Assembly: GCA_038206385.1 (NCBI GenBank)
Contig: JBBRAW010000001.1
Location: 3,143 to 67,142 of the forward strand
Length of the DNA stretch: 64,000 nt
Direction of reading: 5' to 3'
Source of the DNA: Bacteroidia bacterium
Lineage (GTDB): Bacteria > Bacteroidota > Bacteroidia > AKYH767-A > OLB10
Shown here: piece after piece, positions 1-64,000 of the stretch
How the letters are laid out: each line of letters opens with the position of its first letter
Position numbering within the stretch: the first letter of the stretch is position 1
Translations under genes and position numbers: made by a program
Notes under the pieces: model-generated
What the model saw: only the letters and a program-made list of their open reading frames with translations
The model's database searches: none
What the model was told of the DNA's origin: nothing

Positions 1-763
1 TCTTCGATGAAGTAAAACCACCCATCGCACCACCGAGTGCTTTCCCTAATGTGCCTGTGATAATATCTACACGTCCCATCACATTACGGTACTCGTGCGT
101 ACCACGACCAGACTTGCCCATAAAACCAGAAGCATGGCATTCGTCAATCATCACTAAAGCATTGTACTTATCAGCAAGGTCACAAATTTTATCTAGCTGT
201 GCTATTGTTCCGTCCATTGAAAAAACACCATCACTAACAATAATTCTTTGACGAAGATTTTGTGTTGCTTGCAACTGAACTTCTAAATCGGCCATATCAT
301 TATGCTTAAAACGATAGCGCTGTGCTTTACATAAACGTACACCATCAATTATGGAAGCGTGATTTAACTCATCAGAGATAATTGCATCTTGATCATTAAA
401 CAGTGGCTCGAATATTCCTCCGTTTGCATCAAAAGCAGCCGCATATAAAATGGTATCTTCTGTTCCTAAAAATTTAGAAAGTTTTTGTTCTAACTCTTTA
501 TGAATATCCTGTGTACCACAAATAAAACGTACACTCGACATTCCAAAACCATGCGTATCAATTGCTTCTTTAGCTGCTTCAATAACTTTAGGATGTGATG
601 ATAATCCAAGATAATTATTTGCGCAAAAATTTATAACTTCTTTTCCATTTGCTGTGATGTCGGCAGCTTGCGGAGTTGAAATTACACGCTCTGCTTTATA
701 AAGTCCTGCCTCACGAATGTCGGTCAATTCTTTTTCAAGAATGGGTTGCAATGTATTGTACAT
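1..763 (-). CDS. kbl: 2-amino-3-ketobutyrate CoA ligase (glycine C-acetyltransferase), N-terminal ~254 codons; 3' end lies beyond the window start
   Basis: Minus-strand translation from the ATG at 763..761 gives [28 protein letters not shown]...[15 protein letters not shown]...[19 protein letters not shown]...[26 protein letters not shown]...[15 protein letters not shown]...[23 protein letters not shown]. This is co-linear with the E. coli Kbl sequence as I recall it, a PLP-dependent class II aminotransferase. It is missing from the ORF track because it runs off the edge of the window. Confidence 0.85.
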
Positions 764-810
764 GATCTGATTTTTAGAGTTTGTAAAACTAATTAATTCC
801 CGCTTTATAA

Positions 811-860
811 TTATAAAAAAATTCACCGATCCATCCTCAAATGAGAATAGATCGGTGAAT
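811..860 (-). terminator. Putative rho-independent terminator downstream of the 898..2691 lipoprotein gene
   Basis: Perfect 11-bp inverted repeat attcaccgatc (821-831) / gatcggtgaat (850-860), immediately followed on the minus strand by a T-run (plus-strand aaaaaa 815-820). The loop is rather long at 18 nt. Confidence 0.4.
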
Positions 861-897
861 TATAAACTTAAACTGTAATTTGTAGTAAGTAAAGGCT

Positions 898-2691
898 TTA
901 GTTATCTCTATGAATACTAAAGTTGGAAGAAAGTGTTCCAGAAATTGGTATACCATTATTAGTAAGGATAACATCTCCCAAAAATGCACCATTAATATTT
1001 CCACCTATAGCGCAAGCATTACTGATAGTTGTAGTTCCTGTTCCATGAGGATCAGCGGCAATTGAATACGTTTGCCCGTTAGAAATCATTGTACCTGTTA
1101 TGTTACTATTTGTAATATTCCAAAAATAAGATCCATTAGCATAATTGGGAATATTTAGATTGATAGTTGCTGTATTTCCGGTGATGCTATCATAGTTTGA
1201 AAATACAATAGCTTGATTAGGTGTAGTGCCTGTAACTGAGCAACCAGAAACTTGAAAAGAAGAAGCGATTGATCCAACCAATGAACTATTAAATACCAAT
1301 TGCAAATTATTATTTGTTGATAGCGTATCGCACAATGAAATATTTCCTGTTGAATATTGTTGACCGAGAGTGGTAGCATTTACAGAAGCATTTCCTGTAC
1401 GAACACCTTTATAGGTAAGAATAGAATAAACCCCAACTGTATTCACATGAAAATGAAAAACACCTGTTGTAGTTACTTGATAATCGACGAGTGCATTTGT
1501 TTGATCGAAACAAAGTACTGTTGCACCAGTTGAAGAATTATTACAATCGACAATAGTTCCATTAATGTTAATTCCACAATTCGCAGTTGTAAATATTAAA
1601 TCAGGAACAACAGCACTTGCTCCTACAGCTAGGTTTACAATTTCAGATTGAGTTTGCAAACTGTTATAATAATTAATATTATACATTCCCAAAAGCGTAA
1701 CAGCGTATCCTGAGAGAATTGATCCTGAGTAAAACCCATTTGCATTAGTTGTCTCGTAACCTCCACCTATGCCCGATATATAAGCACTTACATACGCATT
1801 TGCTATCGGATTTCCATTGCAATCTTTTACATAGCCTGAAACATAAGCCCGTGGAGAAGTGAAATCACAATTCCACCAGGTAAAATGTGCTACATCTGCT
1901 TTGTATGTATTTCCTGTTTTTGTTGCAGTTCCTTCTTCTTTCCATTTACCACTAGCATCATCAAAATACCACAATGCAATTGTTGATGGAGCAGCACTTA
2001 TTTGATTTGCAGCAATTGGAAAAGTAAGATTCGCTTTTTTTCCTGATGCAATTTTTAAAGTATTTCCCGACTGATCTTTCATCACCACTCCAACCATTCC
2101 GTAAGTTTGCAGAATACCATCTTTACCCGATTGATCAATAGCAATGAGATCGCTTCCTGGCACTTTCAATCCTAGCTTTGCATCATCACTTGCCAATTCA
2201 TGCATACAAATATTTACCGATCCTGAATAAATATTTCCATTTGCATCAGCGAAAGCATTTGCAGGAAAATTTACAGAAGCTCCCGATGATAATGTTACCA
2301 ATCCACCTGTTGAAGCATTTATTACTTGCGTAGATGCGGCACTAAATAAAGTAAGATTTCTATATGTAACAATTCCTTTGCTCGGATGACAAGTACCTAC
2401 TTGATTCCAGAAACCAGATTTAGAAACTAAAATTAATGCGCGGTCTTTTGTAAGGTCAACATTTTCGATGAGATAAATTCCCCATTGATTTGTAACTGCT
2501 GATAGTCCGCCGGCATTAACTGTAGCGCCTGAAACTGGATTTCCTTGTTCATCAAAAACACGTCCTGATATTGACGTATTGACTTTTTCTCCTGTAGAAA
2601 TCGAAGGATTTCCTGAATTGCCATCATCCTTTTTACATCCGCTCCACCCTATCATCAGAATGGAAATAATAATTAATAAGCGTGATTTCAT
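898..2691 (-). CDS. Secreted lipoprotein, 597 aa, with carboxypeptidase-regulatory-like / Ig-like beta-sandwich segments; function unknown
   Basis: N-terminus MKSRLLIIISILMIGWSGCKKDD is a lipoprotein signal (lipobox ending in Cys). GRVFDEQGNPVSGATVNAGG resembles the CarboxypepD_reg fold. Composition is Gly/Asn/Thr-rich. No T9SS C-terminal domain is recognised. Confidence 0.6.
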   Translation of the reverse strand: MKSRLLIIISILMIGWSGCKKDDGNSGNPSISTGEKVNTSISGRVFDEQGNPVSGATVNAGGLSAVTNQWGIYLIENVDLTKDRALILVSKSGFWNQVGTCHPSKGIVTYRNLTLFSAASTQVINASTGGLVTLSSGASVNFPANAFADANGNIYSGSVNICMHELASDDAKLGLKVPGSDLIAIDQSGKDGILQTYGMVGVVMKDQSGNTLKIASGKKANLTFPIAANQISAAPSTIALWYFDDASGKWKEEGTATKTGNTYKADVAHFTWWNCDFTSPRAYVSGYVKDCNGNPIANAYVSAYISGIGGGYETTNANGFYSGSILSGYAVTLLGMYNINYYNSLQTQSEIVNLAVGASAVVPDLIFTTANCGININGTIVDCNNSSTGATVLCFDQTNALVDYQVTTTGVFHFHVNTVGVYSILTYKGVRTGNASVNATTLGQQYSTGNISLCDTLSTNNNLQLVFNSSLVGSIASSFQVSGCSVTGTTPNQAIVFSNYDSITGNTATINLNIPNYANGSYFWNITNSNITGTMISNGQTYSIAADPHGTGTTTISNACAIGGNINGAFLGDVILTNNGIPISGTLSSNFSIHRDN

Positions 2692-2833
2692 CTTGTTTTG
2701 GTTTTAGGTTAATTACTCAATAAATTGTGTGTGGCAATTCATCTACTCTCAAATATAGTTTAAATTTTGAGACAAGGAGGCTTTATGTTGATAAAATACA
2801 AAATATTTAAGAATGCCATAGTTACTTTATGGA

Positions 2834-3961
2834 CTAAATTAGCTGATACTTTTTCCCTGGCAACGCTTTCAGCAAACCTTTCATTTCCATACCAAGCAAT
2901 ACGCTGGAGAGTTTTGTGAACGGCCATTGAAGATCCATTGCAAGACTATCAATATCTGCTTTCGAATTATTTTCAAGTATTTTTACAAGCGATTCTTCAT
3001 CACCATTTAAATCAACAAATAATTGTTTTTGAATTGCTTTAGATACAATTTCTTTTTCAAGATTTGCTGTACGTTCCCAACCCATCAAATAAGAAACATC
3101 AGCAGCAGAAGTAATCAACGCTGCTCTATTTATTTTGATCAAATTATTACATCCCTCACTATATTGATCGTCCAATCTTCCTGGTACAGCAAATACATCG
3201 CGCGAATAACTGTGTGCAATATCAGCAGTGATTAACGCTCCACCTTTCTTTGCGGCTTCAATAACAATTACTGCATCACAAATGCCAGCAACAATACGAT
3301 TTCTCGAGGGGAAATTTTCCCGATCAGGATTTGTATTACTTGGATACTCCGTTAATAATCCACCACATTTTAACATCTTCGCTGCTGTTGATCGATGATG
3401 ACTCGGATAAATTCTATCCAGACCATGCGCCATTACTGCAATAGTTGGAATGTCAACTTTGAGTGCTGCACGATGCGCGTGAATATCGATACCATAAGCC
3501 AAACCACTCACAATTGTTACGTCGAGTGTTGCGAGTTCTTCGATTAATTTATCAGTAATATTTTTTCCATAATCAGATGCATTACGCGTTCCAACTATCG
3601 CAATAATTCTACTTTTATTTATATCAACATTACCTTTAAAATACAATAAAATTGGCGCATCATGACAATGCTTTAAACGTTGCGGATAATTTTCATCGAG
3701 ATAAAAATAGGTTTGGATATTATGCTTCAAAATAAATTCTACTTCCTCATCAGCGCGAGCAAAAGGAGAATGTTTTTTAATTTTCTCAGCAGTTTTAGGT
3801 CCGATTTCAGGAATCTTTTCCAACGCTTTTAATTTCTGCTTGAAGACCGCTTCCACGCTTCCGCAATAGCTTACGAGGTTACGCGCTAATACGGGGCCTA
3901 CGTTCGGCAATAGCGACAAGGCAATTCGATACTTGAGTTCGTCTGTTGGTTTCATCATCAT
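2834..3961 (-). CDS. dprA: DNA processing protein DprA (Smf)
   Basis: N-terminal LLPNVGPVLARNLVSYCGSVEAVF helix-hairpin-helix region, followed by a Rossmann-like core with IVSGLAYGIDIHAHRAAL (GxAxGID..AH signature). Length 375 aa. Confidence 0.85.
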   Translation of the reverse strand: MMMKPTDELKYRIALSLLPNVGPVLARNLVSYCGSVEAVFKQKLKALEKIPEIGPKTAEKIKKHSPFARADEEVEFILKHNIQTYFYLDENYPQRLKHCHDAPILLYFKGNVDINKSRIIAIVGTRNASDYGKNITDKLIEELATLDVTIVSGLAYGIDIHAHRAALKVDIPTIAVMAHGLDRIYPSHHRSTAAKMLKCGGLLTEYPSNTNPDRENFPSRNRIVAGICDAVIVIEAAKKGGALITADIAHSYSRDVFAVPGRLDDQYSEGCNNLIKINRAALITSAADVSYLMGWERTANLEKEIVSKAIQKQLFVDLNGDEESLVKILENNSKADIDSLAMDLQWPFTKLSSVLLGMEMKGLLKALPGKKYQLI

Positions 3962-4073
3962 AAATTTGCTAATGCGGGATATAAAAAATCACCAAGTAGC
4001 ATTTCTGTTGCAAAAATACTTTTATGTTTCGAAAATACATCGCATCTTTTCACCTGATTTGAAAAATATATTC

Positions 4074-6389
4074 ATGATGTCATTTATCAATACTAAAAAT
4101 CACGGCAGGATTAGTAGAAAACTGATCATAACTGCTATGCAGCTATGCCTTGCGCTTGTATTTCTTTTTACCATAACCTGCTCAGCACAAGAAAGTTCTG
4201 TTACAGGAAATATCAGAGATGCATCCACTTTTGAAAGTTTACCTGGAGTTTCTATCGTACTTCAACCAGGCAAAATTGATATCACAACGAATCCACAAGG
4301 TGACTACATTATCCATTTGAACGCGGGTGATTATATGATGCAAGTGCATTCGCTGGGTTATGAAGCGCAAGAAAAACAGATTTCAGTTAAAGCTGGCGAT
4401 AATTTAAAAATCGATTTTCGCTTAAAATCAACAAGTATTGAGATGTCGACTGTTGTGGTGAGTGCTGGAAAATTCGAACAGAAATTGGATGAAGTGGTCG
4501 TTTCGATGGAAGTTTTGAAGCCTGCACAAATTGAAAATAGTAATCAAACAACGATGGAAACGGCAATTGAAAAAGTACCCGGCGTAACCGTAATTGATGG
4601 TCAAGCGAATATTCGTGGTGGAAGTGGATTTAGTTATGGAGCTGGTAGTCGCGTGTTGGTTTTAGTAGACGACTTACCTTTGCTTGCCGCAGATGCGAAT
4701 GATGTGAAGTGGAGTTTTTTACCAATAGAAAATATTGAACAAGTAGAAATTTTAAAAGGCGCTTCCTCCGCTTTGTTTGGTTCATCAGCATTGAATGGTG
4801 TTATTAATTTACGCACTGCATTTCCAAAAGATACTGCTCAAACAATTTTTAATTTTTATACTGGAGTTTATGATACACCATCCAACAAAGACATGAAATG
4901 GTGGAAGAATAATTCTCAAGCAACGACGGGTGTAAACTTTTCTCACCGACAAAAATTTAAGCAATTGGATGTTGTTATTGGTGGACATTATTTTGATGAT
5001 AATGGTTATCGCCAAAGTGAAACAGAAAAAAGATATCGCCTGAATACAAATTTACGTTATCGCTTTAAAAATATTCAAGGATTGAGTGCTGGTATTGCAG
5101 CAAATGTTCAACGCAGTGAAGGTGGATTATTTTTATTATGGGCGAATGATACAACAGGCGCGTTAACACCTTTAGGTGGATTAGATTCGGCGACAACCAC
5201 GATCAGTATTTACACTACCACAAGAGCAACGTTTGATCCTTATATAACGTATGTTGGAAAATCAAGTAGCCATCGAATTCGTACCCGCTATTTTTTAACG
5301 AACAATAAAAATAATACTAACCAAGAAGCAAAATCAGAAATCTATTATGGCGAATATTTATTTCAACATCACTTCAAAGATTTACTAACATGGTCGTTGG
5401 GATTAAGTGCAAGTAATTCAAAAGTTAGTGGTGATCTTTATAGCAAGCAATCAGGAGATAATAATGCTGCATATACACAAGTTGATTTGAAATACAAACG
5501 CTTTAATGTTTCTGCAGGATATCGAATTGAACAAGGAAGAATTTCTTCAGAAAAATTAAAAGCGCAACAATTATTTAGAGCCGGAGCAAGTTATCAATTA
5601 CTAAAAGCAACGCATCTTCGCACATCCTTCGGACAAGGGTTTAGGTTTCCTTCGATAGCAGAAAAATTTATACGAACACAAGTTGGAAGTATTGTAGTAT
5701 ATCCTAATGATTCATTAAAAAGTGAAACGGGATGGTCGGCAGAAATCGGTATTCGACAAGGAATAAAAATTAATAATTGGCGTGGATTAATTGATGTAAG
5801 TTATTTTCAAACTGAATACAAAGACATGATGGAATTTACTTTTGGTGTTTGGGGAAAGCCCACGGATCCTTCAGGAGGATTTGGATTTAAATCGACAAAT
5901 ATTGGAAACACGAAAATTACAGGTTGTGAAATTTCTATTTCTGGAGATGGAAACTTTGGTGCATTTCATCAATTATTTTTAGCAGGATTCACATATATCA
6001 ATCCTATCCAAAAAGATTTTAATGATAGCATTGATACTTTAAAAAATACTGCAAATTATAACGTATTGAAATATCGTTATCGTAGAATGTGGAAATTTGA
6101 TTCTGAAACTTCTTATAAAAGATTTAGCATTGGTTTGAGTGCTCGCTATTATAGTTTTATGGAAAATATCGATGCGATTTTTGAAGCGGTGATTCCTGGT
6201 GTGAAAACGTATCGTAAAAATCATCAAAATGGTGATTGGATTTTCGATGCCAATTTAACTTTCAAAGCTCGTAAAAATATGCGTTTAGGTGTAGTTGTAA
6301 AAAATGCTTTCAACCACGAATACATGACCCGACCAGCGGATTTACAGCCACCAAGAAGCTTCGTTGTGCAATGCATGATTAATCTTTAA
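4074..6389 (+). CDS. TonB-dependent outer-membrane receptor (carboxypeptidase-regulatory-like N-domain, plug and beta-barrel)
   Basis: Signal peptide ...TAMQLCLALVFLFTITCSAQE. SVTGNIRDASTFESLPGVSIVL matches the CarbopepD_reg fold. The plug region contains VLKGASSALFGSSALNGVINL. A long beta-barrel with alternating aromatic residues ends in a C-terminal aromatic. The track ORF starts at 3933 and overlaps dprA; a start at ATG 4074 (MMSFINTK...) is more plausible. Confidence 0.75.
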   Translation: MMSFINTKNHGRISRKLIITAMQLCLALVFLFTITCSAQESSVTGNIRDASTFESLPGVSIVLQPGKIDITTNPQGDYIIHLNAGDYMMQVHSLGYEAQEKQISVKAGDNLKIDFRLKSTSIEMSTVVVSAGKFEQKLDEVVVSMEVLKPAQIENSNQTTMETAIEKVPGVTVIDGQANIRGGSGFSYGAGSRVLVLVDDLPLLAADANDVKWSFLPIENIEQVEILKGASSALFGSSALNGVINLRTAFPKDTAQTIFNFYTGVYDTPSNKDMKWWKNNSQATTGVNFSHRQKFKQLDVVIGGHYFDDNGYRQSETEKRYRLNTNLRYRFKNIQGLSAGIAANVQRSEGGLFLLWANDTTGALTPLGGLDSATTTISIYTTTRATFDPYITYVGKSSSHRIRTRYFLTNNKNNTNQEAKSEIYYGEYLFQHHFKDLLTWSLGLSASNSKVSGDLYSKQSGDNNAAYTQVDLKYKRFNVSAGYRIEQGRISSEKLKAQQLFRAGASYQLLKATHLRTSFGQGFRFPSIAEKFIRTQVGSIVVYPNDSLKSETGWSAEIGIRQGIKINNWRGLIDVSYFQTEYKDMMEFTFGVWGKPTDPSGGFGFKSTNIGNTKITGCEISISGDGNFGAFHQLFLAGFTYINPIQKDFNDSIDTLKNTANYNVLKYRYRRMWKFDSETSYKRFSIGLSARYYSFMENIDAIFEAVIPGVKTYRKNHQNGDWIFDANLTFKARKNMRLGVVVKNAFNHEYMTRPADLQPPRSFVVQCMINL

Positions 6390-6421
6390 AAGTGTAATTT
6401 GTGAGAGATCGAATCATCATT

Positions 6422-6715
6422 ATGAAAACGCTGCCTGCTTCCGCGATGGCGCTATTTCCATTTATCTTAATTCATCGATCAACGATTCCTGCTGGTGAAA
6501 AATTATTAAATCATGAACGCATACATCTGCAACAGCAACGTGAATTGTTAATTATCCCTTTTTATATTTGGTATGGATTAGAATATTTATTTTACAGAAT
6601 AAAATTTAAAAGTCATTACAAAGCATATCGAGCAATTCGATTTGAAAAAGAAGCATACAACAACGACGGAAATTTATCATATCTAAAAAATAGAAAACAT
6701 TACAATTATTTTTAA
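6422..6715 (+). CDS. Small hypothetical protein (~97 aa) with an HExxH motif
   Basis: ORF starts 33 nt after the receptor stop codon. Translation MKTLPASAMALFPFILIHRSTIPAGEKLLNHERIHLQQQRELLIIPFYIWYGLEYL contains HERIH (HExxH) next to a hydrophobic segment. The track begins at a GTG at 6401; the ATG at 6422 is preferred. Confidence 0.4.
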   Translation: MKTLPASAMALFPFILIHRSTIPAGEKLLNHERIHLQQQRELLIIPFYIWYGLEYLFYRIKFKSHYKAYRAIRFEKEAYNNDGNLSYLKNRKHYNYF

Positions 6716-6738
6716 GACATTTAGCAAATAAATTAATT

Positions 6739-8277
6739 ATGCCAATACGAATGTCGAAGGATGATGATTCCTCCAATTCAAATGATAATTATCCAGGTAA
6801 TGGTGGCAGCGGTGGTGGCAGCGGAAATGGAATTTTAGGAATTCTTTTAATGTTATTTTCTCGCAGTCCGAAATTGATGATTGTTGCTGCAATTTTATTT
6901 GGCGGATATTATTTTTTCGGCGGACAATGTAACTCTTCGCATCCAGCTTCAAGCATCAGCAAAGTATTTAATCTTGGCGCAACACTGGATCAAAAAGTTT
7001 ACGATAAAGCAGAAGTTTACGAGCCACTCGCAGACAACCGCAGCAATCCACTTCCTGAATCTGTATCACTAGAACAATATGCACCCGATCGAAAAAATCA
7101 AGGTCAGCAAGGTTCGTGTGTAGGTTGGGGAAGTACGTATGCAGCCGCAACAATTCTTGAAGCGAAAGCAACGAATAGTGATCCCAATGTAATTGCATTG
7201 AGTCCTGCATATACTTACAATCAAATTCATCTACAAGATTGTCAAGGTTCGTATATTCTTGAAGCTGTAAAGGTGTTGCAAAATGGTGCACTTCCATTCA
7301 ATCGTTTTGAATACACTGATCAAGATTGTAATCGTAAACCAAGTTCATTAGAACGACAAGCAGCAGATAAATTTAAGATCAAAGGTGCGAATCGTTTATC
7401 AAAATCTGGTGATGATTATAAAACAGATTTACTTGCCATCAAACAACATCTTGCACAAGGTGCTCCTGTAGTTATTGGCATGATGGTAGGTGGCACTTTT
7501 ATGCAAGAGATGATGGGTCAGAAAGTGTGGTTGCCTACTCGTGAAGATTACGATATGCAAGGATTTGGAGGGCATTGTATGTCGGTAATTGGATACGATG
7601 ATTACCTCGAAGGAGGAGCCTTTCAAATCATGAATAGTTGGGGTACTGAGTGGGGAGTAAATGGATTAGCATGGGTGCGTTATAAAGATTTTGATTGGTT
7701 TTGTAAAGAGGCTTATGGAATGTATCCGATGAGCAATGAAAAGAAGTTTGCAGATGATGCAATTGATATGCAAATTGGATTAATTAATAACGAAACTAAA
7801 AATGCAATTGCAATAAAATATGAAAGTGAAAATACTTGCGTAACTACTTCGCCAATAAAAAAAGGAACGAAGTTTAAGATGGAAGTAACAAATAATATTG
7901 AATGTTATACTTACATTTTTGGTGAGGAGACAGATGGAAAAAGTTATGTTTTATTTCCGTACACAAAAAAACATTCGCCCTATTGTGGTGTAACTGGAAC
8001 GAGATTATTTCCAAAAGATTATTCGATGCAAGCAGATGAAATCGGAACACGTGATCGCATTGCAATTATTGTTACGCGCGAGCCACTCGATTATGTTGTT
8101 TTAAATGATGCAATGAATAAATCGTCAGCAAAAGGTTTAGCGGCAATGTTAAAAGCTGCGTTGGGTGATAAAATTAGTAGTGATGTGCAAATTGATGGTT
8201 CTACAAAGATTTCTGCAAAGGGCGCATTAAAAGTGGGTCAAGCTTTTGCAATTGTTGTGGAGATAGATAAAAATTAG
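6739..8277 (+). CDS. Papain-like (C1 family) cysteine peptidase domain protein with N-terminal Gly-rich/transmembrane segment and ~170-aa C-terminal extension
   Basis: C1 signature triad in the correct order: Q...QGSCVGWG (oxyanion Gln plus catalytic Cys), GGHCMSVIGYDD (catalytic His), NSWGTEWG (Asn-Ser-Trp). N-terminus: Asp/Ser/Asn-rich stretch, then GGSGGGSGNG, then hydrophobic ILGILLMLF...MIVAAILFGGYYFF. Confidence 0.7.
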   Translation: MPIRMSKDDDSSNSNDNYPGNGGSGGGSGNGILGILLMLFSRSPKLMIVAAILFGGYYFFGGQCNSSHPASSISKVFNLGATLDQKVYDKAEVYEPLADNRSNPLPESVSLEQYAPDRKNQGQQGSCVGWGSTYAAATILEAKATNSDPNVIALSPAYTYNQIHLQDCQGSYILEAVKVLQNGALPFNRFEYTDQDCNRKPSSLERQAADKFKIKGANRLSKSGDDYKTDLLAIKQHLAQGAPVVIGMMVGGTFMQEMMGQKVWLPTREDYDMQGFGGHCMSVIGYDDYLEGGAFQIMNSWGTEWGVNGLAWVRYKDFDWFCKEAYGMYPMSNEKKFADDAIDMQIGLINNETKNAIAIKYESENTCVTTSPIKKGTKFKMEVTNNIECYTYIFGEETDGKSYVLFPYTKKHSPYCGVTGTRLFPKDYSMQADEIGTRDRIAIIVTREPLDYVVLNDAMNKSSAKGLAAMLKAALGDKISSDVQIDGSTKISAKGALKVGQAFAIVVEIDKN

Positions 8278-8368
8278 GAATTAATTCTACTACTTCTAAG
8301 AACGCAACACCTTTGAAGCATTAAAGAAATGGGCAAATGATAAATTCATAGAATCTTTAAGATTTCCT

Positions 8369-9169
8369 ATGGATTCTCACTATGAATACACTTACTTTTG
8401 CCCAGTGACTACAAACGCAATCATTTCCGTAAAGGATTTAAAGAAAAACTACGGCGAATTCCAAGCTGTAAAAGGAATTTCTTTTGAAGTTTATCAAGGA
8501 GAAATTTTCGGATTATTAGGTCCAAATGGAGCAGGGAAAACTACTACGCTCGAAATCATTGAAACATTACGTGAGAAAACTTCTGGCACCGTTCACCTTG
8601 CTGGAATGGATATTAGCAAAGATGGAAATGCGATCAAACAAATGATTGGCGTTCAACTTCAGGCTGCTGGTTATTATCCAAGTCTTACGCTTATTGAGTT
8701 GATAAAACTTTTTTCTGGGCTTTATGATATCGAAACAGATGCAATGAAAATGTTGCGATCGGTTGGATTAGAAGATAAAGCAAAAGCAAAATACAAAGAA
8801 CTTTCGGGCGGACAAAAACAACGTTTCTCTATTGCAACAACGTTAATCAATAAACCAACAATTATTTTTTTAGATGAACCAACAACAGGTTTAGATCCAC
8901 AAGCGCGAAGAAATTTATGGGATTTAATTCGTACCATTCGTGATGATGGAGCTACCGTTGTTATCACCACACATTACATGGATGAAGCAGAACAATTATG
9001 CGATCGTGTTGCAGTAATGGAAGCAGGAAAAATTATTGCATTAGATACTCCCGATGCACTTATTGATAATTTAATTGCTAGTGGATTCGAGCGTACTAAA
9101 GAAGTGAAGAAAGCAAATTTGGAAGATGTATTTTTAAGTCTTACCGGACAAGAGTGGCGAGACGAATAA
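8369..9169 (+). CDS. ABC transporter ATP-binding protein (ABC-2 exporter type)
   Basis: Walker A GLLGPNGAGKTTT, ABC signature LSGGQKQR, Walker B IIFLDEPTTGLD, H-loop TTHYM. Confidence 0.85.
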   Translation: MDSHYEYTYFCPVTTNAIISVKDLKKNYGEFQAVKGISFEVYQGEIFGLLGPNGAGKTTTLEIIETLREKTSGTVHLAGMDISKDGNAIKQMIGVQLQAAGYYPSLTLIELIKLFSGLYDIETDAMKMLRSVGLEDKAKAKYKELSGGQKQRFSIATTLINKPTIIFLDEPTTGLDPQARRNLWDLIRTIRDDGATVVITTHYMDEAEQLCDRVAVMEAGKIIALDTPDALIDNLIASGFERTKEVKKANLEDVFLSLTGQEWRDE

Positions 9170-9227
9170 ATTAATTAACAATAAAAAATATTTATTTAAT
9201 TATTCTCACCGAGAACAAATAAAATTT

Positions 9228-10328
9228 ATGTCAAGAGAATACAGTCAGTTTCGTGCAATGATTGCAATTGCAAGAGCAAGCTTCAGATCAATAACACGCA
9301 GTCCTTCAGCAGTAGTTTTTACACTTGTGTTTCCACTGATATTTATTTTAGTATTTGGATTTTTAGGAGGTAGTTCCATAAAATTAAATGTAGCACTTTC
9401 GAAAGATTCGGATACTAAAAATCCCATCTATGAAGGAATGATTTTCAATCCTGCATTATCCGTACAACACGATTTAACAATAGAAGAGCAACAAACACTT
9501 TTACAAAAAGGTAAGATTGATGCAATCATTAATATTCGTAAAGTTGTTGCTGATAGTTCATGGAAATACAAAGTAGATGTATACACTACTTTATCATCAC
9601 GAGAAAAAGGTATCATCGTTAAATCAATTTTAGAACACTTAATTGACAAAGCAAACTTAAAAGCTGCGCATATTGATGAACCACTTGCAGAACTTGTTCC
9701 TCAAATTGTACAAGGACGAGAATATAAAACTATTGATTTTATTTTACCTGGGCAATTAGGATTTTCATTACTAAGCACTGGAGTTTTCGGAACTGCATTT
9801 GTATTTTTTAATTTACGACAAACGCTTGTTATTAAAAGATTCTTTGCAACACCCATCAAAAAACCATTCATTGTTTTAGGCGAAGCGATGAGTAGATTAG
9901 TGTTTGCATTATTAGGCGCAGCATTTATAATTGGCATCGGGCATTTTGCTTTTGGATTTACATTGATACATGGCTTTAGTACATTTTTATCGATGCTTGG
10001 ATTATCAGCACTTGGCCTTATAGTATTTATGGGATTTGGATTTGTTGTTTCGGGAATTGCAAAAAGCGAGAGTACTATTCCGCCATTAGCAAACATCATC
10101 ACCTTACCTCAATTTTTACTTTCGGGAACTTTCTTTAGCATAGAGAATTTCCCTTCTTGGCTACAACCATTATGTAAAATTTTACCTCTTACGTATCTCA
10201 ATGAGGCTATGCGAAAAGTAGCTTTCGAAGGGGCAGGATTTTCAGAGATTGCCCTTCCTGTAGGCGTAATTTTGTTGTGGGGTGTCATAGTTTATGCCGC
10301 TGCGGTGCGCCTTTTCCGCTGGGAATAA
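9228..10328 (+). CDS. ABC-2 family transporter permease
   Basis: 366 aa. N-terminal cytoplasmic segment and first TM, then a large extracytoplasmic loop, then five further TM helices. This is typical of ABC-2 permeases. Immediately downstream of the ATPase gene. Confidence 0.7.
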   Translation: MSREYSQFRAMIAIARASFRSITRSPSAVVFTLVFPLIFILVFGFLGGSSIKLNVALSKDSDTKNPIYEGMIFNPALSVQHDLTIEEQQTLLQKGKIDAIINIRKVVADSSWKYKVDVYTTLSSREKGIIVKSILEHLIDKANLKAAHIDEPLAELVPQIVQGREYKTIDFILPGQLGFSLLSTGVFGTAFVFFNLRQTLVIKRFFATPIKKPFIVLGEAMSRLVFALLGAAFIIGIGHFAFGFTLIHGFSTFLSMLGLSALGLIVFMGFGFVVSGIAKSESTIPPLANIITLPQFLLSGTFFSIENFPSWLQPLCKILPLTYLNEAMRKVAFEGAGFSEIALPVGVILLWGVIVYAAAVRLFRWE

Positions 10329-10520
10329 TGACTCATTGTCAGTAATTCGGATTGGCTTATTCATTGTTATAGGTTGAAATAAATTATTGAAAAATTCAAT
10401 AAAGCATCGGGTAATTCGTTACTTGATAAAGCAAAAATTAAATTATTAACGTAAAATCACGAAAGGGATAATGGTCTTCTTTAAATCTATCGTAATTTTG
10501 CATCAAATTAAAACAACGCC

Positions 10521-11201
10521 ATGCTAGGTATTTATTTCATTTCAATTGTGTTTATGTTAATTGGTTGGTTGGTGAGTCGTCAGCTGAAAAATAAATTTGC
10601 GCTCTATTCTCAAACTCAATTAAGCAACAATCTCAGCGGACAAGATATCGCAGAGAGAATGTTAAAGGATAATAATATTACGGATGTAAAAGTTATCTCT
10701 GTTGAAGGTCGCTTATCAGATCATTATAATCCTTTAGATAAAACTGTGAACTTAAGTCATGATGTTTTTTACGGACGCAATGCTGCTGCTGCTGCGGTTG
10801 CTGCACATGAATGCGGACATGCTGTTCAACATGCGCAAGCATACAGTATGTTACAATTACGTTCTGCATTAGTTCCAGTAGTTAGTTTCTCCTCGCAATA
10901 CATGCCTTGGGTTTTATTAGCAGGAATATTTACTATTAATATTTTCCCAACATTATTATTAGCAGGAATTGTTTTATTTTCTGCAACAACAGTATTTAGT
11001 CTTATCACCTTACCTGTTGAATTTGATGCTAGTCGTCGTGGATTAGTATGGTTAGAAAACTCACACACTGTTAGCACACAAGAGCAAACGATGGCTAAAG
11101 ATGCTTTATGGTGGGCCGCAATGACCTATGTTGTTGCAGCACTTTCATCCATTGCAACGTTGATGTATTATGTGATGATATATATGGGGAGAAGGAATTA
11201 A
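10521..11201 (+). CDS. YugP-like membrane zinc metallopeptidase (Zn_peptidase_2 family)
   Basis: 226 aa. N-terminal TM. AAHECGHAVQHA (HExxH). C-terminal TM helices. Size and architecture match B. subtilis YugP-type proteins. Confidence 0.7.
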   Translation: MLGIYFISIVFMLIGWLVSRQLKNKFALYSQTQLSNNLSGQDIAERMLKDNNITDVKVISVEGRLSDHYNPLDKTVNLSHDVFYGRNAAAAAVAAHECGHAVQHAQAYSMLQLRSALVPVVSFSSQYMPWVLLAGIFTINIFPTLLLAGIVLFSATTVFSLITLPVEFDASRRGLVWLENSHTVSTQEQTMAKDALWWAAMTYVVAALSSIATLMYYVMIYMGRRN

Positions 11202-11419
11202 TCCCGATGGCTATCGGGATATGAGTTATGAGTTATGAGTTTCGTCCAGATAGTTATCGGGATTAGAATTAAAAAAAATTAGTTTACCTTGAATCTGGCA
11301 ACTATTCGATTTAATTTATAAATCCATTTCTCCTGCATTATTGATTTTTGGTAAGAAGTACAAAAAGCTTATGAAAATCAAATTTTATTTGAGTCTTTTT
11401 ATTTTAATTTTTTACCAGC

Positions 11420-12697
11420 TCACTTTACAATTAACACTTTTGAAGATGTAGATTTCTTTCCGCAAATTGATTTAACAAAATATAATCCTGAAGGGTAATC
11501 TGAAAGATTTATATGGATTTCATTTTCATTAATATTAAAAAATTGTTTTACGATCTTACCATAACTATCAAATATTTGCAGGCTCCAAACACCTGGAAAT
11601 AAAGCAAACTTTGATACTGTAAACTCTCCGCTTGATGGATTTGGAAATAATTTAATTAAACCAGAAGAATTATTTTCAGAAATCCCAACAGACCCACCGC
11701 CATTGGTGGTTTTTAAGATGGAATGTGTTGATGCTGCATAACCAGTTTGGGAAGATAAAAATTGAAACTTGTAAATTTGGTAATAAGGAAGTGGTGATGT
11801 GTCTATCAATGTATATTGAAGATTAAATGTTATACCATAATCAATTGTTTTCCATATATCTCGATTAACAATTATGTAGCCATTACCATCTGCAAAAAAG
11901 GCAACATCATTAACAGCTCCAAATTGAGGATTGATATAAGATAGCCAATTAATTCCGCCATCTGTTGAATACTTTAGGCCAAACGGTGTGCTATTTATTC
12001 CGAAACCACCAAACCAACAAACAGAATCATTATAACAAGACATCGAATACGCATCAATATTACCACTATTACAGTCTTCGTGAATTTTATTCCAAGTAAC
12101 ACCGCGATTCGCAGTTTTATATAATACTTCATCTATACCAATTGCATAACCAATCGAATCACTTGGAAAATAAAGTTTGTGAATATAATTAAGTTGTGAA
12201 TTACAAGGTTTAGGTAATGTAAATTCATTTACACTCAATCCAGAATTGTAAGTTACATTTAAAGTATAGTTAAAATTGTCGCACCGACCGCTAAAAAAAA
12301 CAGTATCAAAGTTAATTGCATGACATTGTCCTCCCAATAAGCCATTACAATTTGTGGTTGGATTATTACTCGCCCAAGTATTTCCTCCGTCAAATGACTT
12401 TAGGATTTCATTTGGTAGCGAACTTAAGTATCCAGTATCTTTATTCAAAAAATAAATGCCACCATAATTTTTTGCAGTATCCATTGGTATCTTATTCCAA
12501 TTTATACCACCGTCAATAGTCTTCATAAATAAACCTTTATCTCCAGAAACCCAACAAGTATCTTTGTTTAAACAAAAAATATCGGTAATTTGATGAGTAC
12601 TGTCTAAATAAATAGTTGTCCATTGCGCACTTAACTTTGCAGATGCAGTAAAAGCGATACAAACAATTATAATTATAATTCTTTTTAATTGCAACAT
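11420..12697 (-). CDS. Secreted BNR/Ycf48-like beta-propeller protein with T9SS C-terminal sorting domain
   Basis: Signal peptide MLQLKRIIIIIVCIAFTASAKLSAQ. Repeated G..G.i.kT.DGG.tW blades (TIDGGINWNKI, SFDGGNTWAS, STDGGINWLS). C-terminus ...LFPNPSSGEFTV...SGLYFVKSICGKKSTSSKVLIVK is a typical T9SS CTD. Confidence 0.75.
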   Translation of the reverse strand: MLQLKRIIIIIVCIAFTASAKLSAQWTTIYLDSTHQITDIFCLNKDTCWVSGDKGLFMKTIDGGINWNKIPMDTAKNYGGIYFLNKDTGYLSSLPNEILKSFDGGNTWASNNPTTNCNGLLGGQCHAINFDTVFFSGRCDNFNYTLNVTYNSGLSVNEFTLPKPCNSQLNYIHKLYFPSDSIGYAIGIDEVLYKTANRGVTWNKIHEDCNSGNIDAYSMSCYNDSVCWFGGFGINSTPFGLKYSTDGGINWLSYINPQFGAVNDVAFFADGNGYIIVNRDIWKTIDYGITFNLQYTLIDTSPLPYYQIYKFQFLSSQTGYAASTHSILKTTNGGGSVGISENNSSGLIKLFPNPSSGEFTVSKFALFPGVWSLQIFDSYGKIVKQFFNINENEIHINLSDYPSGLYFVKSICGKKSTSSKVLIVK

Positions 12698-12845
12698 ATT
12701 AGCTTTATTGATTCTTATCAGAATATGCGATGTAATATTTATCCTTGATTTTTAAATTTATCTTTACACAATTTTAATTATTGAACAGATACAATGCTTT
12801 TACATTTGTAATTAACTCAGACTTTTTACTTTATTTTTTAATTAA

Positions 12846-14138
12846 TCATTTTATAATTAAAATTTTTGAGGATGTAGATTTCTTTCCGCAAATTGATTTA
12901 ACAAAATATAATCCTGATGAGTAATCTGATAGATTGATATGAATTTCGTTTTCATTCAAATTAAAAAATTGTTTCACCAACTTACCAAAGTTATCAAATA
13001 TTTGTACGCTCCATAAGCCTGGAAACAAAGCAAATTTTGATACTGTAAATTCTCCACTTGATGGATTTGGAAATAATTTAATTAAACCTGAAGAATTATT
13101 TTCAGGAATACCAACAGGACCTCCACCGTTTGTTGTTTTTAAAATAGAATGTGTTGAAGCTGCGTAACCCGTTTGAGAATTTAAAAAGAAAAATTGATTA
13201 ATTCTAATTTGCGAAAATGGAGAAGAATTTAACAAATGATATTGAAAATTGAAAGTTAGCCCATAATCTATTGTTTTAAAAATATCTTCATCAACATTAA
13301 TAATATAGCCTGACCCATCAGAAAAAAAAGCAAGATCTCTTACAAATCCGATTTGACTATTAGTGTTGTAAACAATCCAATTATTTCCGCCATCAATTGA
13401 ATATTGCAAATGTTTTATACTATTATTTTTGCTTCCTCCAAACCATAAAATAGAATCGTTATAACATGACAATCCAAAAACATCCATTCCAAACCCTAAA
13501 CACTCTTCGTGAACTTGGATCCAAGTCAAACCATTGTCAACGGTTTTAAATAATGCCTCATCTGCTCCAGCAGCGTAGCCAATTGAGTCATTAGTAAAAA
13601 GAAAATTTATTAAGTAGTTCCCACTATTGCCACAGGTAATAGGAATGGGAATTTGGTTAAAATTTATTGCACTATCGAAACTAGAGTATATTCCAACATC
13701 AAATGGATAACAACCTGCAATAAAAATAATTGTATCCGTATTATTAGCATGAAGGTTTGTAAACAAAAATGATCCAGAACATGAAGAAATAGTGCTTATA
13801 ACTTTCACCCACGTATTTCCACCATCATTTGTTCGATAAATACTTCCTTGATCATTTAACATGTAGCCATTTAAATAATCAGAAAAATAAATTCTACCAA
13901 AGTTAATAGTTGAATCAATTGTGATAACATTCCAACTGCTTCCTCCATCTAAAGATTTCATGAAAAATCCTTTATCACCTGAGACCCAACATGTATCTGA
14001 ATTTAAACTGAAAATATTATTAATATTATGAGTAGTGTCAGAATACACCTCAGACCATTGAGAAAAAGCTGATTGAATATGAATCAAAAAACTAAATATT
14101 ATAATAAATAGTTTTTTAAAACTAGTTAATCTATACAT
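12846..14138 (-). CDS. Secreted BNR/Ycf48-like beta-propeller protein with T9SS CTD (tandem paralog of 11420..12697)
   Basis: Same architecture (SLDGGSSWNVI, TNDGGNTWVKV, SIDGGNNWIV). The last ~115 aa are ~90% identical to the neighbouring gene. The N-terminal propeller is only moderately similar to the neighbour. Confidence 0.75.
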   Translation of the reverse strand: MYRLTSFKKLFIIIFSFLIHIQSAFSQWSEVYSDTTHNINNIFSLNSDTCWVSGDKGFFMKSLDGGSSWNVITIDSTINFGRIYFSDYLNGYMLNDQGSIYRTNDGGNTWVKVISTISSCSGSFLFTNLHANNTDTIIFIAGCYPFDVGIYSSFDSAINFNQIPIPITCGNSGNYLINFLFTNDSIGYAAGADEALFKTVDNGLTWIQVHEECLGFGMDVFGLSCYNDSILWFGGSKNNSIKHLQYSIDGGNNWIVYNTNSQIGFVRDLAFFSDGSGYIINVDEDIFKTIDYGLTFNFQYHLLNSSPFSQIRINQFFFLNSQTGYAASTHSILKTTNGGGPVGIPENNSSGLIKLFPNPSSGEFTVSKFALFPGLWSVQIFDNFGKLVKQFFNLNENEIHINLSDYSSGLYFVKSICGKKSTSSKILIIK

Positions 14139-16069
14139 ATTAATTTAATTGATTTTTTTTGATAAAGTGACGTTATAATACAAGTATAAACCCCTTGAAC
14201 TAAATTGAGTTCTGATCTATACAAATAATAATTCGTTGTGCCATTTTGAATATTAACATTTTTTAACAAATGCTTAACTAATCTTCCAAATCCATCATAC
14301 AAATCTATAGTAATTATATTGTCTGTATTAGACGTTACACTTATATTAGAAAATTCGTGAAATGGATTTGGGTAAGATATTACATTAAAACTTTCTTTTG
14401 GTTGAACTTGACTATTTAAATAATTTTGACTTCTTCTTTCATTTGCATTAAATGGACCTGGATTTGGTTCAATGTGCGCATGAAATTTTGATCCTGCGAT
14501 AGCTTGAAAACCAGGATTCATTTTTATTGAATTAGATGCATACATGTTTATATAACTTCCTGACTGAATTTGATAACCACATCCCTGATTTGACAACTCA
14601 ATATTTTGACTTGCCTTATCAATTTCATAATAAGAAGTCACTGGGTCACATAATGAAAGATTTTGCGAGACATCCATTATAAATGGTTGACAGAATGCGG
14701 TTTCGCGAGAATTATGTGTCAGAATAGGATCTCTTCCAGTCCAAACAGGAACTACTAATCCATTACAAATTTTTAAATTAATATAATCAGTAGTTACGAA
14801 ATTGTTTGCTGTAAGGGTCTGGAACTGATTATCACTTATTTGTTGTTCCGTCCAAGTCGAACCACCATCAATAGATAAAGAAAGGTAAGTATTTGTATTT
14901 TGTGAAACATCTTGCCCGTAATAAATTATACCCAAATAACCAGTATATGGATCACAAGCCAACCAAGAATCCCAATGCAAAGGAAGTATGGAACTATTCA
15001 CTACAAGTGGAGATGACCAAGAATTACCTCCATCAGAAGATTTAATAAAATAAACATTTGCGTTGCAAGTTGATGATGTATTACAATTGCAATTTGGGTT
15101 TGTTATTGAAGTACATGGATCTCCAACATTTGACCAACAAATATAAATATCACCATTTTGTTGATTTATTGACATTGTTATCCAACTTGCAACTGCAGCT
15201 GAAGAAAGAGTTGATAAAGAACCAATTTTAGGATTATTTCGTATTCCATTAATCTCCAAATTTGGAATATATCCTGATGATATCCATGTTTGTGATAAAT
15301 GAGACCATTTTGCAAACCCTATAAATTTCTCTATGCTGGCGTGAGAGTTTAATCCATCATATATTGACCAACAAGCGTATGCATCTCCATTTGGAGCCAC
15401 CGCAATATTAATTCCATGATTGTATTTTAAGTTTGGACTATTGGGAGGATTAAAAAGAAGTGGATCTGTTAAATCTGTAGGCGGATCCCAATTGATTAGT
15501 TGACTACTAACAACATTTCCTGTCCTTGCAAAAATTTGCGTTATATTAATATCCCATCCTGCAAATAATTCCAAGTGATCTGCAATTGGTCTATCGTCTA
15601 TATCAAGATAATTTTTATCACTTGCATTTGAAAGTATGAATGGATTTGAGTTTGTAACAAAATTATCATCCGAGTAAATTATGTTGTTATCACTAATCGT
15701 TGACAAATAATTAAAATATTTTCTATCATTATGGTCTAGAACAATTGAAGGGTCATAAGTATTTGGAAGGCCAATAAAGTCAGGTGGTGCGGATGTTGCC
15801 TTCCAAGTACTTCCACCATCATCGCTATAAAAAATTGCTTCACCTCTTAAATTATTCACTCCATCATTATAATTTGCATTATTTGCATTGACTATGTGTA
15901 ATGGATTTAACGGATTAATATATATCGAGTTTTCTCCCAAATTTAAAAATTTTGAATTTGGAGTATTCGATGATTCAATCATCACATCAGGTGTATTAAA
16001 ATTTATTGGTATTTGAGCATTGATGTTTAAATAACAAAGTACTCCAATAAATATAATTAGTATTTTCAT
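14126..16069 (-). CDS. Secreted BNR-repeat (sialidase-like) protein with T9SS CTD
   Basis: BNR motifs YSDDGGSTWKA, SSDGGNSWSS, SIDGGSTWTE. C-terminus ...YPNPFHEFSNISVTS...IDLYDGFGRLVKHLL...KKSIKLICID. Probable start at MKILIIFIGVLCYLNINAQ (16069) rather than the track start at 16123. Confidence 0.7.
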   Translation of the reverse strand: MKILIIFIGVLCYLNINAQIPINFNTPDVMIESSNTPNSKFLNLGENSIYINPLNPLHIVNANNANYNDGVNNLRGEAIFYSDDGGSTWKATSAPPDFIGLPNTYDPSIVLDHNDRKYFNYLSTISDNNIIYSDDNFVTNSNPFILSNASDKNYLDIDDRPIADHLELFAGWDINITQIFARTGNVVSSQLINWDPPTDLTDPLLFNPPNSPNLKYNHGINIAVAPNGDAYACWSIYDGLNSHASIEKFIGFAKWSHLSQTWISSGYIPNLEINGIRNNPKIGSLSTLSSAAVASWITMSINQQNGDIYICWSNVGDPCTSITNPNCNCNTSSTCNANVYFIKSSDGGNSWSSPLVVNSSILPLHWDSWLACDPYTGYLGIIYYGQDVSQNTNTYLSLSIDGGSTWTEQQISDNQFQTLTANNFVTTDYINLKICNGLVVPVWTGRDPILTHNSRETAFCQPFIMDVSQNLSLCDPVTSYYEIDKASQNIELSNQGCGYQIQSGSYINMYASNSIKMNPGFQAIAGSKFHAHIEPNPGPFNANERRSQNYLNSQVQPKESFNVISYPNPFHEFSNISVTSNTDNIITIDLYDGFGRLVKHLLKNVNIQNGTTNYYLYRSELNLVQGVYTCIITSLYQKKSIKLICID

Positions 16070-16277
16070 TGTACAAGTTATTTCGAATTTTATATTATTT
16101 TTAATTGCACCGAGTAGTTGCATTCTTCATTATTCTATTTTTTATTTGCAGCAACCTTTTTTACCCTCTTGCAAATTATTTTAAGCGTAGAAATTAGTCG
16201 AAATTTGCTTTCAAATTATTCTAGAAAATCATATTACAACTAGTTCATTTTTCTTTTCTCGAGCAGAATACTTTTTA

Positions 16278-18389
16278 TCATTTTTCACAAATCTTAATTA
16301 TTTTATTTATTTCTGAATTGCATGGTAAATCAGTTTTTACGAAATAAATTCCATCGGGTAAATTTTGTAAACTTAGAGTTGACGATTCCGATGTCAATAA
16401 AGTACTATAAACTTCTCTGCCTAATTGATCAATCAAAATAAGATTCATTTTAGTTGAAGTATTGGTTTCCATTTTCACCGTTACTGATGAAGCGAAAACA
16501 GTTGGGTAGATTATAATCTTACAATCATCTTTATTTTCATTATTTGCAACGATACTATTTGTGTTGGCCATACGTAAACTATTGCGTTGAAATGTACATG
16601 AAGCAATGGTAACTGGTTCAACTCTTACTGCTAAATTAGAATTTGCCTTTGCTGAGAATCCATCTTTTAATGCAATATAATTACTCGCAACTAATTCTAA
16701 CCCTGAGCCGGCATCAGCTATATAATTTCCAGGACCATTGTTTACATCCACATGATTACCGGCTTCAATAATTCCATCTACGTAATAACTGTTCGGCTCA
16801 TTTGCAACTTCTGTTTTGTTCTGAAAAAGTAAAGTTTGGTTTGTTAAAGTATTATCAAATTTCTTTATTAATCTTCCACCATTCCTATCAATTGCGATGC
16901 GGGGCATACCTCGGAAAGCATTTATATTTTCGAATTCTAAGGTACTTCCTGCTCCTAGTAAAAAAGCTGCATCAAAAACCGTAACACAAGGTTCAATAGT
17001 TAATTTACTGCCACTTACTAAACGGTATAATGAAGCGTATTTAGCATCAGCTATAATTGCAGGGTCATGTGGGAAGGATGGATCTTCACATCTCAAATCT
17101 GTAACAACAGGTACATCTCTAGGATCTGTAAAAGGGCCTCCGTTTTCAACAGTATTTGAAAATCCTACTTCATCATTTGGAGCAATTACAGATGGATAAA
17201 CTCCTCTTATAGTTTTAAAAGTATATCCTGATGGGAAATGTAGATCATTAGTGGTTATTGTTGCATCACTAGGATTGAAAATTAATTTATCAATAGGGTT
17301 AATATCTCTTAATTCAAAATCTGTATCAATGAAATAATGTTGTTGATAACCAGATAATGAATTTGTTGTTGCATTAAATGAAGTTTCATATCCAGCTAAC
17401 CCAGTTCCTGTTGAATTTAGTGCTGGTGCTGATAGTAATGAATATGGTGGAGGATAAATAAAATTAAAAGTTGATTGTGTACTTCTAAAGTTATCAATAG
17501 GAGCTGGGAGAGCAGTTCCCATATTAGTGCAATTGCTTGGGTTAGGAATTTCTGAATAAAGGAAATAATTAATTATACCATCAACAAATAATTGATTATT
17601 TAAATTATAATTATACGGGTTAAAATTATTATGATCAGTAATAATTGATGGAAGAAAGCATATATCCCAGGCAGTAGAATAAGCGATGCAATTATTAATA
17701 CAAAAAGGATAATACCTCATTCTTCCACGTGTATTATCGTAACACCATGAAACAGTTGATAAAAGCGTAGTAGGAGATGGAGTCGCGCCAAAACAATACG
17801 CATTAATTGTATGTTTAATTATAGTATGCGGTAGTAATTTTGCATTCGTAGTGCTGATGTACGGATGGTTATTCACAAAAGCGTCTGAAATAAGTGTTTG
17901 TCTATTTGAACCAACATTTGACCAATCTAATGGAAGAAAATCAGGAAGCATATTAGATATTTGTCCCCATTGTCTATTGTTTGGATCATATGGATCCGTT
18001 GGCATGAATAAGTCTCTTTGTGATGGAGGATTTATTGGATTATTAGGACAACCAGAGACAGTTAATGCACAGGGAACAGTAAAAGGAAATGACACTACTT
18101 CCATTTGATAGGTTACACTGATACTATTACCATTGATGAATTGTAGCCAAGGAAATTTATTGTTTAATAGAATTTGATATTCGCCACTATAGGGTGGAGC
18201 ATGAACCGAACCTAGGCTAAATGGATTGTAAGGAATACTCCATGATTGAAAATTTGCATCCCAATAATTCCCAATTGGAATATTAATTCCAGTTATATTC
18301 TGATATGAATTAATTACATCCTGAGCAATGCTGTTCAACGAAGAAAGTAATATTAAATTTAAAAGTGCCAATTTTATTTTCAGTTTCAT
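16278..18389 (-). CDS. Large secreted hypothetical protein (703 aa) with T9SS CTD
   Basis: Signal peptide MKLKIKLALLNLILLSSLNSIAQD. C-terminus IIYPTVFASS...LPDGIYFVKTDLPCNSEINKIIKICEK. Asn/Pro-rich. The downstream gene overlaps its start by 4 bp. Confidence 0.65.
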   Translation of the reverse strand: MKLKIKLALLNLILLSSLNSIAQDVINSYQNITGINIPIGNYWDANFQSWSIPYNPFSLGSVHAPPYSGEYQILLNNKFPWLQFINGNSISVTYQMEVVSFPFTVPCALTVSGCPNNPINPPSQRDLFMPTDPYDPNNRQWGQISNMLPDFLPLDWSNVGSNRQTLISDAFVNNHPYISTTNAKLLPHTIIKHTINAYCFGATPSPTTLLSTVSWCYDNTRGRMRYYPFCINNCIAYSTAWDICFLPSIITDHNNFNPYNYNLNNQLFVDGIINYFLYSEIPNPSNCTNMGTALPAPIDNFRSTQSTFNFIYPPPYSLLSAPALNSTGTGLAGYETSFNATTNSLSGYQQHYFIDTDFELRDINPIDKLIFNPSDATITTNDLHFPSGYTFKTIRGVYPSVIAPNDEVGFSNTVENGGPFTDPRDVPVVTDLRCEDPSFPHDPAIIADAKYASLYRLVSGSKLTIEPCVTVFDAAFLLGAGSTLEFENINAFRGMPRIAIDRNGGRLIKKFDNTLTNQTLLFQNKTEVANEPNSYYVDGIIEAGNHVDVNNGPGNYIADAGSGLELVASNYIALKDGFSAKANSNLAVRVEPVTIASCTFQRNSLRMANTNSIVANNENKDDCKIIIYPTVFASSVTVKMETNTSTKMNLILIDQLGREVYSTLLTSESSTLSLQNLPDGIYFVKTDLPCNSEINKIIKICEK

Positions 18390-20041
18390 AATTTAATGAT
18401 TTTAGAATATGAATTTAGAAAAGGGAAACTTGAAGCTTTTATAAAATAAACACCTGATCGAAGACTAGAAGTATCAATTGTAAAATTTTCTTTATTTAGT
18501 GTGTTTTCATAAACAAGGGCCCCCATTATAGAAAATATTTTAATAAATACGGGTCCATTTATATTAGCATCGGTTCTTAAATATAATTTTTCATTACAAG
18601 GATTTGGATATAAAATTATATCTTTAGAAATATCGTTAGTTGATTTAATTGAAGTTGAAGCTGCACAGATTACGGCTGAATTGAGAATAACATTTGAGTC
18701 ATTTATACCAATAGAAGTTTCCAAAGTGATTGGGCTTATCGTCATCGAAGAATCATCATATGGCACATTAATTACTGTCTCAGTAATTAATGAAGGAACT
18801 ATCTGATCATGACAACCCTTTCCATGTTCATCCGTTGCAGTTATCAATAATTTATTTGTTGGTGTTCCACTATGATAAGTCGATCCTACCCAAATTATTT
18901 TATTATCCTGATACGAACTTGCATTGTAATAGCCGTATTCTGCTGGGACGGTAGGATTTGAATACGTTTTAGACAAGCTTAATATATTTCCAATGCTATC
19001 AAGTTCATAAGTTGTGGAATAGTCAACGCACAATATTGTGTTGCTATTAGTAATATACCTTGAGCCTGATAATTTAGGACCTCCACCTAAATAATGATAC
19101 CTTTTTGTCCAATTAACGTTTAACAAAGTATCCAATTCTACATAGCAATATTTATCTGTTGCTCCAAAAATCGTATCGTTATATACGAATCCACAAAGTA
19201 CTTTATTATTATTCTGACTTATAGATAAATCACTATAATTTGGCCATGAATCCGAAGTGATCACCTTCAAATATTCAATTGAAAGGTCTTGATTCCATTT
19301 AATTAACATTACATCTACCTTATAAGTTAGTGAATCTCTATAACCAAATCCTATCATATAATAATTCACAATATTATTCTCTTCTTTCTTAACGACTTTG
19401 GTAAATATTGTATTTAAATGAGAATTAAGATTATAAGATTTTGCATTAATTAATTGACCATTATTATTATTTAGCTGAACAAGAAGCGATTTATCGGTTG
19501 CGTCAACAAATGCAGTATTATAATTTCCAAATAATAGTAAAGTATCGCCACTTATATCAAGGTAATCCAGTCGTATGTTTGACCCATAAAGTTTAATTTC
19601 CTGTGTCCAAATTGTATCACCGTTTAAGTCGGTTTTAATAATGAAAGTTGTGAGGTCCGGAAAATATGAGGTTGCCAATATTAATAAAGTAGTATCCGAT
19701 ACTTTAACGACTTTACTCGAAAAAATTTCTAAGGAGTCTCTAAAGTAACTTTTCGTCCACAATTCATTTAATAATGAATCAGTCTTTATTAATAGTAGTC
19801 CTCTTTTAGTGGGTGTACAATAAGTTGTGCCTAATACATAATAAGTACTATCAGGATTATACAACACCGAAGTTGCATAAGTGTTACTCAAATTATAATT
19901 TAATTCTTTTTGAAATAGCTGCTGCGCATTTGCACTATTACTTAAAACAAAGAAATTTAAAATAATAAAACAAATGCACCAATTCCGCTTAATAACGGAA
20001 GGATAACTTTTAACAAAACTAGATTTAAAATTATTTTTCAT
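18386..20041 (-). CDS. Secreted hypothetical protein (551 aa) with T9SS CTD
   Basis: N-terminal hydrophobic signal ...CICFIILNFFVLSNSANAQQ. C-terminus ILYPNPCNEKLYL...SGVYFIKASSFPFLNSYSKIIKL. Confidence 0.65.
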   Translation of the reverse strand: MKNNFKSSFVKSYPSVIKRNWCICFIILNFFVLSNSANAQQLFQKELNYNLSNTYATSVLYNPDSTYYVLGTTYCTPTKRGLLLIKTDSLLNELWTKSYFRDSLEIFSSKVVKVSDTTLLILATSYFPDLTTFIIKTDLNGDTIWTQEIKLYGSNIRLDYLDISGDTLLLFGNYNTAFVDATDKSLLVQLNNNNGQLINAKSYNLNSHLNTIFTKVVKKEENNIVNYYMIGFGYRDSLTYKVDVMLIKWNQDLSIEYLKVITSDSWPNYSDLSISQNNNKVLCGFVYNDTIFGATDKYCYVELDTLLNVNWTKRYHYLGGGPKLSGSRYITNSNTILCVDYSTTYELDSIGNILSLSKTYSNPTVPAEYGYYNASSYQDNKIIWVGSTYHSGTPTNKLLITATDEHGKGCHDQIVPSLITETVINVPYDDSSMTISPITLETSIGINDSNVILNSAVICAASTSIKSTNDISKDIILYPNPCNEKLYLRTDANINGPVFIKIFSIMGALVYENTLNKENFTIDTSSLRSGVYFIKASSFPFLNSYSKIIKL

Positions 20042-20062
20042 TAGATTTATTACTTCAATGAA

Positions 20063-21289
20063 TTATTTTTTATTTGCATCTATCTTAGTCTCCAACTCTT
20101 TAACACGAGCTTCAAGTTGTAAAACATACATGTAAAGTTCTTCAATTTTTTCGTAAGAAGCGGGAACTAATTTACCGAGGTTCATTCCTTCCTCGGCAAC
20201 TTCAGAAGCTGTAGGAATTCCGGGTAAGTGCTTATTTTCTTTTAAAAAATTCTTAAGCTCTACAAAGCTTAACATCTTATGCTCCTTATTAAACACATAA
20301 TCTGGCCAACTAGGTGTTCCCAAAGAACAATAGATTTCCTTTGCGCCCAATTTTCCATCTACTAACATTTTATATGGAGTTGATGCAAGAGAGTAGGAAA
20401 GATTTGCATTGCTAAATCCAACTAATACCGTTGTTTCTCCAGTAGTGTTTTTTATAAGACGCATTGCTTCCGATCCATCAACTGAAAATCCCAGAATATG
20501 ATTTGCTGGGTGAAATATACCAGTGGTATTATCTTGATACCAAGTATAGTCCGGATTAGTTCTTATTGAATAGGAATTTACTCCTTTTATCATTGGAGCG
20601 CTCACAAGATTTGGTATAATTTGTAACGATGTAAGGTCAAGAGTAAAAATTGAATTCCCAGCAACATGTAATTTTTCAGTCGGGGAATTTGTTCCTAACC
20701 CAAATCGTCGATTACAACTCCATACATCATTAATATTTGATTGAGCTTGGTACCAAGGCAAAACATTTACGCCTGAACATCTACCTGGTGGGTTAATAAC
20801 AATTAACCCAGTTCTTGAAAAATTACCAAGACTATCAACTATTAATAATGATTCACCAGCTCCAGATAAATGAGAAGCTTTTATATCACCATTACCTTTT
20901 ATTCGAAGTGCTTCAATATAATTTGTTTTAAAAACTAAATCAGACGAATCCTTAGTGCCAATAAACTGCGTTGCAGGATTTGTACTCGCGTTTCCAGTCA
21001 TTGTCCAATCTTCGCGTTCTGGTTGTGTTAAATTGCCATTACCTAATGTACGACAGCCATTGGCATCAATTACTGCTAAAAAATAGTCGCCAGCCGATAG
21101 ATTAGAGATATTCGCTGTAGTTTGATTGTTTTGCCAAACATAAACGAAAGGAGCAACTCCTCCAGCAACAACTGACTGAACACTACCATTCGCACAATTG
21201 TAGCAACTTAAGTTATAATTTCCAAAAAGAGAGGTTGTAAATGCTAAAGTAAGCTTAGCTGGTTGTGATAAGGATATTTGCCCATCTAT
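20063..21289 (-). pseudogene. Continuation of the SprB-repeat gene: fourth SprB repeat plus tail-fibre-like C-terminal domain (track ORF 20063..21001), in frame with 21290..22060 across a single TAG
   Basis: The 288 nt between the TAG (21290-21292) and the downstream ATG (21001) contain no stop in the same frame. They encode a fourth SprB repeat (...NISNLSAGDYFLAVIDANGCRTL...). The downstream part has GLGTNSPTEKLHVAGNS and a C-terminal coiled coil ...EKIEELYMYVLQLEARVKELETKIDANKK, typical of Bacteroidota 'tail fiber domain' proteins (S74-chaperone-like). Confidence 0.6.
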
Positions 21290-22060
21290 CTATGCACCGT
21301 TTTGATCAAAAACACGTACCAAATATATTCCATCTCTTAAACCACTTGGGTTTTGATCGAAACTGCCTTTATTCCATTGAAAAGAATAAGGGGGTATTCC
21401 ACCTGCAACTGTTAAATTAATAACTCCATCATGACCATCAAAACAGGATATATTAAAACCATTATGATTGATAGAAGTAATACTTGAAATATGCAATGCT
21501 GTTGGCTCAATCAAAGTATAGCTTGAAGAGGAGGTACAATTTGTTGCATCCGTAACGGTTATTGAATATGTGCCAACCGATAAATTATCAATTTCTTCTT
21601 TTGTACTTCCTCCACTCCATAAAATATTGTAAGGTGGTGTTCCTCCATGAATCTCTGAACGTATTACTCCATTTGATCCACCATTTTTCGAAATATTGGT
21701 TCCTCCTTCAAAAACGCTTGGGTTAAGGATTACAGTCATTCCATTAGGTTGAAATAATTCAACTGTTTTAAATTTAGTGTGATTGCTAAAATCAGTAACA
21801 GTAACTGAATAAACTCCAGCTTGTACATTATGAATAGAAGAAGTAGTTGCTCCATTACTCCATTGATAATAAAATGGTCCATAATCACCAATAGCAATCG
21901 CTTCAATATCACCATCCGAACCACCATGGCAGCTTACATTGTATCCACCTTCAAAACGCGATAAGTTAAAGGTAACATCAATTTGCGCAGATGCAGTTTG
22001 GGAAATTAAAAAACATAAAGCAAGAGCAAACATTTTCAAATAGGTAAAATTGCTTTTCAT
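21290..22060 (-). CDS. SprB-repeat protein, N-terminal part (signal peptide plus 3 SprB repeats), terminated by an in-frame TAG
   Basis: Signal peptide MKSNFTYLKMFALALCFLISQTASAQ. Three ~85-aa repeats of the pattern GG.PPY...WSNG.TT..I.NL.AG.Y.VTVTD..NC. I recognise this as the SprB repeat of gliding-motility adhesins. Confidence 0.7.
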   Translation of the reverse strand: MKSNFTYLKMFALALCFLISQTASAQIDVTFNLSRFEGGYNVSCHGGSDGDIEAIAIGDYGPFYYQWSNGATTSSIHNVQAGVYSVTVTDFSNHTKFKTVELFQPNGMTVILNPSVFEGGTNISKNGGSNGVIRSEIHGGTPPYNILWSGGSTKEEIDNLSVGTYSITVTDATNCTSSSSYTLIEPTALHISSITSINHNGFNISCFDGHDGVINLTVAGGIPPYSFQWNKGSFDQNPSGLRDGIYLVRVFDQNGA

Positions 22061-22312
22061 AAATATCAGTTTTAGTTAAAGATTCAAATCGAAACTCTCA
22101 AGCATAATAGAACTAATTAAATTGCTGCCACAAAATATTGCAACCTCTCTAAAAAACTAAATAATTTCTACCAGTACTTAACTATTAAAATCTAAATGCA
22201 CTTAGCTTAAGAAAACTCTAAAATATTTAAAGTAATACAATAATTGATAATCAAAGATATAATATAATATTTGAAATAACATAAAAAAATACAACTCCTT
22301 TTAAATTTAACA

Positions 22313-23134
22313 TTAAGATTTTACTTTTCCCAGCGCTACTGATTTTTGATAAGCCGCCCAAATAGCTCTTGAAATTGCAGTTCTAAATCCTGCTTTATCG
22401 AGATAATACAATGCTTCGGCTGATGTTCCTCCTGGTGATGTTACCTGATTTCGAAGGCGTGCAAGATGATCGGGTGATTGCATTGCATATTCAACAGATC
22501 CTTTCACAGTTTGTAATACCAATTTTTCTGATACATATCGTGGAAATCCTAAGTGAACACCTGCATCTACCATCGCTTCCATGAATGCAAAAACATAAGC
22601 TGGTCCGGTGCCTGATAATGCCGTTGCCATATCTAAATAATTTTCATCTTCCATAAAAATTTCTTCACCTAAAGCACCTAATATTGCTTTTGCTTGCGCG
22701 CGTTGTTCGTCGCTAACAGCTTTAGATGTTGTCCATACACTCATGCCCTCGCCTATTTGCGCAGGAGTATTTGGCATTGCACGTGCAACAAAAGGATGCG
22801 ATAAGCCATTTTCAATAACCGAAATTTTTGCTCCAGCAATAATGGAAAGTACAAGTGCCGTAGGCTTAATTTTCCCATCTAATGTTTTTAAAACTCCTTC
22901 GAGCATTTGCGGCTTTATAGATAAAACAACAACATCAGCATCTGCAACAGCCTCTTGACTATTTACCGTTGTACCAATAGAATATTTGCTCTTTAGCTCA
23001 TCATTTCGAACTGCTCGCAATCCTGATGCAATAATTTTGGAAGCAGGAAGTAATTCTTTTACTAATAATCCTCTAATCATCGCTTCAGCCATAGCGCCAG
23101 GACCAACAAAAGTAATTTTTGTGTTTTTTAACAT
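22313..23134 (-). CDS. proC: Pyrroline-5-carboxylate reductase
   Basis: N-terminal NAD(P)-binding ITFVGPGAMAEAMIRGLL. C-terminal P5CR dimerisation region ...VTSPGGTSAEALYYLDKAGF. Length 273 aa. Confidence 0.85.
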   Translation of the reverse strand: MLKNTKITFVGPGAMAEAMIRGLLVKELLPASKIIASGLRAVRNDELKSKYSIGTTVNSQEAVADADVVVLSIKPQMLEGVLKTLDGKIKPTALVLSIIAGAKISVIENGLSHPFVARAMPNTPAQIGEGMSVWTTSKAVSDEQRAQAKAILGALGEEIFMEDENYLDMATALSGTGPAYVFAFMEAMVDAGVHLGFPRYVSEKLVLQTVKGSVEYAMQSPDHLARLRNQVTSPGGTSAEALYYLDKAGFRTAISRAIWAAYQKSVALGKVKS

Positions 23135-23255
23135 ATATGTAGAAATGTAATTTACGAAATTAGTTCAATATGCACCATTTATAGTAACACCTACTATAGA
23201 AATTTAAAAACATATTAACGTGATTTATTGATAAGAATCATTTGCCTCGCTTTTA

Positions 23256-24242
23256 ATGTTTGGTTACTTTCGCAGAATGGCACTATCGGAAGAAATCATT
23301 AAGCGCATTCATTTACTAGAGCAGAAATACACCGCTATGGGTCAGGATTTGGTATCCTACCTCGATGGTTTACTCTATGCAGATTTTATCACCTATTGGG
23401 ATTATATCCATTTAGATACTTTGTTGAGTTTACAACATCCCAAAACCAGCTTCCCTGATGAATCAGTATTTATCATGTATCATCAGATCACTGAATTATT
23501 TTTCAAACTTTCATTGCATGAACTAAAACAAATCACCGATCAAGATCCTGTTGATGCAACATTTATGGCGCAACGTATTCAACGAGTGAATCGTTATTTT
23601 TCGGTGCTCACAAGTTCATTCGATATTATGGTTGATGGTATGGAGCCAAAGCAGTTTCAGCAATTTAGAATGTCGTTGTTACCTGCGAGCGGATTTCAAT
23701 CAGCGCAATATCGTACAATAGAAATTTATGCTACCGACTTTATCAATTTAGTTGCAAAAGATCATCGTGAAAAATTTATTAATAAACCAGATGTTGCTAT
23801 TGAAGAAATGTTCGCACATATTTATTGGAATGCTGGCGCAACAGAATTAGCAACAGGAAAGAAAACACTTACGCTTAAACAATTTGAAGAAAAATATTCG
23901 AAAGATTTAATTGCTTTAGCAGAAGGAAAACGAAAAAATAATCTTTTTGCTCTTTACAAAAGTCTTTCTAAGGAAGAACAAAATAATTCCAATTTAATAA
24001 CTGCATTTAAACAATTAGATGTAAATGTAAATATCAACTGGCCATTGATGCATTATAAATCGGCTGTAAGATATCTACACAAAAATCCAGAAGACATTGC
24101 AGCGACGGGCGGAACAAATTGGCAGAAATACTTACCTCCTCGTTTTCAGAAGCGTGTATTCTATCCAGAACTTTGGAGTGAATCTGAATTAGAAGAGTGG
24201 GGAAAAAGTTGGGTAGAAGATTTGTTTGCGGCGAAAAAATAA
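23256..24242 (+). CDS. kynA: Tryptophan 2,3-dioxygenase
   Basis: YWDYIHLDTLLSLQHP...FIMYHQITELFFKL matches the bacterial TDO signature (Y.DYL.LD.LL..Q ... H Q..ELW.KL) around the haem/substrate pocket. Length 328 aa. Confidence 0.75.
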   Translation: MFGYFRRMALSEEIIKRIHLLEQKYTAMGQDLVSYLDGLLYADFITYWDYIHLDTLLSLQHPKTSFPDESVFIMYHQITELFFKLSLHELKQITDQDPVDATFMAQRIQRVNRYFSVLTSSFDIMVDGMEPKQFQQFRMSLLPASGFQSAQYRTIEIYATDFINLVAKDHREKFINKPDVAIEEMFAHIYWNAGATELATGKKTLTLKQFEEKYSKDLIALAEGKRKNNLFALYKSLSKEEQNNSNLITAFKQLDVNVNINWPLMHYKSAVRYLHKNPEDIAATGGTNWQKYLPPRFQKRVFYPELWSESELEEWGKSWVEDLFAAKK

Positions 24243-24251
24243 TTCAATAAT

Positions 24252-25655
24252 TTAATGCAGTGTTTTTAATACTTCATTTGTTAATGCGTTATAGTCATCG
24301 TTGAAATGATGTCCACCAGGAATTACAACAGTCCTACATTGCGTTGGAGTTAATGTAGTTTTTGTCCATGGCTCTTCGTCTTCGCCAAATATTGCAACGA
24401 GCTCTGGTCCCTTCAACTGCTTTAAACTTTTTGCAACATCATAATCATCACTCAACGATCCAATCGAAAGCATATCACTTACGTGGATTTCAAAATCGGC
24501 AGATGTTGATGGTGATAATAATACTAATGATTTGACTTTTTCTTTTAAGTCAGTAGGAAGTTGCTGGTAGAGAAAAGGCATTGCATCTGCACCGAAAGAA
24601 TAACCAGCAAGAATAATATCATCACGATGCCAAAGATTCATGTAATAACGAATTACGGGAACGATATCTTTTGTGGTTTTTGCAGGAGTACTTTCTGTCC
24701 AGAAATATTTTAATGCATCTAAACCGATAACAGGCATTCCTTTCATCGTCATTCCGTTTGCAAATCCTTGATCAAATCCCGTCCATCCACCATCGCCAGA
24801 AATTAAAAATACAAGCGGCATCGACTCCTCCTTTGGGCTAAGATTAAGGATTAACGGTAAATCGTTTCCGGCATCACCTTGTTGCACTTTATGGATGGGA
24901 GCTATTACAATTGGTATTAATAATTTTTCTACTGCTGCATGAAATTGTGGCACCCAATTTTTCTCTATCGAATAACCATGGCCAACATTTTTTAGAATAA
25001 CTTCTTCTGTATTTCCTACTTGCTTTAAAAAGTTTGTCGTTGATGTGAAATCACAAACTTTATCAACAGTTCCTTGTAATGAAATCATGAGGTTAGATAA
25101 TTTTGTTACTGGTTGAAGGTCGTAACCACAACCTTTTTTCCAAGGATGACATTCTAATCCTGAGCCTTTACAAAGTGGTCGATCTAATTCCATATCTGGA
25201 CAAAATCCTAATACTACTCCACCACGAAATGTATTCGCTGGTGATTGCGCTAACAATCCATAAACTAATGTTGCACCAGAGGAGAATCCTACTAATAATG
25301 GTTGATAATATTCATGAAATCCCATCTTCTTTTGAATCAGTTTACTTAGATTTTCAAAATCAGCAGCGGGATATAAACAGGATTGTTTTCTTTGTTGCAA
25401 ATTTTTCATCAACGAACGCATATCAATTCCGATCACTAATGTTTTATCATCACGACATTGTTTTGCCATGTTATCCATTCCTTTATTCCAACCTCCATCA
25501 CCAGAGATAAAAAGTACTAAGCGCTCAGGATTTTTTGGTTTATATAGAACCAATTTTCCAAATGGTTTTACAGATAATGTATCATTTGTCGCATAAACAT
25601 ATTCGAACGATACAATGCTAATCACAAACAATAAGAGAAACTTTAATTGGTTCAT
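24252..25655 (-). CDS. VirJ/AcvB-family secreted alpha/beta-hydrolase protein (putative lysyl-phosphatidylglycerol hydrolase)
   Basis: Signal peptide. Two hydrolase-like halves each with a GDGGW motif (VLFISGDGGWNKG; LVFLISGDGGWTGFD) and GFSSGA / GYSFGA nucleophile-elbow-like motifs. The start overlaps the mprF stop by 4 bp (ATGA). Confidence 0.6.
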   Translation of the reverse strand: MNQLKFLLLFVISIVSFEYVYATNDTLSVKPFGKLVLYKPKNPERLVLFISGDGGWNKGMDNMAKQCRDDKTLVIGIDMRSLMKNLQQRKQSCLYPAADFENLSKLIQKKMGFHEYYQPLLVGFSSGATLVYGLLAQSPANTFRGGVVLGFCPDMELDRPLCKGSGLECHPWKKGCGYDLQPVTKLSNLMISLQGTVDKVCDFTSTTNFLKQVGNTEEVILKNVGHGYSIEKNWVPQFHAAVEKLLIPIVIAPIHKVQQGDAGNDLPLILNLSPKEESMPLVFLISGDGGWTGFDQGFANGMTMKGMPVIGLDALKYFWTESTPAKTTKDIVPVIRYYMNLWHRDDIILAGYSFGADAMPFLYQQLPTDLKEKVKSLVLLSPSTSADFEIHVSDMLSIGSLSDDYDVAKSLKQLKGPELVAIFGEDEEPWTKTTLTPTQCRTVVIPGGHHFNDDYNALTNEVLKTLH

Positions 25656-28240
25656 TCGATTACGGGTTTATATTTCATTACTTCTTTTAATGCTTTCGGC
25701 AATCCTATTAAATCATAATGATGCGAGAAAACAATATACCTACTTATCCAATAACTTGCATATTTATCCTTTGCTTGTCGTCGACCACGATACTCTTTAA
25801 ATTGATTCAAATGTTCGTATGCATAATTAATTCCTTTAGCGGCGGGATGTCGGTACTCATTCAATCCTGCAAGAGGAGCCATGCCGATGTTCAATGTTGT
25901 TGCTCCATTTTCCTTCGCATAATTTATTAAACTGATCATCATAAAATCGGTACAAAATGATGGTGAATTAGGAAGTAAACGTAAGAGATCATAGGTCATT
26001 TCATCTTGCTTGTAATCAGGAACGATATTCATAAACCCACAAGTTTTTCCTTCTGCATTCTTTAAAACAAGGATGACTTGATTACGTAATTCATACTTAT
26101 CGAAAACTCCTTGAGAAAAAGCCATTTCTTCCTCGTTAATATCGGTTAACCATTTATCCGAAATTTGTTGCAATTGTTTCAACGTATCGAATGAATGAAT
26201 AGGCTTAATTATTTTTATAACATATCCATTTCGTATTGCAGCATTGAATGCATTGCGTAAAGATTTATTTGCATTTCCATCAAGAGAAAAAGTAGAGAGA
26301 TTAACTACAGCTTCTTGTCCGATTGGAATTGTTTTTTTATCCAGCGAATAAAAATATTCAAGACTTTCTTTTCCTACGCGATACCAAATAACTTTAAGTC
26401 CTTTCTTGAGAGAAAATTTTTCAAATGCACTAATTAATGATTTCTTTTCAGCGATATTTTCTGCAACAGGTTCTTCCAATGCAATTGCATAGCCTCTCGT
26501 TAATCGGTAAGAAACAAATCCATTACGTTTATCGTTAAAGAAAAATTGTTTGTCGGGATACGTTTTAAAATAATCCAATACCGATTTACCATACTGCTGA
26601 ACCAATTTATCAGCTTGTAAAAAATCGGCATCTTCCGGTTCATATTCATAAAGGTAAGGACGTGCAAGACTTACTAAGAGATACGTCATCGTAAGAATTC
26701 CAGAAAGGCGAATACTCCAGAGAAATGCTTTACCAATACCTGTATGCGCTTGTAAAACATCTACGTTAAGCAAGAAAAAAGATTCTAATGTATGAATCAT
26801 CGATTGCCATAAAGTAAAGTCGATGCCGAAATGATGTTTATCTAAAAAGTAAAAGCCAGCTACCGAAAAAATCATTACCGTAAGTATCGATAAAATTGCT
26901 GAACGAATTCCATCCCATGTTGAAGTTTTTTCACTTCGAATAATGTAATTGGAGCGTGTAACAAAAAGAATCATAATTGTAAATGCTGCAAGACTTGCTT
27001 CTTCGTAGTCGATGGCTTTGGTGAGATGTCCTATTAATGATAAAGAAGAAACAACCAACGCGGCGACCCAAGCAATACGTAATCCACGCAAGAGAAATAT
27101 TGCAGTGAGCATTAGAAATATTCCTGATGCTAGAACAAAATAATTAGAATAATGAATTGCATCAAGAGGGAGAAACTGTCGAAGTAAAACCAAGCGTGAA
27201 TGTATTGCTGGTGTTAATGCAGAAATTGTATTTACAATTCCAAGCATGAATAAAAGGATTGCTGGTAATATTCTTAATAAGATATTATTCTTATTCCAGA
27301 AGAACGAAAACACACCGAATACTAGTGGAAGCCAAAATTCTAGAAATCGAAATAGAACTGTTGCACCTACGGCTTCTGGCATATTTGCTCCTGCATGTTG
27401 TAGGTAGGTGATTACTGAAAATTCTATTGCTCCTAGTCCTCGTAAAAATGGCGAAACAACTAATAATACAACAGCAATTGTATAACCAACGAAAGCAGCT
27501 TCCCATCCTAATGTAAGATTTAAAGCTTTAAATGCGATCCAGAAATGAATGATTCCTACAAGGTCAATAGCAATTGCATACAATAATGCGATAAACATTT
27601 TTTGTGATGTATATATTTTAACATTCATTTCAGCATAGGCAGGAACATGTTTTATAAACCAATCACGAATTTTTCCATTACGATTTATAGCTTTCAAAAA
27701 AAATAATATCAACGCTGATAGCACTAATAATCCAATGAATGAAAAAAGTAGTGATGAATCTATTGAAGAATTGAACCATAAATACAATGCGATAGGAATT
27801 GCAACAATTGCAACAGCGAGAATTCCTAGAATTGCATAAATGAATGAGCCGAAACGTATTTCCGCTGATTTAATTTCTTTCCCTGCCACATCTTCAAAAA
27901 AGCCTAATGATGTTATTCCACCAGCTGGTAAGAAAACGCTAATTAAATTTCTGCTTAGAAAAAGTTTAGTACAATTTATTAAAGAGACTTTAGCTCCTGC
28001 AACGATAAAACTTTGTTTGTATAATAATGCTTGAAATAAAATAGTGATTGCTGTTAATACAATTCCATAAAAAAGCCACAAATAATTTACTTGATTTAAT
28101 ACAGCTTCGGTTTTAAATAATTCATTACGTTCTTGATAAAAAAAATAAAGTCCTGAAGCGAGTAAAAATAGTCCTATTAACTCCTTCCATGGCAAGCGGA
28201 ATCTTGTTAGTAATCGTTTACGGGATATTGCTACTTGCAT
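25652..28240 (-). CDS. mprF: MprF-like bifunctional lysyl-phosphatidylglycerol flippase/synthetase
   Basis: 862 aa. About 14 predicted TM helices in the N-terminal 520 aa. C-terminal soluble ~330-aa domain (aminoacyl-PG synthase, DUF2156-like). Translationally coupled to the VirJ gene. Confidence 0.7.
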   Translation of the reverse strand: MQVAISRKRLLTRFRLPWKELIGLFLLASGLYFFYQERNELFKTEAVLNQVNYLWLFYGIVLTAITILFQALLYKQSFIVAGAKVSLINCTKLFLSRNLISVFLPAGGITSLGFFEDVAGKEIKSAEIRFGSFIYAILGILAVAIVAIPIALYLWFNSSIDSSLLFSFIGLLVLSALILFFLKAINRNGKIRDWFIKHVPAYAEMNVKIYTSQKMFIALLYAIAIDLVGIIHFWIAFKALNLTLGWEAAFVGYTIAVVLLVVSPFLRGLGAIEFSVITYLQHAGANMPEAVGATVLFRFLEFWLPLVFGVFSFFWNKNNILLRILPAILLFMLGIVNTISALTPAIHSRLVLLRQFLPLDAIHYSNYFVLASGIFLMLTAIFLLRGLRIAWVAALVVSSLSLIGHLTKAIDYEEASLAAFTIMILFVTRSNYIIRSEKTSTWDGIRSAILSILTVMIFSVAGFYFLDKHHFGIDFTLWQSMIHTLESFFLLNVDVLQAHTGIGKAFLWSIRLSGILTMTYLLVSLARPYLYEYEPEDADFLQADKLVQQYGKSVLDYFKTYPDKQFFFNDKRNGFVSYRLTRGYAIALEEPVAENIAEKKSLISAFEKFSLKKGLKVIWYRVGKESLEYFYSLDKKTIPIGQEAVVNLSTFSLDGNANKSLRNAFNAAIRNGYVIKIIKPIHSFDTLKQLQQISDKWLTDINEEEMAFSQGVFDKYELRNQVILVLKNAEGKTCGFMNIVPDYKQDEMTYDLLRLLPNSPSFCTDFMMISLINYAKENGATTLNIGMAPLAGLNEYRHPAAKGINYAYEHLNQFKEYRGRRQAKDKYASYWISRYIVFSHHYDLIGLPKALKEVMKYKPVIE

Positions 28241-28439
28241 GGCGCCAAAATTAAGATCTTAATTGTAGATCTTGGCGAAATAAAAATAATTAGGTAAATA
28301 AAAAATACAGAAGAAACCTTAGGACTAAGTAGCTATTTTTATTATTGATTATCAAATATTTATCTCCTAATTATAAATAAATTATAGTTTATATCATAAA
28401 CTAGTCTATGTTTGTAATGTATTTATAAAACATACTAAA

Positions 28440-29090
28440 ATGAAAAACTTATTTGTCCTCATCTCCATCACCTGTTTGATGTACAGCACATCAACATGTG
28501 TAGCACAAAAATCAATTAGTGATAAAGATTTAAATCACTATGTATCTATGATGGATACTGCTGAATCGGTTACCTCATGGAAAACAATTAGTGATCAATT
28601 TGCAAAACTTGCGACGGGCAATGAAACAAATTGGTTAGTACAATATCATGCAGCTTTCGCTCACGCAATTTATGCCATGCGAATTACTGATATGAAAGAG
28701 CGCGATAATTACTTAGATAAAGCGATGGCTTATGCAGAAAAATCTGAAAATGCAAAACCAAAAGAATCGGAAGTACTTGTTTTGAAAGGAATGATAACGG
28801 CAATGAAAATTTCTGTTGATCCAAAGCGAGGAATGGAAATGGGACAAGAGTCATCACAACTAGTAAAGCAAGGAAACAAACTGAATCCAGAAAATCCTCG
28901 TGCGTATCTTGAAATGGGAGAATCAGCAATGTATATTCCAGAGCAATATGGTGGTGGCAAAAAGAAATCACAAGCGTTATTAGAAACATCTTTAGAAAAA
29001 TATAAATCTTTTAAATCTGAAGATGTGAATTGGCCACATTGGGGAGAGGCACGTGCAAAACTATTATTAGAAAAATGTAAATCGTTATAA
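28440..29090 (+). CDS. Secreted hypothetical protein (216 aa), helical/TPR-like
   Basis: Signal peptide MKNLFVLISITCLMYSTSTCVAQ. Lys/Glu-rich helical repeats. No catalytic motifs. Confidence 0.5.
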   Translation: MKNLFVLISITCLMYSTSTCVAQKSISDKDLNHYVSMMDTAESVTSWKTISDQFAKLATGNETNWLVQYHAAFAHAIYAMRITDMKERDNYLDKAMAYAEKSENAKPKESEVLVLKGMITAMKISVDPKRGMEMGQESSQLVKQGNKLNPENPRAYLEMGESAMYIPEQYGGGKKKSQALLETSLEKYKSFKSEDVNWPHWGEARAKLLLEKCKSL

Positions 29091-29112
29091 TCTAAAAATC
29101 ACATTTATAAAA

Positions 29113-29697
29113 ATGGAAAATACAGAAAAGGAAATGAGCAGCGAAGAAAGTCTTCGCGTGATTCAGCAAATGATACACACTGCTAAAAGAGATTTTGAAG
29201 ATGATAGCTTTCATTATCTACTCTGGGGATGGTTGGTATTCGCAGCAAGCTTAGGGCAATTTATTTTATTCAAACAAGGGTTTGAACATTCAGAAATAAC
29301 ATGGCTATTAATGCCTGTTGGAGCAGTGATTGCATTTCTTTACGGAAGAAAACAAGCGAAAAAAGAAAGAGTGAAAACGTATGTTTCTTCTTTTGTAATG
29401 TATGTTGTAACTGCCATGATGGTTTCCCTATTTATTGTACTTTGTTTTCAGGGCAAGCTACAACAATATACGTTTCCGATTATTTTAATATTGTATGCTA
29501 TAATGCTGTTTATAATGGGTGGGATTCTACAATTTAAGCCATTAATAATTGGAGGAATTACCAATTGGATTTTAGCAATTGTTGGGTTCTTCTATTCAGT
29601 AGAAATTCAATTATTAATTTTAGCATTAGCCGTTCTTTTAGGATATATTATTCCTGGGTATTTATTAGGCCGTCGGCAACAAAGTGCTAATGCATAA
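29113..29697 (+). CDS. Hypothetical integral membrane protein (194 aa)
   Basis: Four to five hydrophobic helices after a charged N-terminus (MENTEKEMSSEESLRVIQQ...). Lies 22 nt after the previous gene and 42 nt before the HTH gene. Confidence 0.5.
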   Translation: MENTEKEMSSEESLRVIQQMIHTAKRDFEDDSFHYLLWGWLVFAASLGQFILFKQGFEHSEITWLLMPVGAVIAFLYGRKQAKKERVKTYVSSFVMYVVTAMMVSLFIVLCFQGKLQQYTFPIILILYAIMLFIMGGILQFKPLIIGGITNWILAIVGFFYSVEIQLLILALAVLLGYIIPGYLLGRRQQSANA

Positions 29698-29739
29698 AGC
29701 TTAGATTATAAAATTTGATCATTATGAAATCGAAAAAAA

Positions 29740-30054
29740 ATGTTTAAAGACCTCGATCCCTTACTACATCAACAACTGAGATTGTCGATTATATCATTGT
29801 TAGTATCAGTAAGAGAAGCAGAATTTACCTTTCTTAAAGAAAAAACAGGTTCCACTGCTGGAAACATCTCAGTGCAAATAAATAAATTAGCAGAAGCAGA
29901 ATATATTACTGTGACCAAAACATTTAGAGATAATTACCCTTTGACAACGTGCAAAATTACAACGAAAGGAATTAATGCTTTCGAAAATTATGTGAAGGCA
30001 TTACAAGATTATTTACCTACATCGACTTCAAAAAAGAAGGGCGGCTCAAATTGA
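29740..30054 (+). CDS. Winged-helix transcriptional regulator (HTH_34-like)
   Basis: LDPLLHQQLRLSIISLL...FTFLKEKTGSTAGNISVQINKLAEAEYITVTK matches the ~100-aa winged-helix family (LD.L.H...RL.I...L.....F..L....G.T.GNLS.H...LE.AGYV). Confidence 0.6.
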   Translation: MFKDLDPLLHQQLRLSIISLLVSVREAEFTFLKEKTGSTAGNISVQINKLAEAEYITVTKTFRDNYPLTTCKITTKGINAFENYVKALQDYLPTSTSKKKGGSN

Positions 30055-30064
30055 GCCGCCCTTT
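30037..30064. terminator. Bidirectional rho-independent terminator between convergent genes
   Basis: Perfect 10-bp GC-rich stem gggcggctca (30039-30048) / tgagccgccc (30052-30061) with loop aat. Flanked by A-run upstream and ctttaaaaa downstream. The TGA stop of the HTH gene lies within the stem. Confidence 0.7.
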
Positions 30065-30084
30065 AAAAATAATCTTAAATAAAT

Positions 30085-31377
30085 TTATTCCAATCCATAT
30101 TTTTTCATGTACTTATGATACAATTGCTGTTGGATATTATGCAAATCAATTTCCTTTCCTAAAATATATGCTAACTCCACTTGATTAGTTCGCATATCCA
30201 ATGCATCACCAGAAGAGACAAATAATGTTGCATCTTTTCCTTTCTCCAATGAACCAGTAGTTGAATCAATTCCTAATATTCTCGCTGGTGATAATGTAAT
30301 CGAGGTAAGTGCATCTTCTTTCGATAACCCATAACCTGCTGCCATCCCTGCTTCGAAAGGAAGATTTCTAATTTTCCAATAACCATCATCCGTAATAGCG
30401 AAATCAATTCCAGCATTTTTCAAAAGTGAAGGAAGTTTATACGATGCATATACATCCTCATCATCACGCATCGGTAACGCTTGTGTACGCATGATTATTA
30501 CGGGAATAGCATTCGCTTTTAAAATATCAGTAACACGCCAGCTATCTTCTCCTCCTACTAACACCATTTGTACTTTATATAATTTGCAAAAGTTTACAGA
30601 AGCAATAATATCTCTCGCAAGATTTGCTCTAACATATAATTTTTTCGTTCCATTAAATAATGCTTTCATCGCTTCGAAATGTTGATTATGAATAGCAGGC
30701 ATTCCTAATTCATTATATGCTTTTGCATCATTAAAAAATTGCGTTAACATCTTCATCGATTTTTCAAACCGAGTTTGTTGTTCTTCTTCTGTTGCTGCCC
30801 AACTAGCTTTTACAATTCGCATCGATGGCCAATTCATCCAAATACCTTCGTCGGTTTTGTATGCAGCATCTTCCCAATTCCAAGCATCAAGTGAAACTAC
30901 TGATGATGTTCCAGATAACATTCCACCAAGTGGCGCAATTTGCGCTGTAAGAATTCCATTCGTTCTAACAGTGGGTGTAATTTTCGAATCGGTATTGTAT
31001 GCGATGATAGCTCGTGTACTCGGATTTAATTGTCCGGTTTCATTAAAATCATTTGTTGAACGAACTAATTCAATTTCATTCAAACCTAGTTGCGTTCCCA
31101 TTGCAATGAATCCAGGATAAATATGTTTTCCAGTAAGATCAATGATGGTATCATAAGCATCGCGAGCAGGTTTAAATCCTCGAGAGTCCATCACAAAAAC
31201 TATTTTTCCATCTTTCAAAGAGATGGCACTTGTCTCTATGACTTTCCCATTTCCAAGATGTGCCATTCCCCCAAAAAGTAATACACGTTTCATTTCCTTT
31301 CCTGCAGGAATAGGATTTTGCGCAAAACATTTTAGAGAACAACAAATTATAAATGCTAAAAGAATATTTTTTTTCAT
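30085..31377 (-). CDS. Amidohydrolase-family metal-dependent hydrolase (secreted)
   Basis: Signal peptide MKKNILLAFIICCSLKCFAQ (start at second Met, 31377). N-terminal beta-sandwich plus TIM-barrel pattern with HLGNGKVIE...D...LTGKHIYPGFIAMGTQLGL. C-terminal ...GSLEKGKDATLFVSSGDALDMRT is typical of the amidohydrolase C-terminus. Confidence 0.65.
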   Translation of the reverse strand: MKKNILLAFIICCSLKCFAQNPIPAGKEMKRVLLFGGMAHLGNGKVIETSAISLKDGKIVFVMDSRGFKPARDAYDTIIDLTGKHIYPGFIAMGTQLGLNEIELVRSTNDFNETGQLNPSTRAIIAYNTDSKITPTVRTNGILTAQIAPLGGMLSGTSSVVSLDAWNWEDAAYKTDEGIWMNWPSMRIVKASWAATEEEQQTRFEKSMKMLTQFFNDAKAYNELGMPAIHNQHFEAMKALFNGTKKLYVRANLARDIIASVNFCKLYKVQMVLVGGEDSWRVTDILKANAIPVIIMRTQALPMRDDEDVYASYKLPSLLKNAGIDFAITDDGYWKIRNLPFEAGMAAGYGLSKEDALTSITLSPARILGIDSTTGSLEKGKDATLFVSSGDALDMRTNQVELAYILGKEIDLHNIQQQLYHKYMKKYGLE

Positions 31378-31384
31378 GGTCTGA

Positions 31385-34300
31385 TTAGTAAGGAGATTCT
31401 TCTCTGTTATTGCAATGTTGTAATTCATGAATTTTCATACTTGGTTTATCAACTGGAGCACCATACTCCTTTGCGCTTATCATTGCTTTAATAATCCGTT
31501 GACGTTCATTTTCATTTTGCAAACGCTTTTGTTGATCATTATTAAAATCATAATAGCAAACGCCATCAACAAATGTTTTCATCGAATGCGCATACACTGA
31601 TAATGGATTATCATTCCATAATACAACATCTGCATCTTTACCAACAGCAATACTTCCAACACGTTTATCAATATGTAAAAGTTTTGCAGGATTTAAAGTA
31701 ACAAACTTCATTGCGTCTTCTTCACTCACGCCACCATACTTCACAGCCTTCGCAGCTTCTTGATTTAATCTTCGTGCCATCTCTGCATCATCCGAATTAA
31801 AAGCTGTAACAATTCCCATTTTATTTAGGATCGCACCGTTGTAAGGAATGGCTTCCATCACCTCGTATTTATATGCCCACCAATCGCTAAATGTTGAGCC
31901 ACCTGCACCATGCGCTTTCATCTTATCAGCAACTTTATAACCTTCTAAAATATGCGTGAACGTATTTACTTTGAAACCAAAAGTATCAGCAACATGCATC
32001 AACATATTTATTTCGCCTTGCTGATAACTATGACATGTAATAAATCTTTTCTTATTCAAGATTTCCGCAAGTGCTTCCATCTGTAAATTTCTACGCGGAG
32101 TTTCTGCTTGCGATTTATCTTTTGTGGCTATTGATTTCTGCATGCTTTGATCGTATTCTCGGGCACGAGTAAATGCATCAATATAAGTTTGCTCTACACC
32201 CATTCGCGTTTGCGGATAACGCACTGAATAATTATCCCCCCAATTTGATTGCTTCACATTTTCTCCTAAAGCAAATTTTATGAATGGATCTGCTCCTTCA
32301 AATTTCATTGCTTCAGCAGATTTTCCCCAACGCAATTTTATTAATGCCGTTTGTCCACCAATAGGATTCGCACTTCCATGCAACAAATGCGAAGTAGTAA
32401 CTCCTCCTGCTAACTGCCGATAAATATTTACATCTTCCGGATCGATCACATCACCAATACGCACTTCAGAAGTAATAGCAGCGGTTCCTTCATTCACGTC
32501 GCCAGCAATTGCAATATGCGAATGCTCATCAACAATTCCTGCAGTCAAATGCATTCCTGTTCCATCAATAATTTCTACGCCAGCAACCTTCGAAGCATCA
32601 ATATTTTTTCCAATCTGTTGAATCTTTCCATTACTAATTAACACATCTGTATTTATTAAGATGCCTTCTTTTTCATTCGTCCAAACAGTACTATTTTTTA
32701 TGAGAACTGATTTTGCTTGTGGTAATTCAATATTTCCAAATGCCATATCAGGATACCAAACTTTTCCAATTACAGGAATGGTATCTTTTTTAACAGAATC
32801 TTTTTTTGTCTCAGTAAAAACTGTTGCATAAATTGCTTTCCATTGAATCCATTTTCCATCGGGTGCTTGACCATCACCAGCAATTGTAAATTTATCATTG
32901 GCATCAAGCACTCCATTCAATCTGTAATTTCCTGCACCTTTTTTTACTTCAAAACGTAAAGTAAATTGTTGTCCATCGCGATCATAATTCACTTTTACTT
33001 TTGTACTGTCGTGCATCAATTGCCATTCAGGTGTTACTGCTTCGCCAGAAATATTTAAATCCCACCCTTTCAATGAATCTAAAGAAAGCTTATATCTTCC
33101 TCGAACATCAGTAGAATCGTATTCCTTATCAGCATAACGCTTACCTAAAATCCATTGTTCAAGAATAATATTTTCTTTATCGAATACATCTTTGCTGCTG
33201 ATGAAAAAACACGCAAGCATTCCTGGTTTTAAACTACCAACACGATCATTAATTTTTAAGATCGATGCAGGAGTTTGTGTTAACGCTGTTAATGCAGCTT
33301 CTTTACTCAATCCATACAAAATTGCTTTCTGAATATTTTTTAGAAAATCTTTTTTGTCTTTTAATCCGTAAGTTGTAAATGCAAATTTTATTCCTGCTTT
33401 CTCTAATACACTTCCGTTTGATGGTGCTTCTTCCCATTGTTTTAATTCAGCCAAACTAATATCGATTGCATCATAAGGATTACTTACGTCAAGAGCTTTT
33501 GGATAATTTACAGGAATAATAAATGTATTACCTGTCTTTTTTATTTCATCAACACGTTTGTATTCATCACCTGATCCTTTGATCACATAATTTACATTAA
33601 ATTCTTTTGCAATTTTATCTGCGCGCAAACCACTCCAAACATCATTCACATCAAAAATTTGTGTGAGTGATTGATCTGAAATCCATGACTCAAGTGAAAT
33701 ATCGAAATTTTTATTTTTTGATTGCTGATACCATTTCGCATCGCAATAAGTTTGACGTAATAATGCAATCGAACCCATTAATGAAGCAGGATAATCTTGC
33801 GTTGATGTTCCTTTGCTAAATGAATAAGTCGCGGCAGCTTTATCCTTTACGATGAGCTCATTTTCTTTTCCTTCGCCTAATGCAACAACTGTAGCTGTGC
33901 CGCGTGCGATTCCATCATCCTGCAAAGAAAGTGTTAGTCCAAAGCCTTGCTTACGAAGTTCTGCTGCCTTTTTTGTATCAGCATTAAAATTACGGCTCGC
34001 ATCAAATTCAGGTTTCAACGCTTGATTCCAACTAAAAGCACCATTCGTTCTAGTATCATATTGCGGCGCTCTATTTCCCGGTCGTTCTTTCCTTACCTCC
34101 GGCATACCATAAGTAGTAAACGCATCAATAAAAGAAGGATAAATCATTTTGCCTTTGAGGTCGTAAACAACGGCTCCTTTGGGGATGATTAAGTTGGTTC
34201 CGATGCTAATAATCTTATCATTTTTAATGACGAGACTTGCATTTTTTAGCAATGTTTTAGGATCTTGCCAGATATCGGCATGGGTGAAAACATAGTAGAT

Positions 34301-34402
34301 ATCGCGTTCATCAGAGAGGCCATAGCGGGGAATTGTGCTCTGCGCCTGCATGTTTTGAGCCGTGATAAATACCGTGAATAACAATGTTAGTATTTTTTTC
34401 AT
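31385..34402 (-). CDS. Two-domain amidohydrolase-family protein (secreted, ~1006 aa)
   Basis: Signal peptide MKKILTLLFTVFITAQNMQAQ. Two amidohydrolase modules: ...IYPSFIDAFTTYGMPE... and ...LTAGIVDEHSHIAIAGDVNEG..., the latter carrying the HxH metal-binding motif. C-terminal GSIAVGKDADVVLWNDNPLS. Lies 7 bp upstream of the 447-aa amidohydrolase gene. Confidence 0.65.
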   Translation of the reverse strand: MKKILTLLFTVFITAQNMQAQSTIPRYGLSDERDIYYVFTHADIWQDPKTLLKNASLVIKNDKIISIGTNLIIPKGAVVYDLKGKMIYPSFIDAFTTYGMPEVRKERPGNRAPQYDTRTNGAFSWNQALKPEFDASRNFNADTKKAAELRKQGFGLTLSLQDDGIARGTATVVALGEGKENELIVKDKAAATYSFSKGTSTQDYPASLMGSIALLRQTYCDAKWYQQSKNKNFDISLESWISDQSLTQIFDVNDVWSGLRADKIAKEFNVNYVIKGSGDEYKRVDEIKKTGNTFIIPVNYPKALDVSNPYDAIDISLAELKQWEEAPSNGSVLEKAGIKFAFTTYGLKDKKDFLKNIQKAILYGLSKEAALTALTQTPASILKINDRVGSLKPGMLACFFISSKDVFDKENIILEQWILGKRYADKEYDSTDVRGRYKLSLDSLKGWDLNISGEAVTPEWQLMHDSTKVKVNYDRDGQQFTLRFEVKKGAGNYRLNGVLDANDKFTIAGDGQAPDGKWIQWKAIYATVFTETKKDSVKKDTIPVIGKVWYPDMAFGNIELPQAKSVLIKNSTVWTNEKEGILINTDVLISNGKIQQIGKNIDASKVAGVEIIDGTGMHLTAGIVDEHSHIAIAGDVNEGTAAITSEVRIGDVIDPEDVNIYRQLAGGVTTSHLLHGSANPIGGQTALIKLRWGKSAEAMKFEGADPFIKFALGENVKQSNWGDNYSVRYPQTRMGVEQTYIDAFTRAREYDQSMQKSIATKDKSQAETPRRNLQMEALAEILNKKRFITCHSYQQGEINMLMHVADTFGFKVNTFTHILEGYKVADKMKAHGAGGSTFSDWWAYKYEVMEAIPYNGAILNKMGIVTAFNSDDAEMARRLNQEAAKAVKYGGVSEEDAMKFVTLNPAKLLHIDKRVGSIAVGKDADVVLWNDNPLSVYAHSMKTFVDGVCYYDFNNDQQKRLQNENERQRIIKAMISAKEYGAPVDKPSMKIHELQHCNNREESPY

Positions 34403-34504
34403 ACGTGGGTCAAGTGATGCGACGAAGGTAATAGTTTTAGGTCGTAGGGCATTGGCTTCCGGCAACACAATTTAACATCCTTTAAAAAGCCAATTTCTCC
34501 TCTA

Positions 34505-36028
34505 TTGATGCTCGATATTCCTTCACCATCCGCAGCGATTCTTCCAAACCTTAAACAGTTGCCGAAGGACAAAATCGTGCTTGAATATCTCTTAAAGCAT
34601 CTCTCAGAAAATAGTAGTCCTGAGAAATTTGATTTGATTTCTTCGATCTTTGATATGTATAGAACCTCGGCTGGTTTCGATCCGATGGCAATTTCTAAAG
34701 GGCGTTTTAAAAGAGTGAAGGCAGCAGATTTTAAGCGCATGATTGCCGAAATTGATCTTGAACTTGGAAGCATTATTAAAACAGATGAGTATGCTCAACT
34801 TCAAGCGAAGCAAGTAAATCATTCCGCACTTTTTGATCGCTATGTTTCTTTATCAGATGAAGTAAATATGCATCCGCCAAGTTCAATGCAACATGATGTT
34901 GAACAATTTGAAAAAACAATTCATCATCAGGAATCGCAAGAATTATTATTAAGTTTCTATCGTCATCATCATAAATTTTTTGAAGAAACGTATGCTACTT
35001 CTCACCTTGAATTGTTACTTGATAAATATGATCACATTCAAGAAAAAACAAAGTTGCATGCACGACAAATACGGTGCGGTTTTATTCTTACATGGCTCGA
35101 GCAAGAATTTTTGAAAGGTAAAGCTGCTCATGATCGTATTCAACTAGTTTGGGATGAGCTAGGAATTTTACTCACTTCTGAAACAAATAAATTTACTCGT
35201 CACGAAATTCTAATTCGTATCATTCGTTGCGGATTACTGACGAATACCCCTTCACGTAATTTAGAACAGTATTTACTTTATTGTGCCGACAATCTCGAGC
35301 AAATAATACATTACAATCCTGATTGTTCCATCTTACTTTATACATCACTTGCGCATCATCATCCAAATGCAAGTATTGATAAAAGAAACGAGTGGCTTCA
35401 ACAAGCAGAAATTCTTTCACGTGAGCAAGGTATTGATGATATACGAGGTTATTTTAGATTAATTCGTGCGTTAAATGCCGCTGATCATTTCCATACTGAT
35501 GAAATTATTCGTCATCTCAATGAAGCAGAGCATCAAGTACATCGAACACAAGGAAGAAGTTTTGTTGCAAAAAATACGTGGATACAGATTTGTGAATTTC
35601 GTATCATGATGTTTACTTTCTTGCACATGAAAAATCCAAATGATTATCCTGCATCAGAATTTGATATTCATATTCGTATCGCTGAAGATCTTGGTAAACA
35701 TCGGTATGATAATTCTGTTTTAGCATTGGAGTTACGTGGATATAAAAACTTCGTTTCTAAAGATTGGCAATCAGCATTGGGCTGTTTTGAACGCGCTTGT
35801 TCTTATCGCGAATTGGAACCCGAAAACGATCACTTCTACCTCGATAAATACTTTGTATTACTCTTAAAAGTGAAAGCTAAAAAGAAAGAAGATAGCATTA
35901 AAGAAGCATTGGCAAAATTGAAAGAGATAGGCTCCCCATTTTTTAAATCACTAGCTATTGATTTATGTAATGATGCAGCGGTATTTTTTAAAGAGCATCA
36001 AGCACATAAATCACAGCTAACAGAATAA
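34505..36028 (+). CDS. Hypothetical cytoplasmic protein (507 aa), helical
   Basis: Long ORF with coding-like composition. No signal peptide and no motif I recognise. His-rich patches (YRHHHKFFEET, LAHHHPNAS). Confidence 0.5.
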   Translation: MMLDIPSPSAAILPNLKQLPKDKIVLEYLLKHLSENSSPEKFDLISSIFDMYRTSAGFDPMAISKGRFKRVKAADFKRMIAEIDLELGSIIKTDEYAQLQAKQVNHSALFDRYVSLSDEVNMHPPSSMQHDVEQFEKTIHHQESQELLLSFYRHHHKFFEETYATSHLELLLDKYDHIQEKTKLHARQIRCGFILTWLEQEFLKGKAAHDRIQLVWDELGILLTSETNKFTRHEILIRIIRCGLLTNTPSRNLEQYLLYCADNLEQIIHYNPDCSILLYTSLAHHHPNASIDKRNEWLQQAEILSREQGIDDIRGYFRLIRALNAADHFHTDEIIRHLNEAEHQVHRTQGRSFVAKNTWIQICEFRIMMFTFLHMKNPNDYPASEFDIHIRIAEDLGKHRYDNSVLALELRGYKNFVSKDWQSALGCFERACSYRELEPENDHFYLDKYFVLLLKVKAKKKEDSIKEALAKLKEIGSPFFKSLAIDLCNDAAVFFKEHQAHKSQLTE

Positions 36029-36143
36029 TATTATTGTCGAGGTTTGTTTTTGAATATTCTAAAACAATCTCATAGAAGAATTGTTTGTTTAATGAATTAA
36101 AACTTACCTTACATAAATTGTATCTTCGTATCAACGCACTAAC

Positions 36144-37133
36144 ATGAAACACTTCTCCATAAAAATTACTACGCTTTCATTTTTACTTGGATTAATCACT
36201 ATTCTTAACGGATGTCATTCATCATCAGAAAATAAAAACGAAAAACATATTCCATTAATTGGCTTCATCGATTTTGTACAAGATGAAACGTTGGTAAAAG
36301 CTAAAAATGGATTCATGGATGCACTTGCTAGTGAAGGTTTTTCAGAAGACAAAAAAACGCTTGAAGTAATTTATAAAAATGCACAAGGTGATCAGCCTAC
36401 GTTATTACAAGCTGTTGATTTGTTGATTTCGAAAAAGCCAGATTTCATTGCAGCAAATACAACTTTAGCTACAGTAAATGCAGTGCAACGCACAAAAGAA
36501 ATTCCGATTTTTATGATGGTAGCACCTCGGCCGGATTTAGCAAAATTAACAGATACGAAAGGAAATGCTCCTGCAAATTTATATGGCGTTTATGAAACAC
36601 TCGATTACATCGACACTTCCGTTACATTAATTAAAACATTATTTCCAAATGCTAAAACTGTTGGAACAATTTATAGCCAAGCGGAATCACAATCGGTAGA
36701 TGCATTGAATAAATTAAAAGAAGGTTGTGCACGATTAGGATTGAAACTAGAAATTCTTCCAGTTGTTAATTCATCAGAAACACAATTGATAACTCAATCA
36801 TTATTAAATAAAAATATTGATGTGTTTTTTGCACTTCCTGATAATGTCATCTTTGCCTCTTTTGAAACTGTTGCAAAAAGTTGCAGCGCTAAAAATATTC
36901 CAATCATCACCAGTGAAGCAGGATTAGTTTCTCGAGGAGCATTGGCAAGTTACGGCGCCGACATGTACCAATGGGGATATCAATCGGGAGTACAAGCAGC
37001 AAAATTTTTAAAGCAAGGAAACGCAAAAGATATTTCTCCAGAAATTGTAAAAGTTAGAAGTCGAGTTTATAATCCTACTATTGCAAAAATATTTAATGTC
37101 CAACCTGACAGTACTTTTGCAAAGATAAATTAA
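36144..37133 (+). CDS. ABC transporter substrate-binding lipoprotein (ABC_sub_bind / COG2984-like)
   Basis: Lipoprotein signal LLGLITILNGCHSSS. Periplasmic-binding-protein fold: IGFIDFVQD...ADFIAANTTLAT...FFALPDNVI... First gene of an SBP-permease-ATPase operon. Confidence 0.65.
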   Translation: MKHFSIKITTLSFLLGLITILNGCHSSSENKNEKHIPLIGFIDFVQDETLVKAKNGFMDALASEGFSEDKKTLEVIYKNAQGDQPTLLQAVDLLISKKPDFIAANTTLATVNAVQRTKEIPIFMMVAPRPDLAKLTDTKGNAPANLYGVYETLDYIDTSVTLIKTLFPNAKTVGTIYSQAESQSVDALNKLKEGCARLGLKLEILPVVNSSETQLITQSLLNKNIDVFFALPDNVIFASFETVAKSCSAKNIPIITSEAGLVSRGALASYGADMYQWGYQSGVQAAKFLKQGNAKDISPEIVKVRSRVYNPTIAKIFNVQPDSTFAKIN

Positions 37134-37140
37134 TCTGTAA

Positions 37141-38007
37141 ATGGATTTTATCATCACCGCAGTCATTCAAGGTATAGGCTTTTCAGCTTTAGGATTAGGA
37201 ATATTTTTAAGTTTACGTATATTTAATATTCCTGATATCACCACCGATGGAAGTTATACATTAGGAGGTGTAATCACTGCGATTTGCTTAACGCATCATG
37301 TACATCCTTTAATAACTTTGTTAGCTGCATTAGCTGGAGGAATGATTGCAGGAACTCTTACTGGATTAATTCATACACGCTTAAAAGTAAATGCACTGCT
37401 TTCAGGAATTTTAGTAATGACTGCACTCTACTCTATCAATTTAGCGATACTCGGACGATCGAATTTACCACTCATTAATGTTAATGATTATTTTGGATTG
37501 CTACCGATTGCAAATTCTTTCTTACAACAATTTATTTCAGTATTACTTTTTGTTACTACGCTTTCAGTATTAATTGCATGGATTTTACGAACTGATTTTG
37601 GTATTGCAATGCGTGCAACAGGAAATAGTGAAGCGATGGTTCGTGCAATGGGAGTAAACACAAATAAGATGAAAATTATTGGTCTTGCTATTGCGAATGG
37701 ATGCACTGCCCTTAGCGGATATTTGCTAACGCAGTACCAAGGTTTTGCAGATATCAATATGGGAATTGGAATTGTTATTTCTGGATTAGGATCGGTGATG
37801 GTTGGAGAAACATTATTCAAACCACTTATAAGAAGAGGAATATTTTTTCATCTCCTTGCAATAATTTTAGGATGCTTAACATTTCGATTGATACTCGCAT
37901 TAGCATTATCGGCAGGAATAGATCCAAATTATTTACGATTGATAACGGCACTGATTGTATTATTGATTGTATCATTAGGAAATCTCAAATCATTGAAACA
38001 AGTATGA
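37141..38007 (+). CDS. ABC transporter permease (BPD_transp_2-type)
   Basis: 288 aa with 8-9 TM helices. Starts 8 bp after the SBP gene. Stop overlaps the ATPase start (ATGA). Confidence 0.7.
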   Translation: MDFIITAVIQGIGFSALGLGIFLSLRIFNIPDITTDGSYTLGGVITAICLTHHVHPLITLLAALAGGMIAGTLTGLIHTRLKVNALLSGILVMTALYSINLAILGRSNLPLINVNDYFGLLPIANSFLQQFISVLLFVTTLSVLIAWILRTDFGIAMRATGNSEAMVRAMGVNTNKMKIIGLAIANGCTALSGYLLTQYQGFADINMGIGIVISGLGSVMVGETLFKPLIRRGIFFHLLAIILGCLTFRLILALALSAGIDPNYLRLITALIVLLIVSLGNLKSLKQV

Positions 38008-38750
38008 TAGAGATTACTAATTTACATCTCACTTTTAATAAAGGAGAAACCAACGAAATAAATGTTCTTCGAGGTATTAATCTTGAAATAAAAGCGCAAG
38101 AATTTGTAGTACTTGTGGGTGCTAATGGTTCTGGGAAATCATCTTTACTCAATGCACTTGCAGGAACAGTGAGTCCCGATAAAGGAAATATTAAACTTGA
38201 AGGAAAAGATATTACTCATTTAAAAGAATACGAAAGAAGCAAATTTCTAAGTCGTATTTTTCAAAATCCTTTACAAGGTACTGCACCCGATTTAAGTATT
38301 CTTGATAATTTTCGATTGGCATCTTTACGCACAAAATCAAAGCAACTCAACATCGGAACTGATCAAAATTTTAAGGATTTAGTTCGTGAGAAAATTCGCA
38401 CATTAAATTTAGGTCTGGAGGATAAGTGGCAACAACCTATGGGAACACTTTCAGGAGGTCAGCGACAAGCATTAACCTTATTGATGGCAACGATGGACGA
38501 TTGTAAAATCATGCTCTTAGATGAACCCACAGCAGCTTTAGATCCAAAGTCGTCAGCAATCGTAATGGAAAAAGCAAATGAAATTATTTCTACGAATCAA
38601 CTCACCGCACTGCTTATCACACATCAACTAAAAGATGCAATAAAATATGGCAATAGAATTTTAATGATGGAAGAAGGTGTGATCAGTAAAGATATTCGCA
38701 ATGAAGGAAAAGTAGCTTTGAAAATGGAAGAATTGTTTGGGTGGTTTTAG
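38004..38750 (+). CDS. ABC transporter ATP-binding protein
   Basis: Walker A GANGSGKSSLLNAL, signature LSGGQRQAL, Walker B IMLLDEPTAALD. Start taken at MIEITNLHLTF (38004) rather than the longer track ORF that overlaps the permease. Confidence 0.8.
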   Translation: MIEITNLHLTFNKGETNEINVLRGINLEIKAQEFVVLVGANGSGKSSLLNALAGTVSPDKGNIKLEGKDITHLKEYERSKFLSRIFQNPLQGTAPDLSILDNFRLASLRTKSKQLNIGTDQNFKDLVREKIRTLNLGLEDKWQQPMGTLSGGQRQALTLLMATMDDCKIMLLDEPTAALDPKSSAIVMEKANEIISTNQLTALLITHQLKDAIKYGNRILMMEEGVISKDIRNEGKVALKMEELFGWF

Positions 38751-38762
38751 ATTTAAGTTGTT

Positions 38763-38817
38763 TTGAACAGGATTTTTAGGATTACTTTGATTTGCAGGAT
38801 TAAAAAAAGTTGAACAG
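38763..38817. repeat. Single copy of a 48-bp repeat unit (TTGAACAGGATTTTTAGGATTACTTTGATTTGCAGGATTAAAAAAAGTTGAACAG)
   Basis: Near-identical to two tandem copies at 40993..41094. Together they bracket the T9SS-cargo / RES-Xre segment. Confidence 0.7.
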
Positions 38818-38906
38818 TTCCCAACTTATCACAATGTCGCACGCCATAATTTTAAAGTATACAAGATTTCGTGCGACGCATTTTGCAAAGGTGTGCTGCA
38901 AGCCGC

Positions 38907-39839
38907 TTAATTTAAAATTATTTTTCCTCTTAAATTTTGCAACCCTTGGCTCAAACAATATAAATACAATCCGCTTTGAAAACCATCGAGACTTATACTA
39001 CTTTCACTATTTAAGATTACCGAAGAATAAACAATTCTGCCACTTGAATCGAAAAGTTGAAGCAAAGCTACTTGCTGTTTATCATTTATATTTACCTTAA
39101 TACTGTTACCAACTTGATGAATCGTAAACGGCATGTCGGAATTACTATTATCATTTAAACCAACAACGCCAAAACAATCCCCGCTTGAAGTTGAATAGAT
39201 ATAATTTCCATCATCTTTCACACATGATAAATTGGTAGCAGGTCCTCCAATTTGTAGCACTAGTATATTTGTTAATCCTCCCACATCACCAATAGATTCA
39301 ATATAACTATTTCCATCGTGTAGATAAAATATTTTACCATATCCTGTAATTAAAGGATATTGCCCGATACTATCTACAGTTAAAGTGTTCGGACCTTGAG
39401 TTGTAAATGGAGTACTAAACGTGTCGCCAACATTCAAAGAGAAATCAAAGAGTAAATGCTCAACAGTGTCAATAGCTAAATCAAGAAGATATACCTTTCG
39501 AATTAAAGTATCTTCTCGCATAAATTGAGATGATGATATAGATCCGCCATTCGCGCAATTCCCCGTTGTGTCAACTGCAAATGGTTGGCAAAAAAGTCCA
39601 CACTGGCATAAACTTATGACACCACAAGATGCTATTTTTTGATATGTTATATTTTGAATAATTGTGTCACCAAAAAAATATTGCTGCCTCCCACCTGTTG
39701 TGTAACAAAGTGCTGTTGGATCAAGATCCATTAAAGTCCAAAATTTGTTCGATTTTATTAAAGGATGATACGCTTGTCCTTCAACAGCACTGCTAATAAA
39801 ATAAAAAAATGTTGCTGTAATAAAGATTAGTGATTTCAT
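38907..39839 (-). CDS. Secreted hypothetical protein with T9SS CTD
   Basis: Signal peptide MKSLIFITATFFYFISSAVEGQA (start at second Met). C-terminus ...LFDSSGRIVYSSVILNSESSISLDGFQSGLYLYCLSQGLQNLRGKIILN. Confidence 0.65.
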   Translation of the reverse strand: MKSLIFITATFFYFISSAVEGQAYHPLIKSNKFWTLMDLDPTALCYTTGGRQQYFFGDTIIQNITYQKIASCGVISLCQCGLFCQPFAVDTTGNCANGGSISSSQFMREDTLIRKVYLLDLAIDTVEHLLFDFSLNVGDTFSTPFTTQGPNTLTVDSIGQYPLITGYGKIFYLHDGNSYIESIGDVGGLTNILVLQIGGPATNLSCVKDDGNYIYSTSSGDCFGVVGLNDNSNSDMPFTIHQVGNSIKVNINDKQQVALLQLFDSSGRIVYSSVILNSESSISLDGFQSGLYLYCLSQGLQNLRGKIILN

Positions 39840-39934
39840 ATTTTTTTTTAAAATGGTGTACGGTGTTCCTATGCGTTGCGCCACTACCATAATTTAAAAG
39901 TAAGCAAAAATTTCGTTTACCGACTGCTTTAGTT

Positions 39935-40390
39935 TTATCTTTTTATTAAGCGAACATCAAAATGAAATTTGATGCGATCTAAAACTTTCACCTTGCTAAA
40001 ATCAAGATGATTACAATTTAGAATAATGATATGTGAGTTAGTTATTATGCAACTTGGAACTTTAAGAGCAATTGCTTCGCCTTTTAAAATCCAATTTTCT
40101 CCTAAGTCTGATAGCTTAATTGGCGCAGGATACTCGGTCCAATTAATTGGAAGATCCGGAATTTGAAATTCAGTAATTGAATCATCTGGTATTTCGATAG
40201 TCAATAAATCTAGATCAGGTACGATCATAGGCGTTGCATGAACAAGTGTTTCAAGTAACGCAATTTCTTTCGACATACCCGTATATAATACTGGTGTTCC
40301 AGACTTATTCCATCTTCCAGGAAATTTGGCAGCTCCCGTTCCCTTCATATCTGCCGCAAACTTAGTTTTAGTAATTCTATAAACTATCAT
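39935..40390 (-). CDS. RES-domain toxin (RES-Xre toxin-antitoxin family)
   Basis: MIVYRITKTKFAADMKGTGAAKFPGRWNKSGTPVLYTGMSKEIALLETLVHA matches the RES N-terminal consensus (YR......A..G.GA...GGRWN..G...vYta.s..lAlLE.lvH). Start ATG is 1 nt after the antitoxin TAG. Alternative starts lie up to 24 codons upstream. Confidence 0.8.
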   Translation of the reverse strand: MIVYRITKTKFAADMKGTGAAKFPGRWNKSGTPVLYTGMSKEIALLETLVHATPMIVPDLDLLTIEIPDDSITEFQIPDLPINWTEYPAPIKLSDLGENWILKGEAIALKVPSCIITNSHIIILNCNHLDFSKVKVLDRIKFHFDVRLIKR

Positions 40391-40391
40391 G

Positions 40392-40850
40392 CTAACTATA
40401 TACTCCATATTCAATCCGGCCAAGCAAATCTCTAACTTTAGATATGCCATTAGGAATGTCAAGTAATTCCTTTGGCTCTAATTCTCCTAATGCAATATTT
40501 GGTAAATTAAGCCACTTGAAAAAGTTATCCTGACTTTGAAAAACTTCAGTCCCGTAAAGAAAAAGAGATGTTAATTCAAAAAGCTGAACGGAATAATTTC
40601 TATCTAACGTTTTACTTGCTTTTATCCACCTATAAATGGTAGGAGAAGAAATATTTAATAATTCTGCAACAAAATCTCTTGGAAAATTGAAATGAGTTTT
40701 AAAATTATCGATAATGTGAGCATCAACTCCTTGAGTAGCTATGGTTATGAAATCAAAGGCACTTTCTATATCTGATTTTATGTACTTTCTACCTAAAATA
40801 TCCTTGAGAGAATTATAGTGGTCAACCGCAGATGTATCTTTCGTTCTCAT
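40392..40850 (-). CDS. Xre-like antitoxin of the RES-Xre pair (DUF2384 / MbcA/ParS-like toxin-binding domain)
   Basis: C-terminus GELEPKELLDIPNGISKVRDLLGRIEYGVYS matches the conserved ...LL.t..G...V...L.RIEyGVY end of RES-associated antitoxins. Helix-turn-helix-like segment FVAELLNISSPTIYRWIK. Directly upstream of the RES gene. Confidence 0.8.
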   Translation of the reverse strand: MRTKDTSAVDHYNSLKDILGRKYIKSDIESAFDFITIATQGVDAHIIDNFKTHFNFPRDFVAELLNISSPTIYRWIKASKTLDRNYSVQLFELTSLFLYGTEVFQSQDNFFKWLNLPNIALGELEPKELLDIPNGISKVRDLLGRIEYGVYS

Positions 40851-40992
40851 TTGATAATATATTTTATCATTTAACGAATATACAAATAGTTTGTTGCAAT
40901 GTTGGTTTTTTAAAAAAAAATTATTAAAAATGGTTTTTAGCTGATCGCTACATTGTATTCTGAAATTTAAATGTAAATAAAAAATTTGCAGT

Positions 40993-41094
40993 CTTGAACA
41001 CGATCAAGGGATTACTTTGATTAACAGGATTAAAAAAAGTTGAACACGATTAAAGGTATTACTTTGATTAACAGGATTAAAAAAAGTTGAACAG
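40993..41094. repeat. Two tandem copies of the 48-bp repeat TGAACACGAT[C/T]AAGG[G/T]ATTACTTTGATTAACAGGATTAAAAAAAGT
   Basis: Direct sequence comparison with 38763..38817. Degenerate fragments (caggattgataggattaaagg) follow to ~41145. Confidence 0.75.
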
Positions 41095-41159
41095 TTTCGA
41101 TAGCTATCGGAATAAGGGACTAACAGGATTGATAGGATTAAAGGTTTGGTGTACTTTAA

Positions 41160-41800
41160 ACTAGAACTATTTATTATTCACTTATTACTTTTTTGATTGC
41201 TAATTATGTTGACAAAAACTAAAAATTTCTACCTTTTCAGAATTGCAGCCTCTACGTGCAACCAACTACAAACGACTATAAATAATTAATCTTCGGTATT
41301 TGATTTTTTTGTTGCTAGTTTAGTTGACAATAGACAAATAATTTTCTTCCATTTCAAAATTATAACAACTATGTACAAACAAGTACAAACGACTATAAAT
41401 ATTTAATCTTCGCTATTCATTTTTCTGTTTGCTAATTTAGTTGACAAAAGCCAAAAACTTCCAACTTTATAAAAACATCGTAACCAAGTACAAACGAATA
41501 CAAACGACTATAAATAATTAATCTTAGCTATTTGATTTTTTGTTCGCTAATTTAGTTGACAAAAACCAAATAATTCCGCCTCAATAAAAACATCGCAACC
41601 AAGTTCAAACGACTATAAATATTTAATCTTCGCTAATCATTTTTCTGTTTGCTAATTTAGCTGACAAAAACTAAATTTTTCCCAATAATAAAAGTATGTG
41701 AACAAAAAACAAACAACTACAAACGACTATAAATAATTAATCGTTATTATCCGATTTCATTTTGCTAATTTACTAGAAAAAAGTCAAAAATTATAAATGA
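41160..41800. repeat. Tandem array of ~5.5 copies of a 105-117-bp unit in a non-coding gap
   Basis: Units begin CAAACGACTATAAATA[A/T]TTAATCTT at 41269, 41386, 41501, 41606 and 41720, with a partial copy at ~41190. Each has a conserved ~65-bp half (…GCTAATTTAGTTGACAAAA) and a more variable ~45-bp half (…CCAAATAATT.C...AATAAAAACATCG.AACCAAGTA). No ORF spans it. Confidence 0.85.
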
Positions 41801-41880
41801 ATTAAGTACATTCAACACTAAAAATGAAATCGCTTTTTAAAATGATTTGTTCCAAAGTAATCGCTGTTAAGTTAAGTTTT

Positions 41881-42951
41881 CTAATAATATTCATAATAAT
41901 ATTGTGTTATTCTTCGATTCAAAACTGCTTTTTTGTCCGCGTCAATAAGGTGTGTAAATTTTCTTTCTTCTAAAAGATTTTCATCTTTGTTATAAAAATA
42001 TAATATTGTTTGAATTGGTTCTCCATTTTTTCCAACAATTAAAAATTCTTTCAAATTTCCTTTTTTGTCATAAAGATAAAGTGATTGTTGCGAAAGTTGT
42101 GTTGAGTCTCCGCTACTATCATTATAAAGCTCTTCTGTTAATTTCTGTCTCTGTTTATTGAACCCATAATTATAAATAATGAAATTTATCCCGTCGCGAT
42201 ACCAACTTTGATATATCAAGGAGTCCATTACATCATATTTGTAAAGTCTTTTATATTGAGAAACCACTCTGTCGTTTTTATATGATGCTTCTGTTTTTTG
42301 AATTTTTAATCCTTTTTTATTGTAGTAAACTCTTTCAACATAAGAATTTTTAGAACTATTACTATTTCTGCAACTTATAATTTCTAATTGATTATTGCTA
42401 TTGTAGGTATAGGTACACTCATAAATGTTTTTGTCATTTAATTCTTTAGTGGATTTAAGTTTACCATTTTTGCCGTATTCATAAAATACTCTTGTAGGAA
42501 TCGGAATTTCTATTTCATTTCCATTTTTATCTATATCGTAGCTGTAAGTACTTGTTGATTTTCTTTCAACAATATTATCGTTCAAATATTTTGCAGTATC
42601 AATTTCCATCTTCGGTTTAAATACGTCTCCAATTCTTTCATCAATCTTCAATAAAGTATCGCCCAACAGCTTTTGATAATGATGTTCGAAAAGTCTTGTC
42701 GAGTCGATTGCATACTTTCGCATTTCAACGAACTGACCTAATGTGTCAAAATATTGGATTACTTTATCTTCAAAAACCAAGCTATCTGACGAAAAATAAT
42801 TATAAATAAAGGATCTTGATATTATTGATTTTATTATTCTTTGCTTACTATGTTTCGTATCTTTTTTACTCTTTTTATAAGTAGTGTCCGATCCGTTTTG
42901 ACAAGAGAAGATAAAAATTGCCAAAATGAATATTATGTTGCGTTGTCCCAT
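41881..42951 (-). CDS. Hypothetical lipoprotein with Tyr/Asn/Lys-rich repeats
   Basis: Likely start at MGQRNIIFILAIFIFSCQNG (lipobox). Repeated Y.Y..KG.L.. segments (YYNKKGLKIQ, LYDKKGNLKEF). No catalytic motif. Confidence 0.5.
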   Translation of the reverse strand: MGQRNIIFILAIFIFSCQNGSDTTYKKSKKDTKHSKQRIIKSIISRSFIYNYFSSDSLVFEDKVIQYFDTLGQFVEMRKYAIDSTRLFEHHYQKLLGDTLLKIDERIGDVFKPKMEIDTAKYLNDNIVERKSTSTYSYDIDKNGNEIEIPIPTRVFYEYGKNGKLKSTKELNDKNIYECTYTYNSNNQLEIISCRNSNSSKNSYVERVYYNKKGLKIQKTEASYKNDRVVSQYKRLYKYDVMDSLIYQSWYRDGINFIIYNYGFNKQRQKLTEELYNDSSGDSTQLSQQSLYLYDKKGNLKEFLIVGKNGEPIQTILYFYNKDENLLEERKFTHLIDADKKAVLNRRITQYYYEYY

Positions 42952-43081
42952 TTTGGTCAAACTTACAGATAAATTCTTATCCCAACAACTCATCAAAAAT
43001 CTATTAACAAAAAACCCAACATCAAGCAATTCACCTCACAACTTAAAAAAAATTAGTAATTAAATAATGAAACCAATTCCT

Positions 43082-44986
43082 CTAATCTTTCACAACCTTA
43101 AACACTTTCTCCCCACTCAAGTATTTTATTTTCAGAAAATAAACACCCTTAGCAAGGTTAGAAAGATCTAATTGATTAACGTATTTTTTGTTCATCACTT
43201 CATTGCCGATAATATCTGTTAAAAATATTTCTACATAATTTTCAGGTAATCCGGAAATGTTGATGATATCGTTTGTTGGATTCGGATAAACATTTAATTT
43301 TTCGGGTGCGCCGTAATCAACAATGGATGTGATGATCGTATTCTTTTCAATCAACCAAAGACCAGGATCTACGATTATCGAATCATAAATAAATGGAATA
43401 TTCACGATAAAATTTTGGCCAGAAAATGTATTGTTGAAGATGATTATTGTATCCTGCGAAGCATTTTTAAATTTTAATGCAACAGGCATTTCAAAAAATG
43501 AAACTGATGGACTTGATTGTGTTTGATTAAATGTAAGATTGACAACTGCTCCCGTTTGTGATGCACTAATCTGATAATTCGGATATCCTTCTCCAGTAAA
43601 CCAATCATTAAAATACCACGTTAAATTCTGACCATAAGAAGCTTCGAAATGTGATTTTAAAAGAGCTGTTGTTGCAAAGCCATACGCACAACTTACATCT
43701 GCCAAATAATTATTTAACGCAGCAAAAAATGCTGAATCACCAATGATCCATCTAAGCTGATGTAAAATCATAGCACCTTTCGAATACGTTAAGCGAGAAT
43801 CAAAAATTCTATTTACCGATGTTGTATCATCACACCAAACAGAACCACCAGGCTGTGAAAGTATGCTCCCTAATCTCTGAGATTTAAATGGAATCCAATA
43901 TTGCTGATTAAACATGTGCTCATAAGTAAGTGCGGAAAGATATGTTGCGAATCCTTCGTTCAACCAGATGTCGCGCCAACTTGCACAAGTTACTTTATCA
44001 CCAAACCAATGATGCGCGAGTTCATGTGCAATTAACTCATGTCCGAAGCCGCCTACGAAAGTCATTGTTTGATGTTCCATACCGCCACCCCAACCAAATT
44101 GCGCATGACCATATTTTTCATTCTTGAAAGGATAAATACCAAACAAGGAATCATACAATTGCATCACTGGAACAATGTCTAAAGTTTGTGGAACTGCAGA
44201 TGCAGAATCTTCGGGATAAACATAATTCTGTACTTCAACAGTATCATTACCGAAAGGAACAAAATTCGAATAGCGTGCATAATTTGTTACTGCAGCGCAA
44301 ATCAAATAAGTTGCAATAGGGTAACGATGTTTCCAATGGTAAATCATATCGGATCCACTCACAATTTCTTCTACCAATTTTCCATTACTTGCAGCGCGAT
44401 ATGCAGATGGCGTTTGAATATAAACATCAATAGAATCTGCCTTATCCGTTAAACCATTTTTACATGGCCACCAATCACTAGCACCATACGGTTCGGATAA
44501 TGTCCAGATGATTGGCTGAGAAGCATGAGCGTTTTTTATGAATGAACCAAAACCAGATGAAGGCGGAGTTCCTTGATAATAAATTGTAACGGAATCTAAA
44601 TTATTAATTGGAATTGTTGCAGGAAGATTTAATGTTAACACATCTCCATTTTGTGAATGAGTGATCAAACTTTGATGATACTTAACTGAATCAACTGTTA
44701 AATTAATACTTAAATCAAAATTAATTGCATTGAATGAATTTGTATTTACAACAAAATAAGAAGTAACACTTCCAGATACGTAAAGTACATTTGGATCAAT
44801 GTTCCAATGACAATTATAATATTTTACGTCGAAGTCGGTATTAGCAGCAACTGCTTTACGATTTAATTTTCCTAAATGCGCATCACGTTCTGTGTTTGCA
44901 ATTTGCATAAATTCTTTATCGGAAAATTGTTGCGCACTAACAAAGTTTGCGATGAAAATAAAGGTGAGAAGTAACACTTTTTTCAT
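43082..44986 (-). CDS. M1-family zinc aminopeptidase with T9SS C-terminal sorting domain
   Basis: Signal peptide MKKVLLLTFIFIANFVSAQQ. Gluzincin motif HELAHHWFGDKVT...WLNEGFATY (HExxH-x18-E). GGMEHQTM exopeptidase motif (GxMEN variant). C-terminal CTD KLNVYPNPTNDIINI...KGVYFLKIKYLSGEKVFKVVKD. Confidence 0.8.
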   Translation of the reverse strand: MKKVLLLTFIFIANFVSAQQFSDKEFMQIANTERDAHLGKLNRKAVAANTDFDVKYYNCHWNIDPNVLYVSGSVTSYFVVNTNSFNAINFDLSINLTVDSVKYHQSLITHSQNGDVLTLNLPATIPINNLDSVTIYYQGTPPSSGFGSFIKNAHASQPIIWTLSEPYGASDWWPCKNGLTDKADSIDVYIQTPSAYRAASNGKLVEEIVSGSDMIYHWKHRYPIATYLICAAVTNYARYSNFVPFGNDTVEVQNYVYPEDSASAVPQTLDIVPVMQLYDSLFGIYPFKNEKYGHAQFGWGGGMEHQTMTFVGGFGHELIAHELAHHWFGDKVTCASWRDIWLNEGFATYLSALTYEHMFNQQYWIPFKSQRLGSILSQPGGSVWCDDTTSVNRIFDSRLTYSKGAMILHQLRWIIGDSAFFAALNNYLADVSCAYGFATTALLKSHFEASYGQNLTWYFNDWFTGEGYPNYQISASQTGAVVNLTFNQTQSSPSVSFFEMPVALKFKNASQDTIIIFNNTFSGQNFIVNIPFIYDSIIVDPGLWLIEKNTIITSIVDYGAPEKLNVYPNPTNDIINISGLPENYVEIFLTDIIGNEVMNKKYVNQLDLSNLAKGVYFLKIKYLSGEKVFKVVKD

Positions 44987-45119
44987 AATAGAATCATTTA
45001 ATATTTTTGAATCAAACTATCAATAAAGGTATGAATAAAATTCGCTTACAGCTGCAATAAATAGTTGCTTTGTGTAATTTTTACGTACTAAATCACAAGT
45101 TCATTTTGTAATAAAAAGA

Positions 45120-45545
45120 CTAATCGATAGTCGCGATTACTTTCAGCTCAATGGCGATAGGTGTTGGCAGACAATTTATCTCTAAGGTTGTTCGGCAAGG
45201 TTGATTGTCTTTGAAATACTCGGCATACAAACGATTATACGTCTTGAAATCATCTTTCATGTTGGTGAGAAAAACGGTAACGTCAATAATTTTATCCCAC
45301 GATGAACCTGCATCTTCCAAAATATATCCGATATTTTTAAATACAGAACGACATTGCTTTTCGATGTCGTAGGATATTATATTTCCTGCATTATCTAATT
45401 CAACACCTGGAATTTTCTTCTCACCTCTCTCGCGCGGACCAACACCAGAAAGAAATAACAAATTTCCCACACGTCGCGCATGAGGATATGCCCCGACAGG
45501 TTCAGGAGCTTTAGAAGAATGAATACGATCGTTTTGCTCTGACAT
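45120..45545 (-). CDS. ridA: RidA/YjgF/TdcF-family protein (reactive intermediate deaminase-like)
   Basis: APEPVGAYPHARRVGNLLFLSG ... PCRTTLEINCLPTPIAIELKV matches the YjgF fold signatures. Start at MSEQNDRI, 6 nt after the upstream gene's stop. Confidence 0.65.
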   Translation of the reverse strand: MSEQNDRIHSSKAPEPVGAYPHARRVGNLLFLSGVGPRERGEKKIPGVELDNAGNIISYDIEKQCRSVFKNIGYILEDAGSSWDKIIDVTVFLTNMKDDFKTYNRLYAEYFKDNQPCRTTLEINCLPTPIAIELKVIATID

Positions 45546-45550
45546 AATAA

Positions 45551-47185
45551 TTATTCTTTTGATGCACAATTTAATTCTAATTCCAATTCCCAATTAGCAC
45601 GAAGTGTTACTGTAGATGAAACAAAAACTTCTTCTGGTTGTGTGCCATCTAAATAGTTCGAACCATCCAACATATTATTTTTATTTTTATCCACTACCAC
45701 ACGAATTATATATGCACCGGGATAAATAAAATTGAAATCGTATTTGCCAGATTTATCAATAATTTGTTGTCGAACAACTTCATACTTTTCAGTTAACACT
45801 TGCAATAAATAATTTCCACCATCTTTCAAATTAATTGCATGAATCGTGACAGCCGCAGTATTTTCAGCAGTAGGAATTTTGAAACGATAGTTTATCGTAT
45901 CATTTGTTGATCCATAAAAATCCGTAAACGTACCTGGCAGAATTAACAATTGATAACTTGATCCTTCTTTCCATTTATGCGTTACGATAATTTTTCGTGT
46001 TGAAGAGCTATCACGCGCAACAACAAAATCAGTAGAAGGAACAGGAACTGTATCAATAAATAATTTTGGGGTGCCTACAATTTTTGCTAATGCTCGTGGC
46101 AATTCAAATTCTATGTTTGCAGTAGGACCAGAAAACTCAGGAGATTTTTTAATATCTACTCTTAAACTATTCGTAGTAAATCGCCTTTTCACTATCGATG
46201 TAGATGATAGTTTCAATTGAATGGTATCATTAATAAACGGTGGCGAGGTAATCAATAAATGTAAAGAATCAGCTATCGTATCTTTCATAAACACATACAA
46301 ACTATCTCTTCCCTTCGACCATTCCGTAACACCAGAAAATAAATTTCCAGTAACGAGATCACGAATAACAAGCGTATCAATTCGCTCATTAAAAATTAAC
46401 GTGGCTCGATAACGATCACCAATTTGTGATTTCAAATATTGCCTCTTTGAAGGATGCTGTTTCGAAACTTTCAATTCAATCGTGCCGGTTTGCGGAATCG
46501 TTAATGTATTTCCTGTAAAAGCCATTCTTTCCTCATTAGGATTATCAAGAATATAATTCCCATTTTTATCTTCTAAAGCAAAGATGCTGTAATAACCAGG
46601 CGCAATATTTTTTATTTCAAAGGATCCATTTTCATTTGTATGTGAAAAATAATCTGGCTTCTGTTTAAACACTAACGAATCTAATGTTGCAATTGAATCC
46701 GTCTTCTTATAAAGCATCACGGTAACGTCTTTCAACATCTGCAAAGTAGCAGCATCTCTCACAATTCCCGAACAAATTAAAGAATCGAGAATTGGTCCTG
46801 TTGAAAATACATATTGAAAATTTTCTAGTGCATTTCCTTCATGAAGATCTGCAATTGCCTTTCCAAAATTGATAGTATAAGTTGTGTTGTCACGAAGTTT
46901 TTCGGGTAACTTAATTACAATTGATTTCTTCGAAACTTTTACTTCAGGCTTCCGATCCATCAATGGAGAAACGAGTAATTGATTAGGCAAATCTTTTAAT
47001 TGCAGATACTCACTAAATGATAAAACGATTTCTCGTGATTTAAAATTTATTGTTCCATTTGAAGGTTCTGCTGCAATAAATTTAGGAGGAAGAATATCTT
47101 TTGGTCCGCCAGTTGGCACAACACGATTAGCACATGCTGCAATTAAAAATAGTGTCGCAAAAAAAATAAGATGTTTTAATTTCAC
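45551..47185 (-). CDS. Hypothetical lipoprotein (544 aa), probable Ig-like/beta-sandwich repeats
   Basis: Lipoprotein signal MKLKHLIFFATLFLIAACAN. No catalytic motifs. Start overlaps the GAF gene stop by 4 bp. Confidence 0.5.
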   Translation of the reverse strand: MKLKHLIFFATLFLIAACANRVVPTGGPKDILPPKFIAAEPSNGTINFKSREIVLSFSEYLQLKDLPNQLLVSPLMDRKPEVKVSKKSIVIKLPEKLRDNTTYTINFGKAIADLHEGNALENFQYVFSTGPILDSLICSGIVRDAATLQMLKDVTVMLYKKTDSIATLDSLVFKQKPDYFSHTNENGSFEIKNIAPGYYSIFALEDKNGNYILDNPNEERMAFTGNTLTIPQTGTIELKVSKQHPSKRQYLKSQIGDRYRATLIFNERIDTLVIRDLVTGNLFSGVTEWSKGRDSLYVFMKDTIADSLHLLITSPPFINDTIQLKLSSTSIVKRRFTTNSLRVDIKKSPEFSGPTANIEFELPRALAKIVGTPKLFIDTVPVPSTDFVVARDSSSTRKIIVTHKWKEGSSYQLLILPGTFTDFYGSTNDTINYRFKIPTAENTAAVTIHAINLKDGGNYLLQVLTEKYEVVRQQIIDKSGKYDFNFIYPGAYIIRVVVDKNKNNMLDGSNYLDGTQPEEVFVSSTVTLRANWELELELNCASKE

Positions 47186-47685
47186 GGATTGACAGTTGAT
47201 TTTAATAATGATTCAATTTTACGCATAATTAATCCCAAATAATTTGCATCTACTTTATCAAAATCTGAAAGCCGATCGCTATCAACATCAAGAATTAATG
47301 AAACTCTATCGTTAAGAAACGCTGGTAAAACAATTTCTGATTTAGATAAAGAGCTACATGCAATATGACCAGGAAAATCATCCACATTATCAACAATAAT
47401 TACTTCCCCATTTTTCCACGAGGTGCCGCATACACCTTTCCCATAAGCGATGCGTGTGCAAGCCAATGTTCCTTGAAACGGTCCGAGCACAAGATCTTCA
47501 CCTTTTACAAAATAAACACCAACCCAAAAGAATCCCATCACTTCTTTTAAAACAGCAATAATATTGGCGAGATTGGCAATCAAATCACTTTCCCCTTCAA
47601 CGAGGCTATCGATCTGTGGAAGCATTGTTTCATATCGCTCCTTTTTGCTTGCATTAGGAGGCGCAATAATAAGTTCTTCAGCCAT
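47182..47685 (-). CDS. GAF-domain protein (free methionine-(R)-sulfoxide reductase-like)
   Basis: 167 aa. ...FWVGVYFVKGEDLVLGPFQGTLACTRIAYGKGVCGTSW... matches the fRMsr/YebR-type GAF domain with its conserved Cys residues. Confidence 0.6.
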   Translation of the reverse strand: MAEELIIAPPNASKKERYETMLPQIDSLVEGESDLIANLANIIAVLKEVMGFFWVGVYFVKGEDLVLGPFQGTLACTRIAYGKGVCGTSWKNGEVIIVDNVDDFPGHIACSSLSKSEIVLPAFLNDRVSLILDVDSDRLSDFDKVDANYLGLIMRKIESLLKSTVNP

Positions 47686-47731
47686 GATAATTTATCGCTG
47701 CAAAGATAGTTCTTGAAGACGTATATTTCGT

Positions 47732-48427
47732 CTATAGTTCAGCAAAAGCAATTGCTGCGAGGTAAATCTTAACATCTTTCACCTCTAAAAGCACGTTGGC
47801 GCAAGCATAAAGCGTGGAACCAGTCGTAATAACATCATCCACAAGTAAAATATGTTTCCCTTCAAGGGCCTTTGAATCGGTAACAGCAAACACTTCACTT
47901 ACATTTTTATAGCGGGCAAAACGACTTTTTCTTGTCTGCGTATCAGTATGCTTTAAGCGCTTCATACCATGAGGAAGCGATTCAATTCCCATTCCTAGTC
48001 CTAATCCGTCTGAAAAACATGCCGCTTGATTGTATCCACGAATCCGTTCTTTCTTTTTATGCAGTGGAATCGGAATGATCACATCAACTTTAGAAAATAC
48101 TTGAGAAGCAGCAAAGGATTGTCCGCATAACTTCCCAATATAAACTCCAACATCTGGACGATGTGCATATTTAAGTTGATGCATCAATTGTTGTACTTTT
48201 TCTCCTTTATGAAAATGTAAAAATGCAGATGCCGATTCCAACTTTATCTTACCCCAAAATTGTTTTGCAACAGGATTATCAGGATCGAGATGATAATTTG
48301 TATATGGCAATTGAACATTGCATTTTGTGCAGATGGTATCTTCTCCACGTACTAAAAGATCGTTACACGCTGCGCATAACTGCGGATAAAAAATTGAAAG
48401 TGTATCTTGAATTAGTTCTTTTATCAA
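47732..48427 (-). CDS. comF: ComF-family protein (double zinc ribbon plus phosphoribosyltransferase domain)
   Basis: N-terminal CAACNDLL...CTKCN zinc ribbon. C-terminal PRTase motif ILLVDDVITTGSTL. Confidence 0.7.
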   Translation of the reverse strand: MIKELIQDTLSIFYPQLCAACNDLLVRGEDTICTKCNVQLPYTNYHLDPDNPVAKQFWGKIKLESASAFLHFHKGEKVQQLMHQLKYAHRPDVGVYIGKLCGQSFAASQVFSKVDVIIPIPLHKKKERIRGYNQAACFSDGLGLGMGIESLPHGMKRLKHTDTQTRKSRFARYKNVSEVFAVTDSKALEGKHILLVDDVITTGSTLYACANVLLEVKDVKIYLAAIAFAEL

Positions 48428-48437
48428 CAGCGTAAAT

Positions 48438-48535
48438 AAATTAAGAATTAAAAATTAAGAATGCAGAATTAAGAATCTAGAATTAAGAGTGAAGAATGCA
48501 GAATTAAGAATGCAGAATGCAGAATTAAGAATGTG
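48438..48535. repeat. Imperfect tandem repeat of a ~14-bp unit (GAATTAAGAATGCA)
   Basis: aattaagaattaaaaattaagaatgcagaattaagaatctagaattaagagtgaagaatgcagaattaagaatgcagaatgcagaattaagaatgtgg lies between the comF start and the hflX stop (both minus strand). Confidence 0.8.
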
Positions 48536-48703
48536 GATCCGATAGTTATTAGGATAAGAATTACAAATAGGAGGTCACTTTATAGATGCAAAAATAAATG
48601 CAATTTTACTTTGAAAAAAATTTTCAGTTAATTACAATTGTTTAATATCTTTTGATGAAAAGCGAGGCGCGAAATATAGAATGAAATATGGCAATAAAAT
48701 TAA

Positions 48704-49933
48704 TTAGTTGTTTTCTTCTTCGTTTGATTGAGCCTCTTCGTTTGCAGGTGAATTATGTGGATAGCGGATGAAATGAACTTGTTTAATCAATCCACTTAGT
48801 GCTGCGCGTAATTCATCGATATTATTTTTTTCAGTTGCTGAAATAAAAATACATGGATAATTTTCTTTTGCAACCCATGATCTTTTCAACTCATCTAATG
48901 AAATATTTTCTCTGGTTGCGGGGGTTAAATCAAAAGGATCCTTTTCAACATAATGATACGCATCAATTTTATTAAAAACCATTAATGTTGGTTTATCATG
49001 CGCACCTAATTCTTGCAATGTTGTTTGCACAACTTTAATCTGATCTTCAAAATTGATATGCGAAATATCTACCACATGCATCAAGATATCTGCTTCGCGC
49101 ACTTCATCAAGTGTTGATTTAAACGACTCCACTAAATCATGCGGAAGCTTGCGAATAAAACCAACAGTATCAGAAAGTAAAAATGGAATTTGATCCCAAA
49201 CAATTTTTCTCACTGTGGTATCAAGTGTCGCAAAAAGTTTATTCTCTGCAAATACTTCACTCTTGCTGAGCAAATTCATCACCGTACTTTTTCCAACATT
49301 CGTATACCCTACCAATGCTACGCGAACAATTTCTCCTCGTTGCTTACGCTGCGTTGCACTTTGCTTATCAATCTCCTTTAACTTCTCCTTTAACCTACTA
49401 AGTTTCTCACGAATAACGCGACGATCGGTTTCAATCTCCGACTCTCCGGGACCGCGCACTCCTATTCCACCACGTTGCTTTTCGAGATGCGTCCATAAAC
49501 GTGTTAGACGAGGTAATAAATATTTGTATTGCGCCAATTCAACTTGTGTTCTTGATTGTGCAGATCGTGCTCTCTTTGCAAAAATATCAAGAATGAGATT
49601 TGTTCTATCTACAACGCGACAACCAATTACTTTTTCGATATTTCTAATTTGTGATCCTGATAATTCATCATCAAAAATTGCAATTTGAATATTATTTGCT
49701 TTTACAAATTCTATAATTTCTTCCAGCTTTCCCTTTCCTACAAAAGTTTTTGAATCGGGATGATCCATCTTTTGCGTAAAACGACGAATCGTAACTGCTC
49801 CAGCCGTTAATGCTAAAAAAGCTAATTCATCGAGATATTCATTTATCTGATCAACTTCTTGTTGACGAGTAGAAACACTTATTAAAATTACACGCTCCTG
49901 CGGTACTCCTAAATCTGTTGGTTGATGCGGCAA
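48704..49933 (-). CDS. hflX: GTPase HflX
   Basis: N-terminal HflX domain, then G-domain with G1 GYTNVGKST, G3 DTVGF, G4 NKID. Length 409 aa. Confidence 0.85.
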   Translation of the reverse strand: MPHQPTDLGVPQERVILISVSTRQQEVDQINEYLDELAFLALTAGAVTIRRFTQKMDHPDSKTFVGKGKLEEIIEFVKANNIQIAIFDDELSGSQIRNIEKVIGCRVVDRTNLILDIFAKRARSAQSRTQVELAQYKYLLPRLTRLWTHLEKQRGGIGVRGPGESEIETDRRVIREKLSRLKEKLKEIDKQSATQRKQRGEIVRVALVGYTNVGKSTVMNLLSKSEVFAENKLFATLDTTVRKIVWDQIPFLLSDTVGFIRKLPHDLVESFKSTLDEVREADILMHVVDISHINFEDQIKVVQTTLQELGAHDKPTLMVFNKIDAYHYVEKDPFDLTPATRENISLDELKRSWVAKENYPCIFISATEKNNIDELRAALSGLIKQVHFIRYPHNSPANEEAQSNEEENN

Positions 49934-49939
49934 GGGATC

Positions 49940-50581
49940 TTATTTTATTTTTAAAGTTTCAATGTATTCTGCAACAGCTTCAATTTGTTCTTTAGTTAAT
50001 GATTTCTCATAACTTATCATTGCGTTTTTTCCATGAGTAATAATTGCTATTTTTTCATCGTTAGATAAGTTTGAAATACTCAAATCTTTTGCACCACTCA
50101 TCCCAGCTTTTCCATCAGTACCATGGCAACTTTGACACATTTTAGCATATACATCCTGACCGACAGCTAAGTGATCTCCATTAGCTAATATTTCAACTTT
50201 TTCTCTCTTAAAAATTGGAGACTTGGTTTCTGAAATACCATACGCATAAATGATTAAAAGTAATGATACTAACGCAAGCGATTTCTTTTGTCCTTTAAAC
50301 GCAACAACAGCAATTGGAATTGAGATCGCTACAGCAGCAATCTTTACCCATAACCATGTACCATTCGTTCCTGATTTTGCTGCAAGATAAATTCCTGTTG
50401 CCAGGAATAATGTACTTACAATCATTTCAAGGATGCGCGTCTTTTTTATGAAATTAATTAATGCCTCCTTTTTATTTAACAGTAGTAGAATTGTTTTGAT
50501 AAAGTAGATTAACAAGAAGATTGTTACAACTAATTTATGGCTATGAAGCATTCCTGTATACATGATGATAGAATTTGTCAC
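49940..50581 (-). CDS. Membrane-anchored c-type cytochrome
   Basis: Four N-terminal TM helices, then a C-terminal mono-haem domain with CQSCHG (CxxCH). Confidence 0.65.
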   Translation of the reverse strand: MTNSIIMYTGMLHSHKLVVTIFLLIYFIKTILLLLNKKEALINFIKKTRILEMIVSTLFLATGIYLAAKSGTNGTWLWVKIAAVAISIPIAVVAFKGQKKSLALVSLLLIIYAYGISETKSPIFKREKVEILANGDHLAVGQDVYAKMCQSCHGTDGKAGMSGAKDLSISNLSNDEKIAIITHGKNAMISYEKSLTKEQIEAVAEYIETLKIK

Positions 50582-50685
50582 GCAAATGTAAAGGAATTTG
50601 TTAGATGATTTTACATTATTACAACATAGTTGTGGAATTTATTTAGGCTCACCATCGTTCTATTTTTAACCTAAAAAATAATATT

Positions 50686-51483
50686 ATGAACCTCCACAAT
50701 TGGGAAAATCCTACTTCAGCACAACGCAATGAATTAGTTTTTGCGAACAGAAATCAAAGTTATGGTGCTTATGAAATACGGCAATCTTATGAACGAACTC
50801 TTTTAAAGTCCTTTTTACTCACGTGCTCCTTTGTTATTTTTTTAGTAATTCTTCAGCGACTTTACAATTACATTTTTCCTGCAGTTACACTTCCAAAATT
50901 AATTTTAACATCTGTAATCTTAGATGTAAAACAATTTGAGGATAAAAAAATAATTCCAATGCCTCAAACATTAAAGCCAAATGAGTTCATACCAAAACCA
51001 TCTGGCACTTCGAATTCTTTAACAATACCAATTGTAATTGATTCAACTGAAAATAATGTTTTAGCACAAGAGCTACTTTCGAAAGGAAAAATAGGTAACG
51101 GTGACACGATAGATAGTTCAGAGATTGTTGAAATAATTCCTGAAAATTCTCCAGGAAACGGGAAATCGGAAATTAAAATGCACTCGGAAGAAATGCCGTC
51201 GTTTCCGGGTGGAGAAATTGCAATGTTGAATTTCATTTCTAAAAATTTGAGCTATCCTGAAGGTGCTAAAGAAAGTAAAATTTCAGGAATTGTATACATT
51301 ACTTTTGTTGTAGATGTGAATGGTGATTTAAAAAATATCGAAACAAAACGTGGTATCGGAGGTGGTTGCGAACAAGAGGCAATACGCGTGTTAAACAAAA
51401 TGCCACGTTGGAATCCGGGTAAAGATAATGGTCGAGCTGTTAATGTTGAATTTATTCTTCCAATCAAATTTACGCTACAATAA
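50686..51483 (+). CDS. TonB-family energy transducer
   Basis: N-terminal TM anchor (LLKSFLLTCSFVIFLVIL). Pro-rich linker. C-terminal TonB_C fold (GIVYITFVVDVNGDLKNIETKRG...EAIRVLNKMPRWNPG). Confidence 0.7.
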   Translation: MNLHNWENPTSAQRNELVFANRNQSYGAYEIRQSYERTLLKSFLLTCSFVIFLVILQRLYNYIFPAVTLPKLILTSVILDVKQFEDKKIIPMPQTLKPNEFIPKPSGTSNSLTIPIVIDSTENNVLAQELLSKGKIGNGDTIDSSEIVEIIPENSPGNGKSEIKMHSEEMPSFPGGEIAMLNFISKNLSYPEGAKESKISGIVYITFVVDVNGDLKNIETKRGIGGGCEQEAIRVLNKMPRWNPGKDNGRAVNVEFILPIKFTLQ

Positions 51484-51499
51484 AAAAGTTTGTCATTCC

Positions 51500-51542
51500 A
51501 ACTAGAGGTCAGCAATTCTGACTTCTAGTTTTTTTTAAAAAC
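51500..51542 (+). terminator. Rho-independent terminator after the TonB-family gene
   Basis: aactagaggtcag-caatt-ctgacttctagtt hairpin (one mismatch) followed by tttttttt. Confidence 0.65.
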
Positions 51543-51607
51543 ATATTTATGAAATCACTGTTCGTGATTAGATCATATCTATTACTTTTGGTGCATCCAT
51601 TTCACCT

Positions 51608-54223
51608 ATGAAAAACTCTCTTCTCACCTTAATAGTTTGTATTGCCTTTTGCCTGAATGCTTGTAAATCAACTAAGAATTCTTCCAACATCGTACATCGC
51701 GAATTACCTGAAATCACCATTAAACCAGGGCCGATTCCAAACGAAAATTATCGTGCTTCCAATACAATTTTGAATGAACTATTAGACACGAAATTGGAGG
51801 TAAGTTTTAATTGGCAAAAGCAATACCTCTACGGAAAAGCGACATTAACACTTCGGCCACATTTTTACGATCAAACTATTTTATGGCTTAATGCAAGAGG
51901 TATGGAAATTAAATCAGTTCAATTATTAACAGGGAATGATTCTATTCCTTTAACCTATAATTACGCAAATGATAGTCTGAAAATAACACTCAACAAAACA
52001 TATAAAGCACATGAAGAATATCGAGTTTATATCAATTATATTTCTAAGCCGGAAGAATTAAAAGATGTAAATGGTTCTGATGCAATAAGTAGTAACAAAG
52101 GTTTGTTTTTTATTAATCCATTAGGAGAAGAAAAGGATAAACCTATGCAGATTTGGACACAAGGAGAAACACAATCTAACTCTGTATGGTTTCCAACTAT
52201 TGATTCTCCAAATCAAAAAATGACTCAAGAAATAAGTATTACTATTGATTCTGCCTTTACAACTTTATCAAACGGTTTACTTATAAAAAGCAAAAATAAT
52301 AACGATGGTACTCGCACTGATACATGGAAGCAAACTTTACCTCATGCTCCCTATTTAGCTATGATGGCTATTGGGAAATTTGCAATTGTAAAAGATCATT
52401 GGAGAAATAAAGAAGTGAATTATTATGTGGAGCCTTCATACAAAAATGTTGCAAGAAAAATATTTGGAAAGACACCTGAAATGATGGAATTTTTTTCCAA
52501 CAAACTAAAAGTTGATTTTCCTTGGGATAAGTATAGTGAGGTTGTTGTTCGTGATTATGTAAGCGGTGCAATGGAAAATTCAAGTGCAACATTATTTGGC
52601 GAATTCATGCAACGTGACGATCGTGAATTAGTAGATGAAAATTACGAAGAAGATGTAGCACACGAATTATTTCACCATTGGTTTGGAGATTTAGTAACAT
52701 GCGAATCATGGTCGAATACTCCATTAAATGAATCGTTCGCCACACTTGGTGAATACCTTTGGAATGAACACGAATATGGTCGCGATTACGCAGATATTTA
52801 TCTTCAAAAAGACATGAATGATTATTTACGTGAATCAAAAGGAAAACAAGTTGATTTAATTCGATACCACTATAACACAGATGATGATATGTTCGATCGT
52901 CACTCTTATGAAAAAGGAGGCTGCATCTTAAATATGTTAAGGAGGTATGTTGGTGACGATGCATTCTTTGCTTCACTACATAATTATTTAGAAACAAATA
53001 AATTTAAAACTGTTGAAGCCCATCAGTTACGGTTAGCATTTGAAGAAGTTACAGGAGAAGATTTAAATTGGTTTTTCAACGAATGGTTTTTCAATAAAGG
53101 ACATTTAATACTTGACATTTCCTACAACTGGAGTGAAGAAAAAAAAGAAGCAAGCATGATAGTATCACAACTGCAAGATTTACAAACTACACCTATCTAT
53201 AAACTTCCCGTTGACGTTGATATATTTGAAAATGGCAAAAAAAAGAGAGAAAGAATTATCATTACATCAGCAAATGAAACATTCACATTTAAGTGCAATT
53301 CAAAACCAGAACTAATAAACTTTGATGCAGAAAAAATGCTTTTAGGAGTAAAGACTGATCATCATAGTGAAGAAGAATGGGTTTCACTTTTTAATAATGG
53401 CACTTTATATTTAGATCGCTTCGAGGCCTTACACCATTTTGGAAAAGAATATACAGTTGGTTCACCTCAAGCAAAGGTTGTAAAAGAGGCACTCACAGAT
53501 AAAAACTGGAAAATTAGAAATATTGCACTGCATAATATTGTAACTTTTACTCGTTCTCCTGAAGCACTTTTAATGAAGGATCAATTGATAATAATTTCTA
53601 AAAATGATGTAAAATCATCGAATAGATCCTATGCATTAGGAGTACTTGCAGATAATTATTCTGGGAATGATATAGTAGATCTTTTAAAACTAAAATTGAA
53701 TGATAGTTCTTATGAAGTTGCAGAAACCGCAATACAATTATTGATGGAAAAAGATTCTATAAGTGGGTTACACTACATCCAAGAACTTGAAAAAGATAAT
53801 AATTTTCCAATCATGGATATTGTTTCTGGCATCTATGCCAAATATGGAAATGATGCACAGTTAAATTATATGAACAATGCATTTTCAAAAAATAAAACAT
53901 CAGGTGGGCGATATACACGTATTCAAAATTTTGCTAATTTTTTAATGCGTTGCGATGAGCAGCAAGGAATCGAAGAGGGTTTATTACTTCTTCGTGATGA
54001 AGGAAAGAATGCTTCACCATGGTATAACCGCCTTGCAGCAGCTCAAGCACTTTCCGATCTCACAAGTAAATTTTATGACCGTGAACGTTCTGCTCAACAT
54101 GCCAATGATTCAGCAGCTACAAGTAAGTTCACAACACTTCAAATCATCTCCGAAAAATACCTCGACGAATTAAAAAGTACTGAAGAAGATGATAAGTTAA
54201 AAAAGATTTATAATATCAAATAA
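51608..54223 (+). CDS. M1-family metallopeptidase (aminopeptidase N-like), lipoprotein
   Basis: Lipoprotein signal LIVCIAFCLNACKS. GAMENSSAT (GxMEN exopeptidase motif). HELFHHWFGDLVT...LNESFATL (HExxH-x18-E). 871 aa with C-terminal ARM/HEAT-like extension. Confidence 0.8.
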   Translation: MKNSLLTLIVCIAFCLNACKSTKNSSNIVHRELPEITIKPGPIPNENYRASNTILNELLDTKLEVSFNWQKQYLYGKATLTLRPHFYDQTILWLNARGMEIKSVQLLTGNDSIPLTYNYANDSLKITLNKTYKAHEEYRVYINYISKPEELKDVNGSDAISSNKGLFFINPLGEEKDKPMQIWTQGETQSNSVWFPTIDSPNQKMTQEISITIDSAFTTLSNGLLIKSKNNNDGTRTDTWKQTLPHAPYLAMMAIGKFAIVKDHWRNKEVNYYVEPSYKNVARKIFGKTPEMMEFFSNKLKVDFPWDKYSEVVVRDYVSGAMENSSATLFGEFMQRDDRELVDENYEEDVAHELFHHWFGDLVTCESWSNTPLNESFATLGEYLWNEHEYGRDYADIYLQKDMNDYLRESKGKQVDLIRYHYNTDDDMFDRHSYEKGGCILNMLRRYVGDDAFFASLHNYLETNKFKTVEAHQLRLAFEEVTGEDLNWFFNEWFFNKGHLILDISYNWSEEKKEASMIVSQLQDLQTTPIYKLPVDVDIFENGKKKRERIIITSANETFTFKCNSKPELINFDAEKMLLGVKTDHHSEEEWVSLFNNGTLYLDRFEALHHFGKEYTVGSPQAKVVKEALTDKNWKIRNIALHNIVTFTRSPEALLMKDQLIIISKNDVKSSNRSYALGVLADNYSGNDIVDLLKLKLNDSSYEVAETAIQLLMEKDSISGLHYIQELEKDNNFPIMDIVSGIYAKYGNDAQLNYMNNAFSKNKTSGGRYTRIQNFANFLMRCDEQQGIEEGLLLLRDEGKNASPWYNRLAAAQALSDLTSKFYDRERSAQHANDSAATSKFTTLQIISEKYLDELKSTEEDDKLKKIYNIK

Positions 54224-54354
54224 ATCTTTGAATTAATCGTATGTGTTGAATTTCTTAAATTCTAAAACAATCCTTTTTAAATCAGCATATCGATAAGAGT
54301 GTTCTGAAAATATATTTTTAAAAAAACATTTTAATTCTTAAATAAAACATTAAC

Positions 54355-54801
54355 ATGGGTACTTACACACAAATCATTTATCAAATTGTTTTTAGTACAA
54401 AACACCGCGATCCTGTCATGATCAAAAAAAATCGCGACGAACTTTATGGATATATTTCTGGGATTATCAGAAACAAAAAATGTGTGGTCTATAAAATTAA
54501 TGGTGTAGAAGATCATCTCCACATCTTAACTGACTTACATCCTTCAATTGCGTTAGCTGATTTGATTAAGGATATAAAAATTGCCAGTTCAAAATATATA
54601 AAAGAAAAGAATCTTTTTCCAGGTTTTATTGGTTGGCAAAGTGGATATGGTGCTTTTACCTATTCGGCCAACAGAAAAGAAATATTGATCAACTACATTA
54701 AAAATCAAGAAGCACATCATTTGAAAAAATCTTACCATGATGAGTCTGTCGAATTACTTCGTGAACACGCAATAGATTATGAGGAGAATTATCTTTTTTA
54801 A
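54355..54801 (+). mobile_element. IS200/IS605-like Y1 (HUH) tyrosine transposase, stand-alone without tnpB; probable REP-associated tyrosine transposase (RAYT)
   Basis: 148 aa. HUH motif DHLHIL. Catalytic-Tyr region NYIKNQEAHH (Y-x3-Q, as in IS608 TnpA). No tnpB nearby. Directly followed by a REP-like palindrome cluster. Confidence 0.7.
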
Positions 54802-55190
54802 TTCAACCCCTTTCAGGGTTGTATAACTTTTTCTTTCTAGCACCACATTTCATGTGGTGCTAGAAAGGTTCAACCCCTTCAGGGTTGAAAAAACACTCTC
54901 TATGAAATAACATACAACCCTGAAGGGGGTTGAAAAAACACTCTCTATTAAATAACATACAACCCTGAAGGGGGTTGAACAGCAAGAGGAGTCAACCCTG
55001 AAGGGGGTTGAACAGTAAGAGGAGTCAACCCTGAAGGGGGTTGAACAGCAGTAACGCAACATGAAATGTTGTGCCGTAAAGCGACATGAAATGTAGCGCT
55101 GCGGCACAACAAGGAAATACCATCTTTCAACCCTGAAGGGTTTGAACAGCTCAAACGCAACATTTCATGTTGCGTTTGAGAGAGTTTTTT
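54802..55190. repeat. Cluster of palindromic REP/BIME-like units of two families
   Basis: Family 1 is CAACCCTGAAGGGGGTTG or its complement CAACCCCTTCAGGGTTG, with copies at ~54804, 54871, 54915, 54960, 54994, 55026 and 55138. Family 2 is xACAT-GAA/TTC-ATGTx hairpins (ccacatttcatgtgg, caacatgaaatgttg, gcgacatgaaatgtagcgc, gcaacatttcatgttgc). Higher-order duplications include aaaaaacactctctat.aaataacatacaaccctgaagggggttga twice. The last hairpin (55150-55180) plus a T-run forms a plus-strand terminator. Confidence 0.8.
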
Positions 55191-56172
55191 AGGCAAAGAA
55201 ATAATTCCAAACCCAACTTCCTACAAGAACTAAAAACACTAGTTCCATCAACCAAAATTTTTTGCCAGAAAGAAAATAGTAGGAGATGTATGCAGAGAGT
55301 GGTAATGCAAGAATATTGAAACGATAAAGCTGTTCATCACGTGAAACAAGGACAGAAAAACTTCCAACCACTATGAGCATTAATAATAACTGCTGAATTA
55401 ATCTAGCTTTAGTAACATTTTTATAATAGTTGGATTGCAAACGGATGAGCGACATCACAAATAAAAAACCAATAATTGCAACACTATAAGTATATTGATA
55501 AGTAAAAAAGTGCTTTAGATCTAATTGCTTTGAAATGCCTGTGATGAAAACGCGCGAATAAAAATCATTCAGTTCGTTTTTGAGAAAATAATAAAGAAAT
55601 GCGAGAAAGAAGGGAAGTATGAAACCCAAAATTCCAACAATCCAATCACGCCAAGAGAATGGTCGTAAAATAATTATCCCTAATGCATAGATGAAAAATA
55701 ATACTACTGCTGGTAAATAGAATAATGAAGCTATCGCTAATAAAAAGCAGCTATTAAAATCCAACGAAAGTGGTGATGGATTTTTGTACAACATAAAAAT
55801 TTTATCCAATGCAAAAATTAAAATAGTATTTACTATCAGTAATGGATGAAACCATAAGAATGGAGGAAGTAATGAAACAATGATTATATAAATGAGTGCT
55901 GGTAACCACGATGCGCGATACAATACTTCATGCTTATTCAACACATAATTAAAATGAATTGCTTGCGTACTTATCAATAGCCAACCTAAAATAGCAAAGG
56001 AAAATGCTGGCATCCCTTTCATCAAATACAATAGCAAATCATAGAGAGGCATTCCATTGGGTTCCACCAACCGAAAATGGAGATTCCAAGAAATCATCCA
56101 CATAATTATTGCGACGATACCTAAGATTGCCAGCGCAAAGGGCTGTGTAGTTTTGAAGAGGCGAATGATCAT
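55189..56172 (-). CDS. Hypothetical polytopic membrane protein (327 aa)
   Basis: About 10 hydrophobic helices. No recognisable motifs. Confidence 0.5.
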   Translation of the reverse strand: MIIRLFKTTQPFALAILGIVAIIMWMISWNLHFRLVEPNGMPLYDLLLYLMKGMPAFSFAILGWLLISTQAIHFNYVLNKHEVLYRASWLPALIYIIIVSLLPPFLWFHPLLIVNTILIFALDKIFMLYKNPSPLSLDFNSCFLLAIASLFYLPAVVLFFIYALGIIILRPFSWRDWIVGILGFILPFFLAFLYYFLKNELNDFYSRVFITGISKQLDLKHFFTYQYTYSVAIIGFLFVMSLIRLQSNYYKNVTKARLIQQLLLMLIVVGSFSVLVSRDEQLYRFNILALPLSAYISYYFLSGKKFWLMELVFLVLVGSWVWNYFFA

Positions 56173-56242
56173 ATATTACCCGGAATTTTTTGATTTATCT
56201 TTCCGGAAAAAGAATTAACTTTGTGCAAAATTAAATCAAATT

Positions 56243-56428
56243 ATGGACGCGGTCTGGTACGGAATTGCACATGTTGCACAATCGATGTTTAAATTTCTTC
56301 CGCCAATTGGCGCACTAACAAACTGGTTCTTCGGACTTTCTATCACTGTTGGAGTAATTTATTGGCTTTGGTACGATGCAAAAGTTCGTCGTGGGGGTGA
56401 TAATTTCATGGCAAATAAAGGCAAATAA
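56243..56428 (+). CDS. Possible small membrane protein (61 aa)
   Basis: One hydrophobic helix (LTNWFFGLSITVGVIYWLWY). Reads divergently from the membrane protein gene. A strong terminator lies 50 nt downstream. Speculative. Confidence 0.3.
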   Translation: MDAVWYGIAHVAQSMFKFLPPIGALTNWFFGLSITVGVIYWLWYDAKVRRGGDNFMANKGK

Positions 56429-56477
56429 AACCAATTGTATATTTAGCTAGGTTACTATATTCATTACCTGTTTTCAT

Positions 56478-56516
56478 AAAAAAACGCGGTTCTTTTCGAA
56501 GAACCGCGTTTTTATC
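56478..56516. terminator. Bidirectional rho-independent terminator
   Basis: Perfect 14-bp stem aaaacgcggttctt / aagaaccgcgtttt with loop ttcg. A-run on one side and T-run on the other. Serves the convergent genes at 56243..56428 (+) and 56532..58835 (-). Confidence 0.8.
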
Positions 56517-56531
56517 TTTCAGCTATTCTTC

Positions 56532-58835
56532 TCAATGAATCATTGTGAGCTTTGTTAGGCAACTATTAGTTCCAGCAGCATCCGATGAAAAAACAATATA
56601 AACCCCTGATTGTACTCTTTGGCCATTCAGATTCGTACCATTCCAAATTGCCTGAGCACCCAACGACTTTGCTTGATACACGAGGTTTCCAGAAACATCC
56701 GTAATTTTTATAATCCCATTTGGAACCAATCCCTTAATAGCAATTGGACCAGTATACTCATGCTTCACAGGATTCGGATAAACAACCAAATCGGTACATC
56801 CTGTTCCACCTTCAATTGCTGTTCCTTGATAACTAATCAACCCTTTATCAGTACCAATATAAACCTCTCCCGATTTACCTTCAATATTTATTGATGAAAT
56901 AGTATTTGAAAATAATGGTGAATTATCAGATGTGAAATGACTAATCTCTGTCTGACCATCAGCAGAAAATAAAAATAATCCTCCGCTCTCAGTACCAATC
57001 CATTTCTGATTGGCGGCATCAACAGCGATGGCAGTAACCGTTTCCGTTTCTAATAAATATTGATAGGTATTATCTTGCTTTATCAAAATTTGTTGAGCGG
57101 TTGTACTCGGCGGATAGATCAAATAAATACCCTTTTCAGTGCCTGCCCAAATAACACCGTCGAGATCAATTGTCATTGTTCTAACACGGTTAGATGCAAA
57201 ATCAATAATTGCCATTTGATCATCACTTGGATCGTCAATCGTATTTCGATCATCATAAGCAAGAATTCCTTCCTTACCACCAATATTTTCGAAAAGAATT
57301 ACCCATTTAATTCCATTATTATCGATGATCAAATCTCCAGTTTTTGAATTCGTAATTAAGCCAGGCATATTAAAAGCTTTCCATGTACCATCATTTTTCA
57401 AAACGTTTAATACGGTATTTACTCCCGCATTTGCACACCATAAATTTCCTTCGCTATCATAAGCAATGCCATGCACTTTCACCTGACCAGGATTTCCAAA
57501 TTGAACTTTCAATGTGCTATTCGTTTCGCGATAAACATGTAGAGGAACACCATTTTTAAATTCAAGTAATCCTGCTCCACCTGATGATAAAAAAACATGA
57601 TTCTTATCCGAATTGTCAATTGCCACAGCCATGATATCAAACAATCCATATTGATAAAACATCTGTTGCTGCAATCCAGTATATCCATCATAAGTCACCC
57701 AATCTTTTCCATCAAAAGATGAAAAACCATTGTACAAATATTGATTATCCCATCCTCTATTTCGTGGGCCATGCGTAGCCCAAAGTTGTCCATTTATTGT
57801 TCGCATCATACTAAACTGCGTAGAGTTTGGGCCATCAGGAATAATAGAATCGTAAGCAGTTTCTGAAATTTTTAATAAACCTTTTTTATTATCAGCAGCC
57901 CAAATTAATCCTGTATTATCTTTAAGTGCATATTTAAGATTTCCATTCGGAATAAATCCTCCGTCAATGTAACGATTACGTGTTAATGATGCATCATATT
58001 TACTGATAGAATAATCATTGGTGATCAACAATTCATTATCAGAAACGACGATATTGTTATTACGATTAGTATTCGAAATATTTCCCGCTGGTGCACCCCA
58101 ACTACCATTATAAACCATGAGTGTATCCGTTGAATTTCGTCGAGAATAATTTACAACTAATTCATTATTAAAATTAACAAGTAAATTAAAATCTCCTTTA
58201 TCACCCGTATCATCTAAAATCTTTGTCCAGTTGTTGTAGTTGGATAAATTCGGATCATTAATTCCTCCACGATAAACACCATCTTCTGTTGCAGCATAAA
58301 TATAATTATTGTCAACTGCGATTTGAAAAATATTGATGCTTGATCCATTTGGTCCAATGAAATATGTATCCTTTACTTCGTTCTTTTCTAAATCTAAAAC
58401 AACAATTCCAAAACCACATGCAAGAAATGCATATTTCCCCGATATAAAAATTGTGTTGATGGTTTTATTTCCAGGAACATTTTTTCTTTTTATATCAGAA
58501 AGATTTAATACCTGATCATCATCATATAACAAATCAATATTTGCATCGGCATAACCAATAATTAAAACATGACGAGTTGGATTATACGTAATCGTACTTA
58601 TTCCAAAATCATTAAGTCCATTTAATTTTGAAAATCGTTGAATACTATTGTCATCCTTTGAAAAAGAAAAAAGACCATCATCGGTAGCACAAAAAATACG
58701 TTTCATTCCATCAGCAAGTGTGCGTGCATGTAAATAAGGAAGATGTTCGCGCCAACTTCCTAACTTGAATGGCTGAGCATTAATTGTGGTGGCGATGAGC
58801 AAGCCAAGAAAAAATAAGTAGAGTCGTTTAAGCAT
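56532..58835 (-). CDS. Secreted beta-propeller (two-component-regulator-propeller-like) protein with T9SS CTD
   Basis: Signal peptide MLKRLYLFFLGLLIATTINAQ. Repeated WxGT..GL / G.....D..G..W propeller blades. C-terminal CTD VVYPNPVKHEYTGPIAIKGL...GVYIVFSSDAAGTNSCLTKLTMIH. Confidence 0.65.
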   Translation of the reverse strand: MLKRLYLFFLGLLIATTINAQPFKLGSWREHLPYLHARTLADGMKRIFCATDDGLFSFSKDDNSIQRFSKLNGLNDFGISTITYNPTRHVLIIGYADANIDLLYDDDQVLNLSDIKRKNVPGNKTINTIFISGKYAFLACGFGIVVLDLEKNEVKDTYFIGPNGSSINIFQIAVDNNYIYAATEDGVYRGGINDPNLSNYNNWTKILDDTGDKGDFNLLVNFNNELVVNYSRRNSTDTLMVYNGSWGAPAGNISNTNRNNNIVVSDNELLITNDYSISKYDASLTRNRYIDGGFIPNGNLKYALKDNTGLIWAADNKKGLLKISETAYDSIIPDGPNSTQFSMMRTINGQLWATHGPRNRGWDNQYLYNGFSSFDGKDWVTYDGYTGLQQQMFYQYGLFDIMAVAIDNSDKNHVFLSSGGAGLLEFKNGVPLHVYRETNSTLKVQFGNPGQVKVHGIAYDSEGNLWCANAGVNTVLNVLKNDGTWKAFNMPGLITNSKTGDLIIDNNGIKWVILFENIGGKEGILAYDDRNTIDDPSDDQMAIIDFASNRVRTMTIDLDGVIWAGTEKGIYLIYPPSTTAQQILIKQDNTYQYLLETETVTAIAVDAANQKWIGTESGGLFLFSADGQTEISHFTSDNSPLFSNTISSINIEGKSGEVYIGTDKGLISYQGTAIEGGTGCTDLVVYPNPVKHEYTGPIAIKGLVPNGIIKITDVSGNLVYQAKSLGAQAIWNGTNLNGQRVQSGVYIVFSSDAAGTNSCLTKLTMIH

Positions 58836-59096
58836 AAGAAATGTAGGTAAGGCAAAAATGTAAACAGTATTAATCTGTATTTATTGCCAACGGATAAAAT
58901 TAGCGAAAATTATGCGTTGTGTTTAATAGAGATTTTCGATCTGCGCTAATTCTAGGAAATCATTCCCTCGAAAACGATTGAAATGGCGACGGTTAAGCGA
59001 ATTTTTAAAACATAACTTTTCAATAACGAATACCCATCTATTCTGTGCCATATTTCGTTTTCATAAGTTACCTTCGTAGCCGTTAAAAATTCGATT

Positions 59097-60848
59097 ATGT
59101 TGCGTTCAAATACCTGTGGTGAATTAACTATTTCAAATGTTGGATCAGAAGTCATTCTTTGCGGATGGGTTCAGCGCTCACGTGATTTAGGTGGGATGAC
59201 TTTTATTGATCTTCGCGACCGCTATGGTCTTACTCAATTGGTTTTTAATATGGAAGTAAATTCCATTTTGTGTTTGGAAGCCAGGAAGTTGGGACGAGAA
59301 TTTGTTCTAAAAATTGAAGGTAAAGTAGCGGAACGAAGCAACAAAAATTTAAAGATGCCAACGGGTGAAATTGAAATTCTCGTTGATAAATTAGTAATCC
59401 TGAATACATCCTTAACGCCACCTTTTACCATTGAAGAGCAAACAGATGGCGGTGATGATATCCGAATGAAATATCGGTACCTTGATTTACGCAGGTCTAC
59501 CGTTAGAGCGAATCTAGAATTACGTCATCGTATCGCTATCGAAACAAGAAATTACCTTGACCGTGAACGATTTTTAGAGGTGGAAACTCCTGTCTTAATA
59601 AAGTCGACACCCGAAGGAGCTCGTGATTTTGTGGTGCCATCGCGCATGAATCAAGGTCAGTTTTATGCTCTACCACAGTCGCCACAAACATTTAAACAGC
59701 TGCTCATGGTGGCAGGATTTGATCGCTATTATCAGATTGTAAAATGCTTTCGTGATGAAGATCTTCGTGCCGATCGTCAGCCTGAATTTACACAAATAGA
59801 CTGTGAAATGAGTTTCGTGGAACAAGAAGATATTTTGCAAACTTTTGAAGGTATGGTTCGTCATCTTTTCAAATCTGTAAAAGGTATTGAGATTCCTGAA
59901 TTACCTCGTATGACTTACGCCGATGCCATGAAAAATTATGGTTGCGATAAGCCTGATATTCGTTTCGGAATGAAGTTTATCGAGATGACAGATCTTGTGA
60001 AAGATAAAGGCTTTAAAGTTTTTGATGATGCTAATATCGTTATCGGAATTAATGCAGAAGGATGCTCGGAATATACCCGCAAACAGCTTGATGAACTTAC
60101 AGAATTTGTAAAGAAACCACAGATTGGCGCCAATGGATTGATCTATCTGAAATGCAATTTAGATGGTACGTTAAAGTCAAGCGTTGATAAATTTTATAGT
60201 GCGGAAGAACTCCAAAAATGGGCAAATTTATTTGGCGCTAAAGAAGGAGATTTATTGCTTTTATTAGCTGGCGACACGCACAAAACACGCAACGCAATGA
60301 ATGAGCTCCGCTTGGAAATGGGTTCTCGTTTAGGCTTACGTGATAAAAATAAATTTCAATGTTTATGGGTGGTGGATTTTCCATTACTTGAATTTGGCGT
60401 AGAGGCAAATAGATGGTTTGCGATGCATCATCCTTTTACATCACCATTGCCCGAAGACTTACATCTTCTTGAAAGTAATCCTGGTGAAATACGCGCGAAT
60501 GCTTACGATATGGTGATTAACGGTGTTGAAGTTGGTGGCGGTTCGATTCGCATTCATAATAAACAGTTACAGCAGCAAATGTTTGGCATCCTTGGCTTTA
60601 CGCCTGAAGAAGCACAATATCAATTCGGATTTTTACTCAATGCATTTGAATACGGTGCTCCTCCACATGGTGGAATTGCTTTCGGATTAGATCGTCTTTG
60701 TTCGCTTTTTGGTGGTTCTGATAGCATCCGAGATTTCATTGCTTTCCCTAAAAATAATAGCGGTCGTGATGTAATGATTGATGCCCCTTCTCTCATTCAT
60801 GCCGAGCAATTGAAAGAATTAGGAATTGATTTGAAATCTCAGCAATAA
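59097..60848 (+). CDS. aspS: Aspartate--tRNA ligase
   Basis: N-terminal anticodon-binding OB fold (RSNTCGELT...[22 protein letters not shown]). Class II motifs [18 protein letters not shown] and GGGSIRIH, plus the GAD insertion domain. Length 583 aa. Confidence 0.9.
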
Positions 60849-60962
60849 TTATATTTAAAAAATGATTTTAACTGAAAATACAATTAACGCTTTTAGAATT
60901 AAAGATTAGTTATCTTCAAATTGCCAAATTTTCAAATTGTTTATTTATTTACTTTGCGCAAT

Positions 60963-61550
60963 ATGTATGATTATTTTCAGGGAAATATCGCAAGTTTAAG
61001 TCCGACACAGGTTACTATTGATTGTCAAGGAGTGGGTTATCATTTACAGATTTCACTCTACACTTTTGCAGCCATCAAGGAGAAAAAGCAGGTTCGCCTC
61101 TACGCACATTTAGCTGTTCGTGAAGATGCACATCTATTATTTGGCTTTGTTGATGAGGATGAACGCTTTATGTTTAGAGAATTGTTGAATGTTTCTGGCG
61201 TAGGAGCAACCACTGCCCGAATAATTTTATCATCTTTAAATCCGACAGAAGTAAGAAATGTAATTGCCGTAGCAGATATCGCAACACTCCAACGTGTAAA
61301 AGGAATAGGAGCTAAAACTGCACAAAGAATTGTGGTAGATCTTCAAGATCGTATGAAAAAAGGAGTAACAGCACCCATCACATTAGCTGCTGGAATACAC
61401 AATACAGCACGTGAAGAAGCGTTAAGTGCACTATTAACTTTAGGATTTGCAAGAGCGAATGCCGATAAAGCCGTTCAACAAGCTTTAAAGAACTCTAATC
61501 CCGATTCCAACGTAGAAGATCTACTTAAAGTAGCGCTCTCTTACTTGTAA
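60963..61550 (+). CDS. ruvA: Holliday junction branch-migration protein RuvA
   Basis: MYDYFQGNIASLSPTQVTIDCQGVGYHLQIS (OB domain I), tandem HhH motifs (LLNVSGVGATTARIIL, LQRVKGIGAKTAQRIV) and C-terminal domain III. Start at the second in-frame Met (60963) fits RuvA length better than 60921. Confidence 0.8.
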   Translation: MYDYFQGNIASLSPTQVTIDCQGVGYHLQISLYTFAAIKEKKQVRLYAHLAVREDAHLLFGFVDEDERFMFRELLNVSGVGATTARIILSSLNPTEVRNVIAVADIATLQRVKGIGAKTAQRIVVDLQDRMKKGVTAPITLAAGIHNTAREEALSALLTLGFARANADKAVQQALKNSNPDSNVEDLLKVALSYL

Positions 61551-61668
61551 TCAGTAAAATAAAAGAATAATCATTACCTCGAAAGGACGCTTCTAATCTA
61601 GCCTCCCTTTGATGGTTTTGTCTTATTTTTATCCCCTTATAAATAATTTCAAACCGAACCATAACCCT

Positions 61669-64000
61669 TTGAAACATTTCCGATCATATACCCTTCTTGC
61701 CTTAGGTATATTCTCGCTTATCACTATGGTGTGGGCGTCCGGACCAGGTCCTGTTCCTACTTCTGATTTGTCTTTTCGTCCTTACGAATCCGATGGTGAT
61801 ACTAGCAAGAGAGATACAGGTCAACTCCATTATCCCTTTCCTGATACGTATACCGATCCTTATAATTCAAGAAATCCAGATCGCCCGCTTTACCTCAGTA
61901 ATCCCAGCAATATCAAAACGACGATCGAATACAATCCCGATGAACGTCAATATGAAATTGAGCAGAAAATAGGTAAAGAGTTTTTTAGGAATCCAAGCTA
62001 CATGACTTTTGAAGAGTACAAAGAATCACAATTCAAAAAGAGCACGCTTGACTATTGGAAACAAAAATCAAACGAAGAAAATATTACGCAGCGCAAAAAT
62101 GGATTCTCGCCTAAACTTTATGTTGGTGGTGAAGCTTTCAATAGAATTTTCGGTGGTAACACTATTGATATTCGTCCGCAAGGATCTGCATCGCTAAGCT
62201 TCGGATTAAACTTTAGCAAATACGATAACCCTACGCTTCCTGAAAAACAACGTAAGAATACGACGTTCGATTTCAAAGAAAAAATTCAGATGAATGTGAT
62301 TGGTAATATCGGCGAAAAGCTGAAACTTACTACCAATTATAATACAGAAGCTAGTTTCGATTTCGAGAACCAAATTAAATTAGAATATACCGGTTACGAA
62401 GATGAAATCATCCAAAAAATAGAAGCAGGAAATGTGAGCTTGCCATTAAACACCACATTGATTCAAGGTAGTCAGAGTTTATTTGGATTGAAGACACAAT
62501 TAAAATTCGGACGATTAACAGTAACGAGTTTACTCTCTCAACAGAAAGGAAAAAATTCCAACATCGAAGTAAAGGGCGGAGCAACAACAACAAATTTTGA
62601 TATCTCAGCAGATCAGTATGAAGCAAATAAACATTTCTTTATTGCAGATTATTTTAAGAATAATTATGATAATGCATTAAAAGATATTCCGTTTATTAAT
62701 TCAGCAGTTAACATTACCAAGATTGAAGTTTGGATTACAAATAAAAATAATAGTACTGATAATACAAGAAGCATTTTAGCATTTTCAGATATTGGTGAGC
62801 CCAACTTTTTTAATACTACAGTTCCTACTTTAATTTCTATAAATCTAGATCCAAAATACACAACGTATCCGAATGATTCTGCAAATACTTTATACAGCAA
62901 TTTAAATGCGAATCCATTATTACGTGATGTAAATACAGTACAAAATACCATTACTTCTATTCTTGGTATTAGTCCTTCACGTGATTATGAAGTGGTACAA
63001 AATTCACGAAGATTAAATCCAACGGAATATACATTCAACTCCCGACTAGGATATGTTTCGCTTAATCAAGCATTGAATAGTAACGAAGTTTTAGCGGTTG
63101 CTTATGAATACACTGTAGGAAATAGTGTTTTTCGTGTTGGAGATCTTACCACATCAGGAATTGAACCTCCAAAAGTTCTTTACATGAAACTTTTAAAAGG
63201 TCGTGTTACGAATCCGAAACTTCCTACATGGGATTTGATGATGAAAAACATTTATGCATTAGGTGGATTTCAAATCGATAAAAAAGATTTTAAATTAAGT
63301 ATTCTTTATTATAAAGTTGATACAACAGCAAATCGTGTAAACTATTTACCGGTTCCAAGTACAGAAACGCAAGTTTATGGAATTCCATTAATCCGACTTT
63401 TCAATCTTGATAAACTGAATTCAAATAATGATGCGCGCCCAGATGGTGAATATGATTTTATTGAAGGTGTGACTATCAACAGTGCAAATGGTAGAATTAT
63501 TTTTCCTGTACGAGAACCTTTCAGTAGTTATCTTCGAGGTAAATTATCTCCCGCACAAGGTGATATTTTTGCTTATGATGTGTTATATGATTCAACAAAA
63601 ACTGTTGCATTACAAAGTCCGGAGAAAAATAAATTTAGTTTTAAAGGAAGTTATAGCAGTAAATTTGGTTCTGATATTCCATTGAATGCCATCAATATTC
63701 CTGAAGGATCAGTAAAGGTTACAGCAGGAGGTGTTCCTCTCGTTGAAAACGTACAATATACAGTAGATTATAATTTAGGTCGCGTAAAAATTATTGATCA
63801 AGGATTATTAAATTCTGGTACTGCAATAAATATTTCGCTTGAAAGTAATTCACTTTTCAGCATCCAATCCAAAACATTATTCGGTAGTCGATTTGATTAC
63901 GTTGTGAATAAAGATCTTGTTTTAGGTGGTACAATTATGCGATTGAATGAACGTCCGATTACACAGAAAGTAAATATTGGTGACGAGCCAATTGCGAATA
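61669..64000 (+). CDS. sprA: T9SS/gliding-motility outer-membrane protein SprA (Sov-like), N-terminal ~775 codons; continues beyond the window
   Basis: Open frame from 61612 to the window end, absent from the ORF track. A TTG at 61669 gives a good signal peptide, MKHFRSYTLLALGIFSLITMVWA; the first ATG (61726) would lack one. The sequence (…GYEDEIIQKIEAGNVSLPLNTTLIQGSQSLFGLKTQLKFGRLTVTSLLSQQKGK…) and the position directly after ruvA match SprA as I recall it from Flavobacteriia. Assignment from memory only. Confidence 0.55.
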   Translation, partial: MKHFRSYTLLALGIFSLITMVWASGPGPVPTSDLSFRPYESDGDTSKRDTGQLHYPFPDTYTDPYNSRNPDRPLYLSNPSNIKTTIEYNPDERQYEIEQKIGKEFFRNPSYMTFEEYKESQFKKSTLDYWKQKSNEENITQRKNGFSPKLYVGGEAFNRIFGGNTIDIRPQGSASLSFGLNFSKYDNPTLPEKQRKNTTFDFKEKIQMNVIGNIGEKLKLTTNYNTEASFDFENQIKLEYTGYEDEIIQKIEAGNVSLPLNTTLIQGSQSLFGLKTQLKFGRLTVTSLLSQQKGKNSNIEVKGGATTTNFDISADQYEANKHFFIADYFKNNYDNALKDIPFINSAVNITKIEVWITNKNNSTDNTRSILAFSDIGEPNFFNTTVPTLISINLDPKYTTYPNDSANTLYSNLNANPLLRDVNTVQNTITSILGISPSRDYEVVQNSRRLNPTEYTFNSRLGYVSLNQALNSNEVLAVAYEYTVGNSVFRVGDLTTSGIEPPKVLYMKLLKGRVTNPKLPTWDLMMKNIYALGGFQIDKKDFKLSILYYKVDTTANRVNYLPVPSTETQVYGIPLIRLFNLDKLNSNNDARPDGEYDFIEGVTINSANGRIIFPVREPFSSYLRGKLSPAQGDIFAYDVLYDSTKTVALQSPEKNKFSFKGSYSSKFGSDIPLNAINIPEGSVKVTAGGVPLVENVQYTVDYNLGRVKIIDQGLLNSGTAINISLESNSLFSIQSKTLFGSRFDYVVNKDLVLGGTIMRLNERPITQKVNIGDEPIAN

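Follow-up and report, generated by a model that had tools for sequence, protein, structure and literature searches.

SprB, the gliding-motility adhesin of Flavobacterium johnsoniae, contains SprB repeats (PF13573), is about 6,500 aa long, carries a type-B T9SS C-terminal domain (CTD) and has the partner genes sprC, sprD and sprF. A Bacteroidota surface filament built from strings of Ig-like domains is the grappling-hook protein GhpA of Aureispira (PDB 9flw, 9fls, 9flp, 9fly), with more than 5,000 aa. Among fibres of extended, beta-rich design, the MAT (mosaic adhesive trimer) fibres of Bdellovibrio keep their N-terminal, cell-proximal domain invariant and vary at the C-terminal tips (PMC10769870), and a group of phage fibres carries an intramolecular chaperone domain, Peptidase_S74.

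The gene described here is located on the minus strand of a 64-kb stretch of Bacteroidota DNA, referred to below as the window, and is interrupted by a single in-frame TAG. Read across that codon, it encodes a 665-aa protein in which four SprB repeats precede a beta-rich shaft and a helical C-terminal module. The repeats, with their tandem Ig-like beta-sandwich fold, are what it shares with F. johnsoniae SprB; it differs in length, in the number of repeats, in the lack of PF13585 and in its unrelated C-terminus. Because it has neither the size nor the type-B CTD of SprB, the window protein is not an SprB orthologue. No T9SS CTD of either kind was detected in it, since PF13585 gave no match at E<=1 and no PF18962 C-terminal domain was present. 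A Por_Secre_tail match was considered as a possible CTD and rejected, as it is an internal stretch of 25 residues (310-334) belonging to SprB repeat 4, with a score of 26.6 bits where the threshold is 27.

Structural searches returned GhpA as the best match of the four N-terminal domains (Foldseek E 1.3e-10 to 1.7e-8); sequence identity is 15-19%, and the match is confined to the repeat part, extending neither to the shaft nor to the C-terminal module. The top Foldseek matches of the shaft were the Bdellovibrio MAT fibres (Bd2133, PDB 8ond; Bd3182, PDB 8onc), HylP and T4 gp34, with E values of 0.01-2, none of them significant, and the resemblance to the MAT fibres is weak (E 0.011, TM 0.17). 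The general design of an extended beta-rich fibre is shared with both MAT and phage fibres, but the pattern of conservation is reversed, the N-terminus being variable and the C-terminus conserved in the family of the window protein (PMC10769870). The S74 chaperone of phage fibres was not found. The C-terminal module was also considered as a divergent form of this chaperone, and this was rejected given the absence of PF13884 and an hhalign probability of 1.4% against an S74-containing protein. The closest likeness is to a family of SprB repeat-containing proteins with a fibre-type C-terminus, which have the same end-to-end layout, three or four SprB repeats, the junction motif EREDWTMTGN and the C-terminal module WPDYVF...HLPGIPS...KIEELTLY; all of these homologues are uninterrupted, whereas the window copy has the TAG.

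Translation of 22060..20063 gives 666 codons, in which the sole internal stop is codon 257 (21292..21290). Two ORFs, 21290..22060 (256 aa, ending at the TAG) and 20063..21001 (312 aa), lie on the minus strand in a shared frame, and from the TAG to the ATG at 21001, a distance of 96 codons, there is no in-frame ATG, GTG or TTG. The first-pass annotation, made from the letters of the sequence, had described these ORFs as sharing one frame, separated by an open 288-nt spacer encoding a fourth SprB repeat, with TAG 21290-21292 as the lone interruption. The translation agrees with that description, and the spacer both matches PF13573 and aligns with repeat 4 of intact homologues. The one correction concerns the stop as a break between repeats: it falls within repeat 3, 10 residues short of the end of the repeat. 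At the base composition of the window (34% G+C), the chance of 408 open codons following a stop is about 5e-14. All six frames of the 64 kb were also scanned for pairs of open stretches of at least 120 codons in the same frame with one stop between them; this identified one within-gene case, the TAG at 21292..21290, and two other sites that represent ordinary neighbouring gene pairs. The case at 49940 is a cytochrome c gene adjoining HflX. An alternative genetic code was considered as well and discarded, since 8 of the 44 other window ORFs tallied terminate in TAG, which points to the standard code. The features of the gene and its two downstream neighbours are listed in Table 1.

Table 1. Features of the interrupted fibre gene and of the two genes downstream of it (window coordinates; residues numbered along the joined protein)
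Feature	Coordinates	Strand	Basis or remark
Whole interrupted gene	20063..22060	-	665 codons plus terminal TAA, with one internal TAG; full-length uninterrupted homologues
Predicted Sec signal peptide, residues 1-25, MKSNFTYLKMFALALCFLISQTASA then Q	21986..22060	-	Read by eye from sequence
SprB repeat/Ig-like domain 1, residues 26-105	21746..21985	-	PF13573; beta-sandwich with pLDDT>90 in the P0001 model
SprB repeat/Ig-like domain 2, residues 106-186	21503..21745	-	PF13573; P0001 model
SprB repeat/Ig-like domain 3, residues 187-267, holding the stop	21260..21502	-	PF13573; P0001 model
Internal TAG, codon 257	21290..21292	-	GAG (Glu239) in orthologue P0001, where the last beta-strand in domain 3 begins
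SprB repeat/Ig-like domain 4, residues 268-347, after the TAG	21020..21259	-	PF13573; alignment; P0001 model
Beta-rich fibre/shaft-like region, residues 348-559, beginning EREDWTMTGN (Met at 21001)	20384..21019	-	Alignment; PHROG; Foldseek; model
Conserved C-terminal module, residues 560-665, WPDYVF...HLPGIP...KIEEL and long terminal helix	20066..20383	-	Alignments; pLDDT>90; family size
Downstream gene 1, 551-aa T9SS type-A CTD cargo	18386..20041	-	Pfam Por_Secre_tail; synteny in L001, L002 and L006
Downstream gene 2, 703-aa T9SS type-A CTD cargo	16278..18389	-	Pfam Por_Secre_tail; synteny

The signal peptide and the four SprB repeats proposed in the first-pass annotation are both supported. 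The N-terminus, judged by eye, is signal-peptide-like, and the N-termini of homologues are similarly hydrophobic, ending in ..AQ or ..SQ. In the joined protein Pfam finds four SprB stretches, scoring 90.6 bits for PF13573 (cut-off 28 bits; E 4.8e-26). The AlphaFold2 model of the closest relative, P0001, has a mean pLDDT of 81 and shows four beta-sandwich domains with pLDDT>90 across residues 10-330, followed by a beta-rich shaft modelled with lower confidence than the repeat domains. The C-terminal module comprises the last 106 residues, including a terminal helix of about 35 residues, and is the most conserved part of the protein (pLDDT>90); it has no match in Pfam-A, NCBIfam or the PDB sequences and no significant fold match. 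The protein does have a beta-rich, fibre-like region and a long C-terminal helix; the resemblance behind the label tail-fibre-like, applied to this end of the protein by the first-pass annotation, is weak, with PHROG tail-fibre families at an E value of about 1e-3 and non-significant Foldseek matches to trimeric fibres. Taken together, the protein appears to be exported by Sec and to be fibre-like, with a putative location on the cell surface, and it is probably trimeric. The C-terminal module may be the oligomerisation or anchoring end, with the Ig-like repeats displayed outward.

Comparison with relatives demonstrates that 22060..20063 is a single interrupted gene. In protein searches with the joined sequence, the closest relative, P0001, is an uninterrupted protein of 646 aa with 72% identity across 96% of the length. 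Its locus (L001) belongs to the Bacteroidetes MAG GCA_025352785.1, and L002 is the same sequence obtained from reads. In the DNA alignment around the stop, the window reads GCA TAG ATA GAT and P0001 reads GCT GAG GTA GAT; since P0001 has GAG at this position, a single G-to-T change, GAG to TAG, explains the stop. Seven further full-length homologues of 564-683 aa (P0006, P0031, P0042, P0049, P0068, P0074, P0080) share the whole layout, and the residues at the stop column in the eight aligned full-length homologues are E, E, E, T, Q, A, G and R, all encoded by sense codons. An intact 584-aa copy with four repeats is also present on a 3-Mb contig of another MAG, assembled from long reads (L004). 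The orthologue comparison by which the first-pass annotation had proposed to check its reading of one gene broken by one TAG therefore comes out in favour of that reading, with a sense codon at the stop position in 9 of the 9 intact relatives examined.

An opposite reading is that there are two genuine genes, one for a 256-aa SprB-repeat protein and one for an independently translated 312-aa fibre protein. Gene callers did list the two halves as separate proteins, and the family does include stand-alone fibre proteins without SprB repeats. However, the true stand-alone members P0146, P0154, P0137 and P0132 each begin with a signal peptide, which the 312-aa ORF lacks. The ATG at 21001, with which that ORF would start, is the Met of a conserved internal motif, (E/D)DW(T/S)M.GN, in the homologue alignment, and the 96 codons leading to it from the TAG form a complete conserved SprB domain in which a start codon is absent. 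When the region was scanned for promoters and terminators, sites were no more numerous than in shuffled sequence. P0122, a 316-aa protein that at first seems to be the sole example of a stand-alone downstream gene, was rejected as a precedent, because its start lies 47 nt from the end of a contig, which truncates it. The first-pass annotation had held that relatives ending at the same TAG, with an independently conserved start for the downstream ORF, would indicate two genes. No relative ends there, and the downstream ATG is the conserved internal Met, which argues for a single interrupted gene and makes a pair of genuine genes extremely improbable. The second ORF, of 312 aa, is an artefact of gene calling with a false start at an internal Met.

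The position of the stop within the fold bears on what could be made from the gene. Its equivalent in P0001 is Glu239, with which the final strand of domain 3 (residues 239-246) opens in the pLDDT>90 model. Through the stop, 61% of the protein is lost, and with it the most conserved module. Because the stop lies inside domain 3, the short product would consist of two intact domains and one domain minus its last strand, and would not be a tidy isoform.

The region past the stop gives an indication of the age of the lesion. Relative to P0001, amino-acid identity is 62% for residues 27-256 before the stop (dN/dS 0.15), 53% for residues 258-345, corresponding to repeat 4 (dN/dS 0.29), and 84% for residues 346-665, comprising the shaft and C-terminal module (dN/dS 0.11). 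No second lesion was found in the 408 codons after the stop. As the post-stop region is unrelaxed and has no second lesion, the stop is either very recent or not real, and the undecayed state of this region fits a sequence error or efficient suppression as well as it fits a very recent mutation. Exact-protein look-ups, one scan of the genome collection and one of metagenomes found no same-species copy and no sequence with an identity above 72%, and both halves of the gene occur once in a collection of 15 billion proteins, on a single NCBI contig of 122,769 bp.

Of the three explanations put forward in the first-pass annotation, nonsense mutation is the most likely and sequencing error less so, and programmed read-through found no support in any test run. 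If the TAG is a sequencing or assembly artefact, the organism has GAG, and the T at 21292 reflects a faulty consensus or the calling of a minor allele in a metagenome-assembled genome (MAG). In keeping with this, the lesion is a lone single-base substitution followed by 408 intact and highly conserved codons, the stop lies within a short tandem, TAGATAGAT, and the two halves are known once, from an unannotated NCBI contig, a pattern typical of a MAG. On the other hand, the stop-pair scan and an overlapping-ORF check revealed no other split or frameshifted gene in the 64 kb, so that the consensus looks accurate. The overlapping ORF pairs at 31385-34773, 37141-38750, 39935-40850 and 45120-47185, considered as signs of an assembly full of pseudogenes or indels, proved to be earliest-start extensions and contain no frameshifts. 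Moreover, real nonsense alleles in variable, fast-evolving surface-protein genes are far commoner than stop-creating substitution errors in any given gene. An artefact is accordingly judged unlikely, while retaining an appreciable share of the probability, and we infer that the TAG is genuine rather than a base-call error. Under programmed or suppressor-mediated amber read-through, two products would arise from the gene, a short one confined to the repeats and a long one that includes the fibre. The intact and conserved downstream frame would suit such an arrangement, as would the low-level near-cognate read-through of UAG that, to our knowledge, occurs in all bacteria. Against it, the TAG is not conserved, all 9 intact relatives having a sense codon, and TAG is an ordinary terminator of other ORFs in the window (8 of the 44 tallied). 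The window contains no tRNA gene and no Rfam match, and no stimulatory RNA element was found downstream of the TAG, the 131 nt from just before it folding worse than shuffled controls (z = +1.64). The stop inside a beta-sandwich would leave the short form minus one strand, and recoding of the pyrrolysine or Gln type would be expected at an ancestral Lys or Gln, whereas the residue replaced here was Glu. Read-through as a programmed mechanism is therefore very improbable, and it is just as doubtful that the TAG is partly decoded through a suppressor tRNA elsewhere in the genome, infection by a TAG-recoded phage or exceptionally leaky termination. Were partial decoding to take place, a minor amount of full-length fibre would accompany a truncated secreted fragment, amounting to a tunable or conditional surface adhesin.

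The TAG is thus probably a real and recent nonsense pseudogene allele of an ordinary surface-fibre gene. The lesion has the form of a nonsense pseudogene in that the stop is one substitution away from the orthologous sense codon and truncates conserved domains. According to this explanation, codon 257, formerly GAG for Glu, would have become TAG by a single G-to-T change, and translation would end in domain 3, so that the shaft and C-terminal module would not be made. The predicted product would retain the signal peptide, two intact domains and a third lacking its last strand; it is most likely non-functional, which would mean loss of function of the gene. For annotation purposes, 20063..22060 should be treated as one pseudogene and not as two genes.

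The intact form of the gene belongs to a very large family. A phmmer search of 1.84 billion representative proteins with the shaft and module (residues 346-665) produced 36,805 matches at E<=1e-3, of which 22,239 were at E<=1e-10. The first-pass annotation regarded the protein as an unusual mini-SprB architecture, a view that does not hold: metagenomes contain many intact proteins of 560-690 aa in which a signal peptide and a small number of SprB repeats are followed by a beta-rich shaft and the C-terminal helical module, and the architecture is ordinary for this Bacteroidota family. Across its members the C-terminus is constant and the N-terminal part varies, consisting of SprB repeats, of other domains or of nothing. 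The database names found on one family member, 'TMF family protein' and 'BZIP transcription factor', look like coiled-coil artefacts. Literature searches on SprB repeats combined with tail fibres, on read-through in Bacteroidetes and on 'TMF family protein' returned nothing relevant.

In the window, the fibre gene is followed after 21 nt by the 551-aa gene, which in turn overlaps the 703-aa gene by 4 nt. At the P0001 locus the fibre gene is likewise followed by two Por_Secre_tail genes, of 545 aa and 705 aa, the counterparts of the 551-aa and 703-aa genes. On the evidence of these gene orders and Pfam matches, the fibre gene heads a conserved three-gene cassette whose other two members are predicted T9SS cargo. 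The three genes look like an operon, and the genes downstream might also be expressed less as a result of the premature stop. The fibre gene repeatedly precedes T9SS cargo genes, yet its own protein is without a T9SS signal.

The cassette forms part of a block of about 11 kb (11,201-22,312) that contains six minus-strand genes for surface proteins, five of them T9SS type-A cargo. Another ORF of the same length as the fibre gene, 14126..16123 (665 aa), was examined as a possible paralogue and proved to be an unrelated, BNR-like T9SS cargo protein. The block differs between relatives. Two loci, L007 and L008, have flanks of 86-90% nucleotide identity to the window, with other genes after proC, and the fibre gene is absent at the locus; in the closest MAG the cassette is on another contig. 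In L008, just a 30-codon remnant of the C-terminal module of the fibre family is present, beside a truncated BNR-like ORF. Because of these differences in the surface-protein block, and of the remnant in L008, gain, loss and decay of such genes are taken as normal at this locus, and such turnover fits the reading of the window gene as a pseudogene.

By itself, the interrupted gene is unremarkable, a copy of a common surface-protein gene that has been inactivated or mis-called. The wider point lies in its family, whose C-terminal module is abundant while having no known match, and whose linkage to T9SS cargo genes is recurrent.

The six surface-protein genes that lie on the minus strand between proC and gene 10521..11201 make up a variable island. 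In two relatives without the fibre gene at this locus (L007 and L008), the flanks share 86-90% nucleotide identity with the window, yet the gene content after proC differs; both also keep the MprF-like and VirJ-family gene pair beside proC. In the closest MAG (L001), the cassette comprising the SprB-repeat fibre gene and its two downstream cargo genes is located on a separate contig, behind an acetyl-CoA synthetase gene. L008 carries a short remnant matching the profile of the fibre-family C-terminal module (E 7e-9), immediately preceded by a truncated 100-aa BNR-like ORF, and this segment looks like the deletion scar of a fibre-family member.

Features of the island, its surroundings and the related locus L008
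Feature	Location	Strand	Remark
Surface-protein island, six genes	window 11201-22312	-	between proC and gene 10521..11201
BNR/YCF48-like T9SS cargo paralogues, adjacent	window 11420-12697 and 12846-14138	-	
Lysyl-phosphatidylglycerol synthase (MprF-like, 862 aa), then VirJ-family protein (467 aa)	window 24252-28240	-	
RES-domain toxin and Xre/MbcA/ParS-type antitoxin, gene pair	window 39935-40850	-	
Fibre-family C-terminal module remnant, 30 codons (MKLQMKKIEELTLYIVELQNQINEIKSNQK)	L008 7953-8045		profile match

Within the island, the adjacent BNR/YCF48-like paralogues have an overall identity of 59%, while their final ~105 residues, consisting of the linker and the sorting domain, are almost identical, which points to a probable gene conversion or recent partial duplication.

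The region of the fibre protein ending in the conserved WPDYVF...HLPGIPS...KIEELTLY helical module (window 20066-20383) had 22,239 matches among representative proteins at E<=1e-10, and the module found no counterpart in the 2025 Pfam-A copy, NCBIfam, or PDB sequences or folds. One member of the family is named 'TMF family protein' and 'BZIP transcription factor' in databases; these names look like putative coiled-coil artefacts. The single internal TAG of the fibre gene lies within a short tandem, TAGATAGAT (window 21284-21292), where the uninterrupted orthologue P0001 has GAGGTAGAT. The stop might have arisen by a substitution that was templated or of the slippage type, or the sequence context may favour consensus errors.

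The fibre gene product has no T9SS sorting domain. Two genes with Por_Secre_tail domains, encoding T9SS type-A cargo, are nevertheless found downstream of the fibre gene in all four distinct loci examined (window 16278-22060; L001, with L002 being the same sequence obtained from reads; L004, with an intact 584-aa homologue; and L006), and the arrangement holds even in a locus that is only 45% identical. The recurrence of these two genes behind a fibre gene without a sorting domain suggests that the fibre protein and the T9SS type-A cargo may be functionally linked.

Follow-up and report, generated by a model that had tools for sequence, protein, structure and literature searches.

The GATTA-rich direct repeats of 47 nt that bracket a RES-Xre toxin-antitoxin (TA) pair in the analyzed DNA (a stretch of 64 kb, hereafter the window) are probably blocks of a lineage-specific, strain-polymorphic minisatellite or VNTR-like array inside a 4.3-kb hotspot of gene turnover, and not traces of site-specific integration. 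The locus looks fairly ordinary: these units look like strain-variable repeat pieces in a spot where accessory genes are swapped, rather than the ends of a self-mobile element.

A hotspot of gene turnover between two conserved genes

Comparison with relatives by blastn delimited a strain-variable segment between two conserved flanking genes. The flanks, the segment and its right-hand part are as follows:

38004..38750, plus strand: ABC transporter ATPase gene, the conserved left flank (Pfam ABC_tran, E=4.7e-29)
38755..43081, no strand assigned: strain-variable segment (hotspot content), 4.3 kb, from the ATPase stop to the M1 peptidase stop (blastn versus relatives)
41152..41803, plus strand: separate tandem array of 5-6 units of ~115 bp within the variable segment (TRF period 115, 4.9 copies, 72% matches)
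41881..42951, minus strand: predicted lipoprotein, AT-rich, part of the variable segment (singleton cluster)
43082..44986, minus strand: gene of a T9SS-sorted M1 aminopeptidase, the conserved right flank (Pfam Peptidase_M1, Por_Secre_tail)

Homology to L002/L010 (95.5% nucleotide identity) and to L011 (86%) breaks off at 38749-38754; in the comparison with L011, similarity is lost at 38754 and returns only at 43082, nothing aligning in between. Each breakpoint is sharp and coincides with the stop codon of a flanking gene. The M1 aminopeptidase gene is 82-96% identical at the nucleotide level in L011 and L035, and L035 (96%) diverges at ~43125, where a different gene begins; three different contents (window, L011 and L035) follow the M1 peptidase stop. 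In L011, the interval holds unrelated genes, including a ParE-like toxin pair (PF05016, 24.1 bits, cut-off 23); both the cassette and the 47-nt repeat are missing there, and housekeeping genes make up the neighbourhood within 10 kb. In L018-L022 (~77% identical), the ATPase gene directly adjoins RidA with no unit between them, which represents a true empty site. Taken at the level of alignment, the comparison shows that the interval carries unrelated gene sets in lineages with 86-96% identical flanks and is empty in more distant relatives. Constant flanking genes enclosing different or no accessory content among relatives define a hotspot of horizontal gene transfer (HGT), and homologous recombination within the conserved genes on either side would have exchanged its content.

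The first-pass annotation had suggested a recombination-prone accessory island, and this part of it is supported; however, the island is larger than had been drawn (38755-43081), reaching 2 kb past the right-hand repeat copies. The empty site predicted there, with the ATPase gene adjoining the lipoprotein gene at 41881, was not found, and the lipoprotein gene itself lies within the variable segment. This gene is missing at the corresponding position in L011 and L035, has a GC content of 0.27-0.30 versus ~0.34 for the backbone, and its product has no match in Pfam or NCBIfam. The 115-bp array has no further copy in the window by nhmmer, no Rfam match and no significant fold.

Structure and variation of the repeat units

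The repeat units and the elements next to them were located as follows:

38763-38810, with 9 nt from the start of another unit, reaching 38819, plus strand: unit A of the 47-nt repeat, beginning 12 nt past the ATPase stop
38829..38878, no strand assigned: imperfect hairpin (AATGTCGCACG ... CGTGCGACGCATT) in the gap that separates the ATPase gene from the convergent gene of the T9SS protein (read from the sequence)
40994..41095, plus strand: units B (40994-41040) and C (41041-41087), head to tail, with the start of a third unit to 41095 (TRF)
41097..41142, plus strand: 12-bp perfect palindrome CGATAGCTATCG (41098-41109; TCGATAGCTATCGG), followed by a degenerate GATTA-rich remnant at 41114-41142 (sequence reading and repeat search)

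The 47-nt unit thus occurs as one copy at 38763-38810 and as two tandem copies at 40994-41087. Direct repeats of 48 bp had been annotated at these places; the repeats are indeed present there, whereas their period is 47 nt, the B/C array being described by TRF with period 47, 2.2 copies and 94% matches. A 38-nt core, searched with at most three mismatches, has three matches in the window versus none in 100 dinucleotide shuffles, and an nhmmer profile detected no further copy of the unit in the 64-kb window. The degenerate remnant is 76% identical to a 29-nt core (repeat family D4). Within the unit, GATT motifs are spaced 8-10 bp apart (sequence reading; a TRF row with period 9). The imperfect hairpin at 38829..38878 appears in the predicted folds of both strands, and the overall z-score is not significant.

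Of 53 positions, 3 distinguish unit B from unit C and 8 distinguish unit A from B/C, compared to only 4 between A and the units of L010. Because A is nearer to the units of another genome than to B/C, the flanking copies are not the result of a recent duplication. Two properties of the unit should be weighed against the minisatellite reading. An exact stretch of 25 nt is common to A and C (CAGGATTAAAAAAAGTTGAACAGTT), and this longest exact match between them has the appearance that would be expected of a recombination core. Six copies from two lineages agree throughout the right half of the unit; conservation this strong points to a possible constraint that would not be expected of a neutral minisatellite.

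In L010, L008 and L006, units of 18, 20 and 47 nt stand in tandem right after the ATPase gene, anchored by the motif TTGAACA[G/C]GATT. For example, there are seven consecutive units of the three lengths in L010, at the left-edge position that unit A alone occupies in the window. The arrays of L006/L008 differ from that of L010, and in the 95.5%-identical relative all 9 contigs end inside the array at the left junction. The aligned arrays show a repeat array at the left edge of the hotspot in two lineages, with unit number and type varying between samples. Spacer-less head-to-tail units of ~10-100 nt, varying in number and composition among close strains, are the hallmark of minisatellites/VNTRs. 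Exact-word scans added no other genome: an exact 22-mer scan of 185,579 species genomes matched only L001 (the 95.5% relative), in one contig of its MAG, and the 11 matches of an exact 20-mer scan of JGI metagenome contigs were all chance coding matches. An exact-word scan of viral contigs gave no match, and blastn detected no similarity in plasmid and phage collections.

Genes of the bracketed segment

Between the two blocks of repeats lie only a T9SS-sorted protein, a RES toxin and an Xre antitoxin, as had been annotated; all are on the minus strand and all match family models:

38907..39839, minus strand: secreted protein with a T9SS type A C-terminal sorting domain, hereafter the cargo (TIGR04183, 30.4 bits, cut-off 23)
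39935..40390, minus strand: predicted RES-domain toxin of the ParT/MbcT type (NF049844, 151 bits versus a cut-off of 110; Pfam RES, E=2.8e-21)
40392..40850, minus strand: predicted Xre/MbcA/ParS-type antitoxin (NF049845, 102 bits versus a cut-off of 90; Pfam Xre_MbcA_ParS_C, E=8e-10)
40851..40914, minus strand: conserved upstream region of the TA operon with the palindrome TGATAA-N6-TTATCA at 40852-40869 (comparison with L034)

Both curated models of the RES-Xre type II TA family score above their cut-offs, and the two genes abut at 40390/40392. The cargo protein is a singleton in 90% clustering; its gene adjoins the RES gene also in L036, a contig 98% identical, in which Xre, RES and cargo are contiguous over 1.2 kb in the same order and which ends inside the Xre and cargo genes. 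No recombinase, integrase or transposase gene was found between the repeats or near the cassette, and no ORF of at least 25 aa with a recombinase signal was detected in 40860-41880. The segment has no rep or par gene either.

The RES-Xre pair occurs also in L034, a Saprospiraceae genome, in an unrelated context without the repeat units and without the cargo gene, the homology covering only 40914-39960 of the window. About 58 nt before the Xre start codon are nearly identical in the two genomes, compared to only 78% identity of the coding DNA, and the homology stops at 40914. The palindrome TGATAA-N6-TTATCA next to the Xre ATG is probably the promoter/operator. These alignments show RES-Xre to be an independent module, present elsewhere with its own conserved putative promoter/operator. 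The TA promoter had been placed immediately inside the right-hand repeat copies; in fact, the conserved promoter/operator stretch (40851-40914) is 78 nt away from copy B.

Origin of the bracket and alternative explanations

If the units are array blocks, the bracket would have arisen when the cargo-RES-Xre segment was placed between two of them, either by insertion into the array or by its rearrangement, and the repeat would require no function of its own. The identical cores of 22-25 nt in direct orientation could allow rare deletion of the 2.2-kb segment, an event that the TA pair would counter-select. The array is thus a possible substrate for deletion rather than a dedicated recombination site.

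The first-pass annotation had interpreted the repeats as att sites or a target-site duplication. In its present form, this explanation is that the cargo gene and RES-Xre form a small integrative cassette, with the units as its attL/attR-like sites, which is moved in trans by a recombinase encoded elsewhere, either a Xer-dependent IMEX/pdif system or another system of Bacteroidota. We consider it unlikely, even though the direct orientation and the 25-nt identical core fit it, the segment has no recombinase inside, like Xer-dependent modules, the order of Xre, RES and cargo is kept in the L036 contig, and the cassette is missing from the 86% relative. Against it, the tandem arrays vary between samples and include short forms of 18 and 20 nt, unlike att or dif sites; terminal inverted repeats are lacking; the relationship of A to the units of the other genome, closer than that to B/C, is not that of a recently duplicated site; the TA module of L034 is not bounded by 47-nt units; and the variable segment continues well past the right-hand copies. 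A dif, pdif or IMEX site, judged by dyad structure and GC skew, was rejected also because neither A nor L010 retains the weak 11-6-11 dyad of B and C, and because GC skew tracks gene orientation only and gives no terminus signal. A bolder variant is that the TTGAACA[G/C]GATT arrays are recognition sites of some host-encoded recombinase that inserts and exchanges recombinase-less cassettes at this locus, as an integron-like or Xer-like platform of uncultured Bacteroidota with the 22-25-nt right half as the crossover core; we regard it as very improbable.

Other classes of elements were considered as well. A transposon or MITE (including a BrickBuilt-like one) is not supported, as no inverted repeat pairs 38810-38910 with 40900-41000 and the flanking repeats are 47-57 nt long, not 2-14 nt. 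The sequence GTTGAAC fits the GTTRRRY motif of an integron attC site; however, its inverse GTTCAAC is missing from the region, the units are direct and not palindromic, there is no IntI gene, and folds around A are no better than those of shuffles. A 3' motif apparently shared by the cassette ends of the window and L011 (GAACAGTTCC...CAAGCCG) was unsupported by blastn.

The units might instead be protein-binding arrays that regulate their neighbours, serving as Xre operators, as the first-pass annotation had also proposed, or as a phased GATTA array (9-10 bp) for another regulator or nucleoid protein. The regular spacing of the GATT motifs inside the unit, the unchanged right half and the location of B and C upstream of the TA operon are in line with this. 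We find it quite unlikely nonetheless, because the sequence travelling with the TA module carries a palindrome of its own and reaches only 64 nt upstream of the Xre start, whereas the units begin 143 nt upstream of that start, and because copy A and the L010 array are situated at the 3' ends of convergent genes. The units neither overlap the TA promoter nor travel with the module, and the presence of RES-Xre and its 58 upstream bases in the repeat-free Saprospiraceae genome counts against an operator role.

A function of the transcribed units as RNA (a terminator, a 3'-UTR element or a small RNA) is very unlikely: Rfam gave no match at gathering and E-value thresholds, the consensus promoter/terminator scan yielded no more than shuffled sequences did, and neither copy A nor the L010 units retain the within-unit hairpin. 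The predicted fold of B-C is more favourable than that of shuffles (plus strand, z = -3.85; minus strand, -2.66); this good fold largely reflects the presence of two near-identical tandem copies. Around A the z-scores are only -0.1 to -0.4, and the terminator scan had no match there. In favour of an RNA-level role, an 8-bp stem with U7 after it can form on the minus strand, downstream of the cargo gene, where unit A meets its unique flank. As for a sponge RNA with GGA motifs of the CsrA type, Bacteroidota are reported to be without CsrA.

Finally, the bracket could be an assembly artefact through the shared repeat, or the repeats could be iteron or centromere remnants of an integrated replicon. 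The window comes from a metagenome-assembled contig (its proteins map to a single NCBI contig), and assemblies of relatives break at the units. In addition, the 18- to 20-nt tandem units beside an addiction module are similar to iterons, and the 47-nt units to the 43-bp sopC repeats. Nevertheless, this explanation is very unlikely: the longest exact A/C match is only 25 nt, below the final k-mer length that metagenome assemblers commonly use; synteny with relatives holds on both sides of the interval; L036 gives independent confirmation of the gene order inside the cassette; and there is neither a rep/par gene in the segment nor any similarity to plasmids.

Relation to known systems

Hotspots of HGT flanked by core genes are described by the general model of Oliveira et al. 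2017 (PMC5635113). The locus resembles this model in being one interval with constant flanks in which accessory genes differ or are absent among relatives, with no mobile-element genes and with breakpoints at the ends of the flanking genes; it differs in that the present comparison involves a handful of metagenome-derived relatives.

Similarly to Xer-dependent modules (IMEX and the pdif modules of Acinetobacter), the bracketed segment is small, recombinase-less and bounded by short repeated sequences, and such modules often carry TA genes. However, dif/pdif sites are single 28-bp sites of 11-6-11 structure, inverted in pdif modules, whereas the 47-nt units found here are direct and in tandem, lack a conserved dyad and are not associated with a terminus signal. 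The TA module shares with known RES-Xre systems (MbcTA and ParST; PMC6436930) the antitoxin gene upstream, abutting genes and a palindrome at the promoter. The toxin predicted here would act by NAD+ degradation or by ADP-ribosylation of Prs. The module itself has nothing unusual compared to those systems.

With minisatellites/VNTRs such as the MIRUs of mycobacteria, the array shares intergenic head-to-tail units of tens of bases that are strain-variable in number and composition. The differences are that it is split here into two blocks by 2.2 kb of genes, that it combines three unit lengths (18, 20 and 47 nt) with one 12-nt anchor, and that one locus is known, compared to the many loci of MIRUs. 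BrickBuilt, a MITE of Porphyromonas gingivalis with an internal 23-nt minisatellite (PMC4596501), belongs to the same phylum and is likewise species-restricted, intergenic and strain-variable, with spacer-less tandem units. It differs in having leader and tail subunits, inverted-repeat ends and 19 copies per genome, whereas the units here have no inverted-repeat ends and no second locus in the data examined.

If the minisatellite reading is true, the locus would add one more TA-stabilised accessory-gene hotspot and one more strain-variable minisatellite, both of known kinds. The practical value would be modest, and wider interest would arise only if the units were sites for a cassette-exchange recombinase. 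On the same reading, the array would explain why short-read assemblies break at this position in a lineage of glacier-stream Bacteroidota, and it could be used as a strain marker.

Repeat units and the genes between them

The first-pass annotation had described a 48-bp GATTA-rich direct repeat bracketing three genes; the repeat is indeed present at both places, with a unit of 47 nt (copies A, B and C). Between the repeat blocks there are exactly three genes (the cassette), and the toxin and antitoxin genes among them are a standard RES-Xre system (PMC6436930).

Features of the repeat-bracketed region and its right flank (window coordinates)
38763-38810: unit A, starting 12 nt past the ABC ATPase stop codon; the initial 9 nt of another unit come next
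Minus strand: T9SS type A sorting domain protein (cargo; TIGR04183, above cut-off)
Minus strand: RES/ParT-type toxin (NF049844, 151 bits)
Minus strand: Xre/ParS-type antitoxin (NF049845, 102 bits)
40994-41040: unit B, head-to-tail with unit C
41041-41087: unit C, followed by a partial unit, a 12-bp palindrome and a degenerate GATTA-rich remnant up to 41142
41152-41803: second tandem array, unrelated to the GATTA units (5-6 units of ~115 bp, 72% matches), between these units and the lipoprotein gene
41881-42951: lipoprotein gene of no known family
43082-44986: T9SS-sorted M1 aminopeptidase gene, next after the lipoprotein gene

The unit begins with the anchor TTGAACA[G/C]GATT and is made up of GATT motifs at 8-10 nt spacing. 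When its 38-nt core was searched for with up to 3 mismatches, the matches were the sites of A, B and C (0 in 100 shuffles), and an nhmmer profile found no further copy within the 64-kb window. Over 53 aligned positions, B and C differ at 3, A and B/C at 8, and A and the units of a 95.5%-identical relative at 4.

The 115-bp array sits in the same non-coding kilobase as units B and C, and the conserved cores of its units are ACAAACGACTATAAATAWTTAATCTTCGCTATT and TTTGCTAATTTAGTTGACAAAAAC. It was seen only here among all the window and relatives' DNA compared, and yielded no Rfam match, significant fold or conserved ORF; neither tRNA genes nor Rfam families occur anywhere in the window. At 38829-38878, where the ATPase gene and the T9SS-protein gene converge, an imperfect inverted repeat of 11-13 bp encloses a loop of 27 nt, and the weakly similar CCATAATTTWAAAGTA is found at 39887-39912, in the gap separating RES from the cargo gene.

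Content of the interval in relatives

Relatives were found via homologues of the flanking genes. L011, a relative that is 86% identical at the nucleotide level, matches the window up to 38754, 4 nt past the ATPase stop, and again from 43082, precisely the M1 peptidase stop. The intervening 2.5 kb are unrelated to those of the window, contain neither the GATTA nor the 115-bp unit, and carry a type II toxin-antitoxin pair (L011 11079-11539; 65 aa plus an 88-aa toxin matching ParE, PF05016, above cut-off) and two other genes. The same interval holds two unrelated addiction modules in sister lineages, RES-Xre in the window and the ParE-like pair in L011. L035, a contig whose right side is 96% identical, diverges within the peptidase gene, ~43 nt from its 3' end, and a third, different gene begins beyond this point. 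In relatives with ~77% identity (L018-L022), a convergent RidA gene follows the ATPase gene after 3-15 bp, and the M1 peptidase gene is missing as well; this is a true empty site, although the ATPase gene adjoins RidA there and not, as had been proposed, the lipoprotein gene.

The relative that is 95.5% identical on its left side (L001/L010 plus eight Logan contigs) carries a longer array behind its ATPase gene, made up of 18-, 20- and 47-nt units, every one beginning with the same anchor. These arrays vary from sample to sample, and all contigs stop within or just short of the array. Because of these comparisons, we regard the whole of 38755-43081 as the strain-variable unit, rather than the 2.3 kb that the repeats enclose; the repeat array is polymorphic and belongs to the left edge of this interval. 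Therefore, the earlier suggestion of a recombination-prone accessory island is supported by the relatives, but the island was drawn too small.

It should be noted that short-read contigs of three related lineages (L002-L009, L012-L017, L035) break near the edges of this interval, 12-110 nt from the ATPase stop or 67 nt past the peptidase stop; such ends fit natural populations that are heterogeneous at strain level at both edges. Glacier-fed stream metagenomes are suggested by the sample names GL65_UP and BUSI22-1.

Origin of the repeat blocks

Several results argue against a mobile cassette whose ends are the repeats. The cassette has neither a recombinase or transposase gene nor terminal inverted repeats, and A is closer to the units of the 95.5% relative than to B/C, indicating that no recent duplication upon integration gave rise to the left and right copies. 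A 1.2-kb contig from another sample has 98% identity to window 40815-39619; therefore, a close relative keeps the uninterrupted order Xre, RES, cargo gene. The toxin-antitoxin pair is also present in L034, a Saprospiraceae MAG, where it lies between unrelated genes and where similarity is limited to window 40914-39960, excluding the cargo gene and every unit. The proposed att or target-site duplication of a small integrated element thus finds no support. Its nearest remaining form, att-like sites served in trans by a hypothetical recombinase, could draw on the invariance of the unit's right half and on the exact 25-nt core common to A and C; we consider this main rival quite improbable.

The units had also been read as an operator array. 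Directly ahead of the Xre start codon, ~58 nt are nearly the same in the window and in L034, whereas the toxin-antitoxin coding DNA is only 78% identical, and this stretch, with the palindrome TGATAA-N6-TTATCA beside the Xre ATG (window 40852-40869; L034 8698-8715), is likely the promoter/operator of the pair, the palindrome being a probable autoregulatory operator. This predicted element is at least 78 nt from unit B, which speaks against the units as operators of the pair.

We find it rather probable that the units represent blocks of a minisatellite specific to this lineage, situated in a horizontal-transfer hotspot like those described by Oliveira et al. (PMC5635113). Recombination in the conserved flanks would turn over the hotspot content, with the RES-Xre and ParE-like pairs as addiction modules that may persist at such places. 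Insertion into the array, or its rearrangement, could have placed the cargo-RES-Xre segment between two blocks; the direct repeats could then mediate occasional deletion, which the toxin-antitoxin pair would counter-select. Within the phylum, the repeat has its nearest precedent in BrickBuilt from Porphyromonas gingivalis (PMC4596501), which, unlike this locus, has inverted-repeat ends and a multi-copy distribution.

Integron attC sites were rejected, since the units are direct repeats and not palindromic, as were Xer/dif sites, since the weak dyad is not conserved and the GC skew merely tracks gene orientation. RNA around unit A folds no better than shuffles; the B-C region folds better because it contains two near-identical copies, and its hairpin is not retained in unit A or in the L010 units.

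Distribution of the unit and other short repeats

In exact-word scans, in which diverged copies would be missed, the unit's most conserved 22-mer occurred in only one contig, from the 95.5% relative, among 185,579 species-representative genomes, and a 20-mer had 11 matches in JGI metagenome contigs, all in coding DNA reading G-L-K-K-V-E and none with a unit around it. Viral contigs, plasmids and phages gave no match for the unit. As far as these data reach (the 64-kb window for the source genome), the unit does not form a widespread family and is not a repeat dispersed in high copy number.

A REP-like array of palindromic units CAACCCTGAAGGGGGTTGAACAG, with periods of 45 and 33, lies between convergent genes at 54802-55180; it has the 9-mer GTTGAACAG in common with the 47-nt unit, which may be due to chance. 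Just upstream of a 231-aa phosphoribosyltransferase-like gene, a heptamer-based array (AATTAAG/AATGCAG, ~13 copies) occupies 48440-48535. The matching spot in L011 (18575-18615) has a different short GGATTACGAATTACG stretch, and the L035 contig starts at exactly this spot; together, these observations suggest that short repeats of the GATTA/GAATTA type recur in the intergenic DNA of this lineage.

Follow-up and report, generated by a model that had tools for sequence, protein, structure and literature searches.

A ~115-bp tandem repeat next to a toxin-antitoxin cassette is one locus of a dispersed intergenic repeat family in uncultured Bacteroidota and may consist of protein-recognition modules

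What is the array of long tandem repeats that fills much of a non-coding gap in this Bacteroidota genome, and does it have a role in its host? The array lies in the window, i.e., the whole stretch of 64,000 nucleotides of DNA that was analysed. Three kinds of explanation were offered in a preliminary description of the locus: a duplicated small-RNA gene or promoter array, iteron-like protein-binding sites of the adjacent element, and a satellite expansion. The satellite and the protein-binding-site readings survive here in modified form, while small-RNA genes, a promoter array and iterons of the adjacent element are not supported.

The array was placed between a toxin-antitoxin (TA) cassette and a lipoprotein gene, and Pfam bears this out: the cassette is of the Xre-RES type, and the other neighbour is lipoprotein-like but belongs to no Pfam family. 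The gap is indeed non-coding, as there is no ORF of more than 30 aa inside the array. The genes within ~3 kb of the array encode an ABC ATPase, a T9SS-tail protein, the RES and Xre proteins, the lipoprotein-like protein and an M1 peptidase. The contig of a relative of 93% identity (L003) ends at the M1 peptidase gene, and a 100%-identical lipoprotein is encoded on contig P0121 (122.8 kb). The features surrounding the array are the following:

39935-40462, minus strand: RES-domain toxin gene (Pfam PF08808, E = 3e-21)
40392-40850, minus strand: Xre/MbcA/ParS-type antitoxin gene (Pfam PF09722 and PF20432), whose start faces the box-1 side of the array
40851-40926, minus strand: conserved upstream region of the TA cassette with a -7-like box, TATATTCG; boundary of the cassette, with the array outside
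40994-41142, plus strand: R47, a separate 47-bp repeat in the stretch from the TA cassette to the array (2.2 copies and a decayed third one)
41881-42993, minus strand: lipoprotein-like gene without a Pfam family, whose 3' end faces the array

The units of the array are antisense to the TA genes of the window, and R47 is not part of the 115-bp family described below.

The reported tandem array of 105-117-bp repeats is real, as Tandem Repeats Finder (41189-41742, period 115, 4.9 copies, 72% matches, score 471), a repeat search (4-6 copies with start-to-start spacings of 115, 117, 115, 105 and 113/114) and shuffled sequences agree. The family profile resolves six head-to-tail units at 41148-41828, with periods of 115, 117, 115, 105 and 114. 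The 23-mer CAAACGACTATAAATAWTTAATC (box 1) has five exact matches, all on the plus strand, versus none in 100 shuffles, and TGCTAATTTAGTTGACAAAA (box 2) occurs six times at ≤3 mismatches versus 0.06 expected. The units and boxes, all on the plus strand, are:

41148-41261: U0, degenerate edge unit with box 1 decayed (AACTAGAACTATTTATTATTCAC) and box 2 kept (TGCTAATTATGTTGACAAAA); nhmmer profile E = 6e-14
41263-41379: U1, full unit of subtype A, 117 bp
41380-41494: U2, full unit of subtype B, 115 bp
41495-41599: U3, full unit of subtype A, 105 bp, with a shortened linker
41600-41713: U4, full unit of subtype B, 114 bp, its first 50 columns 96% identical to U2
41714-41828: U5, degenerate edge unit with box 1 intact and box 2 decaying (TGCTAATTTACTAGAAAAAA)
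41269-41291: box 1, CAAACGACTATAAATAWTTAATC, with exact copies also at 41386, 41501, 41606 and 41720
41430-41449: box 2, TGCTAATTTAGTTGACAAAA, the most conserved block of the family, with copies at 41198, 41313, 41430, 41545, 41650 and 41763

Each unit consists of an indel-free module and, after it, an A-rich linker of 30-45 bp that is rich in indels. Gaps make up ≤2.7% per alignment column in columns 1-76 and 19% on average beyond column 76, and the conserved part is therefore 76 bp rather than the ~65 bp first described. The module contains two boxes, CGACTAyAAAyATTTAwT..TTCG (box 1) and CTAATTTAGTTGACAAAA (box 2). Nor are TTGACA and TATAAAT present in every unit, as was stated: TTGACA is found only in U0-U3 (CTGACA in U4, CTAGAA in U5), and TATAAAT in U1-U5. 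Pairwise identity among the window units is only 64-84%, so the array is old and no assembly artefact. Similarity alternates in the first halves of the units (U2-U4 96%, U1-U3 88% identical), while the linkers pair U2 with U3 (79%). On alignment the window units are thus shown to be mosaics, the pattern that would be expected from repeated unequal exchange in different registers.

CRISPR arrays consist of near-identical direct repeats of ~21-48 bp with unique spacers of similar length. That the array is not CRISPR-like was rightly noted from the start: its conserved part is 76 bp long, and its 'spacers' are 37-79% identical to each other, with variants that recur at other loci. The accompanying statement that cas genes are absent holds for the ~3 kb around the array.

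A search beyond the window for the conserved half, as suggested in the preliminary description, places the unit in a dispersed family in related genomes. By the unit profile, the array is shown to be one locus of an apparently lineage-restricted, dispersed family of ~115-bp intergenic tandem repeats, named R115, which occurs elsewhere in related Bacteroidota MAGs as solo units and arrays of 2-8 copies at at least ten intergenic sites. When the GTDB species representatives were scanned with box 2, 16 loci were obtained. Ten of these contain full units by the nhmmer profile: eight in one MAG (one being the L005 site again) and one each in two other MAGs. The copy number differs from locus to locus (1, 2, 3, 3, 3, 3, 4, 5 and 8 at the confirmed loci), and the family alignment comprises 37 units. 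On the related contig L005, a 3-copy array (period 117) and a solo unit lie next to a 69%-identical homologue of the window's lipoprotein gene, with the solo unit behind this homologue. A 21-mer from box 1 has no match in the GTDB representatives and only one in metagenomes, a single chance match on a GC-rich, eukaryote-like contig. R115 is a previously undescribed non-coding repeat family of a small group of uncultured Bacteroidota. All of the relatives are MAG contigs, several of which break inside arrays, and R115 explains these contig breaks. The family also marks variable islets of accessory genes and would supply VNTR markers.

Absence of the repeat outside this strain was named at the outset as a sign of a neutral minisatellite; R115 is, however, found at many loci of related genomes, and the manner of its conservation is informative. 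Within the same units, the boxes are 86-94% and the linkers 45-58% identical. Box 2 has an identity of 0.86 among the units of the window array, 0.86 when these are compared with other genomes, and 0.87 when the other genomes are compared with one another, versus 0.58, 0.45 and 0.56, respectively, for the linker. Box 1 is identical at 23 of 23 positions in five window units, and the linkers of the same units are 37-79% identical. Because box 2 retains 86% identity both within the array and between genomes, while the linker falls to 45-58%, the comparison indicates that selection probably acts on every unit. Over the distance at which box 2 is still 86% identical between genomes, the sole comparable neighbouring protein has drifted to 69%. 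No 10.5-bp helical periodicity was found in the conservation of the module.

It is rather unlikely, though likelier than the other alternatives, that R115 is a selfish or neutral interspersed minisatellite that spreads by recombination or hitch-hiking, grows by slippage or unequal crossing-over, and has no host role. The dispersal of the family, its variable copy number, the decayed edges of the arrays and the mosaic units would all fit such an element. So would the location of the arrays in variable islets beside truncated genes and an IS110 remnant, the occurrence of head-unit-tail blocks in different contexts (for the head, see below), and the fact that the TA cassette of the window does not need the adjoining R115 copy. 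Concerted evolution, or the needs of a recombinase or transposase, would then be the sole reason why the boxes seem conserved. However, concerted evolution would homogenise whole units, linkers included, and the identity of box 2 does not drop when genomes, rather than units of one array, are compared. A transposase acts on the ends of its element and would have no need of sites in each internal unit, and no credible terminal inverted repeats (TIRs) were found around five complete R115 elements, where only short AT-rich matches of 70-90% appeared.

If every unit is under selection, a product encoded in it has to be considered. Tandem small-RNA genes, as initially proposed, are not supported, since there is no clear fold above shuffles, no terminator and no Rfam match. 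When the units were folded against shuffles, a structure check recommended earlier, the four core units gave z values of -1.6 to +1.0; the edge unit U5 alone reached -2.0 to -2.7, owing to a hairpin that it forms with flanking sequence. Its spacer and the flank just past the stop codon of the lipoprotein gene are joined by a 12-bp inverted repeat (41752-41763 with 41821-41832). RNAalifold on the 37 units gives 0 conserved pairs on either strand, there are no intrinsic terminators inside the array, and Rfam yields nothing at the gathering score (the best weak match, E = 0.3, lies outside the array).

The units do not encode a conserved peptide either. Open stretches shift frame between units, and the window units have no start codon, two of them having early stops. 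The forward TTG-initiated peptide MTKAKFF... changes frame or stops between units. The reverse peptide MFVVGCKCL... (~26 aa), present in many relatives' units, ends in three different frames; its ORF has charged residues and no ATG in the window units. Repeats of type I toxin small ORFs (Ibs/Sib or Ldr/Rdl type) are rejected, as there is no conserved small hydrophobic ORF per unit.

As to promoters, the proposed promoter array of TTGACA and TATAAAT fails as a sigma-70 promoter on order and spacing: TATAAAT is located 41 nt upstream of TTGACA, so the pair cannot act as -35/-10, and it is not kept in relatives, where TACAAAC replaces it. The Bacteroidota promoter consensus is TTTG-N19-21-TAnnTTTG, and the only sequence in the unit that comes near is TTCG-N20-TAATTTAG. 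It is improbable that each unit is a weak plus-strand promoter of this type or a source of an unstructured small RNA; the short A-rich transcript could then reach the 3' end of a convergent gene in antisense. Such a promoter would account for the ≥90% conservation of TTCG (columns 30-33) and TAATTTAG (columns 54-61), for their fixed spacing of 20 nt in 35 of the 37 units, and for the stretch between them being the least conserved part of the module. The two elements are each one mismatch off this consensus, and promoter activity was measured for BrickBuilt, an element discussed below (PMC4596501).

The -7 boxes in use in these genomes speak against it. Upstream of genes, TAnnTTTG is found 26 times in the sense orientation versus 13 in antisense and 8 in coding sequence, and TAnnTTCG 15 versus 5 and 2; TAnnTTAG, the form in box 2, is not enriched (4 sense, 3 antisense, 8 coding). 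The clade uses Bacteroidota-type -7 boxes TAnnTT(T/C)G, and TAnnTTAG is not a used variant in it. Moreover, conservation does not fall off in the 15 nt past the putative -7 box, as it usually would in a promoter, and an RNA source would have to do without terminators, a conserved fold or an Rfam family. On the reverse strand, no promoter conserved across units was found by eye.

The arrays are nevertheless oriented with respect to genes. At all 10 scorable arrays, the gene on the box-1 side points away from the repeats and has its start 90-620 bp off; perhaps 7-8 of these arrays are independent, since L005b has the lipoprotein context in common with the window, and a duplicated flank adjoins two L021 arrays. 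On the far side, seven genes are convergent and three co-oriented; 3'-3' gaps number zero, and the arrays in tandem-type gaps have the same polarity in 7 of 7 cases. This polarity could instead stem from an insertion mechanism tied to replication or gene strand. A shared head of ~60 bp (...CTAACTATTTTATTTACGAATATACCAATTCAAATTCAATTTCAAA) is located at the box-1 edge of five sites on four contigs of relatives. Four genes lie behind it, three of them visibly unrelated to one another and one without a Pfam match; the contig of the fifth site ends before any gene. The reverse complement of the head presents TAyATTCG 75-90 nt ahead of the start codons, and this -7-type box recurs in the conserved Xre promoter region. 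The window array has no head, and no gene family was found to recur next to R115 arrays.

Is the array then part of the TA cassette beside it? Three homologous loci were compared in sequence and a fourth by its gene calls only. The Xre-RES homologues (84-86% identical) have only 123-140 bp upstream, without an array, and their homology to the window ends at 40914-40926; the array is therefore not part of the cassette. These homologues also weigh against iterons tied to the adjacent element, as first suggested, and more generally against operators bound by the Xre antitoxin and against repeats from the origin or partition locus of an integrated plasmid or phage. The location of the array on the promoter side of the HTH antitoxin gene and the palindrome CTAATTTAG within box 2 would suit such sites. 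However, R115 adjoins unrelated genes elsewhere, at at least ten chromosomal-type loci, its 115-bp period is far from iteron geometry, and no rep or par gene is nearby. R115 has no match in 72,556 plasmids and 50,697 phages, and the IMG/VR matches are chance 19-mers. The operator or iteron reading appears largely refuted and hardly credible at this locus. In ToxI-like type III TA systems, tandem repeats of 34-40 nt lie directly upstream of an endoribonuclease toxin gene and are co-transcribed with it; this class is rejected because the period is 115 bp and the adjacent TA is a type II Xre-RES pair with close homologues that have no array.

The boundary of the cassette draws attention to the junctions themselves. 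R115 units might be recombination sites at gene-cassette junctions, integron attC-like in function but recognised as double-stranded DNA. They would then be the landing sites of an unrecognised Bacteroidota cassette-exchange system. Such a system would replace one accessory module (TA pair, small lipoprotein, Bro-N protein or other) by another at fixed polarity, with the tandem copies left behind as scars of successive rounds. This is considered very unlikely, although in L005 and L021 the arrays are interspersed among series of accessory genes that share one orientation, with the polarity to flanking genes fixed as above. In two genomes, the lipoprotein gene is still followed by a unit, but different modules come next (Xre-RES in the window, HipA_2-DUF3037 in L005), and the window islet 38754-43082 is replaced wholesale in L002, the only syntenic relative. 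On the other hand, the borders of the L002 islet are without an R115 unit, no recombinase gene adjoins any array seen, and cassette systems do not yield tandem sites without intervening cassettes. Integron attC sites are imperfect palindromes (R''-L''/L'-R') that fold as hairpins, with the integron integrase nearby. The R115 units have neither a hairpin nor attC-like symmetry, and no integrase lies next to any array.

The explanation preferred here, tentatively, is that R115 is a BrickBuilt/MIRU/BOX-like interspersed minisatellite, the units of which are putative protein-recognition modules upstream of accessory-gene promoters. Membership of the array in the family is documented directly by the unit profile; the mechanism we infer as follows. 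Because the boxes are kept while the linker decays, and no RNA fold, ORF or usable promoter is present, each unit would most likely be a recognition module for a sequence-specific DNA-binding protein, and the array a multi-site binding platform. The conservation of the module and its repetition up to eight times per locus signal such a ligand. Because the box-1 side faces gene starts and the head is fused to it in relatives, the platform would most likely act on, or travel with, the promoters of accessory genes (toxin-antitoxin, Bro-N, AraC and small lipoprotein genes), as a mobile promoter or an upstream-regulatory module. The window copy may be a headless remnant left at a cassette junction, since the head is missing and the TA cassette's own promoter is 220 bp further on. 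A regulatory role at the window locus is no more than putative, because the homologues of the TA cassette evidently function without an array. With its partner protein found, R115 would stand as a new module, either regulatory or of mobile DNA, in an uncultured clade of Bacteroidota that has received little study.

Several known systems resemble R115 in part. Mycobacterial interspersed repetitive units (MIRUs) are tandem units of 40-100 bp at many intergenic loci; they sit inside operons, and their small ORFs overlap the neighbouring stop and start codons. R115 shares with MIRUs, reportedly described by Supply et al. in 1997, tandem intergenic units, a copy number that depends on the locus, and a fixed orientation to flanking genes (7 of 7 tandem-type gaps, a small sample of partly non-independent loci). 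In contrast to MIRUs, it has no stable frame, its arrays lie 90-620 bp from gene starts, and no small ORFs overlapping neighbouring stop or start codons are found in its units; the phyla differ and the sequences are unrelated.

The BOX elements of Streptococcus pneumoniae have the structure boxA-(boxB)n-boxC, in which boxA and boxC are inverted ends; they form stable stem-loops and can influence neighbouring genes. BOX and R115 are both modular, dispersed intergenic elements with one module tandemly amplified to a variable extent, but R115 shows neither a conserved fold nor TIRs. Putative mobile promoters (Matus-Garcia, Nijveen and van Passel 2012, as cited in PMC4596501) appear similar in that a homologous promoter-like head precedes different genes at four sites of a related MAG. 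R115 differs from them in its tandem 115-bp units without a recognisable promoter, and in the window copy being without a head.

BrickBuilt is a minisatellite-containing MITE of Porphyromonas gingivalis that consists of a leader, a minisatellite and a tail, occupies 19 intergenic sites, has promoter activity, and varies in copy number from 1 to 22.8 between loci (Klein et al. 2015, PMC4596501). Both elements belong to the same phylum and are strictly intergenic and dispersed, with an internal tandem repeat that holds conserved and non-conserved positions and a copy number that depends on the locus. In both, conserved flanking sequences ('leader') are present at some loci and absent at others, and there is an association with promoters and the idea of a putative mobile promoter. 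The R115 unit, on the other hand, is 115 bp long versus 23 bp in BrickBuilt, without sequence similarity, and is built from a 76-bp indel-free module and a variable linker; no TIRs were found in R115, and its 'head' and 'tail' resemble decayed units, whereas those of BrickBuilt are distinct modules. With 1 to 8 copies at at least ten loci, all intergenic, R115 has the distribution of a BrickBuilt-type MITE. Were it only a selfish minisatellite, the list of bacterial interspersed minisatellites (MIRU, BOX and BrickBuilt) would still gain a member with a much longer unit.

In the window, Tandem Repeats Finder calls a repeat array at 41189-41742 (period 115, 4.9 copies, 72% matches, score 471), and a gapless search for repeats groups the copies into families of 4-6 members spaced 115, 117, 115, 105 and 113/114 apart. 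The 23-mer CAAACGACTATAAATAWTTAATC has five exact matches on the + strand (none in 100 shuffles), and TGCTAATTTAGTTGACAAAA has six matches at ≤3 mismatches versus 0.06 expected. The repeats of 105-117 bp noted in the preliminary description thus stand, while their number, about 5.5 at first, becomes six units (U0 to U5) by the family profile, which places them at 41148-41828 with both edge units degenerate. The gap had been described as free of plausible ORFs and bounded by a toxin-antitoxin (TA) cassette and a lipoprotein gene. Both points hold: no ORF longer than 30 aa is found inside the array, and the neighbours are as follows.

39935-40462, minus strand: RES toxin gene (Pfam)
40392-40850, minus strand: Xre/MbcA-type antitoxin gene (Pfam)
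ending at 41881: lipoprotein-like gene, with a signal peptide and Cys lipobox visible in the sequence and no Pfam family

The array is almost certainly a member of a dispersed repeat family, here called R115. With the lipoprotein-like gene as anchor, a 69%-identical homologue is found in GCA_043758125.1 ('Bacteroidota bacterium GL65_UP_metabinner_16', hereafter GL65), where there are three tandem copies with a period of 117 and, directly downstream of the homologue, a solo unit; order and polarity match those of the window. One block of the unit, box 2, is common to the two genomes. When GTDB representatives were scanned with TYGCTAATTTAGYTGASAAAA from box 2, 16 loci matched, of which 10 contain full units according to an nhmmer profile built from nine units; the remaining six are chance, only the 19-21-mer being matched. 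The confirmed loci comprise eight contigs of the GL65 MAG (one re-fetching the lipoprotein site) and single contigs of two further MAGs: a Sphingobacteriaceae one, whose contig overlaps a GL65 array with identical sequence, and one labelled Flavobacterium and belonging to the same project. Conservation outside the strain, proposed earlier as a test, is therefore observed in related MAGs. Copy numbers at the confirmed loci are 1, 2, 3, 3, 3, 3, 4, 5 and 8, and, because five arrays sit at contig ends, the true copy number in the GL65 genome is probably higher. A 21-mer of box 1 has no match in GTDB representatives or IMG/VR and a single chance match in metagenomes, and no R115 units occur in phage and plasmid collections.

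In an alignment of 37 R115 units, columns 1-76 are practically indel-free (maximum gap fraction 2.7%); the conserved part is thus 76 bp rather than the ~65 bp first assigned to it. It contains box 1 (CGACTAyAAAyATTTAwTAwTCG), identical at 23/23 positions in five window units, a less conserved stretch of 20 nt and box 2 (CTAATTTAGTTGACAAAA-CC-AAA), the best conserved block of the unit. From column 77 onward lies an A-rich, poorly conserved linker of variable length. TTGACA and TATAAAT, at first ascribed to every unit, are present in four and five units, respectively; TATAAAT lies 41 nt upstream of TTGACA, and therefore they do not constitute a -35/-10 pair.

Identity of unit parts (within the window array; window versus other genomes; among other genomes)
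Box 1: 0.94; 0.75; 0.84
Box 2: 0.86; 0.86; 0.87
Linker: 0.58; 0.45; 0.56

Gene conversion does not leave so sharp a contrast between the boxes and the linker of one and the same unit, which instead suggests that the boxes of every unit are under purifying selection. Whole units of the window array are only 64-84% identical to one another, and the array is therefore old. The units are also mosaics: subtypes alternate over the first 50 columns (U2-U4 96%, U1-U3 88%) and the linker of U2 pairs with that of U3 (79%), as unequal exchange in different registers would give. A selfish or neutral minisatellite, in which this mosaicism has to be set beside the box/linker contrast, is an unlikely alternative, but one to be taken seriously. 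What the data establish is that R115 is non-coding, dispersed and able to form arrays, and that its units combine selected boxes with a rigid core of 76 bp.

With regard to structured RNA, the four core units show no folding advantage over shuffles (z -1.6 to +1.0). The edge unit U5 alone reaches z -2.0 to -2.7, owing to a hairpin with its flank.

41752-41763 and 41821-41832: perfect 12-bp inverted repeat (CGATTTCATTTT / AAAATGAAATCG) with a 57-nt loop

It links U5 to the flank directly downstream of the lipoprotein stop codon and might be a terminator of that gene. RNAalifold finds no conserved pairs in R115 units on either strand, Rfam has no match for the window or nine related loci, and there are no terminator-like sites inside the window array; these results speak against the tandem small-RNA genes suggested earlier. 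A coding function is rejected as well, the open stretches shifting frame, stopping early or lacking a start codon from unit to unit. The array is not CRISPR-like, as had been judged from the outset, since conservation runs over a long stretch, different loci share 'spacers' that are also related to one another, and the nearby genes include no cas gene. A ToxI-like array and a part of the TA cassette are also rejected: the array is absent from Xre-RES homologues with 84-86% amino-acid identity, whose upstream gaps measure 123-140 bp, and their nucleotide homology to the window stops at 40914-40926. The units lie next to this cassette in the window, and its homologues do without them; an operator or iteron of the adjacent element is hardly credible. 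Neither the hairpin nor the terminal inverted repeat of an attC-like element or classical MITE was found.

With the M1 peptidase as anchor, the closest syntenic relative is L002 (GCA_025352785.1), with flanks of 83-87% nucleotide identity. L002 has the ABC transporter and the M1 peptidase as in the window, and no R115 array. The cargo between them (L002 10665-13133) is entirely different: a small two-gene pair, which resembles a TA system only by the size and arrangement of its genes, and two further small genes, versus the T9SS protein, RES-Xre, repeats and lipoprotein gene of the window. Positions 38754-43082 of the window are therefore a variable, replaceable islet, which contains a separate 47-bp repeat, R47.

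38763-38819: R47 copy in the same orientation as those at 40994-41142, 13 nt after the ABC-transporter stop codon
40994-41142: R47 (TTGAACA.GAT...GGATTACTTTGATTAACAGGATTAAAAAAAG), 2.2 copies and a decayed copy, beside the 115-bp array

The former falls exactly on the left edge of the islet, and these direct repeats, which bracket the genes for the T9SS-tail protein, RES and Xre, look like att-type or accretion scars. No recombinase gene is present inside the bracketed module. That R115 units are recombination sites at cassette junctions is very doubtful. Between R47 and the array lies a perfect 12-bp palindrome, CGATAGCTATCG (41098-41109), which could be an operator. Elsewhere in the window, an intergenic gap at 54800-55180 contains about eight REP-like hairpin repeats (CAACCC-TGAAGG-GGGTTGAA) arranged in tandem with units of 45 and 33 bp. 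Against an expectation of 0.55, the window has seven copies of the 9-mer GTTGAACAG, five of them in the REP-like cluster or R47.

On the box-1 side, the nearest gene starts 90-620 bp off and reads away from the array in all 10 scorable arrays; on the opposite side, the gene has its end toward the array in seven cases and reads away from it in three, and none of the 10 lies in a 3'-3' gap. The one-sided probability is ~0.001 under random placement and orientation, and ~0.016 (two-sided) for the seven orientation-informative tandem gaps alone. When shared contexts are considered (the window with the GL65 solo unit, and two arrays in contig L021), five to eight loci are independent, and the polarity rule is suggestive. 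The adjoining genes are mostly accessory: Xre-RES, ParE, HipA_2/DUF3037, Bro-N, AraC, DoxX, small lipoproteins, a truncated AAA ATPase and, judged by eye from its ORF, a fragment of an IS110-type transposase.

Some of these contexts have further features. Contig L023 (243-1604) has a 3-unit array with truncated genes on either side: the AAA-ATPase ORF terminates within array-derived sequence, the transposase fragment lacks its N-terminal part, and the upstream ORF resembles, by eye, the C-terminus of a restriction-modification methyltransferase; the locus may be a defence island. In L021, ~250 bp (the 3' end of a Bro-N-type gene and a terminator-like hairpin) are duplicated at 2571-2820 and 6775-7024 together with the adjoining array; R115 arrays therefore move as blocks with neighbouring sequence. 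A GC-rich element of ~110 nt (…GGTTCCCCCGAAAAAAACGGGGCAAGCTGTGCAACATGGCC…GTGCGTCCTACGGACGCAAC…), with no Rfam match and a fold z-score of only -1.3, lies beside arrays on three contigs at 96-98% identity (L015 641-800; L011 1785-1890, minus strand; L010 1-63).

The -7 boxes of genes in these genomes are of the Bacteroidota type.

Counts of -7 motifs within 120 nt upstream of 115 ORFs (sense; antisense; coding)
TAnnTTTG: 26; 13; 8
TAnnTTCG: 15; 5; 2
TAnnTTAG, the form in box 2: 4; 3; 8

Because of these counts, TAATTTAG of box 2 is a weak promoter candidate, despite its fixed spacing of 20 nt from a conserved TTCG. An array of outward promoters or of unstructured RNAs, to which this spacing and these counts both pertain, is improbable. 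A promoter-like sequence does occur outside the units: GL65 arrays have a common head of ~60 bp at the box-1 edge (five sites on four contigs). In reverse complement the head is ...TTGGTAyATTCGTAAATAAAATAG..., and its TAyATTCG lies 75-90 nt upstream of the start codon of the neighbouring gene. This sequence resembles the conserved promoter region of the window Xre gene, GTATATTCGTTAAATGATAAAATA, at the position of which a relative has the canonical TAAATTTG. The gene behind the head varies by locus (a 283-aa protein without a Pfam family; a small ORF, then HipA_2; a SnoaL-like lipoprotein; a small gene upstream of a ParE toxin gene), which fits the published idea of mobile promoters. The window array has no head.

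Each unit would be a recognition module for a sequence-specific DNA-binding protein, and the array a multi-site platform for it. In view of the polarity rule and the head fused to arrays in relatives, the platform would most likely act on, or move with, the promoters of accessory genes. This reading of the sequence patterns is preferred, though held tentatively and at somewhat less than even confidence. In the window, R47 separates the headless array from a self-sufficient TA promoter, and this copy may therefore be a passive remnant at the cassette junction.

The R115 family is real and under constraint, and a literature search turned up no published description of it, nor was there any Rfam, plasmid or phage match. 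MIRU contain overlapping small ORFs; R115 is similar in unit size range and polarity, but is without such ORFs. BOX elements are built from stem-loops; R115 shares with them an amplified internal module, but not the stem-loops. Among published elements, BrickBuilt of Porphyromonas gingivalis comes closest to R115 (PMC4596501). It is composed of a leader, a 23-nt minisatellite and a tail and is found at 19 intergenic sites; its copy number varies, leaders and tails may be partial, TIRs and TSDs are present, and promoter activity has been measured. R115 resembles BrickBuilt in its dispersed intergenic minisatellite architecture and its link to promoters. In contrast, no TIRs were found in R115, which sets it apart from MITEs as far as their features could be compared, and its unit is bipartite and five-fold longer.
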